A stretch of 63,664 nucleotides of DNA, the filler included, from Nitrospirota bacterium (GTDB lineage: Bacteria > JACPQY01), in the NCBI GenBank assembly GCA_016180645.1. It is 3 parts of 3 records of this genome, joined end to end, with 100 filler letters (N's around TTAATTAATTAA, not from the genome) between each part and the next. Parts side by side here need not be neighbours in the genome. Positions count along the whole stretch, not along the records: positions 36,498 to 63,664 come from JACPAV010000042.1; 2 more parts are not named here. One strand, written 5' to 3'. Position 1 is the stretch's first letter. Each line of letters begins with the position of its first letter. The notes beneath the pieces are model-generated. The model did no database searches and was not told the DNA's origin. It saw nothing but the letters and a program-made list of their open reading frames with translations. The translations under genes were made by a program, and so were the position numbers. Below, piece after piece: positions 1-63,664 of this stretch.

Positions 1-105
1 GAGACCGGAAAACGGCTCCTGTCTCAACATTCACGGCGTGGAAATGGCCTTCCCTCGTGAAGTGATGTTCACACAGCATGGAAAAATGGCAAAAGTCGAT
101 CTCAG
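1..105. mobile_element. Partial copy of a dispersed MITE-like repeat (inverted copy of 63444-63542)
   Basis: 1-99 matches the reverse complement of 63444-63542 with few mismatches and ends in AAAATGGCAAAAGTCGA, a terminus also seen at ~29875, ~30052 and ~30184. Confidence 0.75.
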
Positions 106-106
106 A

Positions 107-122
107 GCGGACGAAAGTCCGC
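107..122. terminator. GC-rich hairpin just downstream of gspJ
   Basis: GCGGAC-GAAA-GTCCGC stem 8 nt beyond the gspJ stop; no clear U-tract. Confidence 0.35.
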
Positions 123-129
123 AATCGCA

Positions 130-837
130 TCAGGATCCCTTCAACACTTTCGCCTGGGAGAGGGGCAGAAAGACCTTCGTAATGTACATTTGGACCTCGC
201 CTTTCGAACTCTTCACCGTGAGGCGAATGCCCACAAGGGGCGGGTGGCCGATCACCGCCCCGTTCGGGCCGAGGTTCGTGGAATCCCAGTCCTCAACGGG
301 AACCCCCTGGTCGTTGTAGCAGGTGAAATCCAGGGCGACGATCCCGCGGGCAATCGCGCCGCCCGCTTCTTCGACAGAGGCGCTCGAACCGGGCGGCGCG
401 ATCTCCCTCCGGATCAGAACCCCCAGTTCGGAATTTTCCTCGTCCGGAACGACTTCATACGCAACTTCGGCCAATTCGCTATCGTACACGGGTTGGAGCG
501 ACTGGGGTGGGAAGACGTCGCGGGACAGCGCGGTGAAGGCGATCCCGTCTCTCTCATCCGCCCCGTACCGTTCGTCCTTGCATCGGAAGTAGGTTCGGGG
601 TCGCGGGAACGGTCCCGCGATCAGGTTCGTCCCCCCGCGGATGAGATAGGCCGACTGGAGATCGCGCGTGATTCGGTGCATGACCACCATGTTCTGCACA
701 TCCATCTCGGAGGCGGACTCCAGGATTTCGCGCCCCCTGGCGATGCCGAAATACCCCTGATACGCCGCGGTGACGAGAAGCGTAAGCGTGAACAGCGCAA
801 CCATCAGCTCCAGGAGTGTGAAGCCTGATCTCCTCAT
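130..837 (-). CDS. gspJ: Type II secretion minor pseudopilin J-like protein
   Basis: Prepilin N-terminus MRRSG|FTLLELMV; last gene of a G-H-I-J series; ATG at 837 overlaps the upstream stop. Confidence 0.75.
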   Translation of the reverse strand: MRRSGFTLLELMVALFTLTLLVTAAYQGYFGIARGREILESASEMDVQNMVVMHRITRDLQSAYLIRGGTNLIAGPFPRPRTYFRCKDERYGADERDGIAFTALSRDVFPPQSLQPVYDSELAEVAYEVVPDEENSELGVLIRREIAPPGSSASVEEAGGAIARGIVALDFTCYNDQGVPVEDWDSTNLGPNGAVIGHPPLVGIRLTVKSSKGEVQMYITKVFLPLSQAKVLKGS

Positions 838-1250
838 AGAAGCTTCTTGTTCAACAGGAGCGTGGTGACCGAGGTGGACTGCTTGTGCTCGCCTCCCCAC
901 ATGACGTTTACGTGAGCCTCGCGCAGATCCTTGAATGTGATCTCACCGAAATTGGCGGGGCTCACGGTGATTTCCCACGTGATATCGGGGTATCCCTCGT
1001 TCGCGAAATCCCCGTTGCGCGCCCCTTCATCCGGAAAACCTTCCGCTTCAAGGTCCGCCAGCTTCATTTGAAGGAACAGGCCGGCCCGGTGCATCTCCCG
1101 CGCCTCCCGAACTCTTCGAAGATTTTCGTTGTTGATCCGCATGAAAACAAAGAGCGATCCCGCAAGAATGACCAGGGCGAAGAACACCTCCATGAGCGTA
1201 AAGGCACGGCTTCCCCGCCCCCTTCTCGGCGTCGGGCGACTCACGAACAT
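834..1250 (-). CDS. gspI: Type II secretion minor pseudopilin I-like protein
   Basis: RA|FTLMEVFFAL prepilin motif, short length, position between H and J; start uncertain (1250 or 1244). Confidence 0.7.
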   Translation of the reverse strand: MFVSRPTPRRGRGSRAFTLMEVFFALVILAGSLFVFMRINNENLRRVREAREMHRAGLFLQMKLADLEAEGFPDEGARNGDFANEGYPDITWEITVSPANFGEITFKDLREAHVNVMWGGEHKQSTSVTTLLLNKKLL

Positions 1251-1747
1251 CCGGGCTTTATCCCGCACGCGGAAGAAGGAATCGTGATACATGTTTCGCG
1301 GTTCTTCCCGTCCATGAGTTCGATCACCGTTCGATCGTTCATGCCGTTGTGGAGAAATCGCGTAAGCGCCTCCCCTTTGGTGGCGGACTTCCCATCCGCC
1401 AATTCGATGGCTTTGAAGGTGATCCCCGGGGGAAGCTTGCGCCTTCGGCCCAACCCGCGCTTGACTTCTTTCTGGGTGGTCATTTTGGTTTCCAGATCCA
1501 ACACGATTTCTCCAATCCAGTACTCATTCTTGTCCAGGTCGTAGTTAAATACATAGTCCTTCTTGGTCAGCAGAGCCTGGAAGCAGGTGTGACGCGTGGC
1601 GCCGATCAACCGCCGCGCAGTGGTGTTGAGCTGGACTTTGGCGATGTCGCCGACTTGCGGGAAAACCACGGTGACGATCAGTACCATGATCGCCACGGAA
1701 ATCGTGATTTCGAGAAGGGTGAAGCCGGACTTGGAGCGATCAGCCAT
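1241..1747 (-). CDS. gspH: Type II secretion minor pseudopilin H-like protein
   Basis: SG|FTLLEITI prepilin motif; directly follows gspG. Confidence 0.7.
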   Translation of the reverse strand: MADRSKSGFTLLEITISVAIMVLIVTVVFPQVGDIAKVQLNTTARRLIGATRHTCFQALLTKKDYVFNYDLDKNEYWIGEIVLDLETKMTTQKEVKRGLGRRRKLPPGITFKAIELADGKSATKGEALTRFLHNGMNDRTVIELMDGKNRETCITIPSSACGIKPGCS

Positions 1748-1824
1748 CAGCGTTCAGCCTTCAGTACAGCCATACGGAACCTTCTCCATTCTTGCTGACA
1801 GCCGATCGCTGACCGCTGATCGCT
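1740..1824. repeat. Inverted pair of short heptamer tandem arrays (TCAGCNN / GCTGANN)
   Basis: TCAGCCA-TCAGCGT-TCAGCCT-TCAG at 1740-1764 faces GCTGACA-GCCGATC-GCTGACC-GCTGATC at 1794-1821. Confidence 0.75.
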
Positions 1825-1825
1825 T

Positions 1826-2242
1826 TTACTGAATATCGCTCAGCGTGATGTCGTCCCCTCCGCCGACGGCCCCATCCGGACCCCCCGAAGCCAGATCGTA
1901 ATCCCCGCTCGCGCCCGGGCTGGTGAAAACATATTCGTGCCCCCACGGGTCCTTCGGAACGTTCTTCGCCTTGATATAGGGACCGGCCCAGCCTTCGCAG
2001 TCGCCCGGCTTCTCGAGCAACGCCTTGATCCCACCCTCGCCTCCCGGATATTTGAGGCAATTCGTGCGGTAGAGTTCGAGTGCGCTCTCGATGTTCTTGA
2101 TGTCAACCTTGGCCTTGTTGACCTGCGCCTGGCTGAAGTAACGGTAAACCGCGACGCCCACGACCGTGCTGAACATGACCACGATCGCCACCGCGATCAT
2201 GATTTCGAGGAGGGTGAAGCCCGCATCCTTACGCTTGCTCAT
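1826..2242 (-). CDS. gspG: Type II secretion major pseudopilin G
   Basis: AG|FTLLEIMI, WAGPYIK, PKDPWGHEY and SGGPDG..GGGDDI motifs typical of GspG. Confidence 0.92.
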   Translation of the reverse strand: MSKRKDAGFTLLEIMIAVAIVVMFSTVVGVAVYRYFSQAQVNKAKVDIKNIESALELYRTNCLKYPGGEGGIKALLEKPGDCEGWAGPYIKAKNVPKDPWGHEYVFTSPGASGDYDLASGGPDGAVGGGDDITLSDIQ

Positions 2243-2267
2243 GGGTGCATATTATACGTGAAAAAAG

Positions 2268-3413
2268 TCAGCCGCGCGAACGGAGAACTTCCCGCGCGAT
2301 GACCACGCGCTGGATCTCGGAGGTCCCTTCGCCTATTTCGCCGAGCTTCGCGTCCCGGTACAGCCGCTCCACTTTGAACTCCTTGATGAAGCCGTAGCCG
2401 CCGTGGATCTGAACGGCATCGGTGGCGGACTGGGCCGCGGTCTCCGACGCCGTCAGCTTGGCGATCGCGGCGTCCATCGTCACGTTTTCGCCCCTCGCGT
2501 ATCTCCACGCCGTCCGCCATGTATGGAGCCGCGCGGTCTCGATCCGCGCCTGCATGTCGGCGATCTTGAACTGTACGCCCTGGAACTCGAAGATGTTCTT
2601 TCCAAACGCCTTTCGCTCGACGGCGTACTTTACACTCTCGTCCAGACAGGCCTGCGCGATGCCGTTGCTGAAAGTCGCGATCCCGATCCGGCCGAGATCG
2701 AGGTTCTGCATCACGTACTGGAAGCCCTTCCCCTCCTCGCCCACGAGACCGGATTTCGGAACTGCACAATCCTCGAACACGACCTCCGACGTCGGCGAGC
2801 CCCGCACACCCATCTTGTGGAGCGGATTCCCAGGTTTCACGCCGCCGTTCTTCTCGACCACGAACGCGCTGATGCCCTTCGGCCCCTGGCCGCGATCGGT
2901 GCGCGCGAGGACCATGAACACCTCGGCGATGGTCCCGTTGGTCACAAACATTTTCGTCCCGTTCAGCACGTAGTCTTGTCCCTTCCTGACGGCCACGGTT
3001 TTCATTCCCGCCGCATCGGAGCCGGAATGTGGCTCGGTGAGACAGAACGCGCCGACGATTTCTCCCTTCGCCAGCCGCGGGAGATATTTCTTCTTCTGAT
3101 CTTCGGAGCCGTACCGCTCGATGAACTTGCCGCACAGTCCGCCGCTCGCCGCCACCGAGAGCGCCGTGGACGCGCATACCCGCGCCAATTCTTCCGCAAG
3201 AATCGTGGTCGTGAGCGCATCCAGTCCGCCGCCACCGTACTGAGCGGCATACCCCATTCCGAGAAAACCGAATTGCGCGAGATTCTTGTAGTTCTCCCAG
3301 GAGAACTCCGCGCGCTCGTCCACCTCGCGGGAACGCGGGTCGATCTCCTTATTGCAGAAGTCGCGGAATGCCGCCCGGAGGTCTTTTTGGTCACGAGTCA
3401 AATCAAAATCCAT
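2268..3413 (-). CDS. Acyl-CoA dehydrogenase
   Basis: FCLTEPHSGSD, LNGTKMFVTNG, QIHGGYGF and IGEGTSEIQR motifs; real start MDFDLT at 3413 overlaps the trpA stop. Confidence 0.95.
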   Translation of the reverse strand: MDFDLTRDQKDLRAAFRDFCNKEIDPRSREVDERAEFSWENYKNLAQFGFLGMGYAAQYGGGGLDALTTTILAEELARVCASTALSVAASGGLCGKFIERYGSEDQKKKYLPRLAKGEIVGAFCLTEPHSGSDAAGMKTVAVRKGQDYVLNGTKMFVTNGTIAEVFMVLARTDRGQGPKGISAFVVEKNGGVKPGNPLHKMGVRGSPTSEVVFEDCAVPKSGLVGEEGKGFQYVMQNLDLGRIGIATFSNGIAQACLDESVKYAVERKAFGKNIFEFQGVQFKIADMQARIETARLHTWRTAWRYARGENVTMDAAIAKLTASETAAQSATDAVQIHGGYGFIKEFKVERLYRDAKLGEIGEGTSEIQRVVIAREVLRSRG

Positions 3414-4210
3414 TACGAGTCCAATGCCTTTCGGATCGAGCCGACAAACGAGTGCGCGCGCGCCAGCCGGCTCTTCGCCGACGCCGCCTTCTCGATTTCC
3501 TTGATGAGGGCGGTCCCCACCGCAACACCGTCGGCCGAATGGGCCAGGGCACGGGCTTGCTTGGGATCGCGGATGCCGAAACCGATCAGAACCGGCAGTT
3601 TCGACCTTGCCCGGATTCGACGCACGTGCGGAGCCACCTGCTTGTCCCGCGCCGTTCCCGCACCCGTCACGCCCGTGTAGGAAACAAAGTAGATGAATCC
3701 CGAAGCCTGTCTCGCCACGAGCGCGATTCTTTCTTTCGGGCTTGCCGGCGTCAAGAGAAAGATCAGGTCCAAACCCCGACTCTTGAAGGCGCGGCGGGCG
3801 GGTTCCGCCTCTTCCGGCGGCAGGTCGATGAGAATGAACCCGTCTACCCCGCTGGCTGCCGCATCCCTGGCCACGCGCTCGATTCCATAGCTCAGGAACG
3901 GGTTGGCGTACCCCATGAGAATCAGCGGGCACGACACCTTCGGTCGAACCCGACGCACGAGCGCCAACACCTTTCGCAGGCTGACCCCTTTCTTCAGAGC
4001 GCGCTGAGCGGAAGCCTGGATCACCACGCCATCGGCCACCGGATCGGAAAAGGGTACCCCGATCTCGATCATGTCCGCCCCGGCACGCTCCAATTCCGGG
4101 ATCACGGCCTCGGTAAATCTCAAATCCGGATCGCCCGCAGTGACAAACGGCACAAGAGCTTTGCGGCCCCGGCCTCGGAGCGATCGCAATCGCCTCTGAA
4201 TCCCGCTCAT
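3413..4210 (-). CDS. trpA: Tryptophan synthase alpha chain
   Basis: [22 protein letters not shown] and GFGI motifs. Confidence 0.96.
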
Positions 4211-5415
4211 TTGCCTCGGTCCCCATCTCTCATGCCCAGAAACCCCGAAACGGTTTCGCAATCCTTATCCCCCCGGCCCGACAAGCAGATGACGATGGCG
4301 TCCGACTTGGAAAAACGTCGCGCAATCTTCCGGACATGCGCCACGGCGTGGGAGGGTTCGAGCGCGGGAAGAATGCCTTCCATTCGCGAAAGATACCGGA
4401 AGGAATCGAGGGCCTCACGGTCTGTCACGGTCACGTACTCGGCCCGCCGGGTGTCTTTGAGGTAGCTGTGTTCAGGACCCACCCCAGGATAGTCCAGCCC
4501 CGGGGCAATGGAGTGGGTGTCCCGAATTTGGCCGTTCTCATCCTGGAGTAGGTAACTCATGGCGCCGTGGAGAATGCCGGGTCTTCCATGGGCCAGTGTA
4601 GCGCCATGCCTCTTCCCGTCGCCGCCCGCCTCCACACCGATCAGTCGAACTGCGCGGTCGCGCAGGAAACCGGAGAAAATCCCCATCGCGTTGCTCCCCC
4701 CCCCCACGCACGCCACGACGGCGCGCGGCAACCGGCCTCGCGCGTCAAGAATCTGCTTCCGTGCCTCCCGACCGATCACGCTCTGAAAATCCCGGACGAT
4801 CATCGGGAAGGGATGCGGGCCAACGACCGAGCCGAGCACGTAATGCGTCGTCGCCACATTCGTCACCCAATCCCGAAAGGCCTCATTGATGGCATCCTTG
4901 AGCGTCTTCGATCCGGAAGAAACGGAATGGACCTTCGCGCCGAGAATCTGCATCCGGAAGACGTTGATTTTCTGGCGCTCGATGTCCACCGATCCCATGT
5001 AGATCTCGCACGGCAGTCCCAGAAGCGCACATGCCGTGGCGGTGGCCACGCCGTGCTGCCCCGCGCCCGTCTCCGCAACAATACGTTTCTTGCCCATGCG
5101 TTTCGCCAGCAAGACCTGTCCCAGCGTGTTGTTGATCTTGTGGGCGCCCGTGTGGCAGAGGTCCTCGCGCTTGAGGTAGATCTTTGCGCCGCCAAGGTCT
5201 TTGGTCATCCGTTCGGCGAAATAAAGCGGTGTGGGACGACCCGCGAACTCCTTCAAGTAATGGTTGAGCTGTTTCCTGAAAGACCCAATTTGTGCGATGG
5301 AACGATAAGCTCGTTCTACTTCGTTAAGTGCCGCCATGAGCGTCTCGGGGGCGTAGCGCCCGCCGTAGGGACCGAAGCGCCCAAGCCGGTCGGGGACGGT
5401 CTTACTCTTGCCCAC
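4207..5415 (-). CDS. trpB: Tryptophan synthase beta chain
   Basis: [16 protein letters not shown] (PLP lysine), [31 protein letters not shown] start at 5415. Confidence 0.97.
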
Positions 5416-5417
5416 CG

Positions 5418-6092
5418 TCAGGCCCCCCTCGCACTCTGGATGAAATCCCGCACCTTGACCCAATCCTTCATGCCGGGTTTGACTTCCACTCCCCGGGCAA
5501 CATCCACGCCGTACGGTCGGACCAATTGAACGGCGTGCGCCACATTGCCCGGCCCAAGCCCGCCCGCAAGGATGACCCTCCACTTCTCCGCCGCGCTCTT
5601 GGCTTGGACCCACTGGCGCCGGTCCTGGGGAGACGATTCGCCCTCCGCGGCATACCCATCGAGCAGGAATCCGGATACATGATACATGCGGAGCGCCTCA
5701 TACCACTGTGCCCCCTGCATCCGCAATGCCTTGATTGCATGGGGACGGAACCGTTCGCAGAACGACGGCGGTTCCTGACCGTGAAATTGAAAAAGTCGGA
5801 TTCCGGTCATCGACTTCACCTTCCGGACCTGCGCTTCCGGGACGTCTACGAAAACTCCGACTGTCGCGATAAACGGAGGCAGCACCTCGATGATCTCGCG
5901 CGCCTTCTCGGGCTTGATCGACCGAGGGCTGTTCTCGTAAAAGATGAACCCGAGGGCATCGGCGCCCGCCTCGATGCTTTTCTCGGCATCTTTGGCGTTC
6001 GTGATGCCGCAAATTTTCACTTTGAGTCCACCGCTTGAAACAGGTGCGGCGGCTACTCGATCCGGGTCGGTTGCGGGTTGCGCGGGGACCAC
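5418..6092 (-). CDS. trpF: Phosphoribosylanthranilate isomerase
   Basis: VKICGIT, ALGFIFY..SPR, QFHG.E, ILAGGL, PYGVDV; start may lie further downstream. Confidence 0.93.
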
Positions 6093-6094
6093 GA

Positions 6095-6880
6095 CTACTT
6101 CGCCTCCACAAAGGATCGCAGAAGGCCCGCCGGATCCCCGTGGGCCATCAGGGCCTCGCCGATCAGGAAGCCGTCGTAGCCGAGCCGGCGCAATCCCGGA
6201 ATTTGGTCGGGGCTCCGGATCCCGCTTTCGGCGATTTTCACCGCGCCGGCAGGCAGAAGCGGCGCCATCTCTTCGAACATCCCGGTGTCCACTCGGAGGG
6301 TGTCGAGATCGCGGCTGTTCACACCGATCAATTCCGGCTCGATCACAAGGGCTCGCCTGAGATCTTCCGGCGAACAGACCTCCACCAAGGCCTCGATCTT
6401 GAGCCGCTGGGTGAGCGCGTGAAACTTCTCCAATTGTTGATCCGATAGAAGGCGCACGATGAGCAGGACCATGTCCGCACCGGCGCCCAATCCTTCGCAG
6501 ATCTGGTACTCATCCAGAACGAAATCCTTCATCAGGACCGGAACGTCCACGCACCGCTTGGCCGTCTCGATATCCGCGAGGTCCCCATGGAAGAAGTGTT
6601 CCTCGGTCAGCACCGATACCGCGGCCGCCCCGGCGTTCTGGTAGGCCTCAAAGTGGGATGCAGGATCCTCCTCACCATCCAGGAAGGTCTTGGTCAAAGA
6701 AGCGCGCTTGAACTCGGCGATGATCACGTTCCCCTCATGCCCGTTGCGAACCGACTGAACAAAGGAAATCTTGGCGTGATCCTGGGCAGGACCTTCCAGC
6801 ATGGCGTCGGCGGGCCGGCGGCGCTTTTTCTCCTCGATCGTCCTGCGCTTTCGTTCGAGCACCTCCTTCAACGTGGGCAT
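6095..6880 (-). CDS. trpC: Indole-3-glycerol phosphate synthase
   Basis: IAEFKRAS, SVLTE, KDF, IGVNSRDL, AESGI, LIGEALM. Confidence 0.95.
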   Translation of the reverse strand: MPTLKEVLERKRRTIEEKKRRRPADAMLEGPAQDHAKISFVQSVRNGHEGNVIIAEFKRASLTKTFLDGEEDPASHFEAYQNAGAAAVSVLTEEHFFHGDLADIETAKRCVDVPVLMKDFVLDEYQICEGLGAGADMVLLIVRLLSDQQLEKFHALTQRLKIEALVEVCSPEDLRRALVIEPELIGVNSRDLDTLRVDTGMFEEMAPLLPAGAVKIAESGIRSPDQIPGLRRLGYDGFLIGEALMAHGDPAGLLRSFVEAK

Positions 6881-6968
6881 GGGGCCATATTAGGGAAAAA
6901 GGAATCGGTATGGAAGGTAGGCGGGTGGCTCAGCGGTTCCAATCCGCCGGAAGGCGCAAAGAGGGGTG

Positions 6969-7050
6969 TGCCGCGGGCGAGATTTGAACTCGCACGGGTT
7001 TCCCCGCCACCCCCTCAAGATGGTGTGTCTGCCAATTCCACCACCGCGGC
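6969..7050 (-). tRNA. tRNA-Leu(GAG), CCA not encoded
   Basis: GCCGCGG acceptor stem, D-arm GGAATTGGCAGAC, anticodon arm CCATC-TTGAGGG-GGTGG, long variable arm, T-arm GCGAG-TTCAAAT-CTCGC. Confidence 0.95.
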
Positions 7051-7146
7051 ATCTGGCTCAACATCCGGCCCGCTCGAGCCGGGAGGGAGTGGGCTCAAGA
7101 TACTCCCGACTTGCATCGGTTTCAACCCGGCGACTACACGGCTCGG

Positions 7147-8301
7147 TTACTTCGGGGACGTAAGCGCCATCAGAACGGCGCCGAGGCCGTAGTCAACGTC
7201 ATCCTTTTGAGGAACGGCGGCATACTTCTCGAAACTCCCGGGAACGGTTCCGGTGGAAGTGCCGCCAACGACGGCCATTCCATCCCGCCGAATGATTCGG
7301 CCCTTGATGGCGGAGAGAGCACGGCCGCTCACCACGGCGGCGTCGGCCTCATCCACCAGCCCCAATGCCGCTCCCCGGATGAGACCGTCCGCGAAGAGCG
7401 CGGTCGCGGACGTTTCCAGATAGGACTCCCCCGGGCGATTCAGCACCGTCCACCACAATCCGCCTTCGTCCTGAGTGGCGACAACGGCCGAGAGCAGCCG
7501 GGATGCGATCCGCTCGATTTCGGACCGCTCGACATGTGAACGCGGCATGACTTCCAAAAATCGGGGCACGATGTTCGCAATCCATCCGTTACCTCTTGCC
7601 CAAAACACGGGATCGGAGGGGACCGGCGCTCCCTCGATCAACGCGTGGCGGAAAAAACCGCCGGCGTCCTGAAGACTCACCGAGAAGATCCGAATCTGTG
7701 ATGCAAAAAGATCCCATACCGCCGGGTCATCGAGGGTTCGCCCGCGTTCCAGGAGGAAACTTCCAAACATGAACAAGGAATCGACCCAGAGTTGGACCGA
7801 CCCGCTCGCAAAAATCCCCAGATGGCTGATGCCGCCGGAGGGCGTCCGCGGCGCCTCCTCGGTCAGATAGAGCCAAGCCCGATCGGATAGAGCTAGGAGT
7901 TCCGGATCACACGACCACCGTGCCACTCGAGTGGCAGCGGCTATTGGGGCAACATTGTCGCTCCAGATCGGCTTGTAGCCTCGCGCATGATGTCTCGCCC
8001 AGGCCTCGACGTAGGTGCGGTACGCGGAATCGCCCGTGGCCTCGTACAGATCCAGAATGCCGTACGCCAGCACAGCGGGTCCCCAATCCCACGCGAGCGT
8101 TTCCGGCGCGTGTCGTTTCATCCAACTGTCCGCCAACTCTCTGGCCAACGCCTCTTCGGCCAATGGCCGCGGCGTCGGGATTGGCGCGGGGCGGCATTCG
8201 GAACGGTTGTTTCCCTGAACCCCCTCTCCGCCGCCGCCACACGCACTCACGAGAATTCCCATAAGTGCCACAAGAGCGATCCGCGACGGTCGCATGCTCA
8301 T
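7147..8301 (-). CDS. Lipoprotein glycoside hydrolase of family 88/105 (unsaturated uronyl hydrolase-like)
   Basis: Lipobox VSAC; WDW, LWVDSLFM, FWARGNGW, YLETSATA and YGLGA motifs. Confidence 0.85.
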   Translation of the reverse strand: MSMRPSRIALVALMGILVSACGGGGEGVQGNNRSECRPAPIPTPRPLAEEALARELADSWMKRHAPETLAWDWGPAVLAYGILDLYEATGDSAYRTYVEAWARHHARGYKPIWSDNVAPIAAATRVARWSCDPELLALSDRAWLYLTEEAPRTPSGGISHLGIFASGSVQLWVDSLFMFGSFLLERGRTLDDPAVWDLFASQIRIFSVSLQDAGGFFRHALIEGAPVPSDPVFWARGNGWIANIVPRFLEVMPRSHVERSEIERIASRLLSAVVATQDEGGLWWTVLNRPGESYLETSATALFADGLIRGAALGLVDEADAAVVSGRALSAIKGRIIRRDGMAVVGGTSTGTVPGSFEKYAAVPQKDDVDYGLGAVLMALTSPK

Positions 8302-10325
8302 CGAGATCTGGCCACCAACTTGCGCGAGGGCTTTTCGAAATCCAACACCAATCTGCGCCCTTCAATCGCAATGGTCGTCTGGGTCTCCCCGAAAGGCTGC
8401 CGGGCGAAGAGGTTGTCCCAGCGATCGTAGGGACCGATGTCCACCGGCGAGCTCTTGACCCTCATCGGCCCCGTCAAACCCACTTCGACCGGACCGGCGG
8501 ACGGAGATTCATACTGAACCAAATCGCCGATATTCACTTGCGCCTTGGAAATCACCCCGCAAAACTCATCGAATCCCCCCCACTCCCCTGCGCTCCCCAT
8601 TTCCACGATCCACACGTTCGAGGGCGATGGCGCTATCAACTCGTAGTCATTCTTCCCGGTCCAAGATGTGGGTTGTTGCGAATACAGCGCGACGTAGCCG
8701 TTGCCCTTCCGGCCCACGGTCCAGGATCCGAACTGCCGTACCTCGTCGAACCGGTTCCGTGGGAAATAGGCATGCGTGTACTCCGAAGTCACCCACGAGT
8801 CGACCCGTTCGTTCGCATCCCGACGGTATTGGATCACACCGACATTCCTGTAGAACGTGCCCCTCGGCATCCAGCTCCCGATCCAATCTCCTGCAAAGGT
8901 CTGATCGATCCCCAGTCCCGCCAGCTTGCTCGGCGCCGTGGTGAACACGTAGGCCGAATCGTCCAGCGTAGCTTGCCACATATGCGTCTGCGCTCCCCAG
9001 AAGCCCGGATTGTAGTCCTGCGCGCCGGAGAGCTGGTAATCCGGCGTTCGATACGTATACGTGCTCATCGATTCCAACGCGATTCCGCGCGAGAGCGGTT
9101 CTAATCCCTTCGCAAAATCGTACAGCTTGCCGGAAGAGGCCAGAGTCCGGAGCAATCCCCGCATCTCCTCCGGAAGATCGCCGAACAGGAAACCATTCCA
9201 GAGATTGAAGTCGCTGATCATGTTGACCGCGCCCGTAGCCACCGGCGGGGCGATGAGCGCGACCATGCCCGCCCAAAATGTAATGTCGTCAGGCTCCTCG
9301 TAGCTGATTCCCCACCGCGGGCCGTCGGCCACGTTGATGCCGTCGCGCTGGCGATGCTCGTGGCGCTCGCGGGTCGCCGATGCCACCTCCTCGATCACCT
9401 CCGGCGTCCAATAGCTACCACTCGTCGAAAGGAACGCACCTGAGAAATTGCCGGGCGATTCGTACCGCCCAAGGCCAAGCATGACCCAGGCCGCCTCCCG
9501 CGTGGAATCTCGTTGTCCATCGAGAAGATGCTCCGGATACGTGCGGCCGTGGACCGTTGCGAACAAACCGGCATACATGTTGTTCAGAAGATCGAAGGCC
9601 AGGAGATCGAGCACTATGGCTGCCTTCACACGGATTCGGTCGTTTTCCGCAAAATCCACCAAGTTGACGAGGGGCGGGATGTCCTCGTTGAAGTACACGT
9701 TGGAATGCCACTCCGAGAAGCCAAACCTACCGCGGAAATCCAGCCAGCGCTCCATCCGGCTCTCCGCGTGGCGGAGATGATCCCGGCCCGTCATCCCCGC
9801 GTTCGGGAAAATCCGGTCGGGCCAGAGCTGGCCCGCGAGGAGTTCGCTGGAATGAAACAATGCCTGATGGTTTTCCGACCAGTAGGCCATCTTGTCCTCG
9901 CCCGGTTCGTCCAACCAGTACTTGAAGTTGACAACGCTTTCTTCGATCAAGGCGCGCACGTTGAGAGGCAGCGAGTGAGTTTCCCGGTCGAGGTAGAGCA
10001 TCCGAACGAACGCGGCGACCGAAAAGTCGGAGGTGTCCTCGCGTCGCGCCACCTTCTCCGCGGCCTTCCTAATCGGTTCCAAATCGACCTCGCCGCCTCT
10101 CGCCATCCGGCAGATTTGCCCGTAGAGGCCGCCTTTGCCCGGCGCGTTCCCTTGGAAACAGTAATCCAGGTATTCCGCCTGCCTCGCTCGATACGATTCG
10201 GTCGGCGGCGGAGATCCTTCGGCGAGGAAGGGGTCCCCACGCTTGCCGCCTGAGAACCCATCGCAAGCCGGATGCATCGCCCCAGCAACCGGCAGGAACA
10301 AGATCAATGCTGAGCGGAATTTCAC
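8298..10325 (-). CDS. Conserved-looking exported/lipoprotein of unknown function, possibly a polysaccharide lyase-like enzyme
   Basis: Signal peptide with Cys; WSENHQ, FSEWHSNVY and HGRTY blocks; stop overlaps the start of the GH88/105 gene. Confidence 0.6.
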   Translation of the reverse strand: MKFRSALILFLPVAGAMHPACDGFSGGKRGDPFLAEGSPPPTESYRARQAEYLDYCFQGNAPGKGGLYGQICRMARGGEVDLEPIRKAAEKVARREDTSDFSVAAFVRMLYLDRETHSLPLNVRALIEESVVNFKYWLDEPGEDKMAYWSENHQALFHSSELLAGQLWPDRIFPNAGMTGRDHLRHAESRMERWLDFRGRFGFSEWHSNVYFNEDIPPLVNLVDFAENDRIRVKAAIVLDLLAFDLLNNMYAGLFATVHGRTYPEHLLDGQRDSTREAAWVMLGLGRYESPGNFSGAFLSTSGSYWTPEVIEEVASATRERHEHRQRDGINVADGPRWGISYEEPDDITFWAGMVALIAPPVATGAVNMISDFNLWNGFLFGDLPEEMRGLLRTLASSGKLYDFAKGLEPLSRGIALESMSTYTYRTPDYQLSGAQDYNPGFWGAQTHMWQATLDDSAYVFTTAPSKLAGLGIDQTFAGDWIGSWMPRGTFYRNVGVIQYRRDANERVDSWVTSEYTHAYFPRNRFDEVRQFGSWTVGRKGNGYVALYSQQPTSWTGKNDYELIAPSPSNVWIVEMGSAGEWGGFDEFCGVISKAQVNIGDLVQYESPSAGPVEVGLTGPMRVKSSPVDIGPYDRWDNLFARQPFGETQTTIAIEGRRLVLDFEKPSRKLVARSR

Positions 10326-10394
10326 GGCGCCCGCATCGTAGCACAGCTCACGCGGTCCTTTGACATTCCTCGGACGCTGTCATATTCAGAATGG

Positions 10395-11390
10395 ATGCCG
10401 CAAACAGCCATCATCGGCACGGGACACCACGTCCCGCCGCGCGTCGTGACCAACGACGACCTGGCGAAGCTGATGCCCACGTCGGACGAATGGATCACCC
10501 AGCGCACCGGCATCAAAGAACGTCACTATTCCGATGGCGAAAACGGATCCGATCTTGCGAAAATCGCATGCGAACACGCCTTGGAAGCCGCGGGCAGGAA
10601 GGCCGAAGATGTCGAACTCATCATCTACGCCACGCTCTCGGCCGATCACGAGTTTCCCGGCAGCGGCTGCTTCCTCGAACCCAAACTGGGAGTCAAGCCG
10701 GGGACACCGGCATTGGACATCCGCAACCAATGCTCCGGGTTTCTATACGGTCTGCACGTGGCGGACGGTCTGATCCGGCAGGGCCTCTACAAGACGGTCC
10801 TGCTCGTGGGCGCGGAGGTCCACTCGCACGGCTTGGAATTCACGGAGCGGGGACGGGACGTGGCGGTGATTTTCGGCGACGGCGCCGCCGCGGTCGTGCT
10901 CTCGCCCACGGAGGACAACGGACGCGGCCTGCTCGCATCCGCCATCCACGCCGATGGCCGGTTCGCGCGGGATCTCTGGCTCGAAGCACCCGGATGCTAC
11001 AGCAAGCCCCGGGTGAATCTGAAAGATATCGAAGACGGCCGCCATTTCCCGCGCATGGATGGAAAGAAGGTCTTTGTGAATGCCATTCAGAAAATGCCGG
11101 AAGTGATCGGCGAGGTCCTAGCCAAGACGGGGCACAAGATCGAAGACATCGACTTGTTCATTGCGCATCAGGCCAATCTTCGGATCTGCGACGCGGTGGC
11201 CCAACGCCTCGGACTGCCCCCCGAGAAGATGTACAACAACATCCAGCGCTACGGGAACACTACCGCTGCTTCGATTCCGCTCGCACTGGATGAATGCGTT
11301 CGCGCCGGGCGGGTGAAGAAAGGCGATCTCCTCTGCTTCGCCGCTTTCGGCGCCGGCTACACCTGGGGCGCCGCGCTCCTGCGCTGGTAG
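10395..11390 (+). CDS. fabH: Beta-ketoacyl-ACP synthase III
   Basis: TSDEWITQRTGI, NQCSGF (Cys), FGDGA, HQANLRI (His), YGNTTAAS (Asn). Confidence 0.93.
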   Translation: MPQTAIIGTGHHVPPRVVTNDDLAKLMPTSDEWITQRTGIKERHYSDGENGSDLAKIACEHALEAAGRKAEDVELIIYATLSADHEFPGSGCFLEPKLGVKPGTPALDIRNQCSGFLYGLHVADGLIRQGLYKTVLLVGAEVHSHGLEFTERGRDVAVIFGDGAAAVVLSPTEDNGRGLLASAIHADGRFARDLWLEAPGCYSKPRVNLKDIEDGRHFPRMDGKKVFVNAIQKMPEVIGEVLAKTGHKIEDIDLFIAHQANLRICDAVAQRLGLPPEKMYNNIQRYGNTTAASIPLALDECVRAGRVKKGDLLCFAAFGAGYTWGAALLRW

Positions 11391-11399
11391 CCGCTTCAC

Positions 11400-12050
11400 G
11401 TGCTCTCCCTCGTTGCCGGCGTACTCGTTCCGGCCGTCGTAGGCGCTTCCCTCGGCTCGTTCCAATCCGCGGAGATTCTGGCAAAGGACCGGAATGTCCT
11501 CGGCCTGGCAGGACAACTCGTCGCGGCCGAAGGTAGCAGGAACAGCCTGAACTTCCCGGCCGTGGAGGCTTGGTACAGGCTGGGACTTGGATTTGGTGAT
11601 TTCGGAGTCAAGTTGACACCGGAAGCACTGAGGGGGAGCCTGAAACTTCCGATTCCGATCAATGCCGAGAGCTTGAGACTGGCCGTTGAGCCCGCCGTCG
11701 GCGCGGGCGAATCGCTTTTCCACGCCGGCGTGTCCAACTTCAATACATTCACTCAAACGGCTGAAGTCACACTGCTGGCAACGTTCGGTGATATGACGGT
11801 CGCCCCCCGGGGAGCCTTCTCCTACGCGAGGGGCGAAGGCGCTACATTGTTCGGAGGCAACACGCGGTTCACGTCCAAGGAATGGCTCGCGGGAGGAACG
11901 TTCACGCGCCTCGTCAAGGGTGAGAAAGTTCATTGGTGGGGGGAATTGGGCGTCTACTGGGCCAAGGATACCTCATCATCGCTGGAACCGGCCTACAGAC
12001 GTCCATTCCTGGTTTTCGCCCCCGGAATCGGCGCATCGATCGAATTCTAA
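11400..12050 (+). CDS. Hypothetical exported protein, probable outer-membrane beta-barrel
   Basis: Hydrophobic N-terminus, alternating beta-strand pattern, C-terminal Phe (GIGASIEF). Confidence 0.55.
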   Translation: MLSLVAGVLVPAVVGASLGSFQSAEILAKDRNVLGLAGQLVAAEGSRNSLNFPAVEAWYRLGLGFGDFGVKLTPEALRGSLKLPIPINAESLRLAVEPAVGAGESLFHAGVSNFNTFTQTAEVTLLATFGDMTVAPRGAFSYARGEGATLFGGNTRFTSKEWLAGGTFTRLVKGEKVHWWGELGVYWAKDTSSSLEPAYRRPFLVFAPGIGASIEF

Positions 12051-12114
12051 TCCGAATCACATCGTACTTTTGAATTAACGCCCCGCAACCGTTATAATTT
12101 CCCGTCACACCCAG

Positions 12115-12996
12115 ATGGCCGACTACGAGCAAACGATTTTCGTTCGCCCCACCGCCACACCCGGCCAACTCAAACCCGCCAACCTCGTCGTCCTCTGCGG
12201 CCCCTACAAGGCCAAAGTCCTGCCCCTCACGGAGGAGGCGCTCACAGTGGGGCGGGATGCCTCTGCCGTTTTCCGGGTCGAAGGCGATCCCTTCATGTCC
12301 CGGATTCATGCCAAGTTCATGAAAGAGCCGGCCCGGTATGTCCTCCTCGACAACAACAGCACGAACGGCGTCATCGTAAACGGCCAGAAAATCAAGGACG
12401 CGGAACTCCGGAACGGCGATCGCATCCAACTCGGCTCGACCCACCTCAAGTTCGTTTCACAGGACGGCCTCGAACGCGCCATCGGGGGTGAGGTGGAATT
12501 CCTCGCGACGCATGACGGCCTCACGGGCTTCTGGGAAAAAGATCCTTACAGCAACAAGCTGACCGACGAGATCAACGGGCTACGACTGAATCCGAAAACG
12601 ATGTCCGTCGGCCTTATTGAAATCGACGACTTCGAAGCCATCAGCAAGGCACAGGGTTTCGACGCCGCCGATCTCATCCTGTTCTCCGTTTCCAACTTCC
12701 TGAAACAGACGATCACTCCGAAAGATCAAATCGGGCGGATCGATCCGAGGATCTTCGCCATCCTTTTCATCCACGATGCCGGACGCGATTTCGAAAAGTG
12801 GGCTCCCCGCGTACAAGAGGTCATCAAACGCACGCCCTTTACGGTCATGGGTGCAAAGATGAAGTTCACCCTATCGATCGGCGGCCAGCTCTGGCGCCAC
12901 GATTTCAAAGTGCCGGATGTGTGGCTCTCGTACGCCCGCGTTCAGCTCGATTGGGCGCGAAAAATCGGCGGAGGTGGGTTCAAGTTTTCAAAGTGA
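12115..12996 (+). CDS. FHA domain plus degenerate GGDEF domain protein
   Basis: FHA motifs VGR, SRIHA, STNG; then HDGLTG and IEIDDF, but the active site reads GRIDPRIF. Confidence 0.85.
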   Translation: MADYEQTIFVRPTATPGQLKPANLVVLCGPYKAKVLPLTEEALTVGRDASAVFRVEGDPFMSRIHAKFMKEPARYVLLDNNSTNGVIVNGQKIKDAELRNGDRIQLGSTHLKFVSQDGLERAIGGEVEFLATHDGLTGFWEKDPYSNKLTDEINGLRLNPKTMSVGLIEIDDFEAISKAQGFDAADLILFSVSNFLKQTITPKDQIGRIDPRIFAILFIHDAGRDFEKWAPRVQEVIKRTPFTVMGAKMKFTLSIGGQLWRHDFKVPDVWLSYARVQLDWARKIGGGGFKFSK

Positions 12997-13015
12997 CCCG
13001 CCGCACGGCGGGTCA
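12994..13015. terminator. Perfect hairpin between convergent genes
   Basis: TGACCCGCCG-CA-CGGCGGGTCA. Confidence 0.5.
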
Positions 13016-13053
13016 TCCCGAGCGCCGCGAGGGATCTACGGGTGCTCCCGACG

Positions 13054-13851
13054 CTACCGCGCGACCGGCGCCGGCTCCGAATATCCGAGCCGCTTCGAAA
13101 GATGCAGGGCGACGAGCTTCAATTCCGGAAGGATCTCAGCGCGGATGCGCCCCTCGGACATCCGATAGGAGGGCGCGGCCACGCTGACACTCCCGACCAC
13201 CTGCGGCGTGTAATCGTAAATCGGCATGGCGATCGAGCGAACCCCCTCCAGATATTCCTCATCTTCAAGCGCCCAGCCGTTCTTCGCGACTTCCTGAAGC
13301 TGCTCCATCACCTTCTTCCGATCAACCAGCGTCTTGGCCGTATGCCGCGACAGCTCTTTCGGGAGCCGACGGTCCACATCGTCGTCCCCTTGGAACGCCA
13401 ACTGGGCCTTACCGAGCGCGGTCGCGTGATACGGCATGGGCGAGCCGATCTGGGTTACGACGCGGACCGGTTCCGGCGATTCGACCAGGTCCACGCAGAC
13501 CGCCTTTTGACCATTGGGGACCCCGAGGAGTACCGTTTCACCCACTTTGGATCGAAATTCCTCAAGAAAACGGTGCGCAAACCGGGTGATGGTCGCATTT
13601 CGGGTGAACGCACGGCACAACTCCACCACTTTCGGACCCAATCGATAGTTTTGCGTGGCGCGGTTCTGCTCCACGTACCCCCGGGCGGTAAGCGTCATCA
13701 GGATTCGGAAGATTTGGTTCTTGCTCAGCCCAACTTTCTTGGACAAGTCGGAAACACCCAACTCCATCTGTTCCGTTTTGCAGAACATCTCAAGGAGTTC
13801 CATGCACTTGAGGATGGACAGGATGGCGTACTCGTCCTTCTTCTTCTTCAT
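13054..13851 (-). CDS. IclR family transcriptional regulator
   Basis: N-terminal HTH (LGVSDLSKKVGLSKNQIFRIL), HATALGKAQLA, GWALEDEE; AGGAG RBS before ATG 13851. Confidence 0.93.
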   Translation of the reverse strand: MKKKKDEYAILSILKCMELLEMFCKTEQMELGVSDLSKKVGLSKNQIFRILMTLTARGYVEQNRATQNYRLGPKVVELCRAFTRNATITRFAHRFLEEFRSKVGETVLLGVPNGQKAVCVDLVESPEPVRVVTQIGSPMPYHATALGKAQLAFQGDDDVDRRLPKELSRHTAKTLVDRKKVMEQLQEVAKNGWALEDEEYLEGVRSIAMPIYDYTPQVVGSVSVAAPSYRMSEGRIRAEILPELKLVALHLSKRLGYSEPAPVAR

Positions 13852-14012
13852 GCAACTCCTCCCGGACGCTACCTCACACTCCCTGAACCTTCCCGCGCGG
13901 TCTTCCCTGCCTCCCGCGCTTTTTTTCTGACGCATCGCGCCAAAAAACCCATTCGTTCGCTAGCACGCGGTCGAATTCTTGTCAAGAGTTTTGAGAGGTG
14001 TTACACAAAGGC

Positions 14013-14810
14013 ATGGTCAAGCTTTTTCGAATCTCCATCGCGGCGGTCGCATCGCTTCTCATCGCGCTCACCCTGGCTTGGGCTCAAACACCCGCGCCTC
14101 CCTATGCACCGTGGGTCAACGTGCCGATCACCTATCGCATCCGCGTCCTGTGGCTCCTTGACGTAGGGTCACTGACCTTCTCCTTGAAACCCGATACGGC
14201 CAATCCCCGCCGTTTCACCGTGGTCTCCGAAGCCCACCCCATCGACATCATTCGGAAGATCACCCAATTCCGCGATGCGCGTTACACCGCCGTGCTGAAT
14301 TACGATGAGAAAACCGACCGATTCTCCGTGTCCGAAGTCCGGGAGTTCGTGCGCCGGGCGGATCGCACCCGCGAAGTGCGGCTGGACATCCGCCCCGATG
14401 GCTGGTCCCGGCGCGCATTCCACAACGACAAGCTCGCCTCGGAACAGACCGGAACACTCAAGCCCGGAGAAATGGCCCTCGATCCCGTGGCCGCCTTCTA
14501 CAACTTCCTCCTGGGGGCGTATGGGCCGCCCGCGGACAGCCACGATTACCGCGTGCCCATGTTTTCGCGCACCGGGCCGGCGAACGCCATCGTCAGCATC
14601 CTGCCGCGGCCGGAAGCCCGGGAAATTCTCAACCTCAAATCGGCGCAGGAATTCGGCGGTCGGGTGACGTTCGACGGGAGCTTCATGGATCTCAAGGTGA
14701 AAGAGGTGCTTTTCGTCACCAACGACCACTTTCTGCCCATCCGCGCCGTCGTCCGCGATGCGGGATACCTGGGACAGGTTGAGGCGTTCCGGACCAGCCC
14801 GAAACCGTAG
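14013..14810 (+). CDS. Exported protein, DUF3108-like
   Basis: Signal peptide, ITYRIRVLW..DVG N-terminal strand, ALDPVAAFY and C-terminal LPIRA pattern. Confidence 0.55.
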   Translation: MVKLFRISIAAVASLLIALTLAWAQTPAPPYAPWVNVPITYRIRVLWLLDVGSLTFSLKPDTANPRRFTVVSEAHPIDIIRKITQFRDARYTAVLNYDEKTDRFSVSEVREFVRRADRTREVRLDIRPDGWSRRAFHNDKLASEQTGTLKPGEMALDPVAAFYNFLLGAYGPPADSHDYRVPMFSRTGPANAIVSILPRPEAREILNLKSAQEFGGRVTFDGSFMDLKVKEVLFVTNDHFLPIRAVVRDAGYLGQVEAFRTSPKP

Positions 14811-14842
14811 GACGATGCTCCGTCTTCGGCTACAATGGCCGC

Positions 14843-16024
14843 ATGGCGCACTCGCTTCAACTTCCGTCCATCCTTGGCCGGGGTTCAAGGTTGCGAGTGC
14901 CGCGACCATCGTGGACGCGGCGCCTCCGGATCCACCATGTCGTCACGTCCCTCGACTTGGGTGGCGCGGAGAAGCACGTCGCCAGTCTGGCCCAGGCGCA
15001 GGCCCGGAGCGGCCACCGAGTTTGCGTCACCTATCTGAAAGGATCCGGCGCGCTCCGTGCCTCGCTGGATCAGCACGGCATTCACTCTGAATCGCTCGGT
15101 GTGAACGGCTGGCTGCGCTATTCACCCATCGCCCAATTGAACGGCGCCCTGCGCAAAGGCAATCCGGACATCGTGCATGCCCACCTTTTTCCCGCTGAGG
15201 TCTATGCCTCCCTGGCTTCGCCGGGAATAAAGCCGTGGAAATTGGTGGCGACCAAGCACAACGACGAAGATTTTCTTCGCAAACGGCGCTATTCTTTCCT
15301 ACATCGACTCCTGTCATCGAATCAGGATGCCGTCATCTGCCCGTCCCAATACCTCCGGCGATTCACAACGGAAACTGGCATCCGGCCCACACTGCCGACG
15401 TTCGTCATCCCCTATGGAATCGACCCGACGGAACCTTCGGTCCACCGCGAATCCTCGTCGCTGAGGAAGGCGTGGGGCATCCCCAAGGACGCGGTCGTGT
15501 TCGGCTTCCTCGGGCGGTTCGTGCCGCAAAAAGGGTTGGACGTCCTGATCGATGCGTTGGCCTCAGTCCGGAAAAAGTGTCAATGCAAACTTGTCCTCGC
15601 CGGCCGGGGCCCGCTGGAAGCGTCCCTCAAGAAGAAAGTCTCCGAAGCGGGCCTGGAATCGCGGGTGGTCTTCGCCGGATTCCACTCCAATCCCTGGCCC
15701 CTCTACCGTGCGATGGACGTCTTCGTGCTCCCCTCTCTCTGGGAAGGTTTCGGTAGGGTTCTCTTGGAAGCGATGCTTGTCGGACTGCCCATTGTCGCCA
15801 GCCGCGCAAGCTCGATACCGGAAATCGTCGAGGAGGGCGGAACGGGTCGCCTCGTACCCTCCGGCGACAGCGCCTCGTTGGCCACGGCTCTCCTCGACCT
15901 CGCCCGGCATCCGCACATTCGAGAGGCCATGGGAAGGCGCGGTCGAGCGCTCGTCAAGAAACGATTCTCTCTCGATTCGATGGTCGAGGCCACGGAACAC
16001 GTCTATCGCTCAGTCCTTCATTGA
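14843..16024 (+). CDS. Glycosyltransferase family 4
   Basis: GGAE, GRFVPQKG, DVFVLPSLWEGFGRVLLEAM. Confidence 0.93.
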   Translation: MAHSLQLPSILGRGSRLRVPRPSWTRRLRIHHVVTSLDLGGAEKHVASLAQAQARSGHRVCVTYLKGSGALRASLDQHGIHSESLGVNGWLRYSPIAQLNGALRKGNPDIVHAHLFPAEVYASLASPGIKPWKLVATKHNDEDFLRKRRYSFLHRLLSSNQDAVICPSQYLRRFTTETGIRPTLPTFVIPYGIDPTEPSVHRESSSLRKAWGIPKDAVVFGFLGRFVPQKGLDVLIDALASVRKKCQCKLVLAGRGPLEASLKKKVSEAGLESRVVFAGFHSNPWPLYRAMDVFVLPSLWEGFGRVLLEAMLVGLPIVASRASSIPEIVEEGGTGRLVPSGDSASLATALLDLARHPHIREAMGRRGRALVKKRFSLDSMVEATEHVYRSVLH

Positions 16025-17148
16025 TGCCGGCAAAACTCCTCCTCCTGGTAACCCAATCCGATGACGGTGGGGCGCAACGATATGTGAACGACCTCGCCGT
16101 CGGTCTCACCGACCGCCGATACAAAGTCACCGTGGCCTGCGGTCCGGGCGGTCCCCTGATTGCGAGGCTCCGCCGGAACAAAGTTGACGTTCGGGTCATC
16201 GCCGATTTGGCCCGGCCCATCCGGCCATGGAAGGACGGGCGGGCCTTCTGGGAAATCTACTCTCTTATCCACGATGGCCCCTACGACCTTGTTCACTCGA
16301 ACAGCTCGAAAGCCGGCTTCCTTGCCCGGGTGGCCGGCCGCGCCGCAGCCGGAAAGCGGCATCTTTTTACGGCGCACGGTTTCGTTTTCCAGGAGGAGAG
16401 GTCTCAGGCCGCTCGGAGTGCCTTCCTGCTACTCGAAAAAGCCGCGGGGATGCTGACCGACCGTCTCATCACCGTCTGCGATGCAGATCGCGAGCTGGCG
16501 TTGCAGCACCGAATCGTTCCCTGTGAGCGCGTCATCACCATCCACAACGGCATCCTTCCGTCCCCCCCGCTTCCGACCGCCGAGAGCCGGAAACGGCTGG
16601 CGTTGCCGGCTCGCATTCCCGTGGTGGGCACGGTGGCCAACATGTACCCCAACAAAGGACTGATGGATTTCGTGGCCGCGGCCCGGCATGTCATTCAGCG
16701 CCATCCAAAAACCTTTTTCGCCGTGATCGGTCACGGCCCCCAGTACCTGGAGGTGGTGGAGGCGATCCGGCAAGCGGGGCTCAACGACCGGTTCCGGCTC
16801 TACGGCCAGATCGAAGAGGCCTGGAAACTCGTGAGCGCATTCGACGTGTTCGTTCTGTCCTCACGCAAGGAGGGAATGCCCTACTCCATTCTGGAAGCGA
16901 TGAACGCCGGTGTGCCGGTGGTCGCCACACGGGTTGGGGGTATCCCGGAGGCCATCGAGGACAACGTCGAAGGTCTGCTCACACCGTCCGGCGCTCCGGA
17001 TGAGATGGCCCATCAGGTCGATCGCCTTCTCCGCGACCGCGCTCTCGGTCGCACTCTCGCCTCGCGAGCTCGCCGCAAGCTCGTTCACTATTTCAATATC
17101 GACCGAATGATCGACGAGACGGAACGGGTGTATGAATCCCTGCTGTGA
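16024..17148 (+). CDS. Glycosyltransferase family 4
   Basis: GGAQ, HSNSSKAG, TAHG, DVFVLSSRKEGMPYSILEAM. Confidence 0.93.
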   Translation: MPAKLLLLVTQSDDGGAQRYVNDLAVGLTDRRYKVTVACGPGGPLIARLRRNKVDVRVIADLARPIRPWKDGRAFWEIYSLIHDGPYDLVHSNSSKAGFLARVAGRAAAGKRHLFTAHGFVFQEERSQAARSAFLLLEKAAGMLTDRLITVCDADRELALQHRIVPCERVITIHNGILPSPPLPTAESRKRLALPARIPVVGTVANMYPNKGLMDFVAAARHVIQRHPKTFFAVIGHGPQYLEVVEAIRQAGLNDRFRLYGQIEEAWKLVSAFDVFVLSSRKEGMPYSILEAMNAGVPVVATRVGGIPEAIEDNVEGLLTPSGAPDEMAHQVDRLLRDRALGRTLASRARRKLVHYFNIDRMIDETERVYESLL

Positions 17149-17175
17149 CCGGGTGAGGGGGGAGAGCGCGATCTG

Positions 17176-18546
17176 ATGGCCAGGCCCTCTCGAATTCTGC
17201 TTATCCTGAGCGACCTTCTGATCGCCTACATTGCGTACATCCTGGCCTTCACGGTCCGAACTCAGGTGGACGTTCCCTTTTTCCGAGGTCCGCTGCCCGA
17301 CTATCTCTTCGCCGTCCTCAAACATGGCTGGCTCGCCGTCGGTCTGGTCCAGATCTTTTCCAATTACCTCCTTGGGCTCTACGATCCGCCGGACCGCCCG
17401 GGAACCTCGCGACTGGCCGAGTCCCTCCTGATCGCCTGCGCGATCAATACCCTTGCGCTCACGAGCTACTACTTCTACCGACTCGAGTTCAAGTTCCCAC
17501 GATCCATCCTCGTCGTCTACGGGCTGTTCGATGCCTTCTTTCTCTTCTCGTGGAGATGGCTCCTTTTCCGCATCGCCCGTCTCCGGAAGAAACGCGTAGC
17601 CCTCTGCGGGCATGGACCTCTTGTCACTGAGCTCCTGGAGGACATTCGGAATAATCCATGGCTGGGATATGATGTCATCGGCGTCGTTTCCGACGAAGAG
17701 TCGCCCACACCGCCGACCCCTGCCCCGCCGGCCATCGGCCATCGCCGCGACCTCCAGGCGCTGATACGAATCCATAATCTCGAAGAGGTCATCTATGTCC
17801 CGGACCCACACTGGACGCAGTCGGCCGTCCAAACCCTGAAGGAGGTCGAATCCAGCGGTGCGCGAATCCTGGTGGCGCCCACACTCTACGAAATGATCCT
17901 GTGTGAACCCACGTCCCAGCGCATCAAAGACATACCCCTCATTCCCGTGTCCACCCAAGGATCGGCCGCGGCCTCACAGTCCGTCAAGAATATCTTCGAC
18001 CTGATCCTGTCCTTGGGCCTTCTGGCGCTCCTCTCCCCCGCGTTCCTGGTCTGCGCCCTCCTCATCAAGGCAACTTCCAGCGGCCCGGCCATTTACAGGC
18101 AGGAACGCGTTGGAAAAAACGGCCGGCGATTTACCTTGTACAAGCTCCGGACCATGGTGGAGTCCGCCGAAAGCGCCACCGGACCGGTCTTCGTCGATGT
18201 CGATGATCCCAGGGTCACGCGAATCGGGCGGATCTTGCGACGGTTGCGCGTGGATGAGATTCCCCAGCTCGTGAACATCCTGAAGGGCGACATGAGTTTC
18301 GTCGGTCCCCGGCCTGAGCGGCCCGACTTTGTGGAAACGTTCGAGCGGAAAATTCCGTTTTACCGGGAGAGGCACAGGGTCAAGCCCGGACTCACCGGAC
18401 TGGCTCAAGTCAACGGCTACTACCACACCACCGCTGAAAACAAGCTCAAATACGATCTCGCCTATGTCTACCGTCACAACCTCTTTCTCGACATGATGAT
18501 TCTTCTTGAAACGGCCAAGGTGGTGCTCACCCGGAAGGGCGTGTGA
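17176..18546 (+). CDS. Polyprenyl-phosphate sugar phosphotransferase (WcaJ/WbaP-like)
   Basis: N-terminal TM helices; YKLRTM, DPRVTRIG, DEIPQL, GDMSFVGPRPE, KPGLTGLAQV. Confidence 0.93.
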   Translation: MARPSRILLILSDLLIAYIAYILAFTVRTQVDVPFFRGPLPDYLFAVLKHGWLAVGLVQIFSNYLLGLYDPPDRPGTSRLAESLLIACAINTLALTSYYFYRLEFKFPRSILVVYGLFDAFFLFSWRWLLFRIARLRKKRVALCGHGPLVTELLEDIRNNPWLGYDVIGVVSDEESPTPPTPAPPAIGHRRDLQALIRIHNLEEVIYVPDPHWTQSAVQTLKEVESSGARILVAPTLYEMILCEPTSQRIKDIPLIPVSTQGSAAASQSVKNIFDLILSLGLLALLSPAFLVCALLIKATSSGPAIYRQERVGKNGRRFTLYKLRTMVESAESATGPVFVDVDDPRVTRIGRILRRLRVDEIPQLVNILKGDMSFVGPRPERPDFVETFERKIPFYRERHRVKPGLTGLAQVNGYYHTTAENKLKYDLAYVYRHNLFLDMMILLETAKVVLTRKGV

Positions 18547-18712
18547 CCGCTCGACTCGGCCATCGCGAGGGCGCCCCGGAAAAAAGTTGATCTTCGTCCT
18601 TGCTTTCAGACAGTCAGTGCCCTAACCTACGGCACCCAAAAAGGATAGAGCGATGCAGAGACCCTATCAACCCTCCACTCACGGCGCTATGACCGAACAG
18701 CCATTCCACTCG

Positions 18713-18770
18713 CCGTCCCCAAAGCGAAGCGAAGGGGATCGTCCCTGGAGCGAAGCGGAGGGGGCCCCTC
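18713..18770. repeat. Short (G)AGCGAAGCG-type intergenic repeat pair
   Basis: GTCCCCAAAGCGAAGCGAAGGGGATC followed by GTCCCTGGAGCGAAGCGGAGGGGGCC. Confidence 0.5.
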
Positions 18771-18771
18771 A

Positions 18772-19908
18772 ATGAAAATTGGTGTTCCAAAAGAGTCCGG
18801 ACAGGGTGAGAATCGGGTCGCACTGGTTCCCGATGTCATCCCCAAACTCATCTCTCAGAAGAATGAAGTCTTGGTGCAGGCGGACGCGGGCGCGGCAGCG
18901 GGCTTTCCCGACGCGGTGTACAAGGAAAAAGGCGCCGCCATCGTCTCGGATCAGGCAGGACTCTTCGCGCAATCCGAGATCGTCTTGATGGTCAGCCCTC
19001 CGGCCCCTGCCGAGATCGCCGCGCTGAGAGAAGGCACCATCCTCATTTCGTTCCTTTATCCGGTGGCCCACGTGGACAAGGCCAAACAATTAGCCTCCCG
19101 GAAGATCACGGCCATCGCCATGGACCTGATGCCGCGAATCTCCCGGGCTCAGCCCATGGACGCGCTCAGTTCACAAGCCACGGTGTCAGGCTACAAAGCG
19201 GTCCTCCAAGCCGCCGACTCGCTCCCGAAATTCTTCCCCATGCTCATGACCGCCGCCGGGACGATCTCCCCGGCCAAAGTATTCGTGATTGGAGCGGGCG
19301 TAGCCGGACTCCAGGCGATTGCCACCGCCCGCCGACTCGGTGCGGTGGTCGAAGCGTACGACGTTCGGCCCATCGTCAAGGAGCAAATCGAGAGCCTCGG
19401 CGCCAAATACGTCAACATGGAAGTTGAAGCGAAGGATGCCCAGGACAAGGGCGGATACGCGAAGGCCCAATCCGAGGAGTTCTACAGGAAACAGCAGGAG
19501 TTCATGGCCAAACAGTGCCGCAACGCGGACGTGGTCATCACCACCGCGCTCATTCCCGGTCAACGCGCGCCCCGGCTCATCACCGAGGATGCCGTCAAGG
19601 GCATGCGGCCCGGTTCGGTCATCGTCGATCTCGCGGCCGAGCAAGAAGGCAACTGCGCCCTGACCGAGCCGGGCAAGACGGTCGTCAAATATGGGGTGAC
19701 GATCCATGGCCAACTCAACCTCCCTTCCACGCTCGCCCCGCACGCCAGCCAGATGTATGCGCGAAACATCACATCGTTCCTGGCGCAGTTGGTGAAGGAC
19801 GGAAAAGTGAACTTGAACCTCTCCGACGAAGTCATCAAAGGGCCCCTCGTCACGCATGACGGGAAAATCGTCCACGAAGCAACGCTCAAAGCCGCGGAAA
19901 AGAAATAG
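18772..19908 (+). CDS. pntAA: NAD(P) transhydrogenase alpha subunit, part 1 (dI)
   Basis: MKIGVPKE..ENRVAL, MDALSSQ, GAGVAGLQA, ITTALIPG. Confidence 0.96.
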   Translation: MKIGVPKESGQGENRVALVPDVIPKLISQKNEVLVQADAGAAAGFPDAVYKEKGAAIVSDQAGLFAQSEIVLMVSPPAPAEIAALREGTILISFLYPVAHVDKAKQLASRKITAIAMDLMPRISRAQPMDALSSQATVSGYKAVLQAADSLPKFFPMLMTAAGTISPAKVFVIGAGVAGLQAIATARRLGAVVEAYDVRPIVKEQIESLGAKYVNMEVEAKDAQDKGGYAKAQSEEFYRKQQEFMAKQCRNADVVITTALIPGQRAPRLITEDAVKGMRPGSVIVDLAAEQEGNCALTEPGKTVVKYGVTIHGQLNLPSTLAPHASQMYARNITSFLAQLVKDGKVNLNLSDEVIKGPLVTHDGKIVHEATLKAAEKK

Positions 19909-19915
19909 CAGGACC

Positions 19916-20218
19916 ATGCACGGACTCCCTCAACCGGACCTCATCGAGAACCTCTTCGTCTTCATGCTCGCCTCGTTCCTGGGTCTCGAGCTCATCCGAG
20001 GCGTTTCGCGGCTCCTGCACACACCGCTCATGTCGCTGACCAATGCCATCTCTTCGATCGCGATCGTCGGATCGCTTCTCCTGGCCGGGAGGCAGGACAA
20101 CACCCTGAGCACGGTCCTCGGCACCCTCGCCATCGCCTGCTCGGCCATCAATGCGATCGGCGGTTTCATGATCACCGAACGCATTCTGCGGATGTTCAAA
20201 CGCAAGGACGAACGCTGA
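19916..20218 (+). CDS. pntAB: NAD(P) transhydrogenase alpha subunit, part 2
   Basis: LHTPLMSLTNAISS and GGFMITERILRMF. Confidence 0.95.
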   Translation: MHGLPQPDLIENLFVFMLASFLGLELIRGVSRLLHTPLMSLTNAISSIAIVGSLLLAGRQDNTLSTVLGTLAIACSAINAIGGFMITERILRMFKRKDER

Positions 20219-21603
20219 TGCTGGGAGAAAGCCTCGTTCAATACGTCTATCTCCTTTCCGCGGCCCTCTTCGTCTTGTCGCTGAAGTGGATGGGCCAGGT
20301 AAAGACGTCGCGACGCGGCAACTGGGCCGGCACGATCGCCATGGTCCTCGCCATCATCGGAACGCTCGTCAGTTTCGACGTGAGAGGTTGGGGTTGGATT
20401 TCCCTGGCGCTCATCGTCGGAAGTCTCGTCGGGGCGCCCATGGCGATCTGGATGCCGATGACCGCCGTTCCCCAACGGACGGCGCTCTCCCATGCTTTCG
20501 GCGGTCTCGCCGCGGGGCTCGTCGGCGCGGCGGAGTACTACACCCAAGCCCCCAACATCGACACGTTCACCATGGGCGCCCTCGCCACCGAGATGCTCCT
20601 CGGTTTCCTCACCTTCACGGGGAGCCTCATGGCCTTCGGCAAACTCCAGGAGATCATCCCCACGCGACCCATCATCTATCCGTTCCGAAATGTGGTGAGC
20701 ATCGGAGTCCTGGCCGCCGCCGTTCTCATGGGGGTCTACCTCACGATCAACCCCGAGGCCTCCACTCTCCTCCCCCTGTTCATCGCCGCCGCCCTCGCGT
20801 TTGGAATTCTCCTCATCCTCCCCATCGGCGGAGCGGACATGCCCACCGTGATCGCCATTCTGAACTCCTATGCCGGCCTCTCCTCCTCGGCCATGGGTTT
20901 CGTGCTGAACAACAAGCTCCTGATCATCGCCGGTGCGCTCGACGGCTCCTCCGGCCTCATCCTCTCCATTCTCATGTGCAAGGCGATGAACCGCTCATTC
21001 ACCAATGTGCTGTTCGCCGGAGTGGGCACGGTACAAGCGGGCGCCGGCGCGGGCGCATCGCCAACCGGCAAGACGGTGCAGGGGTACACCGTTGAAGACG
21101 CGGCGACGATCTTCGATGGCGCGAAACTCGTTGTCGTGGCGCCGGGATATGGCATGGCCGTGGCCCAGGCCCAGCACGCGGTCAAGGAATTGTCGAACGT
21201 CCTCGCCGCGCGGGGCACGGACGTCAAGTTCGCCATCCACCCCGTGGCGGGCCGCATGCCCGGTCACATGAACGTACTTCTGGCCGAAGCCGACGTCCCG
21301 TATGATCAGCTTTGGGAAATGGAGAAAGTGAATCCCCTTTTCCCCGAAGCAGAAGTAGCCATCGTGGTCGGCGCCAACGACGTAACGAATCCCGCGGCCC
21401 GCACGAAGACCGATTCTCCTCTCTACGGCATGCCCATCCTGGACGTGGACAAAGCTCGCACGGTCATCTTCATTAAGCGCAGCATGAACCCCGGCTTCGC
21501 GGGGATCGACAACGAGCTCTTTTATCTCGACAAGACCATGATGGTCTTCGGCGACGCCAAGAAAGTCATCACCGAACTCGCCGCCGCCATCAAGGCGTCC
21601 TGA
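20218..21603 (+). CDS. pntB: NAD(P) transhydrogenase beta subunit
   Basis: IGGADMP, PGYGMAVAQAQ, HPVAGRMPGHMNVLLAEA. Confidence 0.97.
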   Translation: MLGESLVQYVYLLSAALFVLSLKWMGQVKTSRRGNWAGTIAMVLAIIGTLVSFDVRGWGWISLALIVGSLVGAPMAIWMPMTAVPQRTALSHAFGGLAAGLVGAAEYYTQAPNIDTFTMGALATEMLLGFLTFTGSLMAFGKLQEIIPTRPIIYPFRNVVSIGVLAAAVLMGVYLTINPEASTLLPLFIAAALAFGILLILPIGGADMPTVIAILNSYAGLSSSAMGFVLNNKLLIIAGALDGSSGLILSILMCKAMNRSFTNVLFAGVGTVQAGAGAGASPTGKTVQGYTVEDAATIFDGAKLVVVAPGYGMAVAQAQHAVKELSNVLAARGTDVKFAIHPVAGRMPGHMNVLLAEADVPYDQLWEMEKVNPLFPEAEVAIVVGANDVTNPAARTKTDSPLYGMPILDVDKARTVIFIKRSMNPGFAGIDNELFYLDKTMMVFGDAKKVITELAAAIKAS

Positions 21604-21620
21604 CTTCCCCCCGACTCAAC

Positions 21621-22556
21621 TCAGGCGAGGCTCCGAAGCCAATCCGCCTCAGCACGGAGGCCGTCGGCCAAGCGGACTCTCGGCTCATAGGCGAGATGTT
21701 GACGGGCCCGGGAAAGATCGGCCCAAGTGTGGCGGACGTCGCCTTTCTGGAGCGGTTCCTCTTTCATAATCACGGGCCGGCCGAGAACGGACCGAAGCGT
21801 GTCCAGCACGTCCAACATGGTCACCCGGCTCCCCCCCCCCACGTTGATAACTTCCCCCGCGGGAGCTTCCAATGCCGCATGGGTGGCGCCGACCGCATCC
21901 GACACGAACGTGAAATCGCGCGTCTGGCGACCATCGCCGTACAACGCAAATGTTTCCCCCTTGAGCGCGGATCGAATCAGCTTGTGAAACGCCATGTCCG
22001 GCCTCTGCCTCGGTCCGTAAACGGTGAAATATCGCAGTGCCACGCAGGGAACTCCGTAGGACTTCTGATACAGCATGCAGAGATGCTCCGCGGCGAGCTT
22101 GGTCACGCCGTAAGGTGAAATCGGACGGCACGCGAGGTCCTCGGTGAGGGGATAGATCCCGGGCTCTCCATACACTGAGGAGCTGGACGCGTATACAAAC
22201 CTGCGAAGGTTGCGCCCCTTTGCCGCTTCGAGCAACCGCTGCGTCACCGTGATGTTGTGCTTCGTGTAGTTCACAAACTGCGGACCCCAACTCGTACGGA
22301 CCGCAGCCTGGGCGGAAAGATGAAACACCGCGTCGACTCCGTCCAGAAGCGGCGTCAGATCGATTTCGCTGAGATCGGCTCGGACCAACGCAAAACCCTT
22401 GCGATGCAACAGGGGCGAGACATTCCTCTCCTTGAAGGATGGATCGTAGGACGGCGTGAAACAGTCGACCCCCACGACGTCGTAACCCTTCTCGAGTGCG
22501 AGTTCGACCAGATGGGAACCGACAAATCCGGCCGCTCCGGTAATCAATACCTTCAC
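21621..22556 (-). CDS. NAD-dependent nucleotide-sugar epimerase/dehydratase
   Basis: TGAAGFVG, ASSSSVYG, YGVTK, RYFTVYGPRQRPDM; GTG start at 22556. Confidence 0.93.
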   Translation of the reverse strand: MKVLITGAAGFVGSHLVELALEKGYDVVGVDCFTPSYDPSFKERNVSPLLHRKGFALVRADLSEIDLTPLLDGVDAVFHLSAQAAVRTSWGPQFVNYTKHNITVTQRLLEAAKGRNLRRFVYASSSSVYGEPGIYPLTEDLACRPISPYGVTKLAAEHLCMLYQKSYGVPCVALRYFTVYGPRQRPDMAFHKLIRSALKGETFALYGDGRQTRDFTFVSDAVGATHAALEAPAGEVINVGGGSRVTMLDVLDTLRSVLGRPVIMKEEPLQKGDVRHTWADLSRARQHLAYEPRVRLADGLRAEADWLRSLA

Positions 22557-22560
22557 GGCC

Positions 22561-23601
22561 TTACCGCACCCCCAGGGATTCCGCCTGGCCGGGATTGTGA
22601 CGCTGAAACTTCCACACGTTCCGGCTGTGGTTCTTGAAGTCATCCGAGAAGATGTGCGTCCCGTCGTTCTTGGACACGAAGTACAGGTAATTTGCGTGCG
22701 CGGGGTAGAGGGCGGCGATAAGCGACTCCCGGCCGGGGCTGGCGATGGGGCCGGGCGGAAGTCCGGACCGAGTATAGGTATTGTACGGGCCATCCGATTC
22801 CAAGTGGGCTCTCGTCAGATTTCCATTGAAGCCGGGGAAAAGGCCGTAGATCACCGTCGGATCGCTCTGGAGGCGCATCCCGAATTTCATCCGATTGTGA
22901 AAGACCGCCGACACCAGCGGCCGCTCTTCCGCCACGGCCGACTCTTTTTCAACGATCGAAGCCAGGGTGACGACCTGCGCTTCCGACATGCCGAGCGCTC
23001 TGGCCTTGGCCACCATGCCCTCATCAAAGACCTTCCGAAACTGCTCCACCATCATCTTGACCACGTCCCGGGCCGTAAGCGACGAACTGAACACGTATGT
23101 TTCCGGATACAGAAATCCCTCCGCACTCTCGGCGTGGACGTCCAGATCGAGCAGGACCTGGGGGTCCCGAATCGCGGCAAGAAAGTCTGCGGCCGGAACC
23201 ACCTGGCCGTCCTCCAAAAGTTTGGCGATCTGGTACGAATTGTATCCCTCCGGCACCGTGACTCTGAAGCGGACGACCTTGCCCTGACTCAGGGTCCGCA
23301 GGATATCCAACGGCGTCATTTTTCCCGTAAGCACGTATGCCCCGGCCTGAACCTTCCGCCCGAGATCCAAGTAGTGCGCCAAGCGGACGATCCGGCGCGG
23401 CTGGGGTACAAATCCCTCCTCGGAAAGGCGTTCCGCCACTCGCTCGAACGGCTCACCCCACTTGACTCGAAACATTTTCTCCTGGAGCGTCTCATTCGCC
23501 GGAAAGAACAGGAACGGCACCCACTGCGCGGCCAGAAACCCGAATCCGAACAGGACGGCCAGCACGCCGAGGAAGATCCCTACTTTGAGGAGGCGCCTCA
23601 C
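22561..23601 (-). CDS. mltG: Endolytic transglycosylase
   Basis: TVPEG, EGFLYPETY, LASIVEKE, LQSDPT, YNTY..GLPPGPI, YLYFV. Confidence 0.95.
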   Translation of the reverse strand: MRRLLKVGIFLGVLAVLFGFGFLAAQWVPFLFFPANETLQEKMFRVKWGEPFERVAERLSEEGFVPQPRRIVRLAHYLDLGRKVQAGAYVLTGKMTPLDILRTLSQGKVVRFRVTVPEGYNSYQIAKLLEDGQVVPAADFLAAIRDPQVLLDLDVHAESAEGFLYPETYVFSSSLTARDVVKMMVEQFRKVFDEGMVAKARALGMSEAQVVTLASIVEKESAVAEERPLVSAVFHNRMKFGMRLQSDPTVIYGLFPGFNGNLTRAHLESDGPYNTYTRSGLPPGPIASPGRESLIAALYPAHANYLYFVSKNDGTHIFSDDFKNHSRNVWKFQRHNPGQAESLGVR

Positions 23602-24023
23602 AGACCGCCTCCGCTCTTCCGGACCGCATCCAGATAATCCTGCAAAATGTATGCAGCAGCGATTCGATCCTTTTCGCCTTTCTTCCGATCCCTCCGCCCC
23701 AGACGTCTGCGACCTTCCTCCGCTCTGCGCGTGGAAAGCGACTCGTCCCACAGACGCACAGGCATACCCACCGCCGGACGCAGCTTCTCCACGAATCGAA
23801 GCGTCTTCAGGGCCTGCGGCCCCGTCGACCCATCCATGGAATACGGAATCCCCACCACCACCACCCCTACCCGGAGTTCATTGACCGTCCTCGCAATCCG
23901 ATCGACGGCATCTGCGTCGCGCTCGCGGTGGATCGTCACCAGCGGGGAGGCCACGGTCCCCAGTTCGTCCGAAACGGCGAGACCGATTCTCTTGTCACCG
24001 ACGTCAATACCCAGCACCTTCAA
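23598..24023 (-). CDS. ruvX: Holliday junction resolvase-like / pre-16S rRNA nuclease
   Basis: LGIDVGDKRIGLAVSD, WDESLST, DRIAAAYILQ. Confidence 0.95.
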   Translation of the reverse strand: MKVLGIDVGDKRIGLAVSDELGTVASPLVTIHRERDADAVDRIARTVNELRVGVVVVGIPYSMDGSTGPQALKTLRFVEKLRPAVGMPVRLWDESLSTRRAEEGRRRLGRRDRKKGEKDRIAAAYILQDYLDAVRKSGGGL

Positions 24024-24033
24024 GCCAATTCTT

Positions 24034-24477
24034 CTATTTGGGTGCGTCCACCCGCACGCGGTCCGGTTTACCCAGGTCGAACTCCGGCGTGTACACGATG
24101 ACGGCCGCGAATCGCCCGTCGAACGTCCCCCCGTGCGGGGTCCCTTTCGGGATGTGTAGGATCGATTGCGGACCGATCTTCTTCTGCTCGTTTCCGATGG
24201 TGAATGTGCCTGTCCCCTCGACCACCATCACCACTTCATCGTGAGTGGCGTGGACGTGCAAGGGAACCTGCTTGTCACCTTGGATCATCATCAGGCTGGA
24301 ATTCATTGGGTTGATGAGGGGCGTCCACTTGGCCGCCTCCCCTTCCTTCAGCGGGTTTTTCTCCATCACTTCCCGAACGGTCCAGAAATGGGTCCCCTCT
24401 TCGGCCCGGGCATTCCCCATGAGCGAAAGGCAGGCCACGGCGATCGCCATTCCTCGCATGATCGGCTTCACATTCAC
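24034..24477 (-). CDS. Exported cupin domain protein
   Basis: Signal peptide; HVHATHDE and IPKGTPH cupin motifs. Confidence 0.85.
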   Translation of the reverse strand: MNVKPIMRGMAIAVACLSLMGNARAEEGTHFWTVREVMEKNPLKEGEAAKWTPLINPMNSSLMMIQGDKQVPLHVHATHDEVVMVVEGTGTFTIGNEQKKIGPQSILHIPKGTPHGGTFDGRFAAVIVYTPEFDLGKPDRVRVDAPK

Positions 24478-24490
24478 GTCTTCCCCCTTT

Positions 24491-25090
24491 TCACAGGTGC
24501 ACCCGATCCCGGAGGGCTTGCCCGAGTGTTTCGTGATCGGTGTATTCAATGTCCGCCCCGATGGACAATCCCACCGGAAGCTTGGAAATCTTCACGCCTT
24601 TCTTCTTGAGGGCATCCGCCAGATAAAGCATCGTCGCATCGCCCTCAAGCGTCGGATTGATGGCCAGCACGATCTCGCGGATGCCGCCGGACTCCACGCG
24701 CCGGATCAATTGCGCCACCCGGAGCCGCTCCGGGCCGATGTCCTCCATCGGCGAAAGCGTTCCGTGGAGAACGTGGAACACGCCCTGGAACACCGCGCTC
24801 CTTTCCAGCGGACGGATATGGGAGGAATCCGACACCACGCAGACCACGGCGTGATCCCTCCGGGGATTGGCGCAGATCTCGCACGGCGACCGAAAAGTTA
24901 CGTCGCAGCAGAGCTCGCACTCCTTCATCTGCTGCTTGAGATTCCGGAGACTCTCGCTCAGCCCGAACACATCCTCCTGGGGTGCCTTCAGGAAGTAGTA
25001 CGCCATCCGGGTGGCCGATTTTTCTCCAAAACCCGGGATCCGCCTGAGGCGGTTGATCAGATCTTTGAGGGGATCCTCGGAATCCTGCAT
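24491..25090 (-). CDS. recR: Recombination mediator RecR
   Basis: PGFGEKSA, C4 zinc finger, HVLHGTLSP, PTLEGDAT. Confidence 0.96.
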   Translation of the reverse strand: MQDSEDPLKDLINRLRRIPGFGEKSATRMAYYFLKAPQEDVFGLSESLRNLKQQMKECELCCDVTFRSPCEICANPRRDHAVVCVVSDSSHIRPLERSAVFQGVFHVLHGTLSPMEDIGPERLRVAQLIRRVESGGIREIVLAINPTLEGDATMLYLADALKKKGVKISKLPVGLSIGADIEYTDHETLGQALRDRVHL

Positions 25091-25099
25091 GGAGGACGT

Positions 25100-25444
25100 T
25101 CAGGCGCCGGGGAATCTTGCGCCCAGGGCCATCCCACCGGCCACCTTGGCCAATTCCTCCGCAGCCATCTGCTGGGACCGTCGGAGGGCCTCGTTGACGC
25201 CCGAGGTGATGAGATCCTGGATGAACGCCACGTCCCCGCCGCGCAGAATTTCCGGCTCGATCCGGATGGAAACAATTTCCATCCGACCGTTGGCCTTCAC
25301 CTCAACCATCCCCCCACCGGATTGGGCCACCACCTCCCGATGAGCAAGCTCCTCCTGGGCTTCCTTGATTTTCCGTTGCAGATTTTGTGCCTGCTGAATC
25401 CAATCCGTGGGCTGTCCGCCTTCGCGTTCCTCCATGAACGGCAT
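25100..25444 (-). CDS. ybaB: Nucleoid-associated protein YbaB/EbfC
   Basis: SGGGMVEVKANG and QDLI...VNEAL; lies between dnaX and recR. Confidence 0.94.
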   Translation of the reverse strand: MPFMEEREGGQPTDWIQQAQNLQRKIKEAQEELAHREVVAQSGGGMVEVKANGRMEIVSIRIEPEILRGGDVAFIQDLITSGVNEALRRSQQMAAEELAKVAGGMALGARFPGA

Positions 25445-25450
25445 CGTAGC

Positions 25451-27058
25451 TTATTTCACAGCGGGCTGAAAGATCTTCACGAACTCCTTGTACATGGGAT
25501 GACCGTCGATCTCGTCGTTCGTCTTAGGCCCCTCGGACGCCGCCGATGGAGGTCGAGGGGCGCCCACTACAATATCGAGATCCTCACGGTAGAATTCCGC
25601 CGCCCAGGCGCGAAGGTCCTTCTTCTTGTCCTCGAGGACCGAGGCCGAGAAAGCGTCCCCGGAGGGGGGGCAGACCACGATCCGACCCTGTTCCAGGACC
25701 ACGTCCGACTGCTTGACCACCGCGCCGAGCATTCGATTCTTCGCCAGGACAAACTCGGTGAAAGACGAGGCTGTGGGCGCCGTAGCGGCCACCTGCGATT
25801 TCGGAGCGGTGACGGTACCGCGCGAAACCGGCTCCGCTCGGCTTGGCCCCAAGGGTCCGGATTCAGTCCTTCCACCGGCTGACGCCGCTTCGAGCCGTCC
25901 GAAAATCTGGCCGAGGTCCATCAGCCGCGGCAGCAGCGTGATCTTGGACAGAGCGGTAGTAGCCACCACGTAGGGATCGCTGGATGTCGCCATCTGGGCA
26001 CACATCTGGGCCAGGATTTCACCGATCTGGACAAGATCGGCCTGCGAAGACGACGCCGCCCGACGGGCAAGGCCCTCCATTTCCTCCTCCGATTTCTGGA
26101 GAATTCTTCCGGCGGCATCCTTCGCGGTAGCACAAACCAATAACGCATGAGCTTCTTCCAACAATCCCTTGGCCACCACCATGAGATCAAACCCTTCCGA
26201 GTACAACTGATGATACACGGTCATGACCACCGGCGCGTCCCGCGTTACGAGGGCATCGAGGAGCGCCTCAATCTTCTCTCGCGGCGGAAGGCCGAGAAAA
26301 TGGGACACGCTGTCGCGCGTGATACGGCCCGAGGCCGGGCCCTTTCCGACCGATTTTCCGTCCGCCTCACCCGCTGCAAAGTTGGCGATCTGGTCCAAGA
26401 GCACCTCCGCATCGCGGAGGCTGCCCTCCGCAAAACGCGCCAGGGCGACGAGGGCATCCGGGTCGGCTTCGAGCTTCTCCGACTCCGTTATCTTACGAAG
26501 TTTCGCCGCGATCAGTTCCGAGGAAATTCTCCAGAAATCAAAACGCTGGCAACGGCCCACGATCGTGGCCGGAATCTTCTGCGGGTCGGTGGTGGCAAAT
26601 ACGAATTTCACATGCGATGGCGGCTCCTCCAGCGTCTTGAGGAGCGCGTTGAATGCGCTCACCGAGAGCATGTGCACTTCATCCACGATGTAAACCTTGA
26701 AGCGGGCCGACGCGGGGGCATATTGCACGGCCTCGATGATTCGCCGAACGTCGTCCACGCTGGTGTGAGATGCTCCATCGATTTCCAGCACATCCACGCA
26801 GGCACCCGTGGGAATCGCCTGACACGTTGAACACCGGCCGCAGGGCTCCGCCGTCGGACCTTTTTCGCAATTCAAGGCTTTCGCCAGGAGCCGGGCCAGA
26901 GTCGTTTTTCCCACTCCCCGAGGCCCGCAAAAGAGAAAGGCGTGGGGAATCCTTCCCGTCCGGATGGCGCCCGAAATCGCCCGAACAACGTGATCCTGGC
27001 CGACGACATCCTCGAGGCGGGACGGGCGCCATTTGCGCGCCAGAACGTGATAGCTCAT
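25451..27058 (-). CDS. dnaX: DNA polymerase III subunit gamma/tau
   Basis: MSYHVLARKWRP, GPRGVGKT, DEVHMLS..AFNALLKTLEEPP. Confidence 0.97.
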   Translation of the reverse strand: MSYHVLARKWRPSRLEDVVGQDHVVRAISGAIRTGRIPHAFLFCGPRGVGKTTLARLLAKALNCEKGPTAEPCGRCSTCQAIPTGACVDVLEIDGASHTSVDDVRRIIEAVQYAPASARFKVYIVDEVHMLSVSAFNALLKTLEEPPSHVKFVFATTDPQKIPATIVGRCQRFDFWRISSELIAAKLRKITESEKLEADPDALVALARFAEGSLRDAEVLLDQIANFAAGEADGKSVGKGPASGRITRDSVSHFLGLPPREKIEALLDALVTRDAPVVMTVYHQLYSEGFDLMVVAKGLLEEAHALLVCATAKDAAGRILQKSEEEMEGLARRAASSSQADLVQIGEILAQMCAQMATSSDPYVVATTALSKITLLPRLMDLGQIFGRLEAASAGGRTESGPLGPSRAEPVSRGTVTAPKSQVAATAPTASSFTEFVLAKNRMLGAVVKQSDVVLEQGRIVVCPPSGDAFSASVLEDKKKDLRAWAAEFYREDLDIVVGAPRPPSAASEGPKTNDEIDGHPMYKEFVKIFQPAVK

Positions 27059-27077
27059 GCGGAAGAACGGATCCTCA

Positions 27078-27341
27078 CTACGATTTCCTGCGCTGGGAAA
27101 TGAACTCGCGCCGCGCAGCATCGATGTCGCGATCCAGAGGCGACGACTCTTTTCCCGTCCTATCGATTTCCTGAACGAAGGAAATCAGCTTGGACACGTC
27201 CTCCCGCTTGGAATCCTCCCATCGGAGGGAGCGCAGCGTCTCGACAATCTCGAACAGTTTGTCGGGATTCGCCCGGATCACTCCCGCCAGGATCGCCTTG
27301 TTCTTCTCGAACGGAAGCATCTGCTTGACCCCCAGCTTCAT
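27078..27341 (-). CDS. Small hypothetical protein
   Basis: 87-aa ORF co-oriented with dnaX and ending 20 nt upstream of it; normal composition. Confidence 0.55.
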   Translation of the reverse strand: MKLGVKQMLPFEKNKAILAGVIRANPDKLFEIVETLRSLRWEDSKREDVSKLISFVQEIDRTGKESSPLDRDIDAARREFISQRRKS

Positions 27342-27448
27342 ACGTGACTATTAACGGACTTTTCGCCGATGGGCAAGCCCCGCGCCTTCCGACCCAATGC
27401 GCTGGAGCTAGAGGGGACCGGGATCCTGTGGTAATGTGAACCGCCAAA

Positions 27449-28267
27449 GTGAAACCCCGCTTGTCACGCTCGATCACGGTTGGCCTTTTGACCGCTTTGG
27501 CCATGGGAGCCTGCTCGAAGCCAGGCAAAGCACTATTGCCGGGTGCCATCCCCCGACCCCCCGTAACACTCGAAGGATACAAGGACCTCCGCTGGGGCAT
27601 GAATCCGAACGAGGTCCTCGCACACACGGGGATCGATGAATTCCATCCCATCGAGATCTCCGATGACCGGGTGGAGCGTTGGGCGGCCCCGTTCACGACC
27701 GAACCGGCCTGCGGCCCGTTCTGCGGCCTCGCCCTCCACCAGGTGTTCTCCATCTGGTACGGCGCACCGACGGCCAGCGTGGACCGGGAGAAATCCATCG
27801 TCCGCTCGGAACTGTCTTCGCCGCTTTGCGCGGATTGCGTGGTGAAGAAGGTCGGGCCGTATGACGAATACGTCACTCTCGAAAAAGACGGATTGGTGGC
27901 CTACTGGTTCCCGCTTTCCATCACCGATTGGTCCCGCGCCCGAACGCTTGTGGAAGAACGCTACGGACCGGCATCCAGTTCGCTCCCGAAAACCACCTTG
28001 ACCGTTGCAGCCCCCGGAGAACCTGAACTTGCTCCCTTCAGCTACGATGGAAGCGTGTGGTTCGGTCCCTCGACAACAATCTATCTCGTGACCGAACAGT
28101 ATTCGTCGGAAGCCACGGTCTACAAGTTGGGCTACATGTTCTACCTGAGCAGTCTTTTCGATCTGCAGAACGCGCAGCGAATCAAGGCCCTGGTGGCTCA
28201 CCGCGAGAAGGAAAAGCAGAAGGCCGCCACCCGGGACGAGGATTTCGTCAAGGCCGTCGTCGAGTAG
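27449..28267 (+). CDS. Hypothetical lipoprotein
   Basis: Lipobox AMGAC; GYKDLRWGM motif. Confidence 0.7.
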   Translation: MKPRLSRSITVGLLTALAMGACSKPGKALLPGAIPRPPVTLEGYKDLRWGMNPNEVLAHTGIDEFHPIEISDDRVERWAAPFTTEPACGPFCGLALHQVFSIWYGAPTASVDREKSIVRSELSSPLCADCVVKKVGPYDEYVTLEKDGLVAYWFPLSITDWSRARTLVEERYGPASSSLPKTTLTVAAPGEPELAPFSYDGSVWFGPSTTIYLVTEQYSSEATVYKLGYMFYLSSLFDLQNAQRIKALVAHREKEKQKAATRDEDFVKAVVE

Positions 28268-28276
28268 TTCCCCCTT

Positions 28277-28645
28277 ATGAAGGCGCTCCTCCTCGTCATT
28301 CACGGCACCCGCGATCCGGGGGGTCTGAGCGAGATCCGATCGTTCGTGCGCGGGGTCCGGCGGAAACTGAAAAAGATCCGCGTGGAATTCGCCTTTCTGG
28401 CGCCCGGCCCCAATTCGCTGCCCACGATGGCGCAGCGGCTTCGGGAACGGGGGAGCAAAGAAATAGATGTGATCCCATTCCTCCTCTTCTCCGGCGCCCA
28501 CGTGAGGCGAGACATCCCCCGAATGCTTTCGGAGATCCGTCTCAAGAATCCCGATCTCACAATCAGGCTCGGTCGCCACATTGGACCGTCCGTGGAAGCC
28601 GTGCGGATCGCACTCACCCGATGGCGGGAGATGTCTCGGCGATGA
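28277..28645 (+). CDS. Short CbiX/SirB-type sirohydrochlorin chelatase
   Basis: LLVIHGTRD, AFL, IPFLLFSGAHVRRDIP, HIG; single domain of 122 aa. Confidence 0.85.
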   Translation: MKALLLVIHGTRDPGGLSEIRSFVRGVRRKLKKIRVEFAFLAPGPNSLPTMAQRLRERGSKEIDVIPFLLFSGAHVRRDIPRMLSEIRLKNPDLTIRLGRHIGPSVEAVRIALTRWREMSRR

Positions 28646-28711
28646 GAACTTCAGATCTCCCCTGACGACATTCGACATCCTCGACTCGGTGTGACATATC
28701 TATCCCCCCAG

Positions 28712-29497
28712 ATGGCGGCCAAGCGGAACACCACCCATCATCTGCAGATCGAGCAGGTCGCGTCTGGGGTTCGTCTGATTCGACTCCATCGCCCCGATTG
28801 CCGCAATGCCCTGAGTCTCCACACCATGCTCGAACTCCAGGCCGCCCTGAAGGCCGGATCGCGCGATCATCAGAAGGTGTGCATCCTTACCGGAACCCCA
28901 CCGGCATTCAGTGCGGGTGGCGACTTGAACTGGCTTCTGGCCGAAGTGAAGTCTAAGGGATCTCGCGGCGCCGCAGAGGCGGTTTACCGAGGATTTCAAG
29001 GTGTGACGCGCCTGATTTGTGACCTCCCGATGGTCATGATCTCGGCCGTGAACGGCGCGGCCGCCGGAGCCGGGATGGACATGGCGCTGGCCTGCGATCT
29101 CTGTTTCGCATGCCCCTCCGCTCGCTTCGTCCAGTCCTGGATCAAGCTGGGGCTGGTCCCGGCGACCGGTGGCGCCTTCTTCGTCCAGCGACGGGCGGGG
29201 TGGAAGGGTCTGAAGCTGGCCTACACGGGCGAAATGATCACGGGAACGGATGCCGACCGCCTCGGTCTCGTGGATGGGCTGTTCGAGGACGCCCAGCTTC
29301 TAGACGAGACTCGGCGAATCGCTCTTGCCATCGCCGAAGGAGACGGCTCCACCCTCCGCGACATCAAGCGGCTGATTCGCCGCCAAGAGAAGGCGACCCT
29401 CGAATCCTACCTGAAGGAAGCGGCAAGGATGCAAGTCCACCACCTGGATTCCGATTTCTTCCGCAACGCCGCCGCGCATTTTATCGGCCGAAAATAG
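28712..29497 (+). CDS. Enoyl-CoA hydratase/isomerase family protein
   Basis: AFSAGGDL, AVNGAAAGAG, LALACD-like block, KLGLVP. Confidence 0.9.
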   Translation: MAAKRNTTHHLQIEQVASGVRLIRLHRPDCRNALSLHTMLELQAALKAGSRDHQKVCILTGTPPAFSAGGDLNWLLAEVKSKGSRGAAEAVYRGFQGVTRLICDLPMVMISAVNGAAAGAGMDMALACDLCFACPSARFVQSWIKLGLVPATGGAFFVQRRAGWKGLKLAYTGEMITGTDADRLGLVDGLFEDAQLLDETRRIALAIAEGDGSTLRDIKRLIRRQEKATLESYLKEAARMQVHHLDSDFFRNAAAHFIGRK

Positions 29498-29534
29498 CCG
29501 GGGGGGGTCCAGGTCTGGGGTCAGACATCGCTAT

Positions 29535-29649
29535 CTATGCTTTCTCAAGTTTCTCGATCTCCCGATGCTCCATCTTCCCCTCCGATAGCCCAGCCTCAAA
29601 CCGATAGAGCATGCTGCTGATCGTCGCCTGATCGCGGTGAAGCCACGCC
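29535..29649 (-). CDS. 3' end of an ORF truncated by the gap, possibly the HTH tail of a REP-associated (Y1) transposase
   Basis: Reads AWLHRDQATISSMLYRFEAGLSEGKMEHREIEKLEKA*, followed by GATGTCTGACCCC; REP array lies across the gap. Confidence 0.4.
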
Positions 29650-29749
29650 NNNNNNNNNNNNNNNNNNNNNNNNNNNNNNNNNNNNNNNNNNNNTTAATTA
29701 ATTAANNNNNNNNNNNNNNNNNNNNNNNNNNNNNNNNNNNNNNNNNNNN
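29650..29749. other. Assembly gap with artificial all-frame stop linker
   Basis: N-run containing TTAATTAATTAA. Confidence 0.98.
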
Positions 29750-30204
29750 GGATGGGAAGGTATCTTCAGCCACCGCTCAAGCGATTCGTAGGGGAGCATC
29801 TTCAGATGCTCCCTCTTGTCGGGAGGGTCTGAAGACCCTCCCCTACGCATAATGACCAACACAAACCTTTCAAAAAATGGCAAGAGTCGAGTTTAGAGCC
29901 TCTGACAGAATGCCGATTCGTAGGGGAGCATTTTCAGATGCTCCCTCTTGTCCTTGCCTCCTCGTAGGGGAGCACCTTCAGGTGCTCCCTCTTGTCGGGA
30001 GGGTCTGAAGACCCTCCCCTACGCATCATGACCAACACAAACCTTTCAAAGAATGGCAAAAGTCGAGCTTAGAGCCTCTGACAGAATGCCGATTCGTAGG
30101 GGAGCACCTTCAGGTGCTCCCTCTTGTCGGGAGGGTCTGAAGACCCTCCCCTACGCATCATGACCAACGTAAACCTTTCGAAGAATGGCAAAAGTCGAGC
30201 TGAG
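29750..30204. repeat. Tandem array of GTAG-type REP doublets within MITE-like units
   Basis: GTAGGGGAGCAYCTTCAGRTGCTCCC paired with GGGAGGGTCTGAAGACCCTCCCCTAC three times, plus one extra left half; each unit ends in AATGGCAARAGTCGAG. Confidence 0.9.
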
Positions 30205-30212
30205 GTATCCCG

Positions 30213-31091
30213 TCAGGATCGCGTGCAGAAGAGATTCACCTTCCACGATGGGTCTGACCGGCGAAGCATGTCCGAGCTGAGCGGCCCGAGAGAGCGCGAC
30301 TCGTCATTGATGGCTTGAATCGAGAAGCCCAGTTCGCGGATTTGCCGCACGAACGCGTCCGGTGGAGTGCCGCCGCTTCGCAGCAACACGGGAGCAAGCT
30401 CCAACAAGAGGACCAAGTCGCGATTCCGGCTCAATGTTTTTTTCATTCCCTTGAGCGCGTACGGTTCATGGCCTTCGATGTCCATCTTGATGACATCAAC
30501 CTTTTCGGAACCGATCTCGTCGTCCAGGGCGACGCATTCGACCTTAAGTTCTCCCTTCGTTCGGATGTCAGGGTGCGGATACAACCCGTGTGAGTGCGAG
30601 CCCTCGGAAAGCAGGATGGATGCCGTGCCCGACTCCTCTCCCACGGCTTTGGGCACAATCGTTACGATTCCACCGCACTCATGCAGGTCGATGTTGCGCC
30701 GCAGGACCGTGAGATTGGTGGGGACCGGCTCGAAGGCAAGCACTCTTCCCTCCGCACCCGTCTTCCGGGCCGCGAGGACCGAGAAGTAACCGAACTGAGC
30801 GCCGACATCAACCACCCGGGCGCCGCGCCGGACGCTCTCCGTGAAAAGCTGCGCGGTGAACGGCTCGTACGGTTTCGAATGATAGGCGTCGAAGTCGGCC
30901 GTGTCCGCGTAGACGTACAGGGGAACTTCGCCCACGCGGGTGAGAATGAGGCTGTCGCGCGCCAGGAGCCGCAAGAGGACCGATCGACCCCTCCGTTTGA
31001 GAATCCGCACGATTCTTGAGCGTCCCAACAGCGTCTTGTTCAAAGAGAGGTTCAGCGCCTTGGCGGACTGGAGAATGCGCCCTCTGACCAT
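30213..31091 (-). CDS. FkbM family methyltransferase
   Basis: VVDVGAQFGYFS, AFEP, IKMDIEGHE; start placed at MVRG (31091). Confidence 0.9.
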   Translation of the reverse strand: MVRGRILQSAKALNLSLNKTLLGRSRIVRILKRRGRSVLLRLLARDSLILTRVGEVPLYVYADTADFDAYHSKPYEPFTAQLFTESVRRGARVVDVGAQFGYFSVLAARKTGAEGRVLAFEPVPTNLTVLRRNIDLHECGGIVTIVPKAVGEESGTASILLSEGSHSHGLYPHPDIRTKGELKVECVALDDEIGSEKVDVIKMDIEGHEPYALKGMKKTLSRNRDLVLLLELAPVLLRSGGTPPDAFVRQIRELGFSIQAINDESRSLGPLSSDMLRRSDPSWKVNLFCTRS

Positions 31092-31138
31092 TCGCGCAAG
31101 ATAGCCTACCGAACGACGGGGTTCAACAGTCCCCGGAG

Positions 31139-33328
31139 GTGGACGTGGAATATCGGACTTGCTACAAGGTCCCGATGCGGTCGCTTCGGAACGTGATGGC
31201 CCCGGGTAGTGTCGAGAGCCCGGCAGGCGGCAGAGGCCTCGGTTCTTCCACGGCGACGAGGGCCGGAGCCGTCGATGGGCTCGTCCAACTGCTGGCCGCA
31301 CTCGTTCTCACCTGGCCCCTCGCGCCTCACCTCTTCGATCGCCTTGGAGGGAACGCTGGTGATCCCCTGCAAACGCTCTGGTCTTGGTGGTGGCTGCACG
31401 ATGCCATCATGTCGTTGAAGAATCCCTTCTTTTCGGACCACGTGTACCATCCCCAGGGGGCGACGCTGATCTTCCAAACATTCGACCTCCCAAGCGCGGC
31501 GATCGCCTTCCCGTTTTGGGGGGTGCTGCCTCCTGTAGCGATTTACAACGTCGCGGTTCTCTTTGCGTTCATTCTGACCGGGTATGGGATGGTGCGGCTG
31601 CTCCGCGAGCTTGGAGTGGACCGGTTCACCGCGCATGGCATGGCGATCCTTTTCTCCGCCACGCCCTACCACATGGCGCACGCCATGGGCCACCAACAGC
31701 TGGTCAACATGGGCTGGATCCCGCTCTTCCTCGTGCGCGCGCACCGGCTGCTCGCAGGGCGCGGGACGCTTCGCGACGGCGTGTGGGGCGGATTCCACCT
31801 GGCTCTGGCCACCCTGGCAAGCTGGTACCACCTCCTGTTCGTCATGGTGTTGATCCCCTTTCTCGCTCTCCACGCACTGATCGCCCATCGCCGTACGGTG
31901 GCGACCGGACGTCTTTGGGGACGGCTCGTGTCGCTCGGGGTCATCTTCCTCGCGTTGGCGGGTCCGCTCCTGCGGGCGGTGATGATCGAGCGGAACAAGG
32001 AGCCCGTTGAGGGCGCCCACGATTCGGCCGAATACTCCGCCGATCTGGAGGCTTTCTTCATCCCGAATGAAATCCAAGCGTGGTCCCGATGGACAGGGGC
32101 GAAGGCGCGGCAATGGACGGGGAACAAGGCGGAAACCGCTGTGTACACAGGGTACGTTGTCCTGACCGGCGCAATCGCCGGGATCGTCCTCGGGGGGGGG
32201 GCAGCGCGGGTCTATGGCTTGGCGGGTCTTGCGGCGGCCGTCCTCTCAATGGGTCCCTACCTGCAAATCGGCGGCGAGATCCACCGCGACGTTCGAATGC
32301 CCTACCTGATGCTGGAACGGCTCCTGCCTCCCATTCAGTTCATGGGCGTTCCCTCCCGGCTCGGGTACGTCATGTACCTGGGGCTCCTCGTCTCCATGGG
32401 CCTCGGCTTGACCCGGCTGTGGGAGAAGCGGATCCGATCCGGCCAAAATCGGAAAGCGTTCGTTTTGGGCATCGGCGTGTTCTCTGTGGTGCTCCTCGAA
32501 TACGCCCCGCGGCAGATTCGGACCACCCGTCTCCAGGTCCCGGCGCCAATGCGGGAATGGGCCCAGGATACGGATTCATACGCCGTGTTGGACCTATCCG
32601 ACCCTTACTTGATGTTGTGGCATGCCATGCATCACCGCAAACCCATCGTCGGAGGCAATCTCTCGCGAACGCCCGAGCGATTGAGCGGCTGGTACAACGC
32701 CCTGGAGATGGTTCAGGCCACCGACCATCCGACGCCGAGGCCCGCGCCGATCTTCACGCGCATCGATCCGGACGTTTCCTTCGATTGGGGCGACGGTTCG
32801 CCGGACCCGCGGTTGGAGCCGGATGGGTTCCGCATCGAGTGGTCGGGCTACCTCAAAGTACCCGCCGGCGGAAACTGGATCTTTCACGTGGCCTCCGACG
32901 ACAGCGCCTCGCTTTGGATCGACGAGAAACTCATCGTGGAGATCCCCGGTGTTCACCCCTTGGAATGGAAGTCCGGTCGGGTGCGCCTCGAAAAAGGGCG
33001 TCACCCGATCCGCCTCAACTACGAGGAAGGCACGGGCAAGGCCGGCGTGATTCTCCAGTGGGAATGGCCGGGCATCGGCCGACTGGACATTCCGGCTGAA
33101 GCCTTGACCACCGATGATGGCAAGCCCGGCCTCGAAGGCACCTACTCCAAGTTCGTGGCAGGATGCGGCAGGGATCCCCAAGGCATCCTCCGGCAATTGA
33201 GAGACTTGCAGGTCCGATATGTCGTGACCCGCGATGGCGGCGACGACACCTGCGTTGCGACGGACCTCGGAATGGAGAAGACCTACGAAGGAGAAGGAGT
33301 CCGCATCCACCGCGTCGGCTCGCCTTGA
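31139..33328 (+). CDS. Multi-pass GT-C-like membrane protein with a PA14 domain
   Basis: GDPLQTLWSWWW..NPFF..VYHP N-terminus, many TM helices, PA14 motifs (FDWGDGSP, SDDSASLWID, YEEGTG); start uncertain. Confidence 0.75.
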   Translation: MDVEYRTCYKVPMRSLRNVMAPGSVESPAGGRGLGSSTATRAGAVDGLVQLLAALVLTWPLAPHLFDRLGGNAGDPLQTLWSWWWLHDAIMSLKNPFFSDHVYHPQGATLIFQTFDLPSAAIAFPFWGVLPPVAIYNVAVLFAFILTGYGMVRLLRELGVDRFTAHGMAILFSATPYHMAHAMGHQQLVNMGWIPLFLVRAHRLLAGRGTLRDGVWGGFHLALATLASWYHLLFVMVLIPFLALHALIAHRRTVATGRLWGRLVSLGVIFLALAGPLLRAVMIERNKEPVEGAHDSAEYSADLEAFFIPNEIQAWSRWTGAKARQWTGNKAETAVYTGYVVLTGAIAGIVLGGGAARVYGLAGLAAAVLSMGPYLQIGGEIHRDVRMPYLMLERLLPPIQFMGVPSRLGYVMYLGLLVSMGLGLTRLWEKRIRSGQNRKAFVLGIGVFSVVLLEYAPRQIRTTRLQVPAPMREWAQDTDSYAVLDLSDPYLMLWHAMHHRKPIVGGNLSRTPERLSGWYNALEMVQATDHPTPRPAPIFTRIDPDVSFDWGDGSPDPRLEPDGFRIEWSGYLKVPAGGNWIFHVASDDSASLWIDEKLIVEIPGVHPLEWKSGRVRLEKGRHPIRLNYEEGTGKAGVILQWEWPGIGRLDIPAEALTTDDGKPGLEGTYSKFVAGCGRDPQGILRQLRDLQVRYVVTRDGGDDTCVATDLGMEKTYEGEGVRIHRVGSP

Positions 33329-33411
33329 ACCGTGAAAGCCCATGCGCCGGCTGTTTGTAAGCACCGGGAAGGTGGAGTAGATTTCCCGACAAGAACGAGC
33401 CGCCACTCCTC

Positions 33412-34083
33412 ATGGACGCCACCAAACAAATCCGTGATTTTTTCGAGGAGGTCTCGCCCGATTTCGCTGGAAGTATCCACCCGTATGCCGCGCGAAGGCG
33501 GGGTGAGGCGCTCAGCCTTCATGCGAAGGGAGACATCCTGGAAGTCGGCTGCGGATCGGGGGCTGTCACCACCCACCTCGCTCGCAAAGGGAGGGTCGTG
33601 GCGGGCGATGTGGCACACGGCATGGTTCGGCAGACGTGCGCGTCGCTCCGCGTTCCCGGCGTGGTCTTCGACGGGTGCGCCTTTCCCTTCCGCGACCATT
33701 CCTTCGATACAGTGGCCTGCGCCGAGGCGATCTACTATCTGAACCGGCCTCTGGATCTCATACGGGAAGCCCATAGGATTCTGCGGCCCGGCGGCCTCCT
33801 GGCCCTGACGTGTATGGTCGGGTTCTGGCAGCGGGTGGATCGAACAAGAATCCGTCTTGGGCGCCTTGGCCTGTGGATTGGGTCGGAGGTCCCTCCGCTT
33901 CCAAACATCCTGCCGCAGCATGAGGTGAAGAGGGGAATAGTGGAACTTGGTTTTGCACTCCAAGAAAGTCGGCCGATGATCCTGTTTCCTTCCGATCGTC
34001 TCGACGGCCTTAACCGGTGGTTGGAGAGGACTCCGCTCGGCCGAGGTGCTATTTTCTGGGTATTGACCGGTGAGAAAAGATAG
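33412..34083 (+). CDS. Class I SAM-dependent methyltransferase
   Basis: ILEVGCGSG, PFRDHSFD, RILRPGG. Confidence 0.9.
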   Translation: MDATKQIRDFFEEVSPDFAGSIHPYAARRRGEALSLHAKGDILEVGCGSGAVTTHLARKGRVVAGDVAHGMVRQTCASLRVPGVVFDGCAFPFRDHSFDTVACAEAIYYLNRPLDLIREAHRILRPGGLLALTCMVGFWQRVDRTRIRLGRLGLWIGSEVPPLPNILPQHEVKRGIVELGFALQESRPMILFPSDRLDGLNRWLERTPLGRGAIFWVLTGEKR

Positions 34084-36067
34084 GGCTTCCTCCATCCGTT
34101 TTCTGGCTCTTGCGTGGCTTGGCCTCGTGATCGCCGCGGGGAGCATCTGGATCGTGCTGGACAATTCGGGACCCGCGGCATGGGATCAGAGTCGCCACGC
34201 TCGCAACGCCCTGGCCATGCTCGACATCCTCCGCGATGCGGGAGGCCGGCATTCGCTATTCGACTTCCTTTACTACTACGATTTCTACCCGCCCCTGAGC
34301 TACCTCCCAACGGTTCTCTTTCACCTGATTTTCGGACGGGAATACGACGTTGCGTGCTTCTCCACTCTTCTGTTCTGGATACCGCTTCTATTCCTATCAA
34401 CCGTTGCCGTCGGACGCCGGCTCATGGGCGCTCGCGCGGGCTGGCTGGCGGGATCCGCGATCCTTTGCCTTCCCAGCGTCGTAGCCCTGTCAAAAGACTA
34501 CCTCACCGACCTCCAGACCGGTGCAATGACTTCGGTGGCGATGTGGGGGCTATTGCGGTCGAATCTTCTGTTGACCCCCCGCAGATCTCGTGTGGTGCAA
34601 GCCGGATTGATCCTTGGGGCCTGCATGTTGACGAAGTGGTCCATGCCCGCCTTCCTGGCCGGCCCCGTCCTGATCGCTTCGATCCGAGGGCTGAGAAGAC
34701 AGCCTGCCCGATTCATCGGGAATGCAATGCTGGCCGGCGGGATCGCGGCCTTGATGGTCTTACCTTGGTATTTTCCGAATCGGCGCGACATCGTCCGCGC
34801 TCTCTTCTTCTCCGTGGAATACGGCGGGGATTTGGGCTACCCGGACCCTCTCTCACTGTCATCGTTCCTGTGGTATGCCCGCGCTCTTGTGGAATCGCAC
34901 CTCACCCTGCCGGTCGTCATCCTGTTTGCCGGCGGCATGGCGGTTCTTGCGAAGCGGCGGAAGCCGGTTCTTGTGCTCTTGCTGCTGAGCCTGAGCCTGT
35001 CGTGGCTCGTGCTCACGGTCATGCGAAACAAGGAAGCACGATTTGCGATGGCTTTCCTTCCCTACGTCTGCTGGGTGATCGCGGGCACCCTGTCGCGACC
35101 AAAGCAGAGGACTGGAGTCTGGGTCGCCGGAGTTCTGGCTGCTGTGGGTGTTTTTTCTCTTTCGGGAGTCCTGTTTCGCCTGCCGGTCCTCCCCGAGCGG
35201 GTAGGCGGTGGATTCTACACACTGCTGAATCAGGAGCCGTACTGGTGGTCACAACCTCCAGCGGCCGTTGCGCCTGACCCCGCGAAAGAGGCCGAGCAAC
35301 TGTTTCGAAGTCTCTGGACATGCCTGCGGCCAAGGGAACATCCCCAAGCAGGGGTAGTGGATGTACGGCTTGATCACACGAGAATCGATCCCTACAGGAT
35401 CGACTACTACGCCGTTCTCAACCATAGGGCGGTAAGGGTTCTGATCGGACCGGATGCCCCCTTCTTGGACAGCAGGGGCTGGCCGCCGGCGGGCCCGGGG
35501 GGTGCGGAATTTGTGATCGTCCCCGGGCGCGATACTGAGGTTGAGGATTATCAGCCTTTGGCTCTACTCCATAATCCAGGAGGGATCCTCGGTGGGGATG
35601 TGAAGTTGATGAATTCAACTCAGGTGTTAGGGGACTCGAAATCGCCGCGCGTCGCGGCCTTGTTTGCCGATCCTGAATACAATAATGCCGCGTGCCTCCT
35701 CTCTTCCCGAATTATTGAGACCGCCGTGTCAATGGGCGGGCGTTCGGGCCTCCAATTGGAGTGGATGGTCGGCTCCCGTGGGGTGGGACACCGCTTTGAG
35801 TATGTGCGCCAAGTTCAGGCCAATGGCCCGTCGCCCTTTCGCCTTGAATGGATCGGCCCCTCGACATGGGCGACCGGCGAGCGCAAGACGGAAACGGTCC
35901 AACTTCAACTACCCGATTCCATCACGCCCGGAGACTACGATCTGGTGCTATCCCTGCTTAGACGACCCAAGAGACACGACGAGAAACCGCTCCCAACCCG
36001 CTTGGTCGTGATCGGTAAGTTGGCGGAGAGTTCAGCCGTCCCCCTGGGTCGGATCCGAATCCGATAG
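34070..36067 (+). CDS. ArnT/PMT-like membrane glycosyltransferase
   Basis: WDQSRH, YPPL, YLTD, LTKW, PWY, NKEARF plus TM helices. Confidence 0.8.
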   Translation: MRKDRASSIRFLALAWLGLVIAAGSIWIVLDNSGPAAWDQSRHARNALAMLDILRDAGGRHSLFDFLYYYDFYPPLSYLPTVLFHLIFGREYDVACFSTLLFWIPLLFLSTVAVGRRLMGARAGWLAGSAILCLPSVVALSKDYLTDLQTGAMTSVAMWGLLRSNLLLTPRRSRVVQAGLILGACMLTKWSMPAFLAGPVLIASIRGLRRQPARFIGNAMLAGGIAALMVLPWYFPNRRDIVRALFFSVEYGGDLGYPDPLSLSSFLWYARALVESHLTLPVVILFAGGMAVLAKRRKPVLVLLLLSLSLSWLVLTVMRNKEARFAMAFLPYVCWVIAGTLSRPKQRTGVWVAGVLAAVGVFSLSGVLFRLPVLPERVGGGFYTLLNQEPYWWSQPPAAVAPDPAKEAEQLFRSLWTCLRPREHPQAGVVDVRLDHTRIDPYRIDYYAVLNHRAVRVLIGPDAPFLDSRGWPPAGPGGAEFVIVPGRDTEVEDYQPLALLHNPGGILGGDVKLMNSTQVLGDSKSPRVAALFADPEYNNAACLLSSRIIETAVSMGGRSGLQLEWMVGSRGVGHRFEYVRQVQANGPSPFRLEWIGPSTWATGERKTETVQLQLPDSITPGDYDLVLSLLRRPKRHDEKPLPTRLVVIGKLAESSAVPLGRIRIR

Positions 36068-36149
36068 TGGCCGAGTTTCAGTGTTCGAGCCGGTGAGTCA
36101 AACGCGGCTTGAATGAGAATATGCGGCGGCCTCCCGATGGATCCAGCGT

Positions 36150-36305
36150 CTTGAAAAAGGTCGGGAGAGGATTATTGAAGAGAAGTACGTTCGCGGAGCG
36201 CCCGATTTGGTGGTTGAGGTTCGCTCACCGACACACCTGGACCGGGATCGGGTAGTCAAGAAGAAGCTGTATCACAAGTTCGGCTTGAAGGAGTATTGTG
36301 TTCTG
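36150..36305 (+). pseudogene. Uma2 (DUF820) endonuclease fragment
   Basis: GAPDLVVEVRSP...DRVVKKKLYHKFGLKEY; N- and C-terminal parts missing. Confidence 0.75.
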
Positions 36306-36397
36306 TCCCGGAGCTTATGTCCCAGGTCCCCCTGGGGTAAATGGGTTACAGTTTTCGGTCCCATGGGAGGTCATTTCATGGCCTCTGGCAATCATAG

Positions 36398-36497
36398 NNN
36401 NNNNNNNNNNNNNNNNNNNNNNNNNNNNNNNNNNNNNNNNNTTAATTAATTAANNNNNNNNNNNNNNNNNNNNNNNNNNNNNNNNNNNNNNNNNNNN
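36398..36497. other. Assembly gap with artificial all-frame stop linker
   Basis: N-run containing TTAATTAATTAA. Confidence 0.98.
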
Positions 36498-36833
36498 TCC
36501 ACCCCGAACCCCTTCGGTCGTACCGGCACGAACCCCATTAGCGGCACCCCCTCGGACGCCATCGGCCGCACCACCTCGAACGCCCTCGCCGTCGATTTCA
36601 AGGTCCGCCACACCGCGCGTGTCGCCTGCGAGCGCGTCGGGATCATCCGATGCCAGCCCGTTGAGCGCCGCCGCCTGAGAAGCGCTGAGCGGGACCGCCA
36701 CCTCCAGGGGAACGCCTCCTTCGCCGGCGCCGTCCTTCTTGGTGCAGCCGAATATGGCCAGGGCCGCGAGCAGGCCGGCTCGGCCGAATGCGGATGTCAT
36801 GACGAAACTGCGGCCAAGTGTGGAGCGGATCAT
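36498..36833 (-). CDS. N-terminus of a lipoprotein with GVRGG repeats, truncated by the gap; paralog of 57037-61947
   Basis: AAGGAGG RBS; lipobox AIFGC; EVAVPLSASQAAALNG..VADLEIDG..GVRGG resembles [28 protein letters not shown]. Confidence 0.75.
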
Positions 36834-36885
36834 GCAGAACCTCCTTACCGGACGGACGTCTCCCCGTGAAATCATGCTGACGGCC

Positions 36886-36914
36886 ACGCTAACTGACCGT
36901 TCAGATACTGTCAA
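36886..36914 (-). promoter_or_regulatory. Sigma70-type promoter
   Basis: TTGACA-N17-TAGCGT on the minus strand, upstream of 36833. Confidence 0.55.
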
Positions 36915-37043
36915 CGGTAATCTGTAGTGATTTCAGCTACTTGTAGATATATTGGGTCGTAATTGATTTTCCGGCGGGACCCTGTTGGTTGCCTCGCGCA
37001 AGAGGCTATCCGAGTTCAGGGTGACGGTTTTGCGACAAGGAGG

Positions 37044-37508
37044 TCAGCCTAGCCGGCGGCCTTCCTTGCGCATTTCCCGAAGGAGATCCTGCTTCTTGAT
37101 GTCGTCTCTACGGTCGCGATCTTCCTTGCGGCGTACGACGGCAATCTCGACCTTTACGCGATGGTTTTTCAAGTAAACCTTGAGGGGAATGAGGGTGGTG
37201 TTCTTCATGGACCACTTACCCACGATGCGGTCGATTTCGGCGCGGTTGAGGAGAAGTTTCCTTGGACGCATGGGGTCGTGGTTCCAGATGCCCCCCTCGG
37301 CATAGTGCATGATGTTCATGTTGTAGATGAAGATTTCGCCTTGCGCGAGCTTGGCGTAGCTCTCCTGGATGCTCGCGTGATGGCGGCGGAGCGATTTGAC
37401 CTCCGAGCCTTGCAGCACCATCCCGGCCTCGAAGGATTCCATAACAAGGAAATCCTTGAGGACGCGGCGATTGTGGCAGAGGACGCCTTCGGCGGGGGAT
37501 TTAGCCAG
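37044..37508 (-). CDS. smpB: SsrA-binding protein
   Basis: NRR..., EAGMVLQGSEVKSLR, NHDPMRPRKLLL, DRRDDIK; the conserved N-terminus extends upstream of ATG 37442 to a CTG at 37508. Confidence 0.92.
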   Translation of the reverse strand: MAKSPAEGVLCHNRRVLKDFLVMESFEAGMVLQGSEVKSLRRHHASIQESYAKLAQGEIFIYNMNIMHYAEGGIWNHDPMRPRKLLLNRAEIDRIVGKWSMKNTTLIPLKVYLKNHRVKVEIAVVRRKEDRDRRDDIKKQDLLREMRKEGRRLG

Positions 37509-37516
37509 GACCGCCG

Positions 37517-37600
37517 CCCTTCGACAGGCTCAGGGTGACCCTTCGACGGAGCTCAGGGTGAGCGGAAAAGATCCCGCTCGTGGTGAGCCGGTCGAACCAC
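37517..37600. repeat. CCCTTCGAC..GCTCAGGG-type REP-like cluster
   Basis: CCCTTCGACAGGCTCAGGG and CCCTTCGACGGAGCTCAGGG, then inverted GTGAGCCGGTCGAACC. Confidence 0.75.
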
Positions 37601-37614
37601 GCATCTTGGTCGGG

Positions 37615-39153
37615 CTACACCGGTTGGCGCCGGATGGCGCGAATCACGCCTTTGATGCGGTCGCCTACGCCGTTCCCGTAGATCACATCCAACGCCGCGG
37701 GTACGACGTCCGCCTTGGCCTTCGAGTAGTTGAACCACATCGGGTTCGGGGACTTGTAGCTCTTGTTCGTGTGGACGTGCCGGATCTCGCACATTTCGCG
37801 CAAGCCCATCGGGCCGTGCGTGCGGCCGATCCCGCTGTATTTCCAGCCCCCCCAGGGTGACTGGGCGATGCCGTAGGTGGCGCCGTGATCGTTGATGGAA
37901 ACGCTTCCGTATTCCAGCCGGGACGCGACCTCTTGGGCTTTGTGGCGATTCGACGTCCAGATGCTGGCTGTGAGACCGTAGGCCGAGTCGTTTGCCCGTG
38001 CAACCGCCTCGTCCACCTTGTCGAACGCCATGACCGGAAGGGTGGGGCCAAACGTCTCTTCCCGGATGGTGGTCATATCGTGGGTCACATCCGAGAGCAC
38101 GGTCGGCTTGTAGAAGTAGCCCTTGAGTTGGCGGTTCCGCTCGCCGCCGACGAGTATCTTCGCGCCGTGCTTTCGGGCATCTTCCACCTGGGTCTCCACC
38201 ACACGAAGCTGCCGTTCGCAGATGACCGGCCCGACATCGGTATCCGGATCCATCCCGTTTCCTTGGCGAAGCTTTCGCGTTTCCTCAACTACTCCATCAA
38301 GAAATGGCTTATAAATATCCTTTTGAACGTATAATCTTTCAACCGAGCAGCAGACCTGCCCGCAGTTTATGAACGCCCCCCATACCGCGCCCTTGATGGC
38401 GGTGGGGAGGTGGGCATCGCCCATGACGATCATAGGATCCTTCCCGCCCAGTTCAAGGACCACCGGTTTCAGGTCCTGGCCGGCCAGGGACATGATCTTC
38501 TTCCCGGTTCCCACGCTGCCGGTGAAGATGATTTTCTTAACGCGTGATCGCACCAGAGCTTCACCGGTTCGTCCGTCACCGGTGGCGACGCCCACGAGGC
38601 CGTCCGGGAATCCCGCCGCCTTGAACAGTTCTCCGATCTTGACTCCGGTGAGGGTCGTGAGTTCGCTGGGTTTGAGGACCGCGGCGTTGCCCGCCATGAT
38701 GGCTTGGATCAGGGGGCCCATGGCGAGGGAGAAGGGGAAGTTCCAAGGGGCGATCACGCCGACTACACCGAGGGGGGCGTATTCGAGGTAGCTCTCCCGG
38801 CGCATGAACTTCCACTTGCCGATGTCCAGAAATTCGCGGCGCAGGATTTCCTCCGCATGATTCGCGAAGTAGGTGACGAATTCCAGGACGGGAAAGATGT
38901 CGTACGCCACGGCCTCCACGAAGGGTTTGCCGTTCTCTTTGACAATGATTTCGGCGATCTCGCGTTTTTGTTTCCGGATTTCGTCCTTCAACCGGAGCAT
39001 GAGTTTGCGACGCTGCCGGAAGGTGGTTTTCTGCCAGCTTTCGAAGGCGGACCATGCCTTGTCGACGGCTCCGTCCACGCGAGCCTGGTCCCAAATGTCG
39101 ATTTCAGCGAGCAACTCCAGAGTTGCGGGATTCACGCACTTGATCTTTTCCAC
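37615..39153 (-). CDS. Aldehyde dehydrogenase
   Basis: PWNFP, FTGS, LELGGKDP, GQVCCS, EETFGP; GTG start with GGAGG RBS. Confidence 0.95.
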   Translation of the reverse strand: MEKIKCVNPATLELLAEIDIWDQARVDGAVDKAWSAFESWQKTTFRQRRKLMLRLKDEIRKQKREIAEIIVKENGKPFVEAVAYDIFPVLEFVTYFANHAEEILRREFLDIGKWKFMRRESYLEYAPLGVVGVIAPWNFPFSLAMGPLIQAIMAGNAAVLKPSELTTLTGVKIGELFKAAGFPDGLVGVATGDGRTGEALVRSRVKKIIFTGSVGTGKKIMSLAGQDLKPVVLELGGKDPMIVMGDAHLPTAIKGAVWGAFINCGQVCCSVERLYVQKDIYKPFLDGVVEETRKLRQGNGMDPDTDVGPVICERQLRVVETQVEDARKHGAKILVGGERNRQLKGYFYKPTVLSDVTHDMTTIREETFGPTLPVMAFDKVDEAVARANDSAYGLTASIWTSNRHKAQEVASRLEYGSVSINDHGATYGIAQSPWGGWKYSGIGRTHGPMGLREMCEIRHVHTNKSYKSPNPMWFNYSKAKADVVPAALDVIYGNGVGDRIKGVIRAIRRQPV

Positions 39154-39208
39154 GTTACCTCCGTTCGCTATGAGCGCAGTCAGCCACCGGATCATCCGGT
39201 GAAATGCG

Positions 39209-39332
39209 GTAGCCGCACCCTTCAGGGTGCGCTCCATGACGCAGGCGTAAAGCCCCATGCCACGGAGGGCATGGGACCATGCAATGTTGCCGCGCCTAGG
39301 ATGGCGCGGCATGTAACATGGCCTGCGGCTAC
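39209..39332. repeat. GTAG REP doublet interrupted by a two-hairpin insert
   Basis: GTAGCCGCACCCTTCAGGGTGCG...GACGCAGGCGTAAAGCC[insert]GCCTGCGGCTAC. Confidence 0.7.
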
Positions 39333-39361
39333 CGGTGTTGGAATCTGACAGCCGTGCGGGG

Positions 39362-41317
39362 TCATTTTACCTTCGGCGGCGCGGAATGCAATTTCCGGAC
39401 GTTTCCTTCGCGGCGGGTCAATCGGATGCGGTCGAAATATTCGAGGAGGGGGATGGCGTGTTTTCGGGTGACGCCCGCCAGATCCTTCAGATCGGCGGGG
39501 GACATGGCCGGGTGGGTGTCAAAGAAGCGAATAAGCTTGAGACGGAGTGTTTCGATCGCCTCCCGATGGAAATAGAGATCGGGGGCGACGCGGACAACCT
39601 GCGCCTGATTCTCAAGGAGCTGAAGGATTCGTGAGACACCGGTGGCATGGAGGAAATCCTCCGCTTCCTTGACGGATGGGGGAGCGGACGAGGCCTCCAT
39701 GAAAAGATTGAGGACGCGGACACGCAGGTCTTCGTCCTTCTTCTGGGTTCCAAGCTGGAACCGGCCTGAAGCGACTCGATCCTCCGCAATGCGTATGGCG
39801 CCGGACGCCGTTTCTTCCTCCAGTATGGCATTCAAGAGGGGTTCCTCCACTCGAAGGCGCTGACGAAGTTCTTCGCGCGAAATCCCTTTCTCGTAGGGTT
39901 TGTCCGCGTGAAACGCCGTAACATACTCATGGATCATCTTGCGGGTCTGCTCGTAAATCTCTCTAAGAACGACTGTATCGTTTCGAAGGAGTACCACTGC
40001 TCCGTCGGCCTGAACCGCCTTCACATGCTCACGCAAGGTTGTCAGCGAGATTCCGGTTCGTTTGGACAGATCGCCCAGCGTCCGGTGCCGGCCATGTAGA
40101 GAAAGGAAGGGGGCAATGGAGTTCGCGGCCGAAGCGCGGCCCAGGAGGGAAAGGGGCTCGGCCTTGTCGCGGTATCGACGCTTTGCAGCCAGGGGATCCA
40201 GGAGCTTGCCTCCCCCAATCGTTCGTTGATAGCCGGTGGTTCCGAGGAGGACGAATCGATCTCCCCATGCGCCTACGGCCGGCCTGTCCAGAACAAGCGT
40301 GGCCGGCGTTTCTTCTCCCGCCGCCAGCTCCTTGTGATTGTGCAGGAGGATGCGGGCGTTTGAGAAGAACGTCCTCAGGTGGAGGGTGGCTTGAGTCTGG
40401 GTCCGGATGGGGTGGGGCAGGGGTGAGGTGGCTTGGAGGAGGACATCCATGCGTGCCGACGGTTCGAAGGCACCCGACGTAGCGAGCAAGTCGCCCCGGG
40501 CCACATCTTCCTTCCGGATCCCCTGGAGATTCACCGCCACTCGTTGGCCGGCCAGCGCCTCTTCAACAGCATTCTTGTGGCTCTGGAGCGCACGCACGCG
40601 CACGGGTGCGCGACGAGGAGTCGAATCCTGGAGCGAAAATAGATCGATCTCCTCGCCGGTCCGGACCCGGCCGGAGGCGACGGTGCCCGTGACGACGGTG
40701 CCGAACCCTTGCATCACGAACACGCGGTCGATGGGGAGCCGGAAAAGATCGCTCGCGGAACTGTGGGGGCCGATGTCGCGGGCCATTTCATCGATGGTTG
40801 ATTTCAGCTCCGCGAGGCCCGTGCCCGTGCGCGCCGAAGTGCGGATGATTGGGGCGTGTTCCAGGGGGGTACCCTTCGAAAGATCCCGTACCTCGGATTC
40901 GACGAGGTGGAGCAGCTCCTTGTCGGCGAGGTCCGATTTCGTGATGACGATGATCCCGCGAGGGATTTCGAGCAGTCGGCAGATGTCGAGGTGCTCGCGC
41001 GTTTGCGGCTTTACGCCCTCGTCGGCGGCCACGATGAGGAGAACGACATCGATGCCTCCCACGCCCGCCAGCATGTTCCGGATGAAGTCCTCGTGGCCCG
41101 GGACGTCGACGATGGCGCAGTGGGTTCCCGATTCAAGATCGAGGTAGGCGAAGCCGATGTCGGTGGTGATGCCGCGCTCCTTTTCCTCCTTCAGGCGGTC
41201 CGGATTGGTTCCGGTGAGGGCCTTGACGAGTTCGGTTTTGCCGTGGTCGATGTGACCGGCGGTGCCGACGGTGATGTGACGGGAAGGGGAAGGGGGCCGG
41301 CTCGATGCGGTGCCCAC
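39362..41317 (-). CDS. selB: Selenocysteine-specific elongation factor
   Basis: [29 protein letters not shown]-terminal winged helices ending [13 protein letters not shown]. Confidence 0.95.
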
Positions 41318-41334
41318 GGGTGGGCCCGGGGCCG

Positions 41335-41538
41335 CTACGCCGCCGTGGGCGCGCCGGTGAGATGCCGGTTGAGTTTGAGGCAGACCATGCAGATTTTCGC
41401 CTTGATCGACTTGCCGGCTTTCATGATCCGCACGGCACGAAGATTGGGCATGAACACGCGGTGAGTCTTGTTGTTGGCGTGACTCACGTTGTGCCCGAAG
41501 ATCTTCTTCTTTCCGCAGAAATCGCACTGTCTGGCCAT
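41335..41538 (-). CDS. rpmB: 50S ribosomal protein L28 (zinc-ribbon type)
   Basis: [34 protein letters not shown]. Confidence 0.96.
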
Positions 41539-41628
41539 GGGGCGGGAATCTAGCATGAAACTGCAGGCACGGCAAGATCGAATGAGAGCTTGAGGAATGT
41601 TTCCGATCGGGGTACGCTTCCGTCAGGC

Positions 41629-42579
41629 ATGAGAACGCGAACGCTGTACCTCATGGGGGGAATTCTGTTGACGCTCTCCTGCGAAGCCATCGACGGCGAC
41701 AGCCCGCCGTACACCGCCGTGTTCTGCGCGCCCTCCGAGCTCGCTACGGTGGCGGGGGTGATTGCGAAAGCCATGGTATCGGGACGCGGCGTGTTCGACC
41801 TCAATCCGACGGAGGACGGGGCGTCCTCTGCCCAGATTCCGGATGTGCCCGCCGGGGCGGCCGACGTGAGGCTGGTGTTCTACAAGGGAGATCTTCCCAT
41901 CGCCGAATCGACTCGAACCCTGAAGCTTTCCTCAGCGCAGTCGGTCGTGGTTCGAGTGGAGTCGTGCAAGGTTCAGTTTCCCGATTCCGACGGCGATGGG
42001 ATTTCCAATCTGGATGAGGTTCTGCTTTCCGGAATTGACGCAGCCCTACTCGGGAGTAGTTCCGCGCCGTCCGGTGGGAAAACGGCTTGGGGATCCAAGG
42101 GGGACTGTCCATCCTCGACCAAGGACTGTTTTTCGGCCGCCTTCACCGCAGATGGAAGAACACGATCCTTCACCCACGAGATGAGTTCCATCGAGGGTTA
42201 CTGGAACGAGAGCTCCTACCTGGATTCGAAGGGTCAAGTGGAGGGGAAATGCGGGTACGTTCGCGCTGACTTCCAAACGGATCCCGACGTCGACTCTGAG
42301 GTTTATGCCCTTCACTTCGAGGCCAATCTTAACCAGGAGACCTGTCCATCGGTGGGCAACATAAGCGGGCCCGGGGAGGTCCAGCTCCAGCGATACGTCG
42401 CCCAAGTTCAACTCTTTGAGAAGCTCGGAGTAGGGGGCATCGATTCGGCGTTGGCCCAGGGGCGCCTGGTCGTCAAGGAGATGGGGTCCGTCATCGGTGG
42501 CGTCTTTTCCGGCACTTTTGAAGCGAAACTACCGCGCAAGAGCGTGGAGGGCTCCTTCCGGTTCACCCGCCGCAATTGA
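41629..42579 (+). CDS. Hypothetical lipoprotein with a Ca-binding-like DxDGDG motif
   Basis: Lipobox LTLSC; PDSDGDGISNLDE. Confidence 0.7.
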   Translation: MRTRTLYLMGGILLTLSCEAIDGDSPPYTAVFCAPSELATVAGVIAKAMVSGRGVFDLNPTEDGASSAQIPDVPAGAADVRLVFYKGDLPIAESTRTLKLSSAQSVVVRVESCKVQFPDSDGDGISNLDEVLLSGIDAALLGSSSAPSGGKTAWGSKGDCPSSTKDCFSAAFTADGRTRSFTHEMSSIEGYWNESSYLDSKGQVEGKCGYVRADFQTDPDVDSEVYALHFEANLNQETCPSVGNISGPGEVQLQRYVAQVQLFEKLGVGGIDSALAQGRLVVKEMGSVIGGVFSGTFEAKLPRKSVEGSFRFTRRN

Positions 42580-42618
42580 CGGGTGCGTCATGGGACGCAG
42601 GCTAAAGCCTGCGGCTAC
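42578..42618. repeat. GTAG REP (inverted), same family as 39209 and 58693
   Basis: ACGGGTGCGTCATGGGACGCAGGCTAAAGCCTGCGGCTAC. Confidence 0.75.
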
Positions 42619-42680
42619 CGGGCCAGTCGACATTTTCAGACCGCGCCTGGCAACTCGCCGCATCCCGCATCCGCCTCAAT

Positions 42681-42724
42681 TTGACAAATGGGGTCTTCAC
42701 CATATAATATACTACTCTATTATA
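42681..42724 (+). promoter_or_regulatory. padR promoter with overlapping palindrome
   Basis: TTGACA-N16-TATAAT; TATAATA-N8-TATTATA inverted repeat at 42703-42724. Confidence 0.7.
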
Positions 42725-42728
42725 ATAT

Positions 42729-43313
42729 ATGGCCCTCAAACATCTCATCCTGGCGCGGCTCATGCGCCGTCCCGCCCACGGCTATGAGCTGCACCACGAG
42801 CCCCTTCAGCCGCTCCACCCCGATTTTGGAGTAACCGAGGCGCACATCTACGCGTCCCTCCGATCCTTGGAGAAGAACGGCTACGTGCGGCATCGATCCG
42901 TCCGCCGGGGGAAATTCCCGCAGCGCATGAGCTACAGCATCACGTCCAAAGGCAGGAAGTACCTGCGTGTCTGGGCCAAGGGCCTCCAGGAGGAGCCACC
43001 CGAGGCGGTCTTTGGCCGTTCTCTTTGGCATCCCTTGGGCGCACGCCTTTCTGTTCTGCTGACGTTGGGATCGAAGCCATCGCCGGAAACCCTTCGTTCC
43101 GCTGTCCTAGCTGCGCAAAATCGGATCCGGCAATACCGATCTCTCCTGGCTGTTCGCCGTTCCGTTCACCCGTCCACGCGGATCCTCCTGCTTGGCGGCT
43201 TGGCCTTGGAGAAGGCCGGCCTATCGTGGTTGAGGACGGTCCACGGGGAGGGTGGGCTTCGCGGGCGATCGCACTCGCGGACCCCGTCACGGCCAAAGAA
43301 GCGGCGGAGTTGA
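42729..43313 (+). CDS. PadR family transcriptional regulator
   Basis: LKHLILARL...HGYEL, IYASLRSLEKNG, YSITSKGR. Confidence 0.9.
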   Translation: MALKHLILARLMRRPAHGYELHHEPLQPLHPDFGVTEAHIYASLRSLEKNGYVRHRSVRRGKFPQRMSYSITSKGRKYLRVWAKGLQEEPPEAVFGRSLWHPLGARLSVLLTLGSKPSPETLRSAVLAAQNRIRQYRSLLAVRRSVHPSTRILLLGGLALEKAGLSWLRTVHGEGGLRGRSHSRTPSRPKKRRS

Positions 43314-43337
43314 CAAGCTTCATATACCGCGTATAAT
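43310..43337 (+). promoter_or_regulatory. Consensus sigma70 promoter of the recombinase gene
   Basis: TTGACA-N16-TATAAT. Confidence 0.7.
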
Positions 43338-43375
43338 GGCTGTTTCATACGGTACATGAGCATTCCGGAGCGAAG

Positions 43376-44302
43376 GTGAAAGTCACTGCGGCTATTGAGG
43401 AGTTCCTGGACTACGTCCAAGTCGAGCGTGGTCTGAGCGCCACCACCCTGAAGAACTACCGCCGCTGGCTGGAGCATTTACAACTATGGCTCAAGCAGAA
43501 GGGTCCGGGTGATATCGAAATCAAGGATCTGAGGAGTGATGTCATCTGGAAGTACCGGCTCTATCTCGCCGGTCGGCCGAGGGCCAACAAGCCGGGAGCC
43601 TTGTCGCGCACAAGCCAAAGGTACTTCTTGATTGCTTTGCGCACAATGCTTCGATACCTGACCAAACGCGGCGTCGCGGTGTTGGGTCCGGAGCAGATCG
43701 ATCTTCCCAAACCGGCACCGAGGCAGATCAAGTTCCTGGATGATCGCTCCGTAGAGCGATTGCTTGCTGCTCCCAAGGTCGAGACGCGGCAGGGACTGCG
43801 AGACCGTGCGCTTTGTGAGGTGATGTTTTCCACGGGACTTCGGGTGTCCGAACTGTCCGGATTGGATCGAGACCGGGTGAATGTGAGCGACGGTGAATTC
43901 TCGGTAACCGGGAAAGGCGGCCGGACGCGGGTGGTATTTCTATCGGAAGAGGCTCGTCAATGGCTCACGAAATACCTGAAGGCGCGGAAAGACGATGGGA
44001 AGGCTCTTTTCGTAACCGCCAGGGGAAAGCCCGGATCTCGCCGATGGGCGAAGCGGTTATCGATCCGGGCCATCCAGGACCTCATCAAGCATTATTGCCG
44101 GTTGGCGGGAATCACTCTGCCCGCCAGTCCTCACACGCTCAGGCACAGTTTCGCAACGGATCTTCTGAGCCACGGTGCCGATTTGAGGTCGGTGCAGGAA
44201 CTGTTGGGCCACAAGAACGTGGCGACGACGCAGATCTACACCCATCTGACGAATCCGCAGTTGCGCGACGTTCACCGGCGATTCCATCGCGGCGGGCGGT
44301 AG
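43376..44302 (+). CDS. XerC/XerD-like tyrosine recombinase
   Basis: Intact R (TGLRVSE), K (GKGG), HxxR (PHTLRH), H (LLGH) and Y (TQIYTH); N-terminal SAM-like domain. Confidence 0.95.
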   Translation: MKVTAAIEEFLDYVQVERGLSATTLKNYRRWLEHLQLWLKQKGPGDIEIKDLRSDVIWKYRLYLAGRPRANKPGALSRTSQRYFLIALRTMLRYLTKRGVAVLGPEQIDLPKPAPRQIKFLDDRSVERLLAAPKVETRQGLRDRALCEVMFSTGLRVSELSGLDRDRVNVSDGEFSVTGKGGRTRVVFLSEEARQWLTKYLKARKDDGKALFVTARGKPGSRRWAKRLSIRAIQDLIKHYCRLAGITLPASPHTLRHSFATDLLSHGADLRSVQELLGHKNVATTQIYTHLTNPQLRDVHRRFHRGGR

Positions 44303-44384
44303 CCGGAAAATAAGTCAATATTCAAGATTGACCCCCTGCCCTATTCGCTCAGTATAGCACGCCCCGACCGGCCGAAAGTTTCCC

Positions 44385-44434
44385 ACGGAAGGCCGAGGAC
44401 GGGAACGGGGGTGAGGCGGTTGATGGTCGGGCCG
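44385..44434 (-). repeat. Direct-repeat copy of the 3' end of gene 44706-50936
   Basis: 46/50 nt identical to 44708-44757. Confidence 0.9.
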
Positions 44435-44436
44435 GC

Positions 44437-44520
44437 TTATGCCCGCTTCTTGGTTGGGATCAGGGCGATCACGCCCAAGATGAGCGTGACGAGAGACATG
44501 AAAACGAGTGCTTTTACCAT
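44437..44520 (-). CDS. 27-aa single-TM peptide (below the ORF-track cutoff)
   Basis: MVKALVFMSLVTLILGVIALIPTKKRA; ATG abuts the upstream stop; AAAGGCGG RBS-like sequence. Confidence 0.6.
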   Translation of the reverse strand: MVKALVFMSLVTLILGVIALIPTKKRA

Positions 44521-44706
44521 CTAGTCATCGCCGCCTTTTCTCCAGAAGTACCAACTGATCACGAAGAGAAGTATAACATTCACGAGTCCCACCGGCAAGA
44601 ACCACCATTTCCATTGTGGATTGGAGGCGAATCCGAAGATGAAAACTGCGAAGGCAACGGCGATCAGAGTCAGACAAAGCTTTGAGACCTCGCGGAACCA
44701 TTTCAT
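44521..44706 (-). CDS. 61-aa two-TM membrane protein
   Basis: Two hydrophobic helices; TAATG stop/start overlap with the giant gene. Confidence 0.7.
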   Translation of the reverse strand: MKWFREVSKLCLTLIAVAFAVFIFGFASNPQWKWWFLPVGLVNVILLFVISWYFWRKGGDD

Positions 44707-47700
44707 TACGGCAGGCCGACGACGGGAACGGGGGTGAGGCGGGTGATGGTCGTGCCGTCGCCAATTTGTCCTCTATAGTTCCACCCCCAGCATCGCGCGG
44801 TGCCATCGGCCACCACAGCGCAGGAGTGCCGTCCACCCGCGACCAACCCAACCGAATTGGACATATTCGAAACCTGCACCGGTGTGCTCTTGCCAGCCGT
44901 GGTTCCATCACCGAGTTGCCCGTTGCTGTTGTCTCCCCAGCACTTGACAGTGCCGTCCGCGAGCAACGCGCAGTTATGATCATGGTGCCCTATGACGGCA
45001 ACCGCGGCAGTGAGACTTGAGACAACGGTGGGCAAAGTTTTCCCGAGACCGCTGCCATCACCCAGCTTGCCTGCCGTGTTCTGCCCCCAGCACTTCACGA
45101 TACCGGTTGATAGAATGGAGCAGGTGTGCTGGTAGCTGGCGCTGATTCCCACCACGGCGGAAAGGCTTGCAACCGGGATTGGCGTGAGCCGTTGGATGGT
45201 CGTCCCGTCTCCGAGTTGTCCATTTACGTTCCAACCCCAACACATGACCGTGCCATCCGATTTGAGCCCGCAGGTGTGAGTATCTCCCGCAGAAATGCCA
45301 ACCAGTCCAGAGAGGGACGGCACGGCTGCAGGAGTCTTCTTGGTCGTCAGGGTCCCGTCACCAATTTGCCCATAGTTATTCGCCCCCCAGCACTTCGCGG
45401 TGCCATCGGAGATGACCGCGCAGACGTGACCCGAAACGATAGTTTCGTCTCCTCCACAGTCCATGGCGATGACGCCGGTTAGCGTGGATACTGCGGCCGG
45501 CGAGTACCGATTTGTCGTTGTTCCATCGCCAAGCTGTCCATTGTTGTTCTCGCCCCAACATCGTACCGTTCCATCAGACCCGAGCGCGCACGAATAGTAC
45601 GCGCCACCGCAAATCGCCGTTGATGACGAAAGGGAGCTTACTTGGACAGGCGTTGATCTGTTGCTGGTCGTGCCGTCTCCGAGCTGTCCGTCGGAATTCC
45701 CGCCCCAGCATTTTGCCGTCCCGTCCGAGAGAAGCGCACAGACATGGCCTTCTCCCTCGGCCAGGCCAAGTCTCCACGGGCGGCCCGGGCCGCCGCGGCC
45801 GGAGGAGGATTCGTGGAGGCGTGGGAGTTTCACGCCGAGGGGACCGCTGAGGTTGGTGACGGCGACCGGCACCATGGTTTCGTTTGTTGTACCGTCTCCG
45901 AGAAGCCCGACGGTGTTGTTTCCCCAGCACCTTGCTGTCCCATCTGAAAGAACAGTACATGCGTGAACGTCCCCTGCCGCGAGAGCGACGGCGCCGCTTA
46001 GGTTGGAGACCACCACCGGCGTACTCCTGTCTATTGTCGTCGCATCGCCAAGCTGACCAACATTGTTTTTGCCCCAACATTTCACAGTCCCATTTGAAAG
46101 GATAGAACAAGTAAAGGCACTGCCAGCCCAAATGTCTACCGCACCCGTTAGAGAGGATACGGGCACCGGTGTGATCTTGTCCACAGTCGTTCCGTCGCCC
46201 AATTGGCCATATGCGTTGTATCCCCAGCATTTCACGGTACCGTCCAAGATCAAGGAACAGGTGTATTGACTACCCCCCGCAATGGTGACAGCGCCGGTTA
46301 GACTCAACACGGCTACGGGCGTATTCCTATCTACTGTCGTTCCATCGCCCAACTGGCCAAGGTTGTTGAACCCCCAGCATTTCGCTGTGCCGTTCGAGAT
46401 AAGGGAACAAGCGTGGGCGTCTCCCCCCGTGACTGCGACGCCGCCAGACAACGTGGAAACGGCGACTGGTGTGGGTCTAGACGAGCCTAAGGAGTACAAC
46501 GACGTTCCGTCGCCAATTTGGCCGGTGAAATTGTATCCCCAGCATTTGACAGTACCGTCTGAAAGAAGCGCGCAGCTATGATTGCCCCCCCCCGCGACTG
46601 CCACGGCGCCGGATAGGCTGGACACGACTGCGGGCGTCGGCTTATCCGCCGTCGTGCCATCCCCGAGTTGGCCGGCACCGTTGGATCCCCAGCATTTTAC
46701 CGAGCCGTCCGACATTAGGCCACAGGTGTGGTGGATCCCTGCCGCAACGGCGATCGCACCGGACAGGGTGGACACAGCTAGCGGCATGTTTCTATCCAGC
46801 GTCGTACCGTCGCCTAATTGGCCATAGTCGTTCCAGCCCCAGCATTTGACGGTTCCGTCGGCGGCCAGCACGCAGGTGTGATCGCTACCTGCCGTGACGG
46901 CCTGGATGTTTCCACCGGTTGGGCCGCCACCACCGGAAGTTGTCGCGTTCGCTTCGTTGGAGAAGGCGGAGTTGTTGGCGCCGGTATAGGCGTAGACGCG
47001 GTAGAAGTATTGGGTGGAGGGGGTGAGGCCGGCGATGCTCATGGTAATTACGTTGGCGGAGGCGGGCCCAAGGTACGCGTACGATCCCCCTGCCCCGATT
47101 TTCTGGTCGACCTTGAAGCCGTCTTCGTTGGCGGAGTTGTCGGTCCAGCTCAGGTTGATCTGAGTGGACGAGACGGCAGTCGCGGTCAATCCGCTCGGCG
47201 CGGCGGGCGTGCAGACGCCGCCCTCGTCCGTGCTCCCGTCGCAGTTGTTGTCGATTCCGTCGCAGATTTCGATTCCTGGATTACCCACCGTGGCCGAGCA
47301 TTGAGTCGCCGTCCCATCGGCTTTGCACACGAAGGTCCCGGAAGACTGACACGCCCCCTGCCCTGCGGTGCAGGCTTGCCCCTTGTTGACGAAGTCCTCA
47401 TCGCTCGAAGCGTCGCAGTCGTTGTCGAGGTTGTCGCAAAGTTCAGCGCTAGGCGCCAGGCTCGAGGCGCAAACAAGAGAACCACTTGTGCAGGTTTGCG
47501 TGCCTGCCGCGCAAACGCCGGGCTGGGCCGTTGTGCAGCTTCCGCCGCCACTCACCCCATTGTCGATCGTTCCGTTGCAGTCATTGTCCAGCCCGTCGCA
47601 GAGTTCCGATGTCGGGAGGATTTCTCCGGTGCAGGTGCCCCAGAGGCCGCCGGAGCAGGTCTGGGAGCCGGTTTTGCAGGCACCGATCGTGTTCGTCCCG

Positions 47701-50700
47701 CTGGGACCGCTGTAACAGACTTGGGTGGTCCCATTCGTGCATTGACAGATCTCGTCGATCTTCCCGTTGCAGTCGTTGTCGATCCCGTCGCCGCAGACCT
47801 CGCTCGTCTGGGCCAGAGTTTGCACGCACACCAGAAGCCCCGACTGGCACTGTTGAGTCCCGCCCGAACAGATGCCGGTCTTAGTCGTGGAGCAGAAGGA
47901 CCCGCCCGTATTCTCGTCCACCTTTCCATCGCAGTTGTTGTCGAGGCCGTCGCACATTTCGGCGCCAGGCGCCAGGCTCGAGGCGCAAGCAAGAATTCCG
48001 GCGGAGCATTTCATCGTGCCGGCGGCGCACACGCCAAGGGCGGTAGTCGAGCAGGAGGAGCCGCCGAGCCCGTCGTCCACCTTCCCGTCGCAGTTGTTGT
48101 CGAGGTTGTCGCAGATTTCCACGTTCCCGGGGAACTTGGCCTTGTTGGCGTCGTCGCAGTCACCGGGCTTCGCGACGGCCACGTACCCGGCGGTCGGAGC
48201 GCAACCTTGAACAAATCCACCGTCCGTGTAGCCATCGCCGTCCGCGTCCTTGTAGCTGATGGCGCTTTGAGGAACGTCGTCCACCTTTCCGTTGCAGTCG
48301 TTGTCGGCCCCGTCGCAGACTTCAGTTCCTTTGGGAAAGGCTTTCGCGTTGGCATCGTCGCAATCGACTCCCGCCACGAATCCATCGCCGTCCTTGTCCT
48401 CGCCCACCTGGATCTCCGCCGTGGCCGTGCCGCTCCCTTTCTTGGGATCTTCAACCACGACGCTCAGGTTGTACTTGCCGCTCTCGGAAGGCGCCGTCCA
48501 TTCCGCCTGGGGATCATCGCCTTTGTAGCTCGTCGGCGCCTTCTTCTTTCCGGGATTCTCTTTCACCTTTTCCAACTTTCCACCGGATGCGACCCACGCG
48601 TAGCTCAGCTTGTCCCCGTCCGGATCAGAAGCCGTCACGCTCACCACGAGGCTCTCTCCCGGCGATGCGATCTTCTTGGGGATGGAAAGCTCTCCCACGG
48701 TGGGTGGGCTGTTGATGTCGATCGATTTGTCGACTACGACGCAGGCCCCGCAGGCCGCCGCCCCGCCCGTCTCGACCTCCTCATCCGCTTCCACGTCCGA
48801 TCCGCCGCCGCCCTTTGCGCTGATGCTGTGTTTCACTTTGACTTTCACTTTCTGTTTCGTCGGCGCGATCACGCAATACTTCCCGTTCGCATCCGTGGCC
48901 ACCATCTGGCTCCCCACGCGCACCGAGGCGCCGTTGACCGCCTTCCCCTTCTGATCGGTGATCGTGCCGCTCACGCAGGAGTCTCCAACCTCCATGACAA
49001 TGTCGGCGAGAACGCACTTGGTCTGTCCTCCGCCGCAGTTGCCGCCGCCCACGATCTTCACCTTCTGCGATTTCTTATGATTCTTGCTCTTCCCGCGATC
49101 GTAGTAGTTGAAGTTGAGGTCCACTTCCGCCGGCGCCGTCTCGAGACAGTAATTCCCGCCCTGATCGCTGGCGGCGTACGATGAGCCGGCCATGACGGAG
49201 GTGTTCTTGAGCAGGTTCCCGGCGTCATCCTCGATCTTGCCCCGCACACAGCCGACGTCGGCCTTTTTCACCTCGACGACTCCGATCTCCACCGGTGGGG
49301 CCGACACGCACTCACCCGGCCCGGGCGTAAAGCCCGGCACGGCGATCGTCTGCTTCGCGGGGGCAAATTTGAGGTAGGACTGGGGGTAGTACGCCGCCAT
49401 GGGATTCTGCGATATCGTGAGATCGACGGCGTCCGCCGCCGCGAGCGCCAGGCTGAACGCGCCCTTGTCGTCCGTCGTGGCAGAGGTTCCACCGCCATTG
49501 ACGACCGCGCCCGCCACCCCCTTGCCACCGGATTCCTGGACTTTCCCGCGCACTTCCCGGAGTTTTGGCGGCGCGATGAGGATATCGCCCACGTCCGTGC
49601 ACGCCTCCGACGGCGTCACGCACGTGGAAGCCGTGTCGGGCGCCGTCACGTCCTTCCGGGCCAGGATCTCCTTCATCTTGATCGTGCCCCAGCTCGGGTT
49701 GTCCACCCCCTGCCCGGCCTGGATCTCCAGGGTACCGTTTCGCATGACATCCAGACAGAACTTTCCGTCATCGCCCGTCGGGAGGATCTTCTTGTTTGAC
49801 CATCCGTAGGTGCCGTTGCAAAAAGCCGAGGGGTAACTCTTTCCTTGCGAACAGACGTGGAGGTTCTTGACCGCCTCCCCGCACGCGTCCACGATTCGGC
49901 CGCGCACGCAGTGATGGGTATCGACAGCCTGGTCCACGTTCCACCACGAGAAGTGCTTCGCCTTGAATTGCATGAACTGGACGCCGCTGTCCTCCACCAC
50001 GGAGGCCACGACCGGATTCCCCGCCTCGTCCAGCTCGGGGACCCACGTCCCGAGCGCCTCGTCGATGTACCAGACTTCGATGGAGTCGCCGATCACATAC
50101 GGCGCGCCGGTCTTGGGATTGAGGGACCCGGTGGGAATTTTGAGCTTCACGTCCGCGGGGCTGTTGAGCTTCGGGATGGCGTTGCCTGCTTCATCGCGAA
50201 GCGTGATGTTCGCGTACACCACCGAAGCGAGTTCGACCGATTCGCCCACGGTCTCGCCATTCGCCCGCTTCACTGCCCGTTTCGATGCGCCGCGGACGCC
50301 CCCGCGCACCCCGCCCCGAACGCCTTGGACGGCCACGAAGCCTCCGGGGAATTCGCTGGACGCTTCCCGCGGGTTGCCGACGACCACTTCCGCCTTAACG
50401 GGACCGCTGGTCCCCAACGCGGCGGCGGCATTCGGGATCTGGACGGAAATCGAATTGTCCGGCGCTTTCAGCTCGGCCGTGCCGGATTCGGAAATGGCCA
50501 GGGACTGAACAAATTGGACCGGCTGAACCGAAAGCGGAACTTGTTTCGTTCCCGCCGCCAGCTCCATCACCTGCGCTTGAGGGGCGTAACCGGCCATGTC
50601 CGCCACGACGGAGACGTTGCCCGAGGGCGACTCGACGGCGAAGTTCCCCTGCCCGTCCGTCGTGGCCGAAGCGATCTTGGTCGGGTCGTCGATGGACGTG

Positions 50701-50936
50701 ACGCGAATGCTGGCACCCGCGAGAGGGGATTTGGATTCCGAGTCGGAAAGCTGGCCGACCAGTTGGGTGGTGCCCTTGGCAGCCGAAGATGCCTCCGACG
50801 CACCGCCGGACAGCTTTTTCCCCATGATCCGGCCTCCCTTGGATTCGCAAGAAGAGAGGCTGATGAGCAGAGCGGCAGCCAAGAGAATTGTGATAGCAGA
50901 AGCCAAGCTAAGCGGGCTCCTCCCCCGAGGATTCAT
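44706..50936 (-). CDS. Giant surface lipoprotein 1 (carboxypeptidase-regulatory-like domains, PKD/Ig, MopE-type Cys repeats, FN3, two RCC1-type propellers)
   Basis: Lipobox SLSSC; repeated ExCDGxDNxCxGxxDE; FN3 (LSWTDNSANEDGF); about 14 CWGxNxxGQLGDG repeats. Confidence 0.88.
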   Translation of the reverse strand: MNPRGRSPLSLASAITILLAAALLISLSSCESKGGRIMGKKLSGGASEASSAAKGTTQLVGQLSDSESKSPLAGASIRVTSIDDPTKIASATTDGQGNFAVESPSGNVSVVADMAGYAPQAQVMELAAGTKQVPLSVQPVQFVQSLAISESGTAELKAPDNSISVQIPNAAAALGTSGPVKAEVVVGNPREASSEFPGGFVAVQGVRGGVRGGVRGASKRAVKRANGETVGESVELASVVYANITLRDEAGNAIPKLNSPADVKLKIPTGSLNPKTGAPYVIGDSIEVWYIDEALGTWVPELDEAGNPVVASVVEDSGVQFMQFKAKHFSWWNVDQAVDTHHCVRGRIVDACGEAVKNLHVCSQGKSYPSAFCNGTYGWSNKKILPTGDDGKFCLDVMRNGTLEIQAGQGVDNPSWGTIKMKEILARKDVTAPDTASTCVTPSEACTDVGDILIAPPKLREVRGKVQESGGKGVAGAVVNGGGTSATTDDKGAFSLALAAADAVDLTISQNPMAAYYPQSYLKFAPAKQTIAVPGFTPGPGECVSAPPVEIGVVEVKKADVGCVRGKIEDDAGNLLKNTSVMAGSSYAASDQGGNYCLETAPAEVDLNFNYYDRGKSKNHKKSQKVKIVGGGNCGGGQTKCVLADIVMEVGDSCVSGTITDQKGKAVNGASVRVGSQMVATDANGKYCVIAPTKQKVKVKVKHSISAKGGGGSDVEADEEVETGGAAACGACVVVDKSIDINSPPTVGELSIPKKIASPGESLVVSVTASDPDGDKLSYAWVASGGKLEKVKENPGKKKAPTSYKGDDPQAEWTAPSESGKYNLSVVVEDPKKGSGTATAEIQVGEDKDGDGFVAGVDCDDANAKAFPKGTEVCDGADNDCNGKVDDVPQSAISYKDADGDGYTDGGFVQGCAPTAGYVAVAKPGDCDDANKAKFPGNVEICDNLDNNCDGKVDDGLGGSSCSTTALGVCAAGTMKCSAGILACASSLAPGAEMCDGLDNNCDGKVDENTGGSFCSTTKTGICSGGTQQCQSGLLVCVQTLAQTSEVCGDGIDNDCNGKIDEICQCTNGTTQVCYSGPSGTNTIGACKTGSQTCSGGLWGTCTGEILPTSELCDGLDNDCNGTIDNGVSGGGSCTTAQPGVCAAGTQTCTSGSLVCASSLAPSAELCDNLDNDCDASSDEDFVNKGQACTAGQGACQSSGTFVCKADGTATQCSATVGNPGIEICDGIDNNCDGSTDEGGVCTPAAPSGLTATAVSSTQINLSWTDNSANEDGFKVDQKIGAGGSYAYLGPASANVITMSIAGLTPSTQYFYRVYAYTGANNSAFSNEANATTSGGGGPTGGNIQAVTAGSDHTCVLAADGTVKCWGWNDYGQLGDGTTLDRNMPLAVSTLSGAIAVAAGIHHTCGLMSDGSVKCWGSNGAGQLGDGTTADKPTPAVVSSLSGAVAVAGGGNHSCALLSDGTVKCWGYNFTGQIGDGTSLYSLGSSRPTPVAVSTLSGGVAVTGGDAHACSLISNGTAKCWGFNNLGQLGDGTTVDRNTPVAVLSLTGAVTIAGGSQYTCSLILDGTVKCWGYNAYGQLGDGTTVDKITPVPVSSLTGAVDIWAGSAFTCSILSNGTVKCWGKNNVGQLGDATTIDRSTPVVVSNLSGAVALAAGDVHACTVLSDGTARCWGNNTVGLLGDGTTNETMVPVAVTNLSGPLGVKLPRLHESSSGRGGPGRPWRLGLAEGEGHVCALLSDGTAKCWGGNSDGQLGDGTTSNRSTPVQVSSLSSSTAICGGAYYSCALGSDGTVRCWGENNNGQLGDGTTTNRYSPAAVSTLTGVIAMDCGGDETIVSGHVCAVISDGTAKCWGANNYGQIGDGTLTTKKTPAAVPSLSGLVGISAGDTHTCGLKSDGTVMCWGWNVNGQLGDGTTIQRLTPIPVASLSAVVGISASYQHTCSILSTGIVKCWGQNTAGKLGDGSGLGKTLPTVVSSLTAAVAVIGHHDHNCALLADGTVKCWGDNSNGQLGDGTTAGKSTPVQVSNMSNSVGLVAGGRHSCAVVADGTARCWGWNYRGQIGDGTTITRLTPVPVVGLP

Positions 50937-50942
50937 GCCCGA

Positions 50943-51015
50943 ATTGTGAGGAAAATTGGTATCAATGTCAAGGCAGAAATCACGCCAGGGGCGCCACTTG
51001 GTGACGGAGGTCACA
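50943..51015 (-). promoter_or_regulatory. Leaderless-type promoter with CRP/FNR-family box
   Basis: TGTGA-N6-TCACC, 28 nt, TTGACA-N17-CACAAT-N6-ATG. Confidence 0.75.
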
Positions 51016-51072
51016 ATTCAAAATATCTGGAATCCACCCTGCCTGAGTGGAGGATGGGAGCGGTCGACGCAG

Positions 51073-54000
51073 CTACGGAAGAAGAACCTGGACCGGTGTG
51101 TCTTTCCAGGCCATTCCGTCGCCGATCAATCCTGAGTTGTTGGATCCCCAGCAGGAAAGAGTGCCCGGCGATTGTACGCCGCAGGAATGGATTGACCCGA
51201 CTGTGATCGAAGTCCAATTTGTGGCCGTGCCAACCTGCGTGGGGGCGAGTTTTTGTGTAATGGTTCCGTCGCCGAGCTGGCCGTACGAATTGATGCCCCA
51301 GCATGAAAGGCTTCCCGGCGATTGGATCCCGCAAGTGTGACTTGGGCCGGTGGTGATCGAAGTCCAGCTTGTCGCCGTGCCGACCTGGGTGGGGGTGAAT
51401 CTTTGCGTCGTCGTTCCGTCACCGAGCTGACCCGATCCATTCTGGCCCCAGCACGAGAGGATGCCCGGCGATTGGACGCCGCAGGTGTGTGTGTAGCCGG
51501 TGGTGACCGAGGTCCAATTTGTGGCCGGCCCGACCTGCACGGGGGTGAGTTTCTGAATAGTCGTTCCGTCGCCGAGTTGGCCGTACGCATTGATGCCCCA
51601 GCACGAGAGTATGCCCGGCGATTGGACGCCGCAGGTATGGGTTGAGCCGGCTGTGGCCGAGGTCCAATTTGTGGCCGTCCCGACCTGTACGGGGGTGAGT
51701 CTTTGCGTAACAGACCCGTCGCCGAGTTGACCGTAAGCGTTCACTCCCCAGCACCAAAGGGATCCCGGTGATCGTATGCCGCAGGTGTAGCCTGAGCCCG
51801 TTGTGACCGCGGTCCAGTTCGTGGCCGTTCCGACCTGCACAGGGGTGAGTTGTTGCGTAACGGAGCCGTTGCCAAGCTGGCCGTAGCCGTTCAACCCCCA
51901 GCACCAGAGCGTACCGGTGGATTTGACGGCGCAGGTATGCAATGTCCCGGTCGAGATCGCAAGCCAGTCGGTATTGGAGCCCAGTTGAACTGGAGCCGCC
52001 CGGCTGGAGGTCGTCCCGTCGCCGAACTGTCCGTAGAGGTTTATCCCCCAGCACCACGCCGTTCCAGTGGCCCGCCGAGCGCAGGAATGGTAGTAGCTTG
52101 CCTGCGCCGTCGTCCAGTCTGAGGCGACTCCGACGGTGACAGGGATCTTGTAGTTCGGCAGGCTTCCGGACCCCGTTTGGCCCGAGGTGTTGTCTCCCCA
52201 ACATTTCACCGAGCCATCCTGGAGTCGGGCGCACACGAACGAATCCCCCCCGCTCAATTCCACCACACCGGTCAGACCGATCACCGCAACGGGAGTGGAC
52301 GATGCGACGGTCGAGCCGTTTCCCAATTGCCCGTTGGAATTGGATCCCCAGCATTTGACGGTTGAATCGGAGAGAAGGGCGCAGGAGTGACTATCCTCGG
52401 CCAGGACGGCGACCGCTGAGGATATTCCCGAGACGACGACGGGAGTGGTCCCGTATCCCGAACCCCAGCATTTCACGGCGCCATCCGCGAGAGCCGCACA
52501 GGCGTGGAATCCTTCCGCGCTGACGCCGACGGCCGTGGAGATTCCAACCACGGCTACGGGCAAGTTGGACAGCGTGACGGAACTTCCATCGCCCAGTTGT
52601 CCCATGCCGTTGTCGCCCCAGCACTTAACGGTAGCGTCGGCCATCAGAGCGCAGTTCGAAGATTCATCGGTGGACAGGGTGACGACTCCCATCAGCCCGA
52701 CGACACTGACCGGAGTGGTTGAATTCACGGTCGTGCCATCGCCGAGTTGCCCGTCATAGTTGGACCCCCAGCATCGAACGGTGGAATCGGCGAGGACGGC
52801 ACACTGATGGCTGGCTCCCCCGTCCACCGCTTTCGCACCCGTCAGGCCCGAGATGGTCGCAGGCGAGCCTGAGTTCGTCCAGCATTTCACAGAACCATCC
52901 GACAAAACCGCGCAGTTGTTGGATGCGCCCGATCCGACGTTCTCGACGCCCACGAGGCCGCTCACTTGAACGGGTACGCCGCCGAAGGCGCCGCCCCAGC
53001 AGCGCACCGTCGTGTCGGCCATGATCGCGCACGTTTGACTCCAGCCCCCGTCCAGCCGTTTCTGAACGAAACCCGCAGGCGTGGTCCCTCCCGCTTCGTT
53101 GGAGTAGGCTGAGTTGTCCGCGCCGAGGAATGCAGCCACACGATAGGTGTACGTCGTCCCACCCGAGAGACCCATGCTGGAGTACGACATAATGTTTGGG
53201 CCGACCGTGGCAAGGGCTGCAAAGGCGCCGCCGCCGATTTTCTGCTCGACCACGAATCCCGCCTCGTTTGAAGCGTTGTCCGCCCAGCTCAGATTGATCC
53301 GGGAGGACGAGACGATGACCGCCATGAGATTGCTCGGAGCGGCAGGGGCGCAGATGCCGCCTTCGTCCGTGCTGCCGTCACAGTCGTTGTCCATCCCATC
53401 GCAAATTTCAGTAGCGGGAGCGCCGGGAATCGCCGAGCATTCCGTCCCGGTTCCATCAGCCTTGCAGGAGAAAGTCCCTGTCGACTGGCACGCCCCCTGC
53501 CCCGCCGAGCATGCCTGTCCCTTGTTGGTGAATTCCTCATCTGTGCTTCCATCGCAGTCGTTGTCGAGGTTGTCGCAGATGTCGGCACTGGGCGCGAGGC
53601 TTGAGGCGCAAGCCAGGCTTCCTGCCGTGCATTGCTGCGTGCCCGCGGAGCAGACTCCCGCCTGAGTCGAAGTGCAACTCGCAGCCCCCAGCCCGTTGTC
53701 CACCGCGGCGTCGCAATCGTTGTCCTTGCCGTCGCACGTCTCCAAAGCCGGCAGAACTTCTCCGGTACAGTTTCCCCAAATGCCTCCCGCACAGGTCTGC
53801 GTGCCCGCTTTGCAGGATCCTACGTTCCTCGTGCTTGCTGCGCCGCTGTAGCAGGACTGGCTGCTTCCATCGCTGCACTGGCAGACTTCATCGATCCTGC
53901 CGTTGCAATCGTTGTCGATCCCATCGCCGCACACCTCGGAGGTTTGCGCGAGGGTTTGAACACAGACCAGACTGCCCGACCGGCACTGCTGAGTCCCCCC

Positions 54001-56862
54001 CGCACACAGACCGCTCCGACCGGTGGCGCAGAGCGTTCCGCCTGTGTTTTCGTCCACCCTTCCGTTGCAATTGTTGTCCAGGCCGTCGCAAATCTCGGCG
54101 CCAGGCGCCAGGATCGAGGCGCAGGCAAGAATTCCGGCGGTGCACTTCATCGTGCCCGCAGCACAGACGCCAAGGGAGGTGCTCGCACAGGACGATCCGC
54201 CGATCCCTTCGTCCACGCTTCCATTACAGTTGTTGTCGACTCCATCACACGATTCCGTCGCTCCCGGATACACGGCCGGATTGGAATCATTGCAGTCGGT
54301 CCCTGCGGGCGATTTGTCCCCATCTGCATCGACGGCCACTTCGATGTCCACGGAGGCCATGCCGGTTCCTTTTCGATTGTCCTCGACTCTCACGCTTACC
54401 GTGTACTTGCCGGATGACGACGGAGCTTTCCAGGCAACCGCCGGGTCGGGACCTTTCAGGCTGGAGGGAGCCCTTCTGCCGCCGCTCGAAGTAATCTTAC
54501 TGAGATCACCATCCGTAGACGTCCAAAGGAACTGGAGCGGGTCCCCCTCGGCGTCCGACGCGGTGGCCGTGACCACCACCTCATCACCGGGTTGGGCCAC
54601 TTTCTTTGAGGACTCCAGTTTGGAAACCACGGGCGGCTCGTTGATGGTCAGGGTGCGATTAACGATGGTGCATCCGCCTCCGCACATTCCCGCCGATCCG
54701 GTCTCGACGTCCACCTCGTCTTCAGACTCGCTGCCGCTCGTTCCCTGCCCGCCCGAGGCATGCTTGAGCGTCACCTTTACTTTCTGTTTGACCGGCGCCA
54801 TGAGGCAGTACGCGCCGTCCGGCCCGGTGGTGACCATGGTGGAGCCCGCGCGCACGGTTGCGCCCGCCACGCCCGCGCCTTTCTGGTTGGTGACGCGGCC
54901 GCTGATGCAGGCGTCGCCCAGTTCAACCTCGATGTCGGCATGAACGCACCGATCGGACTCTCCGCCGCACTGGCCGCCACCGACGATCTGCACGCCTGAT
55001 TTCTTGTTGTGCATGCGGCCCCGGCCCTTGTCGTAATAAGTCAATTTCAAGTCCTGATCGCCCTCGAGCGAGGCCAGGCAGTAGTTGCCTCCCTCATCGG
55101 ATTGAATGGTCGAACCCCCTATGGAGACGGTCGCCCCGGAGATGGGCCGGCCGGCTTCATCGAGCAGTTTGCCTCGGGCGCACCCGGTCTCCGTGTCAAG
55201 CGCGACCGTGCCCAAATCGACAGCCGCGAGGGCATCACACTGGCCCGGCGAGGGACTGACGCCCGGAACGGAGATCTTGTTTTCTTTCCTGCCTCGAAGG
55301 GCGCCTTCCGGGTGCGTAATGCTGAGAAGCAGATCGTCGCCGGGCTCCGTTTCAACGCTGAACAGGCCATTGGCGTCCGCCTTGGCGAGCCGTTTTCCCA
55401 GGGAGACCACCGCTCCGGGAACGGGGACTGCGCCGGCACCAACCACCTTTCCGCTCACTTTTCGAAGCGTTGGAGTGATGGAAACGTCGCCCAGATCCTG
55501 ACATGCAGCGCCTGCGTCGGCGCACGTACCCACGGTATTGGACATCGTGACATTCTGTTTCGTGAACGTCTCGGTGAACGAAAAGTTGAACCAGCCCCAC
55601 TGGCCACCGACGCCGGTTTCCACGCTGATCGTGCTGCCTTTCAAAGCGTCCAAACAGAACTTCCCGTTTTCCCCCGTGGGCTCCTCTTTCTTGTCGACTC
55701 CCCCACCGAACTGGAGCGCAGCGGTGCCCAACACGCCATTGCAGGTGGCCCCGTTGAAGGTCACGCCGTTCCCGCAGACACGAATATCTTTCTTGGGCTG
55801 CCCGCATGGATCGATCACCCGGCCGCGGACGCAGCTTCGGGTGGAGATAGGCTGATCGAGGTTCCACCAACTGAAGTGCCGCGCCATGAACTCACTGTAG
55901 AGCCCGTCATCCCCCTGGACGACGGTTCCCAGCACCTGTTGTCCACCGTCGTCCAACTCCGGTACCCACGTGCCGAGTGTTTCGTCCACGTAGTACGTTG
56001 GGACGGTGTCGCCAACCTTGAACGGCACACTCGTGGCCGGATTCATCGATCCGGTGGGGATTTTCATGCGAACCTTGGCAGGTTGCTTGAGGGAGCTGAT
56101 GATGTTGCCCTCTGAGTCGCGCAAGGTAATATTGCCGAACATGATGCTGGCCAATTCGACCACTTCACCGATCGGCTCTCCCGCCTTGCGCACAACGGCG
56201 CGCTTGGACCCCGCGCGCAATCCGCCTCGGAGGCCGGCGCTCACGGCCATGAAGCCACCCGGGAATGCATCGCGGTCCTGGCGGGGATCGCCCACGGTAA
56301 TTTCCGCGCGGATGGGTCCGGTCGCGCCGAGAGCTTTGGAAGGATCGGTGATTTCGATACTAAGGCTGTTGCCAGGCACTTTCACGGCAAGCGACTTTGT
56401 GTCCGCGTCGATCACGGTTTCCTGCATGAACGTTACGGGTTGGGCCCTCATCTGGACGGTGTTCGCGCCGGGGCTGAGTTGGAGCACTTGGGCCTGTGGA
56501 GCAAAGCCCTCCTTCTCTACGGAGATGGAGGCCGTCCCTTCGCCGCCGAGGGTCAGGCTGAACAAGCCCGTTCCATCCGTTGTCCCTTCTGCAAGCACGG
56601 ATGGATCCAGCACGGAGACGACCTTGACCTTTGCGCCGGCGATGGCTTCACCGGATTCCATGTTTAGCACCCGGCCCACGATATCCGAGCTCCGGAGGAC
56701 TTCCGTCGTCTTGACCGCAGTCGCCCCGTTTCCGGTGAGGGTTGCCCCGAGAATACGACCTCCCTTGCCTTGGCAGGAAGTCATGCTCAGAATAAGCAGG
56801 AAGGCAAGGAACAGCGAAACCATGGACGCCAGACTCAGCGGATTCTTCCCCCGAGGATTCAT
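51073..56862 (-). CDS. Giant surface lipoprotein 2, paralog of 44706-50936 with different propellers
   Basis: Same MNPRG..PLSLAS leader and domain order; lipobox SMTSC; RCC1 repeats of QVGTATNW type. Confidence 0.88.
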   Translation of the reverse strand: MNPRGKNPLSLASMVSLFLAFLLILSMTSCQGKGGRILGATLTGNGATAVKTTEVLRSSDIVGRVLNMESGEAIAGAKVKVVSVLDPSVLAEGTTDGTGLFSLTLGGEGTASISVEKEGFAPQAQVLQLSPGANTVQMRAQPVTFMQETVIDADTKSLAVKVPGNSLSIEITDPSKALGATGPIRAEITVGDPRQDRDAFPGGFMAVSAGLRGGLRAGSKRAVVRKAGEPIGEVVELASIMFGNITLRDSEGNIISSLKQPAKVRMKIPTGSMNPATSVPFKVGDTVPTYYVDETLGTWVPELDDGGQQVLGTVVQGDDGLYSEFMARHFSWWNLDQPISTRSCVRGRVIDPCGQPKKDIRVCGNGVTFNGATCNGVLGTAALQFGGGVDKKEEPTGENGKFCLDALKGSTISVETGVGGQWGWFNFSFTETFTKQNVTMSNTVGTCADAGAACQDLGDVSITPTLRKVSGKVVGAGAVPVPGAVVSLGKRLAKADANGLFSVETEPGDDLLLSITHPEGALRGRKENKISVPGVSPSPGQCDALAAVDLGTVALDTETGCARGKLLDEAGRPISGATVSIGGSTIQSDEGGNYCLASLEGDQDLKLTYYDKGRGRMHNKKSGVQIVGGGQCGGESDRCVHADIEVELGDACISGRVTNQKGAGVAGATVRAGSTMVTTGPDGAYCLMAPVKQKVKVTLKHASGGQGTSGSESEDEVDVETGSAGMCGGGCTIVNRTLTINEPPVVSKLESSKKVAQPGDEVVVTATASDAEGDPLQFLWTSTDGDLSKITSSGGRRAPSSLKGPDPAVAWKAPSSSGKYTVSVRVEDNRKGTGMASVDIEVAVDADGDKSPAGTDCNDSNPAVYPGATESCDGVDNNCNGSVDEGIGGSSCASTSLGVCAAGTMKCTAGILACASILAPGAEICDGLDNNCNGRVDENTGGTLCATGRSGLCAGGTQQCRSGSLVCVQTLAQTSEVCGDGIDNDCNGRIDEVCQCSDGSSQSCYSGAASTRNVGSCKAGTQTCAGGIWGNCTGEVLPALETCDGKDNDCDAAVDNGLGAASCTSTQAGVCSAGTQQCTAGSLACASSLAPSADICDNLDNDCDGSTDEEFTNKGQACSAGQGACQSTGTFSCKADGTGTECSAIPGAPATEICDGMDNDCDGSTDEGGICAPAAPSNLMAVIVSSSRINLSWADNASNEAGFVVEQKIGGGAFAALATVGPNIMSYSSMGLSGGTTYTYRVAAFLGADNSAYSNEAGGTTPAGFVQKRLDGGWSQTCAIMADTTVRCWGGAFGGVPVQVSGLVGVENVGSGASNNCAVLSDGSVKCWTNSGSPATISGLTGAKAVDGGASHQCAVLADSTVRCWGSNYDGQLGDGTTVNSTTPVSVVGLMGVVTLSTDESSNCALMADATVKCWGDNGMGQLGDGSSVTLSNLPVAVVGISTAVGVSAEGFHACAALADGAVKCWGSGYGTTPVVVSGISSAVAVLAEDSHSCALLSDSTVKCWGSNSNGQLGNGSTVASSTPVAVIGLTGVVELSGGDSFVCARLQDGSVKCWGDNTSGQTGSGSLPNYKIPVTVGVASDWTTAQASYYHSCARRATGTAWCWGINLYGQFGDGTTSSRAAPVQLGSNTDWLAISTGTLHTCAVKSTGTLWCWGLNGYGQLGNGSVTQQLTPVQVGTATNWTAVTTGSGYTCGIRSPGSLWCWGVNAYGQLGDGSVTQRLTPVQVGTATNWTSATAGSTHTCGVQSPGILSCWGINAYGQLGDGTTIQKLTPVQVGPATNWTSVTTGYTHTCGVQSPGILSCWGQNGSGQLGDGTTTQRFTPTQVGTATSWTSITTGPSHTCGIQSPGSLSCWGINSYGQLGDGTITQKLAPTQVGTATNWTSITVGSIHSCGVQSPGTLSCWGSNNSGLIGDGMAWKDTPVQVLLP
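51090..52130 (-). repeat. 150-bp intragenic tandem repeats (RCC1 blades)
   Basis: CCCCAGCA recurs every 150 nt from ~51146 to ~52046. Confidence 0.85.
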
Positions 56863-56868
56863 GTGCGC

Positions 56869-56941
56869 ATATTGAGGGATTCCATTTTTGTTGTCAAGTT
56901 CAAAATCACGCCAGCGCCGCCACTTTGTGACCACTATCACG
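56869..56941 (-). promoter_or_regulatory. Leaderless-type promoter with CRP/FNR-family box
   Basis: CGTGA-N6-TCACA, 28 nt, TTGACA-N17-CAATAT-N6-ATG. Confidence 0.75.
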
Positions 56942-56984
56942 CTTTGGAATATACCTAGTTCACCCCATCAGGGATGATCTCCAA

Positions 56985-57027
56985 CGTGACTTACATCACT
57001 GACAGAATATTCCAAACAAAGTATACT
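56985..57027 (+). promoter_or_regulatory. Class II CRP-type promoter
   Basis: CGTGA-N6-TCACT centred at -41.5 if TATACT (57022-57027) is the -10 element. Confidence 0.65.
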
Positions 57028-57036
57028 GGGCTAACT

Positions 57037-60000
57037 GTGAAGTTGGTGGCGGATCTCTGGGCGCGGAGCGAGCTGGGTTGGGCTTCTCTCATCGCGATCT
57101 TCCTCGGGGGTGTGTTGCTCCTAAGCGTTTACGGCTGCGTGGGACAAGGGGGCGTCCTTGGCGGGCTTCCGATCGGTGAATCTGAATTGAAAATCACCGT
57201 GGATATTCCCCTCACTTCGCAACAGGCGGTGGCCATCGAGGGTGTGCGGGATGCGGTGGCGGATGTCTACTGGAACGACGCGCCGGTGGGGACGTCGGTT
57301 CGAGGCGCGGTGCGCGGTGGCGTGAGCGGTGGAGTTCGTGCGGCGGAGACCGGCGGTGTTCGCACAGGGGTCAGAGCGGCCCTCTCCCGCTTGGTGGCCT
57401 CCGGCCAGTCGCGGGACGGCCATGCCGTCTTGGCTCCGGTGCGGCCACGATTGAATCACCTTCCGGAACATGGGGACGGATCGGCGGTCCCCGAAGGCGG
57501 AACATCCACCGCAAGCGCAGAGGAGATACTTTTCTCGTTCGAGGTCACTTTCACGCTTCCCGTCAAGTCGGCGGCGGAAGGCACAGGTGCGTTGAACACG
57601 AAAGTCCGGTCGCGAACAAGACCGGAGGTGGCCTATGTGGATCTCAAAGTCAGGGTGGACGTGAAGGCGTCCGAGGCGGATCCCGCGCGCGTGGAGATCC
57701 TCTCCCAGGATGTCGGGTTCAACCAGGTGGAACTCCCGGACCTCGACGGCGACGGTGTGGCCACGCTCTTCGAGGTCGTTTCCAAGGGAGCAGATGCCGC
57801 CATGGATGCGGCGTCGAAACCGGATGAGACGACGCTCCAGTCGAAGCTGGAAAGCCTCAAGGCCGGGCTGGAGAATTCGCTCAAGGAGAGCGGATTTACG
57901 ACCGCGATCGTGATGGGCGAAGTGGATCTCACGCCGCCCGACACCCAGGTGGCGTCGAACGCCGAATCGCGAACGTCCGCGGAGGCCTACCGGTTTACGT
58001 TCACATGCAACCCCCAGGAAGGGGGAACTGCCGTGGGAGCGCAGAAGCCCGGGGCGGCCAATGTATCCTTTTGCGTCTATCGATGCTCCCTGGTGGGCCC
58101 GGCGGACACGTTCGATTTCAAGCCGTGCGACACCCCGTTCTCCCTCAGCCCGGCGAAGGAGGGTGACTACACCCTCGCCGTGAAGGCGGCTGACGAACTG
58201 GGGAATACGGATCAAACGCCGGCGACCGTTTCGTTCAAGGTCTTGCCGCCCGCCGTGTGCGGGAACGGGACGTGCGAGGCTGGGGAAACATCCGCCTCGT
58301 GCGCTGCGGACTGTCCCGCTCCGGACACGACGCCGCCAGATACCGCGCTCAGCGCGGCGAGTGGTCAGTTGCCAGTGGTCAGTGGTCAGTGGTTGAACAA
58401 GACGGACATCAGTTTTACCCTGACCAGCACCGAGGCGGGTTCCACGTTTCAATGCTCGACTGACAATGGCGCGTGGTCGGTCTGCGCGAGCCCATTCGTC
58501 CTGAGCCAGTTGAAGGACGGGCCGCGAACGTTCTCGGTCTACGCTGTCGACAAGTCGGGGAACAAGGACCCCACTCCGGCCGTGTTCACGTGGAGACTCG
58601 ATACCACGGCTCCGGATACAACCATCACGGTCAAGCCATCAGCGCTCAACAATCAGCCTTCCGCCTCCTTCGAGTTCTCGTGTTCCGATCCGGTAGGCGC
58701 ACCCTTTACGGGTGCGTCTTCGGACGCAGGCATGAAGCCTGCGGCTACCTGCACGTTTTTCTGCCAACTCGGCATCGGAGTCGCCGCGCTCTGCGCGTTC
58801 CCCTACTCTGCAACGGCTCTGCCCGAGGGATCCCAGACCTTCCAGGTTTATGCGCAGGACGCCGCGGGGAACAAGGACGCCACACCTGCCTCGGCCACGT
58901 GGGCGGTGGACATGACTGCGCCGGACACCGCGCTGAGCGCGGCGAGTGGTCAGTTGGCAGTGGTCAGTGGTCAGTCCACAAACAAGACGGAGATCACGTT
59001 TACGCTGAGCAGCCCCGATCCGTCGGTGACGTTCCAGTGTGCTCTCGACCTCGCTTTATTCTCCTCTTGCTCATCGCCCGCCACCTACAGCGCGTTGGCG
59101 GCGGGTAGCCACACGTTTGGCGCGCGTGCCGTGGATACGGCGGGGAACAACGACAGTACGCCTGTGACGTTCACCTGGAGCATCGACATCACGCCGCCGG
59201 ACACGGCTATCAGCGTTCAGCCGTCAGCGGTCAGCAATCAGACTTCCGCGTACTTCGAGTTCTCGTCACCGGAGGTTGGGGTGACGTTCCAGTGCGCCTT
59301 GGACGCAGGTGCGTTCGGAACGTGCACGTCGCCCTACTCTCAGGCGGCGTTGCCCGCGGGCGCTCACACATTCAAAGTTCGTGCCGTGGACGCCGTGGGC
59401 AACGCGGATGCGACGCCTGCCGAGGCGACGTGGACCATCGACCTCACCGCGCCGACGTTCAGCGGTCTTACGAGCGCGACGGCCATCTCCACCACGCAAA
59501 TCGACGTTGCGTGGACGGCGGCAACGGACAATGCCAGTGCCTCGTCCGCCATCGTCTACAAGATTTGTGCAAGCACTACCCCCGGCGCGTGCGCCGCGAA
59601 TTTTGTCGTTTACGCCACGACGAATGCGGGAGTCACGTCCTATTCCGCCACGGGCCTGACCCCTTCGGCCACCTACTACGTCGTCGTTCGCGCCCAGGAT
59701 CAGGTTGCGAACATCGACGCAAACATCGTCGAAAAATCGGCCGTCACGTGGGGAACCACCGGCGCCGCGCAGGCGATCACGAACCACCTCAGCAACCGCA
59801 CCTGCGCGCTTCTTTCGGATGGCACGGTGAAATGCTGGGGGTGGAACGACTATGGTCAGCTTGGGGATGGGACAACGGCCCAGAAGACGACTCCGGTGGC
59901 CGTTTCCACCCTTTCGGGCGCGGTCGCCGTGACGGGAGGGGATAGGCAGACCTGCGCGCTCGCCTCGGACGGCACGGTGAAATGCTGGGGATACAACTTC

Positions 60001-61947
60001 TATGGTCAGCTTGGGGATGGGACAACAGCCAATAAGACGACTCCGGTGGCCGTTTCCACCCTTTCGGGCGCCATCGCCGTGGCGGGAGGGATCAACCACA
60101 CCTGCGTGCTCGCCTCGAATGGCACGGTGAAATGCTGGGGATGGAACGCGAATGGTCAGCTTGGGGATGGGACGGTGGCAGACAAGACGACTCCGGTGGC
60201 CGTTTTCACCCTTTCGGGCGCGGTCGCCGTGGCGGGAGGGCTCTACCACACTTGCGCCCTCACCTCGGATGGATCGGTGAAATGCTGGGGATCCAACGGC
60301 AACGGTCAGCTAGGGGATGGGACGACGGCCCAGAAGACGACTCCGGTGGCCGTTTCCACCCTTTCGGGTGCGGTCGCCGTGGCGGGAGGGACCTACCACA
60401 CCTGCGCCCTCGCCTCGGATGGCACCGTGAAATGCTGGGGACGCAATCTCTATGGTCAGCTTGGGGAAGGGACGACGGCGGATAAGACGACTCCGGTGGC
60501 CGTTTTCACCCTTTCGGGTGCGGTCGCCGTGGCGGGAGGGACTTATCACACCTGCGCCCTTGTCTCGGACGGCACGGTGAAATGCTGGGGAGGCAACGGC
60601 GGTGGTCAGCTAGGGGATGGGACGACGGACCAGAGAACGACTCCCGTGGCCGTTTCCGCCCTTTCGGGTGCGGTCGCCGTGGCGGGAGGGAACGTCTACA
60701 CCTGCGCGCTCGTATCAGACGGGACCGTCAAGTGCTGGGGGGACAACTATTATGGCGGGCTTGGGGACGGAACCACCGCCAATCGCCTAACGCCCACCGC
60801 CGTAACTTCACTGTCAGGCCCGCTCGGTGTCAGGCTCCCCCGCCTCCACGAATCCACCGCCTCCGGCGCGCCGGCTCGACCGTTCCGCGAGGGTCTCTCC
60901 GGCGGCGGCGTTCACACTTGCGCAATCATCTCCAACGGCACGGCCAAATGCTGGGGCCAGAATGATCAGGGCCAACTCGGCGATGGCACCACGACCAACC
61001 GGCCCACACCTGTCCCCGTGTCGTCCCTTACGAGTGTCACAGGCATGGCCACCGGTCAATTCCACACCTGCGCTCTGGGCTCCGACGGGACCGCCAAGTG
61101 CTGGGGCGTAAATGGCAGCGGACAACTCGGCGACGGAACCAGCACCGGAAAGCTGCTGCCGACCGTCGTATCGACTCTGTCCAGCGCCATCAGTCTGAGC
61201 GCAGGGGCCAATCACACCTGCGCCTTGATGGCCGACGGCACAGCAAGGTGCTGGGGTGCAAACAGCGCCGGACAGGTGGGCGACACCACCGGGACCAATC
61301 GCCTCGTGCCCACGACTGTAACTTCGCTTACCACAGCCGTAGCGCTCATTGCGGGCGGCTACCACAATTGCGGGCTCCTGGCAAACGGAACCGTGAACTG
61401 CTGGGGGCGAGGGGCTGAAGGACAGACCGGAGACAATTCCGCGTCAACTCATTTCGCGCCGGCCGCCGTCTCCACCCTATCCGGAGTGGTAGCGCTGGCG
61501 ATGGGAGACTACCACTCTTGCGGCCTCCTTTCAGACGGCACGGTCAGATGCTGGGGACGCAATTCTCTCGGTCAACTGGGCGACGGCACGACAACGGATA
61601 GGCCCACTCCAATCGTCGTCTCAACGCTTACGGATGTGATTGCCACCGTCGCGGGTTCGGACCATACCTGCGCCCTGCTCTCCTCGGGACCGGTTCGTTG
61701 CTGGGGCGCCAATCAAGGGCAGCTCGGAGATGGGACCTCCATCGCGCGTGTCACACCTGTTTCGGTGGCGGGGATAACGGGGGTTGCAGGAATCACCGCG
61801 GGCGGTTCAGGCGGTGGATCAGGTCACTCGTGCGCCGTTCTTCCTGGCGGCACGGCCAAGTGCTGGGGACTCAACAATTCCGGCCAGCTCGGAGATGGAA
61901 CGACCGGCAGCAAATCCACTCCAGTCTCCATCACGAGCCTCCCGTAG
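57037..61947 (+). CDS. Giant surface lipoprotein 3 (Ig-like DxTPPDT repeats, Cys-rich motif, FN3, two RCC1-type propellers)
   Basis: Lipobox SVYGC; five D-x-T-[PA]-PDT...TFxVxAxDxxGN units; about 14 RCC1 repeats; start uncertain. Confidence 0.87.
58693..58748. repeat. Complete GTAG REP doublet inside a CDS
   Basis: GTAGGCGCACCCTTTACGGGTGCG-TCTTCGGA-CGCAGGCATGAAGCCTGCGGCTAC. Confidence 0.85.
59800..60790 (+). repeat. Near-identical 150-bp intragenic tandem repeats (RCC1 blades)
   Basis: TGCTGGGG recurs at 59833, 59983, 60133, 60283, 60433, 60583 and 60733. Confidence 0.92.
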
Positions 61948-61980
61948 CGCCCGATTTCATATCGAGCGGCAATGCCTACT

Positions 61981-62051
61981 CCGCCGTAGCAGCTCCCGCC
62001 TTCGCGAAGCCCGCTTCGGCGGGCGAAGAAAGGGCGGCTGCGAAGGCTGGA
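61981..62051. repeat. CCGCCTTCGC..GCTTCGGCGG-type palindromic element / possible terminator
   Basis: CCCGCCTTCGCGAAGCCCGCTTCGGCGGG nested between TCCGCCGTAGC and GCTGCGAAGGCTGGA. Confidence 0.5.
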
Positions 62052-62182
62052 TCGTCCGGTATGAAACCGGACGCTACAAAGAGGTTTTTGGGCCAACAGC
62101 GGTCACCCAGGCGGTCACCAGCCTGCCCTGATTTCCGCGCAAGTGGGCCACCATGCCATTGTGTGTGGTATAATGCTCTATC

Positions 62183-63346
62183 GTGATTCGCCGGGATGGG
62201 TACGTATGCGCATGGATGGCGCTGAGCGTCGGGATGCTGGTTTCCCCGACGGCGGTTCGTGCCCAAGTACTTCTGGACCGCCTATCTCTCCGAGACGGTT
62301 CCGTCGTCGTCGGCAAGATTCTGAGCGATTCCGCTTCTTCCATCACCCTCTTCAGCACGCGAATGCGAGAGGAAGTCGTAGCCTCCGGAGAGGTCCACAC
62401 CTATGAGAAGATCCAAGTCAAGGGCAACCCCTTCAAACCGGATCCCAGCCGGCCGTTTTACTGCTCCGTTATCACCACGGTGCGAACCAAGGACGGCAAG
62501 GAGTTTCGCGGTGTCTCGCTTGACCGCCAGGGTGACGCGTTCTGGTTGATCACCCCCGAGGGATACCTCCTCAAGATCCCATTCGTGTCCGTGCTCACCA
62601 GCATCCAGGAGCCGATCGATGTTGCCCTTCGCGGAAGGCCCGTGAGTGTTGCTCCTCCGCCGGAATCGTGGGAAGCCGCCCCACCCGCGCAGGAGACGCG
62701 GCCCGCCGCATCGCAGCCGGTCGTCCCATCCTCCCGCCCCGCTCCCGCGCCGACTGCGCAAGCCCTGAGCACCACCGCAGCAGCGGCAGGGGTTCCGCCC
62801 CCTCTCCCCTCGGACTCATCGAGCGTGGCGCCCGCCCAATACTACGGCGGCATCTTTTTCGGAATCCACGATCAAAGTTCAGGTCCCCTCGAGGAGTTCT
62901 ATGGGACCGGGGTTTCGTTCGGAGGATTTGCGGGCTTCCGCATCATCCCCCGCATCGGGGGGCGCATCGCCATCCAGTATTTCTCGAAGGCCGTTATGGA
63001 CCCCCAGGCGGAGAAGTGGCAATTGACCAAGCTGCCCATCGAGGCCGCTCTGACGGTTCATCCGTTTCAGGGTTGGAAGTGGTTCGAGCCCTATGTCGGC
63101 CTCGGACCGGGGATCACCCGAATCAGCCAGGAGCCGGATGCATTCGTGCTGGAGGAGCTGAAGAGAGAGGAATCCACATCGCAGTTCGTGCCGCACTACT
63201 TCTTTATCGGGGGAAGCCGGATACGCGTTTGGCAGGACGTCGGCGCGTTTCTGGAGTTGCGCTATGCCAACGCTCCCTTTGAGGACCAGTCCCACAACCT
63301 GAACGCCGGAGGTGTGGATTTCCTGATGGGGATGAGGTGGAGATAG
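62183..63346 (+). CDS. Exported protein with Pro/Ala linker and C-terminal OmpW/OmpA-like beta-barrel
   Basis: Signal peptide (VRA|Q), LRDGSVVVG-type small domains, EPYVGLGPG, terminal strand FLMGMRWR. Confidence 0.7.
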   Translation: MIRRDGYVCAWMALSVGMLVSPTAVRAQVLLDRLSLRDGSVVVGKILSDSASSITLFSTRMREEVVASGEVHTYEKIQVKGNPFKPDPSRPFYCSVITTVRTKDGKEFRGVSLDRQGDAFWLITPEGYLLKIPFVSVLTSIQEPIDVALRGRPVSVAPPPESWEAAPPAQETRPAASQPVVPSSRPAPAPTAQALSTTAAAAGVPPPLPSDSSSVAPAQYYGGIFFGIHDQSSGPLEEFYGTGVSFGGFAGFRIIPRIGGRIAIQYFSKAVMDPQAEKWQLTKLPIEAALTVHPFQGWKWFEPYVGLGPGITRISQEPDAFVLEELKREESTSQFVPHYFFIGGSRIRVWQDVGAFLELRYANAPFEDQSHNLNAGGVDFLMGMRWR

Positions 63347-63437
63347 GGGAAATGCTCAATTGTCGAGTATCACTGATTCACTGTGAGGGATGCTCCGATC
63401 TCCATGGTTGATTGAAAAGCGAGAATGGGGAACTGAT

Positions 63438-63664
63438 CTCAGCTCGACTTTTGGCATTTTTCCATGCTGTGTGAACATCACTTCACGAGGGAAGGCCATT
63501 TCCACGCCGTGAATTAAGAGACAGGAGCCGTTTTCCGGTCTCGTTTCAAAATTCATCGCTCAGATTCTCGCTCGGATGGGAAGGTATCTTCAGACACCGC
63601 TCAAGCGATTCGTAGGGGAGCATCTTCAGATGCTCCCTCTTGTCGGGAGGGTCTGAAGACCCTC
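63438..63664. mobile_element. MITE-like element with internal REP doublet, truncated by the window end
   Basis: Begins CTCAGCTCGACTTTTGGCATTTTT; 63574-63664 matches 29750-29840. Confidence 0.78.

Follow-up and report, generated by a model that had tools for sequence, protein, structure and literature searches.

A displaced RCC1-repeat gene tail behind a 273-nt micro-protein pair, probably made by host recombination

How does a copy of a gene's end come to lie behind that gene, with two very small genes held between the copies and a tyrosine recombinase gene close by? The question is raised by a locus in the genome of a groundwater bacterium not in culture, well inside contig C63, within a window (the whole stretch of DNA analysed, 63,664 nt) that consists of contigs joined by N linkers. 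An earlier note had read the locus as an attL/attR-like scar or an excisable cassette, and had linked it to the neighbouring recombinase. We consider instead that the distal copy is a displaced gene tail made by host recombination with no dedicated integrase, to which we give a probability of about 0.7.

The duplicated gene end and its host gene

The two direct repeats, offset by 323 nt, are identical at 46 of 50 bases and enclose 61-aa and 27-aa membrane ORFs at the coordinates first described (Table 1), with mismatches at 44389/44712, 44397/44720, 44420/44743 and 44430/44753. The distal copy likewise reads in the frame claimed for it and past the terminus, with TGG in place of the TAA of the host gene and 14 further codons to a stop at 44341-44343 (minus strand), and its distance from the recombinase stop at 44302, given earlier as ~80 nt, is 82 nt. 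The insert's GC content is low against a genome mean of 0.608, only 0.6% of 17,247 genome windows being equally low. Four groundwater DNA runs from one study were compared with the locus, three of them marked as possible sources of this DNA, with no RNA run listed. In run X1, which may itself be the source of this DNA, positions 43000-46200 form one unbroken piece with no differences.

Table 1. Features of the locus, in order of position along the window
Feature	Position	Strand	Remarks
XerC/D-like tyrosine recombinase	43376..44302	+	308 aa; lies convergently outside the repeats; considered a bystander
Small palindromic dispersed repeat	44314..44335	.	12 genome copies at ≥19/22 bases; outside the cassette
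Read-through behind the distal copy	44341..44385	-	14 codons and stop; pop-out would join it to the giant gene
Distal repeat copy	44385..44434	-	RCC1 tail lacking a start codon, orphaned (displaced); TGG instead of a stop
22-nt block, longest identical stretch of the repeats	44398-44419 = 44721-44742	.	Crossover interval reproducing the run X2 contig breaks
Unique insert between the copies	44435..44707	.	273 nt; GC 0.498
One-helix ORF, partner of the 61-aa ORF	44437..44520	-	27 aa; begins right after the stop of the 61-aa ORF
Two-helix membrane ORF	44521..44706	-	61 aa; DUF6722-like; start overlaps the host stop by one base
Host gene, giant exported protein	44706..51014	-	2102 aa from first GTG
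Proximal repeat copy	44708..44757	-	Final 16 host-gene codons and one base per side

The host protein carries carboxypeptidase-regulatory-like, MopE-type and FN3 domains and a C-terminal RCC1-repeat domain, the conserved end of which constitutes the repeat tail. A drop in GC3 within its RCC1 part (0.66 vs 0.81 at the N-terminus) was considered as the mark of a junction and set aside, since the GC3 of three other paralogs is low as well and the step thus shows no junction. Over the 48 coding bases, the distal copy has 44 matches to the adjacent host tail and at most 37 to any of the other 25 RCC1 tails, and no tail-tail pair among the 325 RCC1 pairs exceeds 43/48; the likeness of the distal copy to the adjacent tail exceeds both chance and the paralog background. 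One of the differences between the copies is synonymous, one leads to the commonest residue at its position (15/26 tails) and one is conservative (4/26), such that three of the four look, in the aligned tails, like differences between working alleles.

These comparisons disfavour a deleted fourth paralog, the case that the earlier note had set against its own reading. The host gene does sit in a cluster of three RCC1 paralogs within a family expanded to 33 RCC1-like members, the 92% identity of the copies would follow from a recent duplication, and longer relics, of 87-150 nt, occur elsewhere in the genome. Against this, the tandem neighbour of the host gene has a protein identity of only 44.5%, none of the 325 tail pairs reaches 44/48, and a deletion would have to remove ~6 kb, end 50 nt before the stop and spare the pair; moreover, single-copy genes bear the same kind of scar, as with an atpD-like gene on contig C18. 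We regard it as unlikely that a tandem paralog was deleted and left this remnant, or that the gene end was duplicated locally and the pair then entered between the copies in a separate insertion. The variable repeats of diversity-generating retroelements lie at the 3′ end of a large surface-protein gene, and the repeat covers just such an end. A template and variable repeat at the protein C-terminus has nevertheless next to no probability here, as an adenine is involved in only one of the four differences, irrespective of which copy serves as template, the repeat is only 50 nt long, and no reverse transcriptase family occurs among the 14 neighbouring ORFs scanned.

The micro-protein pair and orphan tails across the genome

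The 61-aa ORF aligns with positions 3-49 of the 49 positions of Pfam DUF6722 (PF20482) at 21.2 bits (E 3.4e-4), below the cut-off of 27; as the Pfam gathering score is not reached, its sequence qualifies it as DUF6722-like only. A length of ~60 aa and two predicted helices are shared with the DUF6722 small membrane proteins, and a relative found with the profile of the 61-aa ORF passes the DUF6722 cut-off at 41.8 bits, whereas the Pfam entry is without the obligate-looking one-helix partner. DUF6722 is named in no paper in the literature searched. Full-length relatives of the 61-aa ORF are 41-48% identical; a single-sequence search with the protein returned only the protein itself; the family is single-copy in this genome and has no match of meaningful score in G001, the one relative of the phylum compared. 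The gene context of the closest relatives gave no locus in viral contigs and none in five named genomes. Unnamed clusters from the Atlas, at <0.9, serve as a lead only. The 27-aa ORF has no sequence relative within its own genome. No restriction or modification family was found for either ORF in Pfam, NCBIfam or PADLOC (0 of 3 proteins matched in the latter), Rfam gave no match of note (best E 0.18, far below its cut-off), and a scan for promoters and terminators returned a single weak promoter, located within the 61-aa ORF, and two sites resembling terminators, near shuffle levels. The pairing of a two-helix with a one-helix protein does recur in the genome; of the seven pairs found, three stand directly behind an RCC1 tail or relic.

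The scar itself also recurs. With matches of at least 35/42 bases within 10 kb counted, and with multi-copy sequences and matches in frame within other genes removed, 10 of 3053 genes have a copy of their own tail downstream. The corresponding counts are 3 and 2 for control windows lying 60 and 120 nt further in, 2 and 1 for gene heads, and 0 both for mid-gene windows and for tail copies upstream. These hosts and their cargo are unrelated, the scars at unrelated genes are 37-99 nt long, and six of the ten genes lie on contigs without a PF00589 match. Among the ten, the copy on C31 (offset 57) forms a short tandem repeat at the gene end, and the host on C38 is itself a tyrosine recombinase.

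Within the RCC1 family, 10 tail relics lie outside RCC1 genes, compared with 0 in the reversed genome; this count leaves out one of 11 rows, the contig-edge start of a gene on C35. An orphan tail is present within 600 nt of 5 of the 26 RCC1 genes, and a gene on C20 (minus strand) exhibits the same layout of tail, pair and orphan, with 70-aa and 31-aa ORFs. At C13, the DNA downstream of the gene end is common to C9 and C34, the first orphan has 93 nt in common (94.6%) with the DNA that follows the gene end on C64, and a more decayed tail lies beyond; judged from this nesting, the stacking at C13 shows the newest end proximal and the oldest distal, and the same order would hold at the host locus, where the proximal copy would then be the incoming (or recombinant) tail. 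It counts against the displacement reading that the other RCC1 orphans match their adjacent gene at 21-38/48, no closer than paralogs do, so that the orphan at the host locus, unlike them, needs a same-gene donor or a later gene conversion. The rarity of such orphans outside this genome weighs on the same side: in other genomes one clear case of an orphan tail behind an RCC1 gene was found at 64 loci, and none at 8 loci in G001; a further candidate, L172, was rejected as a wrong-frame internal repeat. Orphan tails at RCC1 genes are undescribed in the literature searched, which lay mostly outside subscription papers.

The adjacent recombinase and possible loss of the cassette

The recombinase scores 246 bits with XerD (cut-off 329.6) and 236 bits with XerC (cut-off 335), in both cases over its full length and under the cut-off, and is the only strong Xer-like gene in the genome. 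The residues R-K-H-R-H-Y, which we take to be the residue set of such a recombinase, are intact at 156, 180, 253, 256, 279 and 288. The integron integrase model TIGR02249 gives 97 bits against a cut-off of 265 and matches 228-299 only, and attC-like folding of the repeats does not rise above shuffles; together with the lack of a notable Rfam match, these results reject an integron cassette array. The best Xer-site symmetry in the repeats is 5 of 11 complementary arm positions, with 974 and 997 of 1000 shuffles equal or better. The palindrome at 44314-44335, being multi-copy, is no dif candidate, and the literature searched gave nothing on a Patescibacteria Xer dif site.

Integrative elements and prophages restore the 3′ end of their target gene and leave a displaced copy, as with e14 in icd, and the locus has the same intact gene end on one side and displaced gene fragment on the other. 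An attL/attR scar of an integrative element shrunk to two genes, formed by the adjacent recombinase or by an integrase acting in trans, would accord with this geometry, with the intact residue set of a recombinase that ends so near, with the 16 PF00589 matches in the genome, and with a deletion through the repeats in run X2 (see below). The recombinase, however, lies outside 44385-44757, which leaves no integrase within the repeat-bounded segment; it scores best as XerD/XerC, if under the cut-offs, and poorly as an integron integrase; and its G001 orthologue (74% identical) also lies behind padR, as expected under vertical inheritance, with no RCC1 gene following in this one relative. Nor does an RCC1 gene occur near a related recombinase at any of 80 loci, the arms of the repeats are no more symmetrical than shuffles, the scars of this genome recur at unrelated genes with neither a common target nor a core, and the xer gene of G001 is itself the target of a tail-duplication scar. 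The att reading, in the integrase sense, is thus quite improbable, the link to the adjacent recombinase is not supported, and involvement of that enzyme is unlikely.

As for the cassette being excisable, loss through the repeats is possible in principle. One of the four assemblies, that of run X2, has contig breaks at 44419, 44390-44750 and 44721, exactly where deletion through the repeats would place them, and its depth is lower on the insert (7.3 vs 8.8 and 10.3); the breaks provide indirect support for pop-out of the cassette. The signature of a circle (breaks at 44427, 44398-44742 and 44713), on the other hand, is absent among the assembly pieces listed. A share of 0.85 in run X4 was rejected as a missing cassette, as X4 record 28 spans 43809-44745 and the gaps lie elsewhere; joints linking RCC1 repeats with unknown letters between them were set aside as paralog alignments. 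The claim that excision adds 14 aa to the protein holds in so far as the frame stays open after the crossover, but the extra residues are more simply explained by a decayed stop, the stop being kept in 8 of the 10 orphan RCC1 tails and TGG in two. An empty-site allele had been proposed as a check; neither an empty ancestral allele nor a donor was found in the phylum search (two genomes, G000 and G001) or at 80 metagenome loci, kept of 495 relatives of the recombinase, all of which are ~45-55% identical and too distant as alleles. G001 offers no orthologous match to the DNA of the cassette, and a polarity test on the G001 xer tail gave 110 vs 108 of 138 bases, with the synonymous sites of xer saturated between G000 and G001.

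The X2 breaks with the lower depth on the insert, the open frame of the distal copy and a second TGG orphan, on C10, may also be taken to suggest a selected reversible switch, in which pop-out removes both micro-proteins, gives the surface protein an end 14 residues longer and yields two cell types. We hold such a switch to be very improbable: only one of the four runs, all from a single study, carries the signal, no record of the junction itself is among those listed, and the same graph would arise from a chimera in the library or from an allele that co-occurs. Furthermore, a popped-out pair cannot return unless the circle persists, the remaining orphans have diverged too far to pop out readily, and a single substitution separates TGG from TGA or TAG.

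Proposed course of events and comparison with known displacement systems

In the favoured reading, displacement by host recombination, DNA from a close allele of the present RCC1-repeat gene would have arrived with the micro-gene pair behind its stop codon. Recombination into the resident gene may then have proceeded by one-sided homology with an illegitimate joint ~50 nt before the stop (homology-facilitated illegitimate recombination) or, alternatively, from a small circle by a single crossover within the tail (the Rhs-type two-step model); the sequence of the locus does not discriminate between the two. What is present today is the end state: the gene end is intact, the pair follows it directly, its start overlapping the gene's stop by one base, and the former end lies downstream. 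The orphan would subsequently have decayed, its stop becoming TGG and one residue changing to a form found in no paralog, and recombination or slippage within the 22-nt block shared by the copies may now and then delete the pair. With many similar RCC1 tails in the genome, such events would be common at this family. By extension, the ends of ~26 RCC1 genes could serve as genome-wide integrase-free landing sites that take up, stack and shed micro-protein pairs, toxin-antitoxin-like genes and hairpin repeats, with the two-helix and one-helix pair a functional partner of surface proteins and the X2 deletion a sign of traffic in progress. This extension is doubtful; were it true, uncultured bacteria would have in paralogous surface-protein tails a simple means of acquiring micro-genes, and there would be a context in which to test the uncharacterised membrane pair. 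The locus is in any case a very small and clean example, with 273 nt of cargo and a type of target gene not reported in the literature searched; the RCC1 paralog family records the order of events in this genome, there is a hint of cassette loss in a natural population, and a neighbouring Xer gene is not to be read as the cause of a nearby repeat.

The mechanism is of a kind already known, a duplicated gene end around integrase-less cargo being a pattern in print. Insertion with long target duplication, as described by Furuta, Abe and Kobayashi (2010, PMC2853133), involves integrase-less inserts of <20 kb between imperfect direct repeats of >30 bp, and long tRNA-end duplications by site-specific recombination are also mentioned there; the Haemophilus cases have 46-bp repeats (44/46 identical) overlapping the 3′ end of a gene, restriction-modification cargo and an empty-site genome. 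Our locus has a 50-bp repeat at 92% on both sides and an insert of two small membrane ORFs free of mobility genes. It differs in that the repeat is wholly coding and the cargo a micro-protein pair; as no restriction or modification family is found in the cargo, the locus works like the long-target-duplication class and is not a member of its restriction-modification cases. RCC1-repeat surface-protein families are also expanded in bee-gut bifidobacteria (7-24 per genome), where, as here, many surface proteins per genome occur in tandem clusters and evolve by duplication and recombination; these are LPxTG-anchored, and the portion of the paper at hand mentions neither orphan tails nor cargo behind the genes (PMC4449606). 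Together with long target duplication, the nearest known parallels are rhs loci, where C-terminal displacement is described (Jackson et al. 2009, PMC2935791), and T6SS effector loci, where displacement is sequential (Kirchberger et al. 2017, PMC5361080). In both, incoming DNA recombines via conserved near-3′ sequence and shunts the old end downstream, the orphans are stacked with the oldest furthest and with no integrase, and circle and one-sided-homology models are proposed; at our locus, too, an orphan 3′ fragment without a start lies downstream of an intact gene on the same strand. In rhs it is a variable toxin tip with its immunity gene that is displaced, and the C-terminal domain changes (PMC2935791), whereas the host tail here is the conserved RCC1 end, the protein is hardly changed and the cargo sits behind the stop; the locus is therefore not an rhs/CDI system but has the same geometry only, and the locus on C38, with a non-RCC1 end followed by an RCC1 relic, comes closer to the rhs case.

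A duplicated gene end around a small insert

The duplicated 3′ end described in the earlier note, with its offset of 323 and two small enclosed ORFs, is fully confirmed on contig C63 of the 4.7-Mb, 65-contig genome, where the two copies of a 50-bp direct repeat are identical at 46 positions. In minus-strand orientation, the proximal copy supplies the final 16 codons of a 2102-aa ORF, which combines carboxypeptidase-regulatory-like, MopE-type, FN3 and RCC1 domains, and the distal copy (the orphan tail) carries TGG at the stop position, followed by 14 further open codons. The 273-nt insert between them (GC 0.498, below 99.4% of 17,247 genome windows) is taken up by two ORFs, one of 61 aa that overlaps the host stop and one of 27 aa immediately after it; this end state is directly observed. 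With 33 RCC1-like genes in the genome, it was necessary to rule out background similarity between paralogs. Of 48 bases, the distal copy shares 44 with the adjacent tail and at most 37 with any of the other 25 RCC1 tails, and none of 325 tail–tail pairs among RCC1 genes exceeds 43 matching bases. A paralog remnant or a local duplication, which so large a family might supply, is accordingly held to be unlikely. Three of the four copy differences are synonymous or toward residues common in other tails and the fourth occurs in no tail, a pattern that fits two formerly working alleles with some decay.

Other features are listed in the table. Repeats involving the N linkers (TTAATTAATTAA core), which join contigs C56, C61 and C63, were rejected as artefacts. 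The third giant gene contains unusually similar RCC1 repeats (83–92%, 150-nt period), suggesting that the gene recently expanded internally or underwent conversion. An extended −10-like box, spotted by eye and not called by the promoter scan, aims at the 22-nt palindrome and has no gene behind it.

Coordinates of features (window positions unless a contig or locus is named)
Feature	Location	Remark
Distal, proximal repeat copies	44385-44434; 44708-44757	
N linkers	29650-29749; 36398-36497	
22-nt palindromic repeat	44314-44335	between xer stop and orphan tail; 12 genome copies
Extended −10-like box	44351-44359	minus strand
Similar RCC1 repeats	59795-60844	third giant gene
Nested tails	C13(+) 58134-58554	
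Relics with hairpin insertion	C10(+) ~104540-104640; C13(+) ~58295-58414; C20(-) offsets ~5426, ~17608	C20 on minus strand
Kelch-like gene with RCC1 relic	C38(+) 5055-10999	
RCC1 ends with small genes	C20(-) end 64610; C27(+) end 41640; C13(-) end 2300; C64(+) end 8458; C9; C11; C57	
xer tail copy in relative	L031:3717-4587	G001:C55
Metagenomic xer tail copy	L049:1734-2530	orphan at offset 733
Other-phylum 43-bp repeats	L231:1753-1795, 2957-2999; L232:1683-1725, 2181-2223	

Scars at gene ends and the neighbouring recombinase

Our own gene calls gave 3956 genes, and for 3053 a copy of the final 42 coding bases was sought in the 10 kb downstream, other genes being left out. Such copies follow 10 of the 3053. 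The same search gave 3 and 2 genes with control windows lying 60 and 120 nt deeper in the gene, none with mid-gene windows, none when the tail copy was sought upstream, and 2 and 1 with gene heads; the bias in position is thus plain. The scar repeats (37–99 nt) end at or near the stop codon; among their hosts are genes resembling hsdS, hsdR and atpD as well as another recombinase gene, and the cargo is mixed (labels read from translations). Six of the ten genes lie on contigs that show no tyrosine recombinase match.

The best explanation, to which we assign a probability of roughly 0.7, is that host recombination displaced the tail. The donor, its route into the present locus (one-sided homology or a circle) and the polarity of the two copies there are inferred.

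An att-type link to the adjacent recombinase, as first proposed, found no support. The protein scores best, over its full length, with XerD (246 bits) and XerC (236 bits), both below cut-offs, and reaches only 97 bits with the integron integrase model; no other gene of the genome is strongly Xer-like (the next matches reach 39% and 31%), out of 16 PF00589 matches in all. It lies outside the repeat copies, which lack inverted arms (the best, 5 of 11, was equalled or bettered by 974 and 997 of 1000 shuffles). In the single relative compared (G001), the orthologue (74% identical) likewise stands behind an orthologue of padR (54.5% over 110 aa) and is followed by a convergent 491-aa ORF that is not an RCC1 gene, and none of 80 metagenomic loci places an RCC1 gene near related recombinases. 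The recombinase is therefore judged a bystander, and an integrase-made att scar, for which its proximity would speak, is improbable. The relative's xer is itself a target: its last 51 codons recur beyond an inserted ORF of 234 aa that weakly matches a homing-endonuclease-associated repeat (E 0.014, below the cut-off); 1 of 71 metagenomic xer loci has a tail copy.

Orphan tails and small membrane genes in the RCC1 family

An RCC1 tail profile detected 10 relics outside RCC1 genes and 0 in the reversed genome, and 5 of 26 RCC1 genes have a relic within 600 nt. On C13, what lies downstream of the gene end also occurs behind the C9 and C34 genes. The first C13 orphan has 93 nt in common with the region following the C64 gene (94.6% identity), and further out comes a tail that has decayed more. 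The nested order is evident, and these loci together read as a record of two successive displacements; new ends enter next to the gene and older ones are pushed away. The C13 displacements carry REP-type hairpins along. In 10 orphans examined the stop is kept in 8 and is TGG in 2. Elsewhere, one clear orphan was found among 64 RCC1 loci in other genomes (L154, Kofleriaceae, offset 2234) and 0 of 8 in G001, a rarity that counts against generality.

Four orphan relics each carry a different hairpin-like insertion (~19–31 nt) at an identical point, between Asp and Gly codons 16 codons ahead of the stop, suggesting that small palindromic elements favour this site; the distal copy studied here starts exactly at that point. 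On C38, a relic RCC1 tail of >100 nt follows the gene of a 1919-aa exported protein whose end, by reading, has Kelch-like repeats; this may be a swap of the whole C-terminal propeller. Other RCC1 ends precede toxin-antitoxin-like pairs, aspartyl-protease-like ORFs or short coiled-coil ORFs (labels by reading).

The 61-aa protein is genuine as judged by homology (8 matches; five short relatives at 41–52%, four nearly full-length) and matches DUF6722 weakly; PADLOC gave no match for the cassette proteins. Behind the C20 gene end, the present layout recurs with different sequences: a two-helix ORF of 70 aa, a one-helix ORF of 31 aa, then an orphan tail. A hydropathy scan of the genome found 6 such two-helix plus one-helix pairs; a seventh, frameshifted, lies behind the C35 orphan. 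In 3 of the 7, an RCC1 tail or relic immediately precedes the pair. The pairs have diverged from one another and are therefore separate acquisitions. In another phylum the 61-aa profile matched weakly in 4 of 351 genomes, each match being followed by a 34–38-aa hydrophobic ORF and one exceeding the DUF6722 cut-off; two of these pairs sit at direct repeats of 43 bp, which extend over gene ends and enclose small cargo. That the pair is a small membrane toxin-antitoxin or defence system is a guess, and it is doubtful that gene ends across the RCC1 family serve as landing sites needing no integrase, with the micro-protein pair linked to them in function.

A possible deletion and comparison with known systems

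The stretch is present in four DNA runs (X1–X4) of one groundwater study, three of which may be its source. X1 and X3 have single contigs across the whole cassette and the X4 contig reaches 44745, while X2 has one contig ending at 44419, one covering 44390-44750 and one starting at 44721 (depths 8.8, 7.3 and 10.3). According to the available text of the Logan preprint (10.1101/2024.07.30.605881), run assemblies use 31-mers, drop once-seen words and simplify the graph. Ten variants were simulated, and all three X2 pieces were reproduced only by a deletion whose crossover falls within the 22-nt identical block, not by a circle, by any of the four remaining crossover intervals or by any of four point variants. 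The predicted 38-nt junction record is absent from the listed X2 pieces, so support for a deletion through the repeats is indirect; the same picture would also result from a chimera in the library, from an error path pruned in part, or from a co-occurring allele whose tail is hybrid. Deletion fits X2 and the circle does not; the product, if real, would be a recombinant with the 14-residue extension given in the earlier note, not the ancestral empty site. A selected switch, on which such a deletion would bear, is very unlikely.

Neither orphan tails at RCC1 genes nor DUF6722 turned up in the searched literature; expanded bacterial RCC1 families evolving through duplication and recombination are already published, as the accessible part of PMC4449606 describes. 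The locus did not classify as an integrative element, an integron or a retroelement, the last being scarcely conceivable. The scar is real and well explained by a known kind of event. Insertion with long target duplication, as far as presented in the portion of PMC2853133 available, left 46-bp repeats at 44/46 without a mobile element; the present locus works like it but is no member of the R-M class. It likewise shares its geometry with C-terminal displacement, as outlined in the sections available of PMC2935791 and PMC5361080, yet is not an rhs/CDI system.
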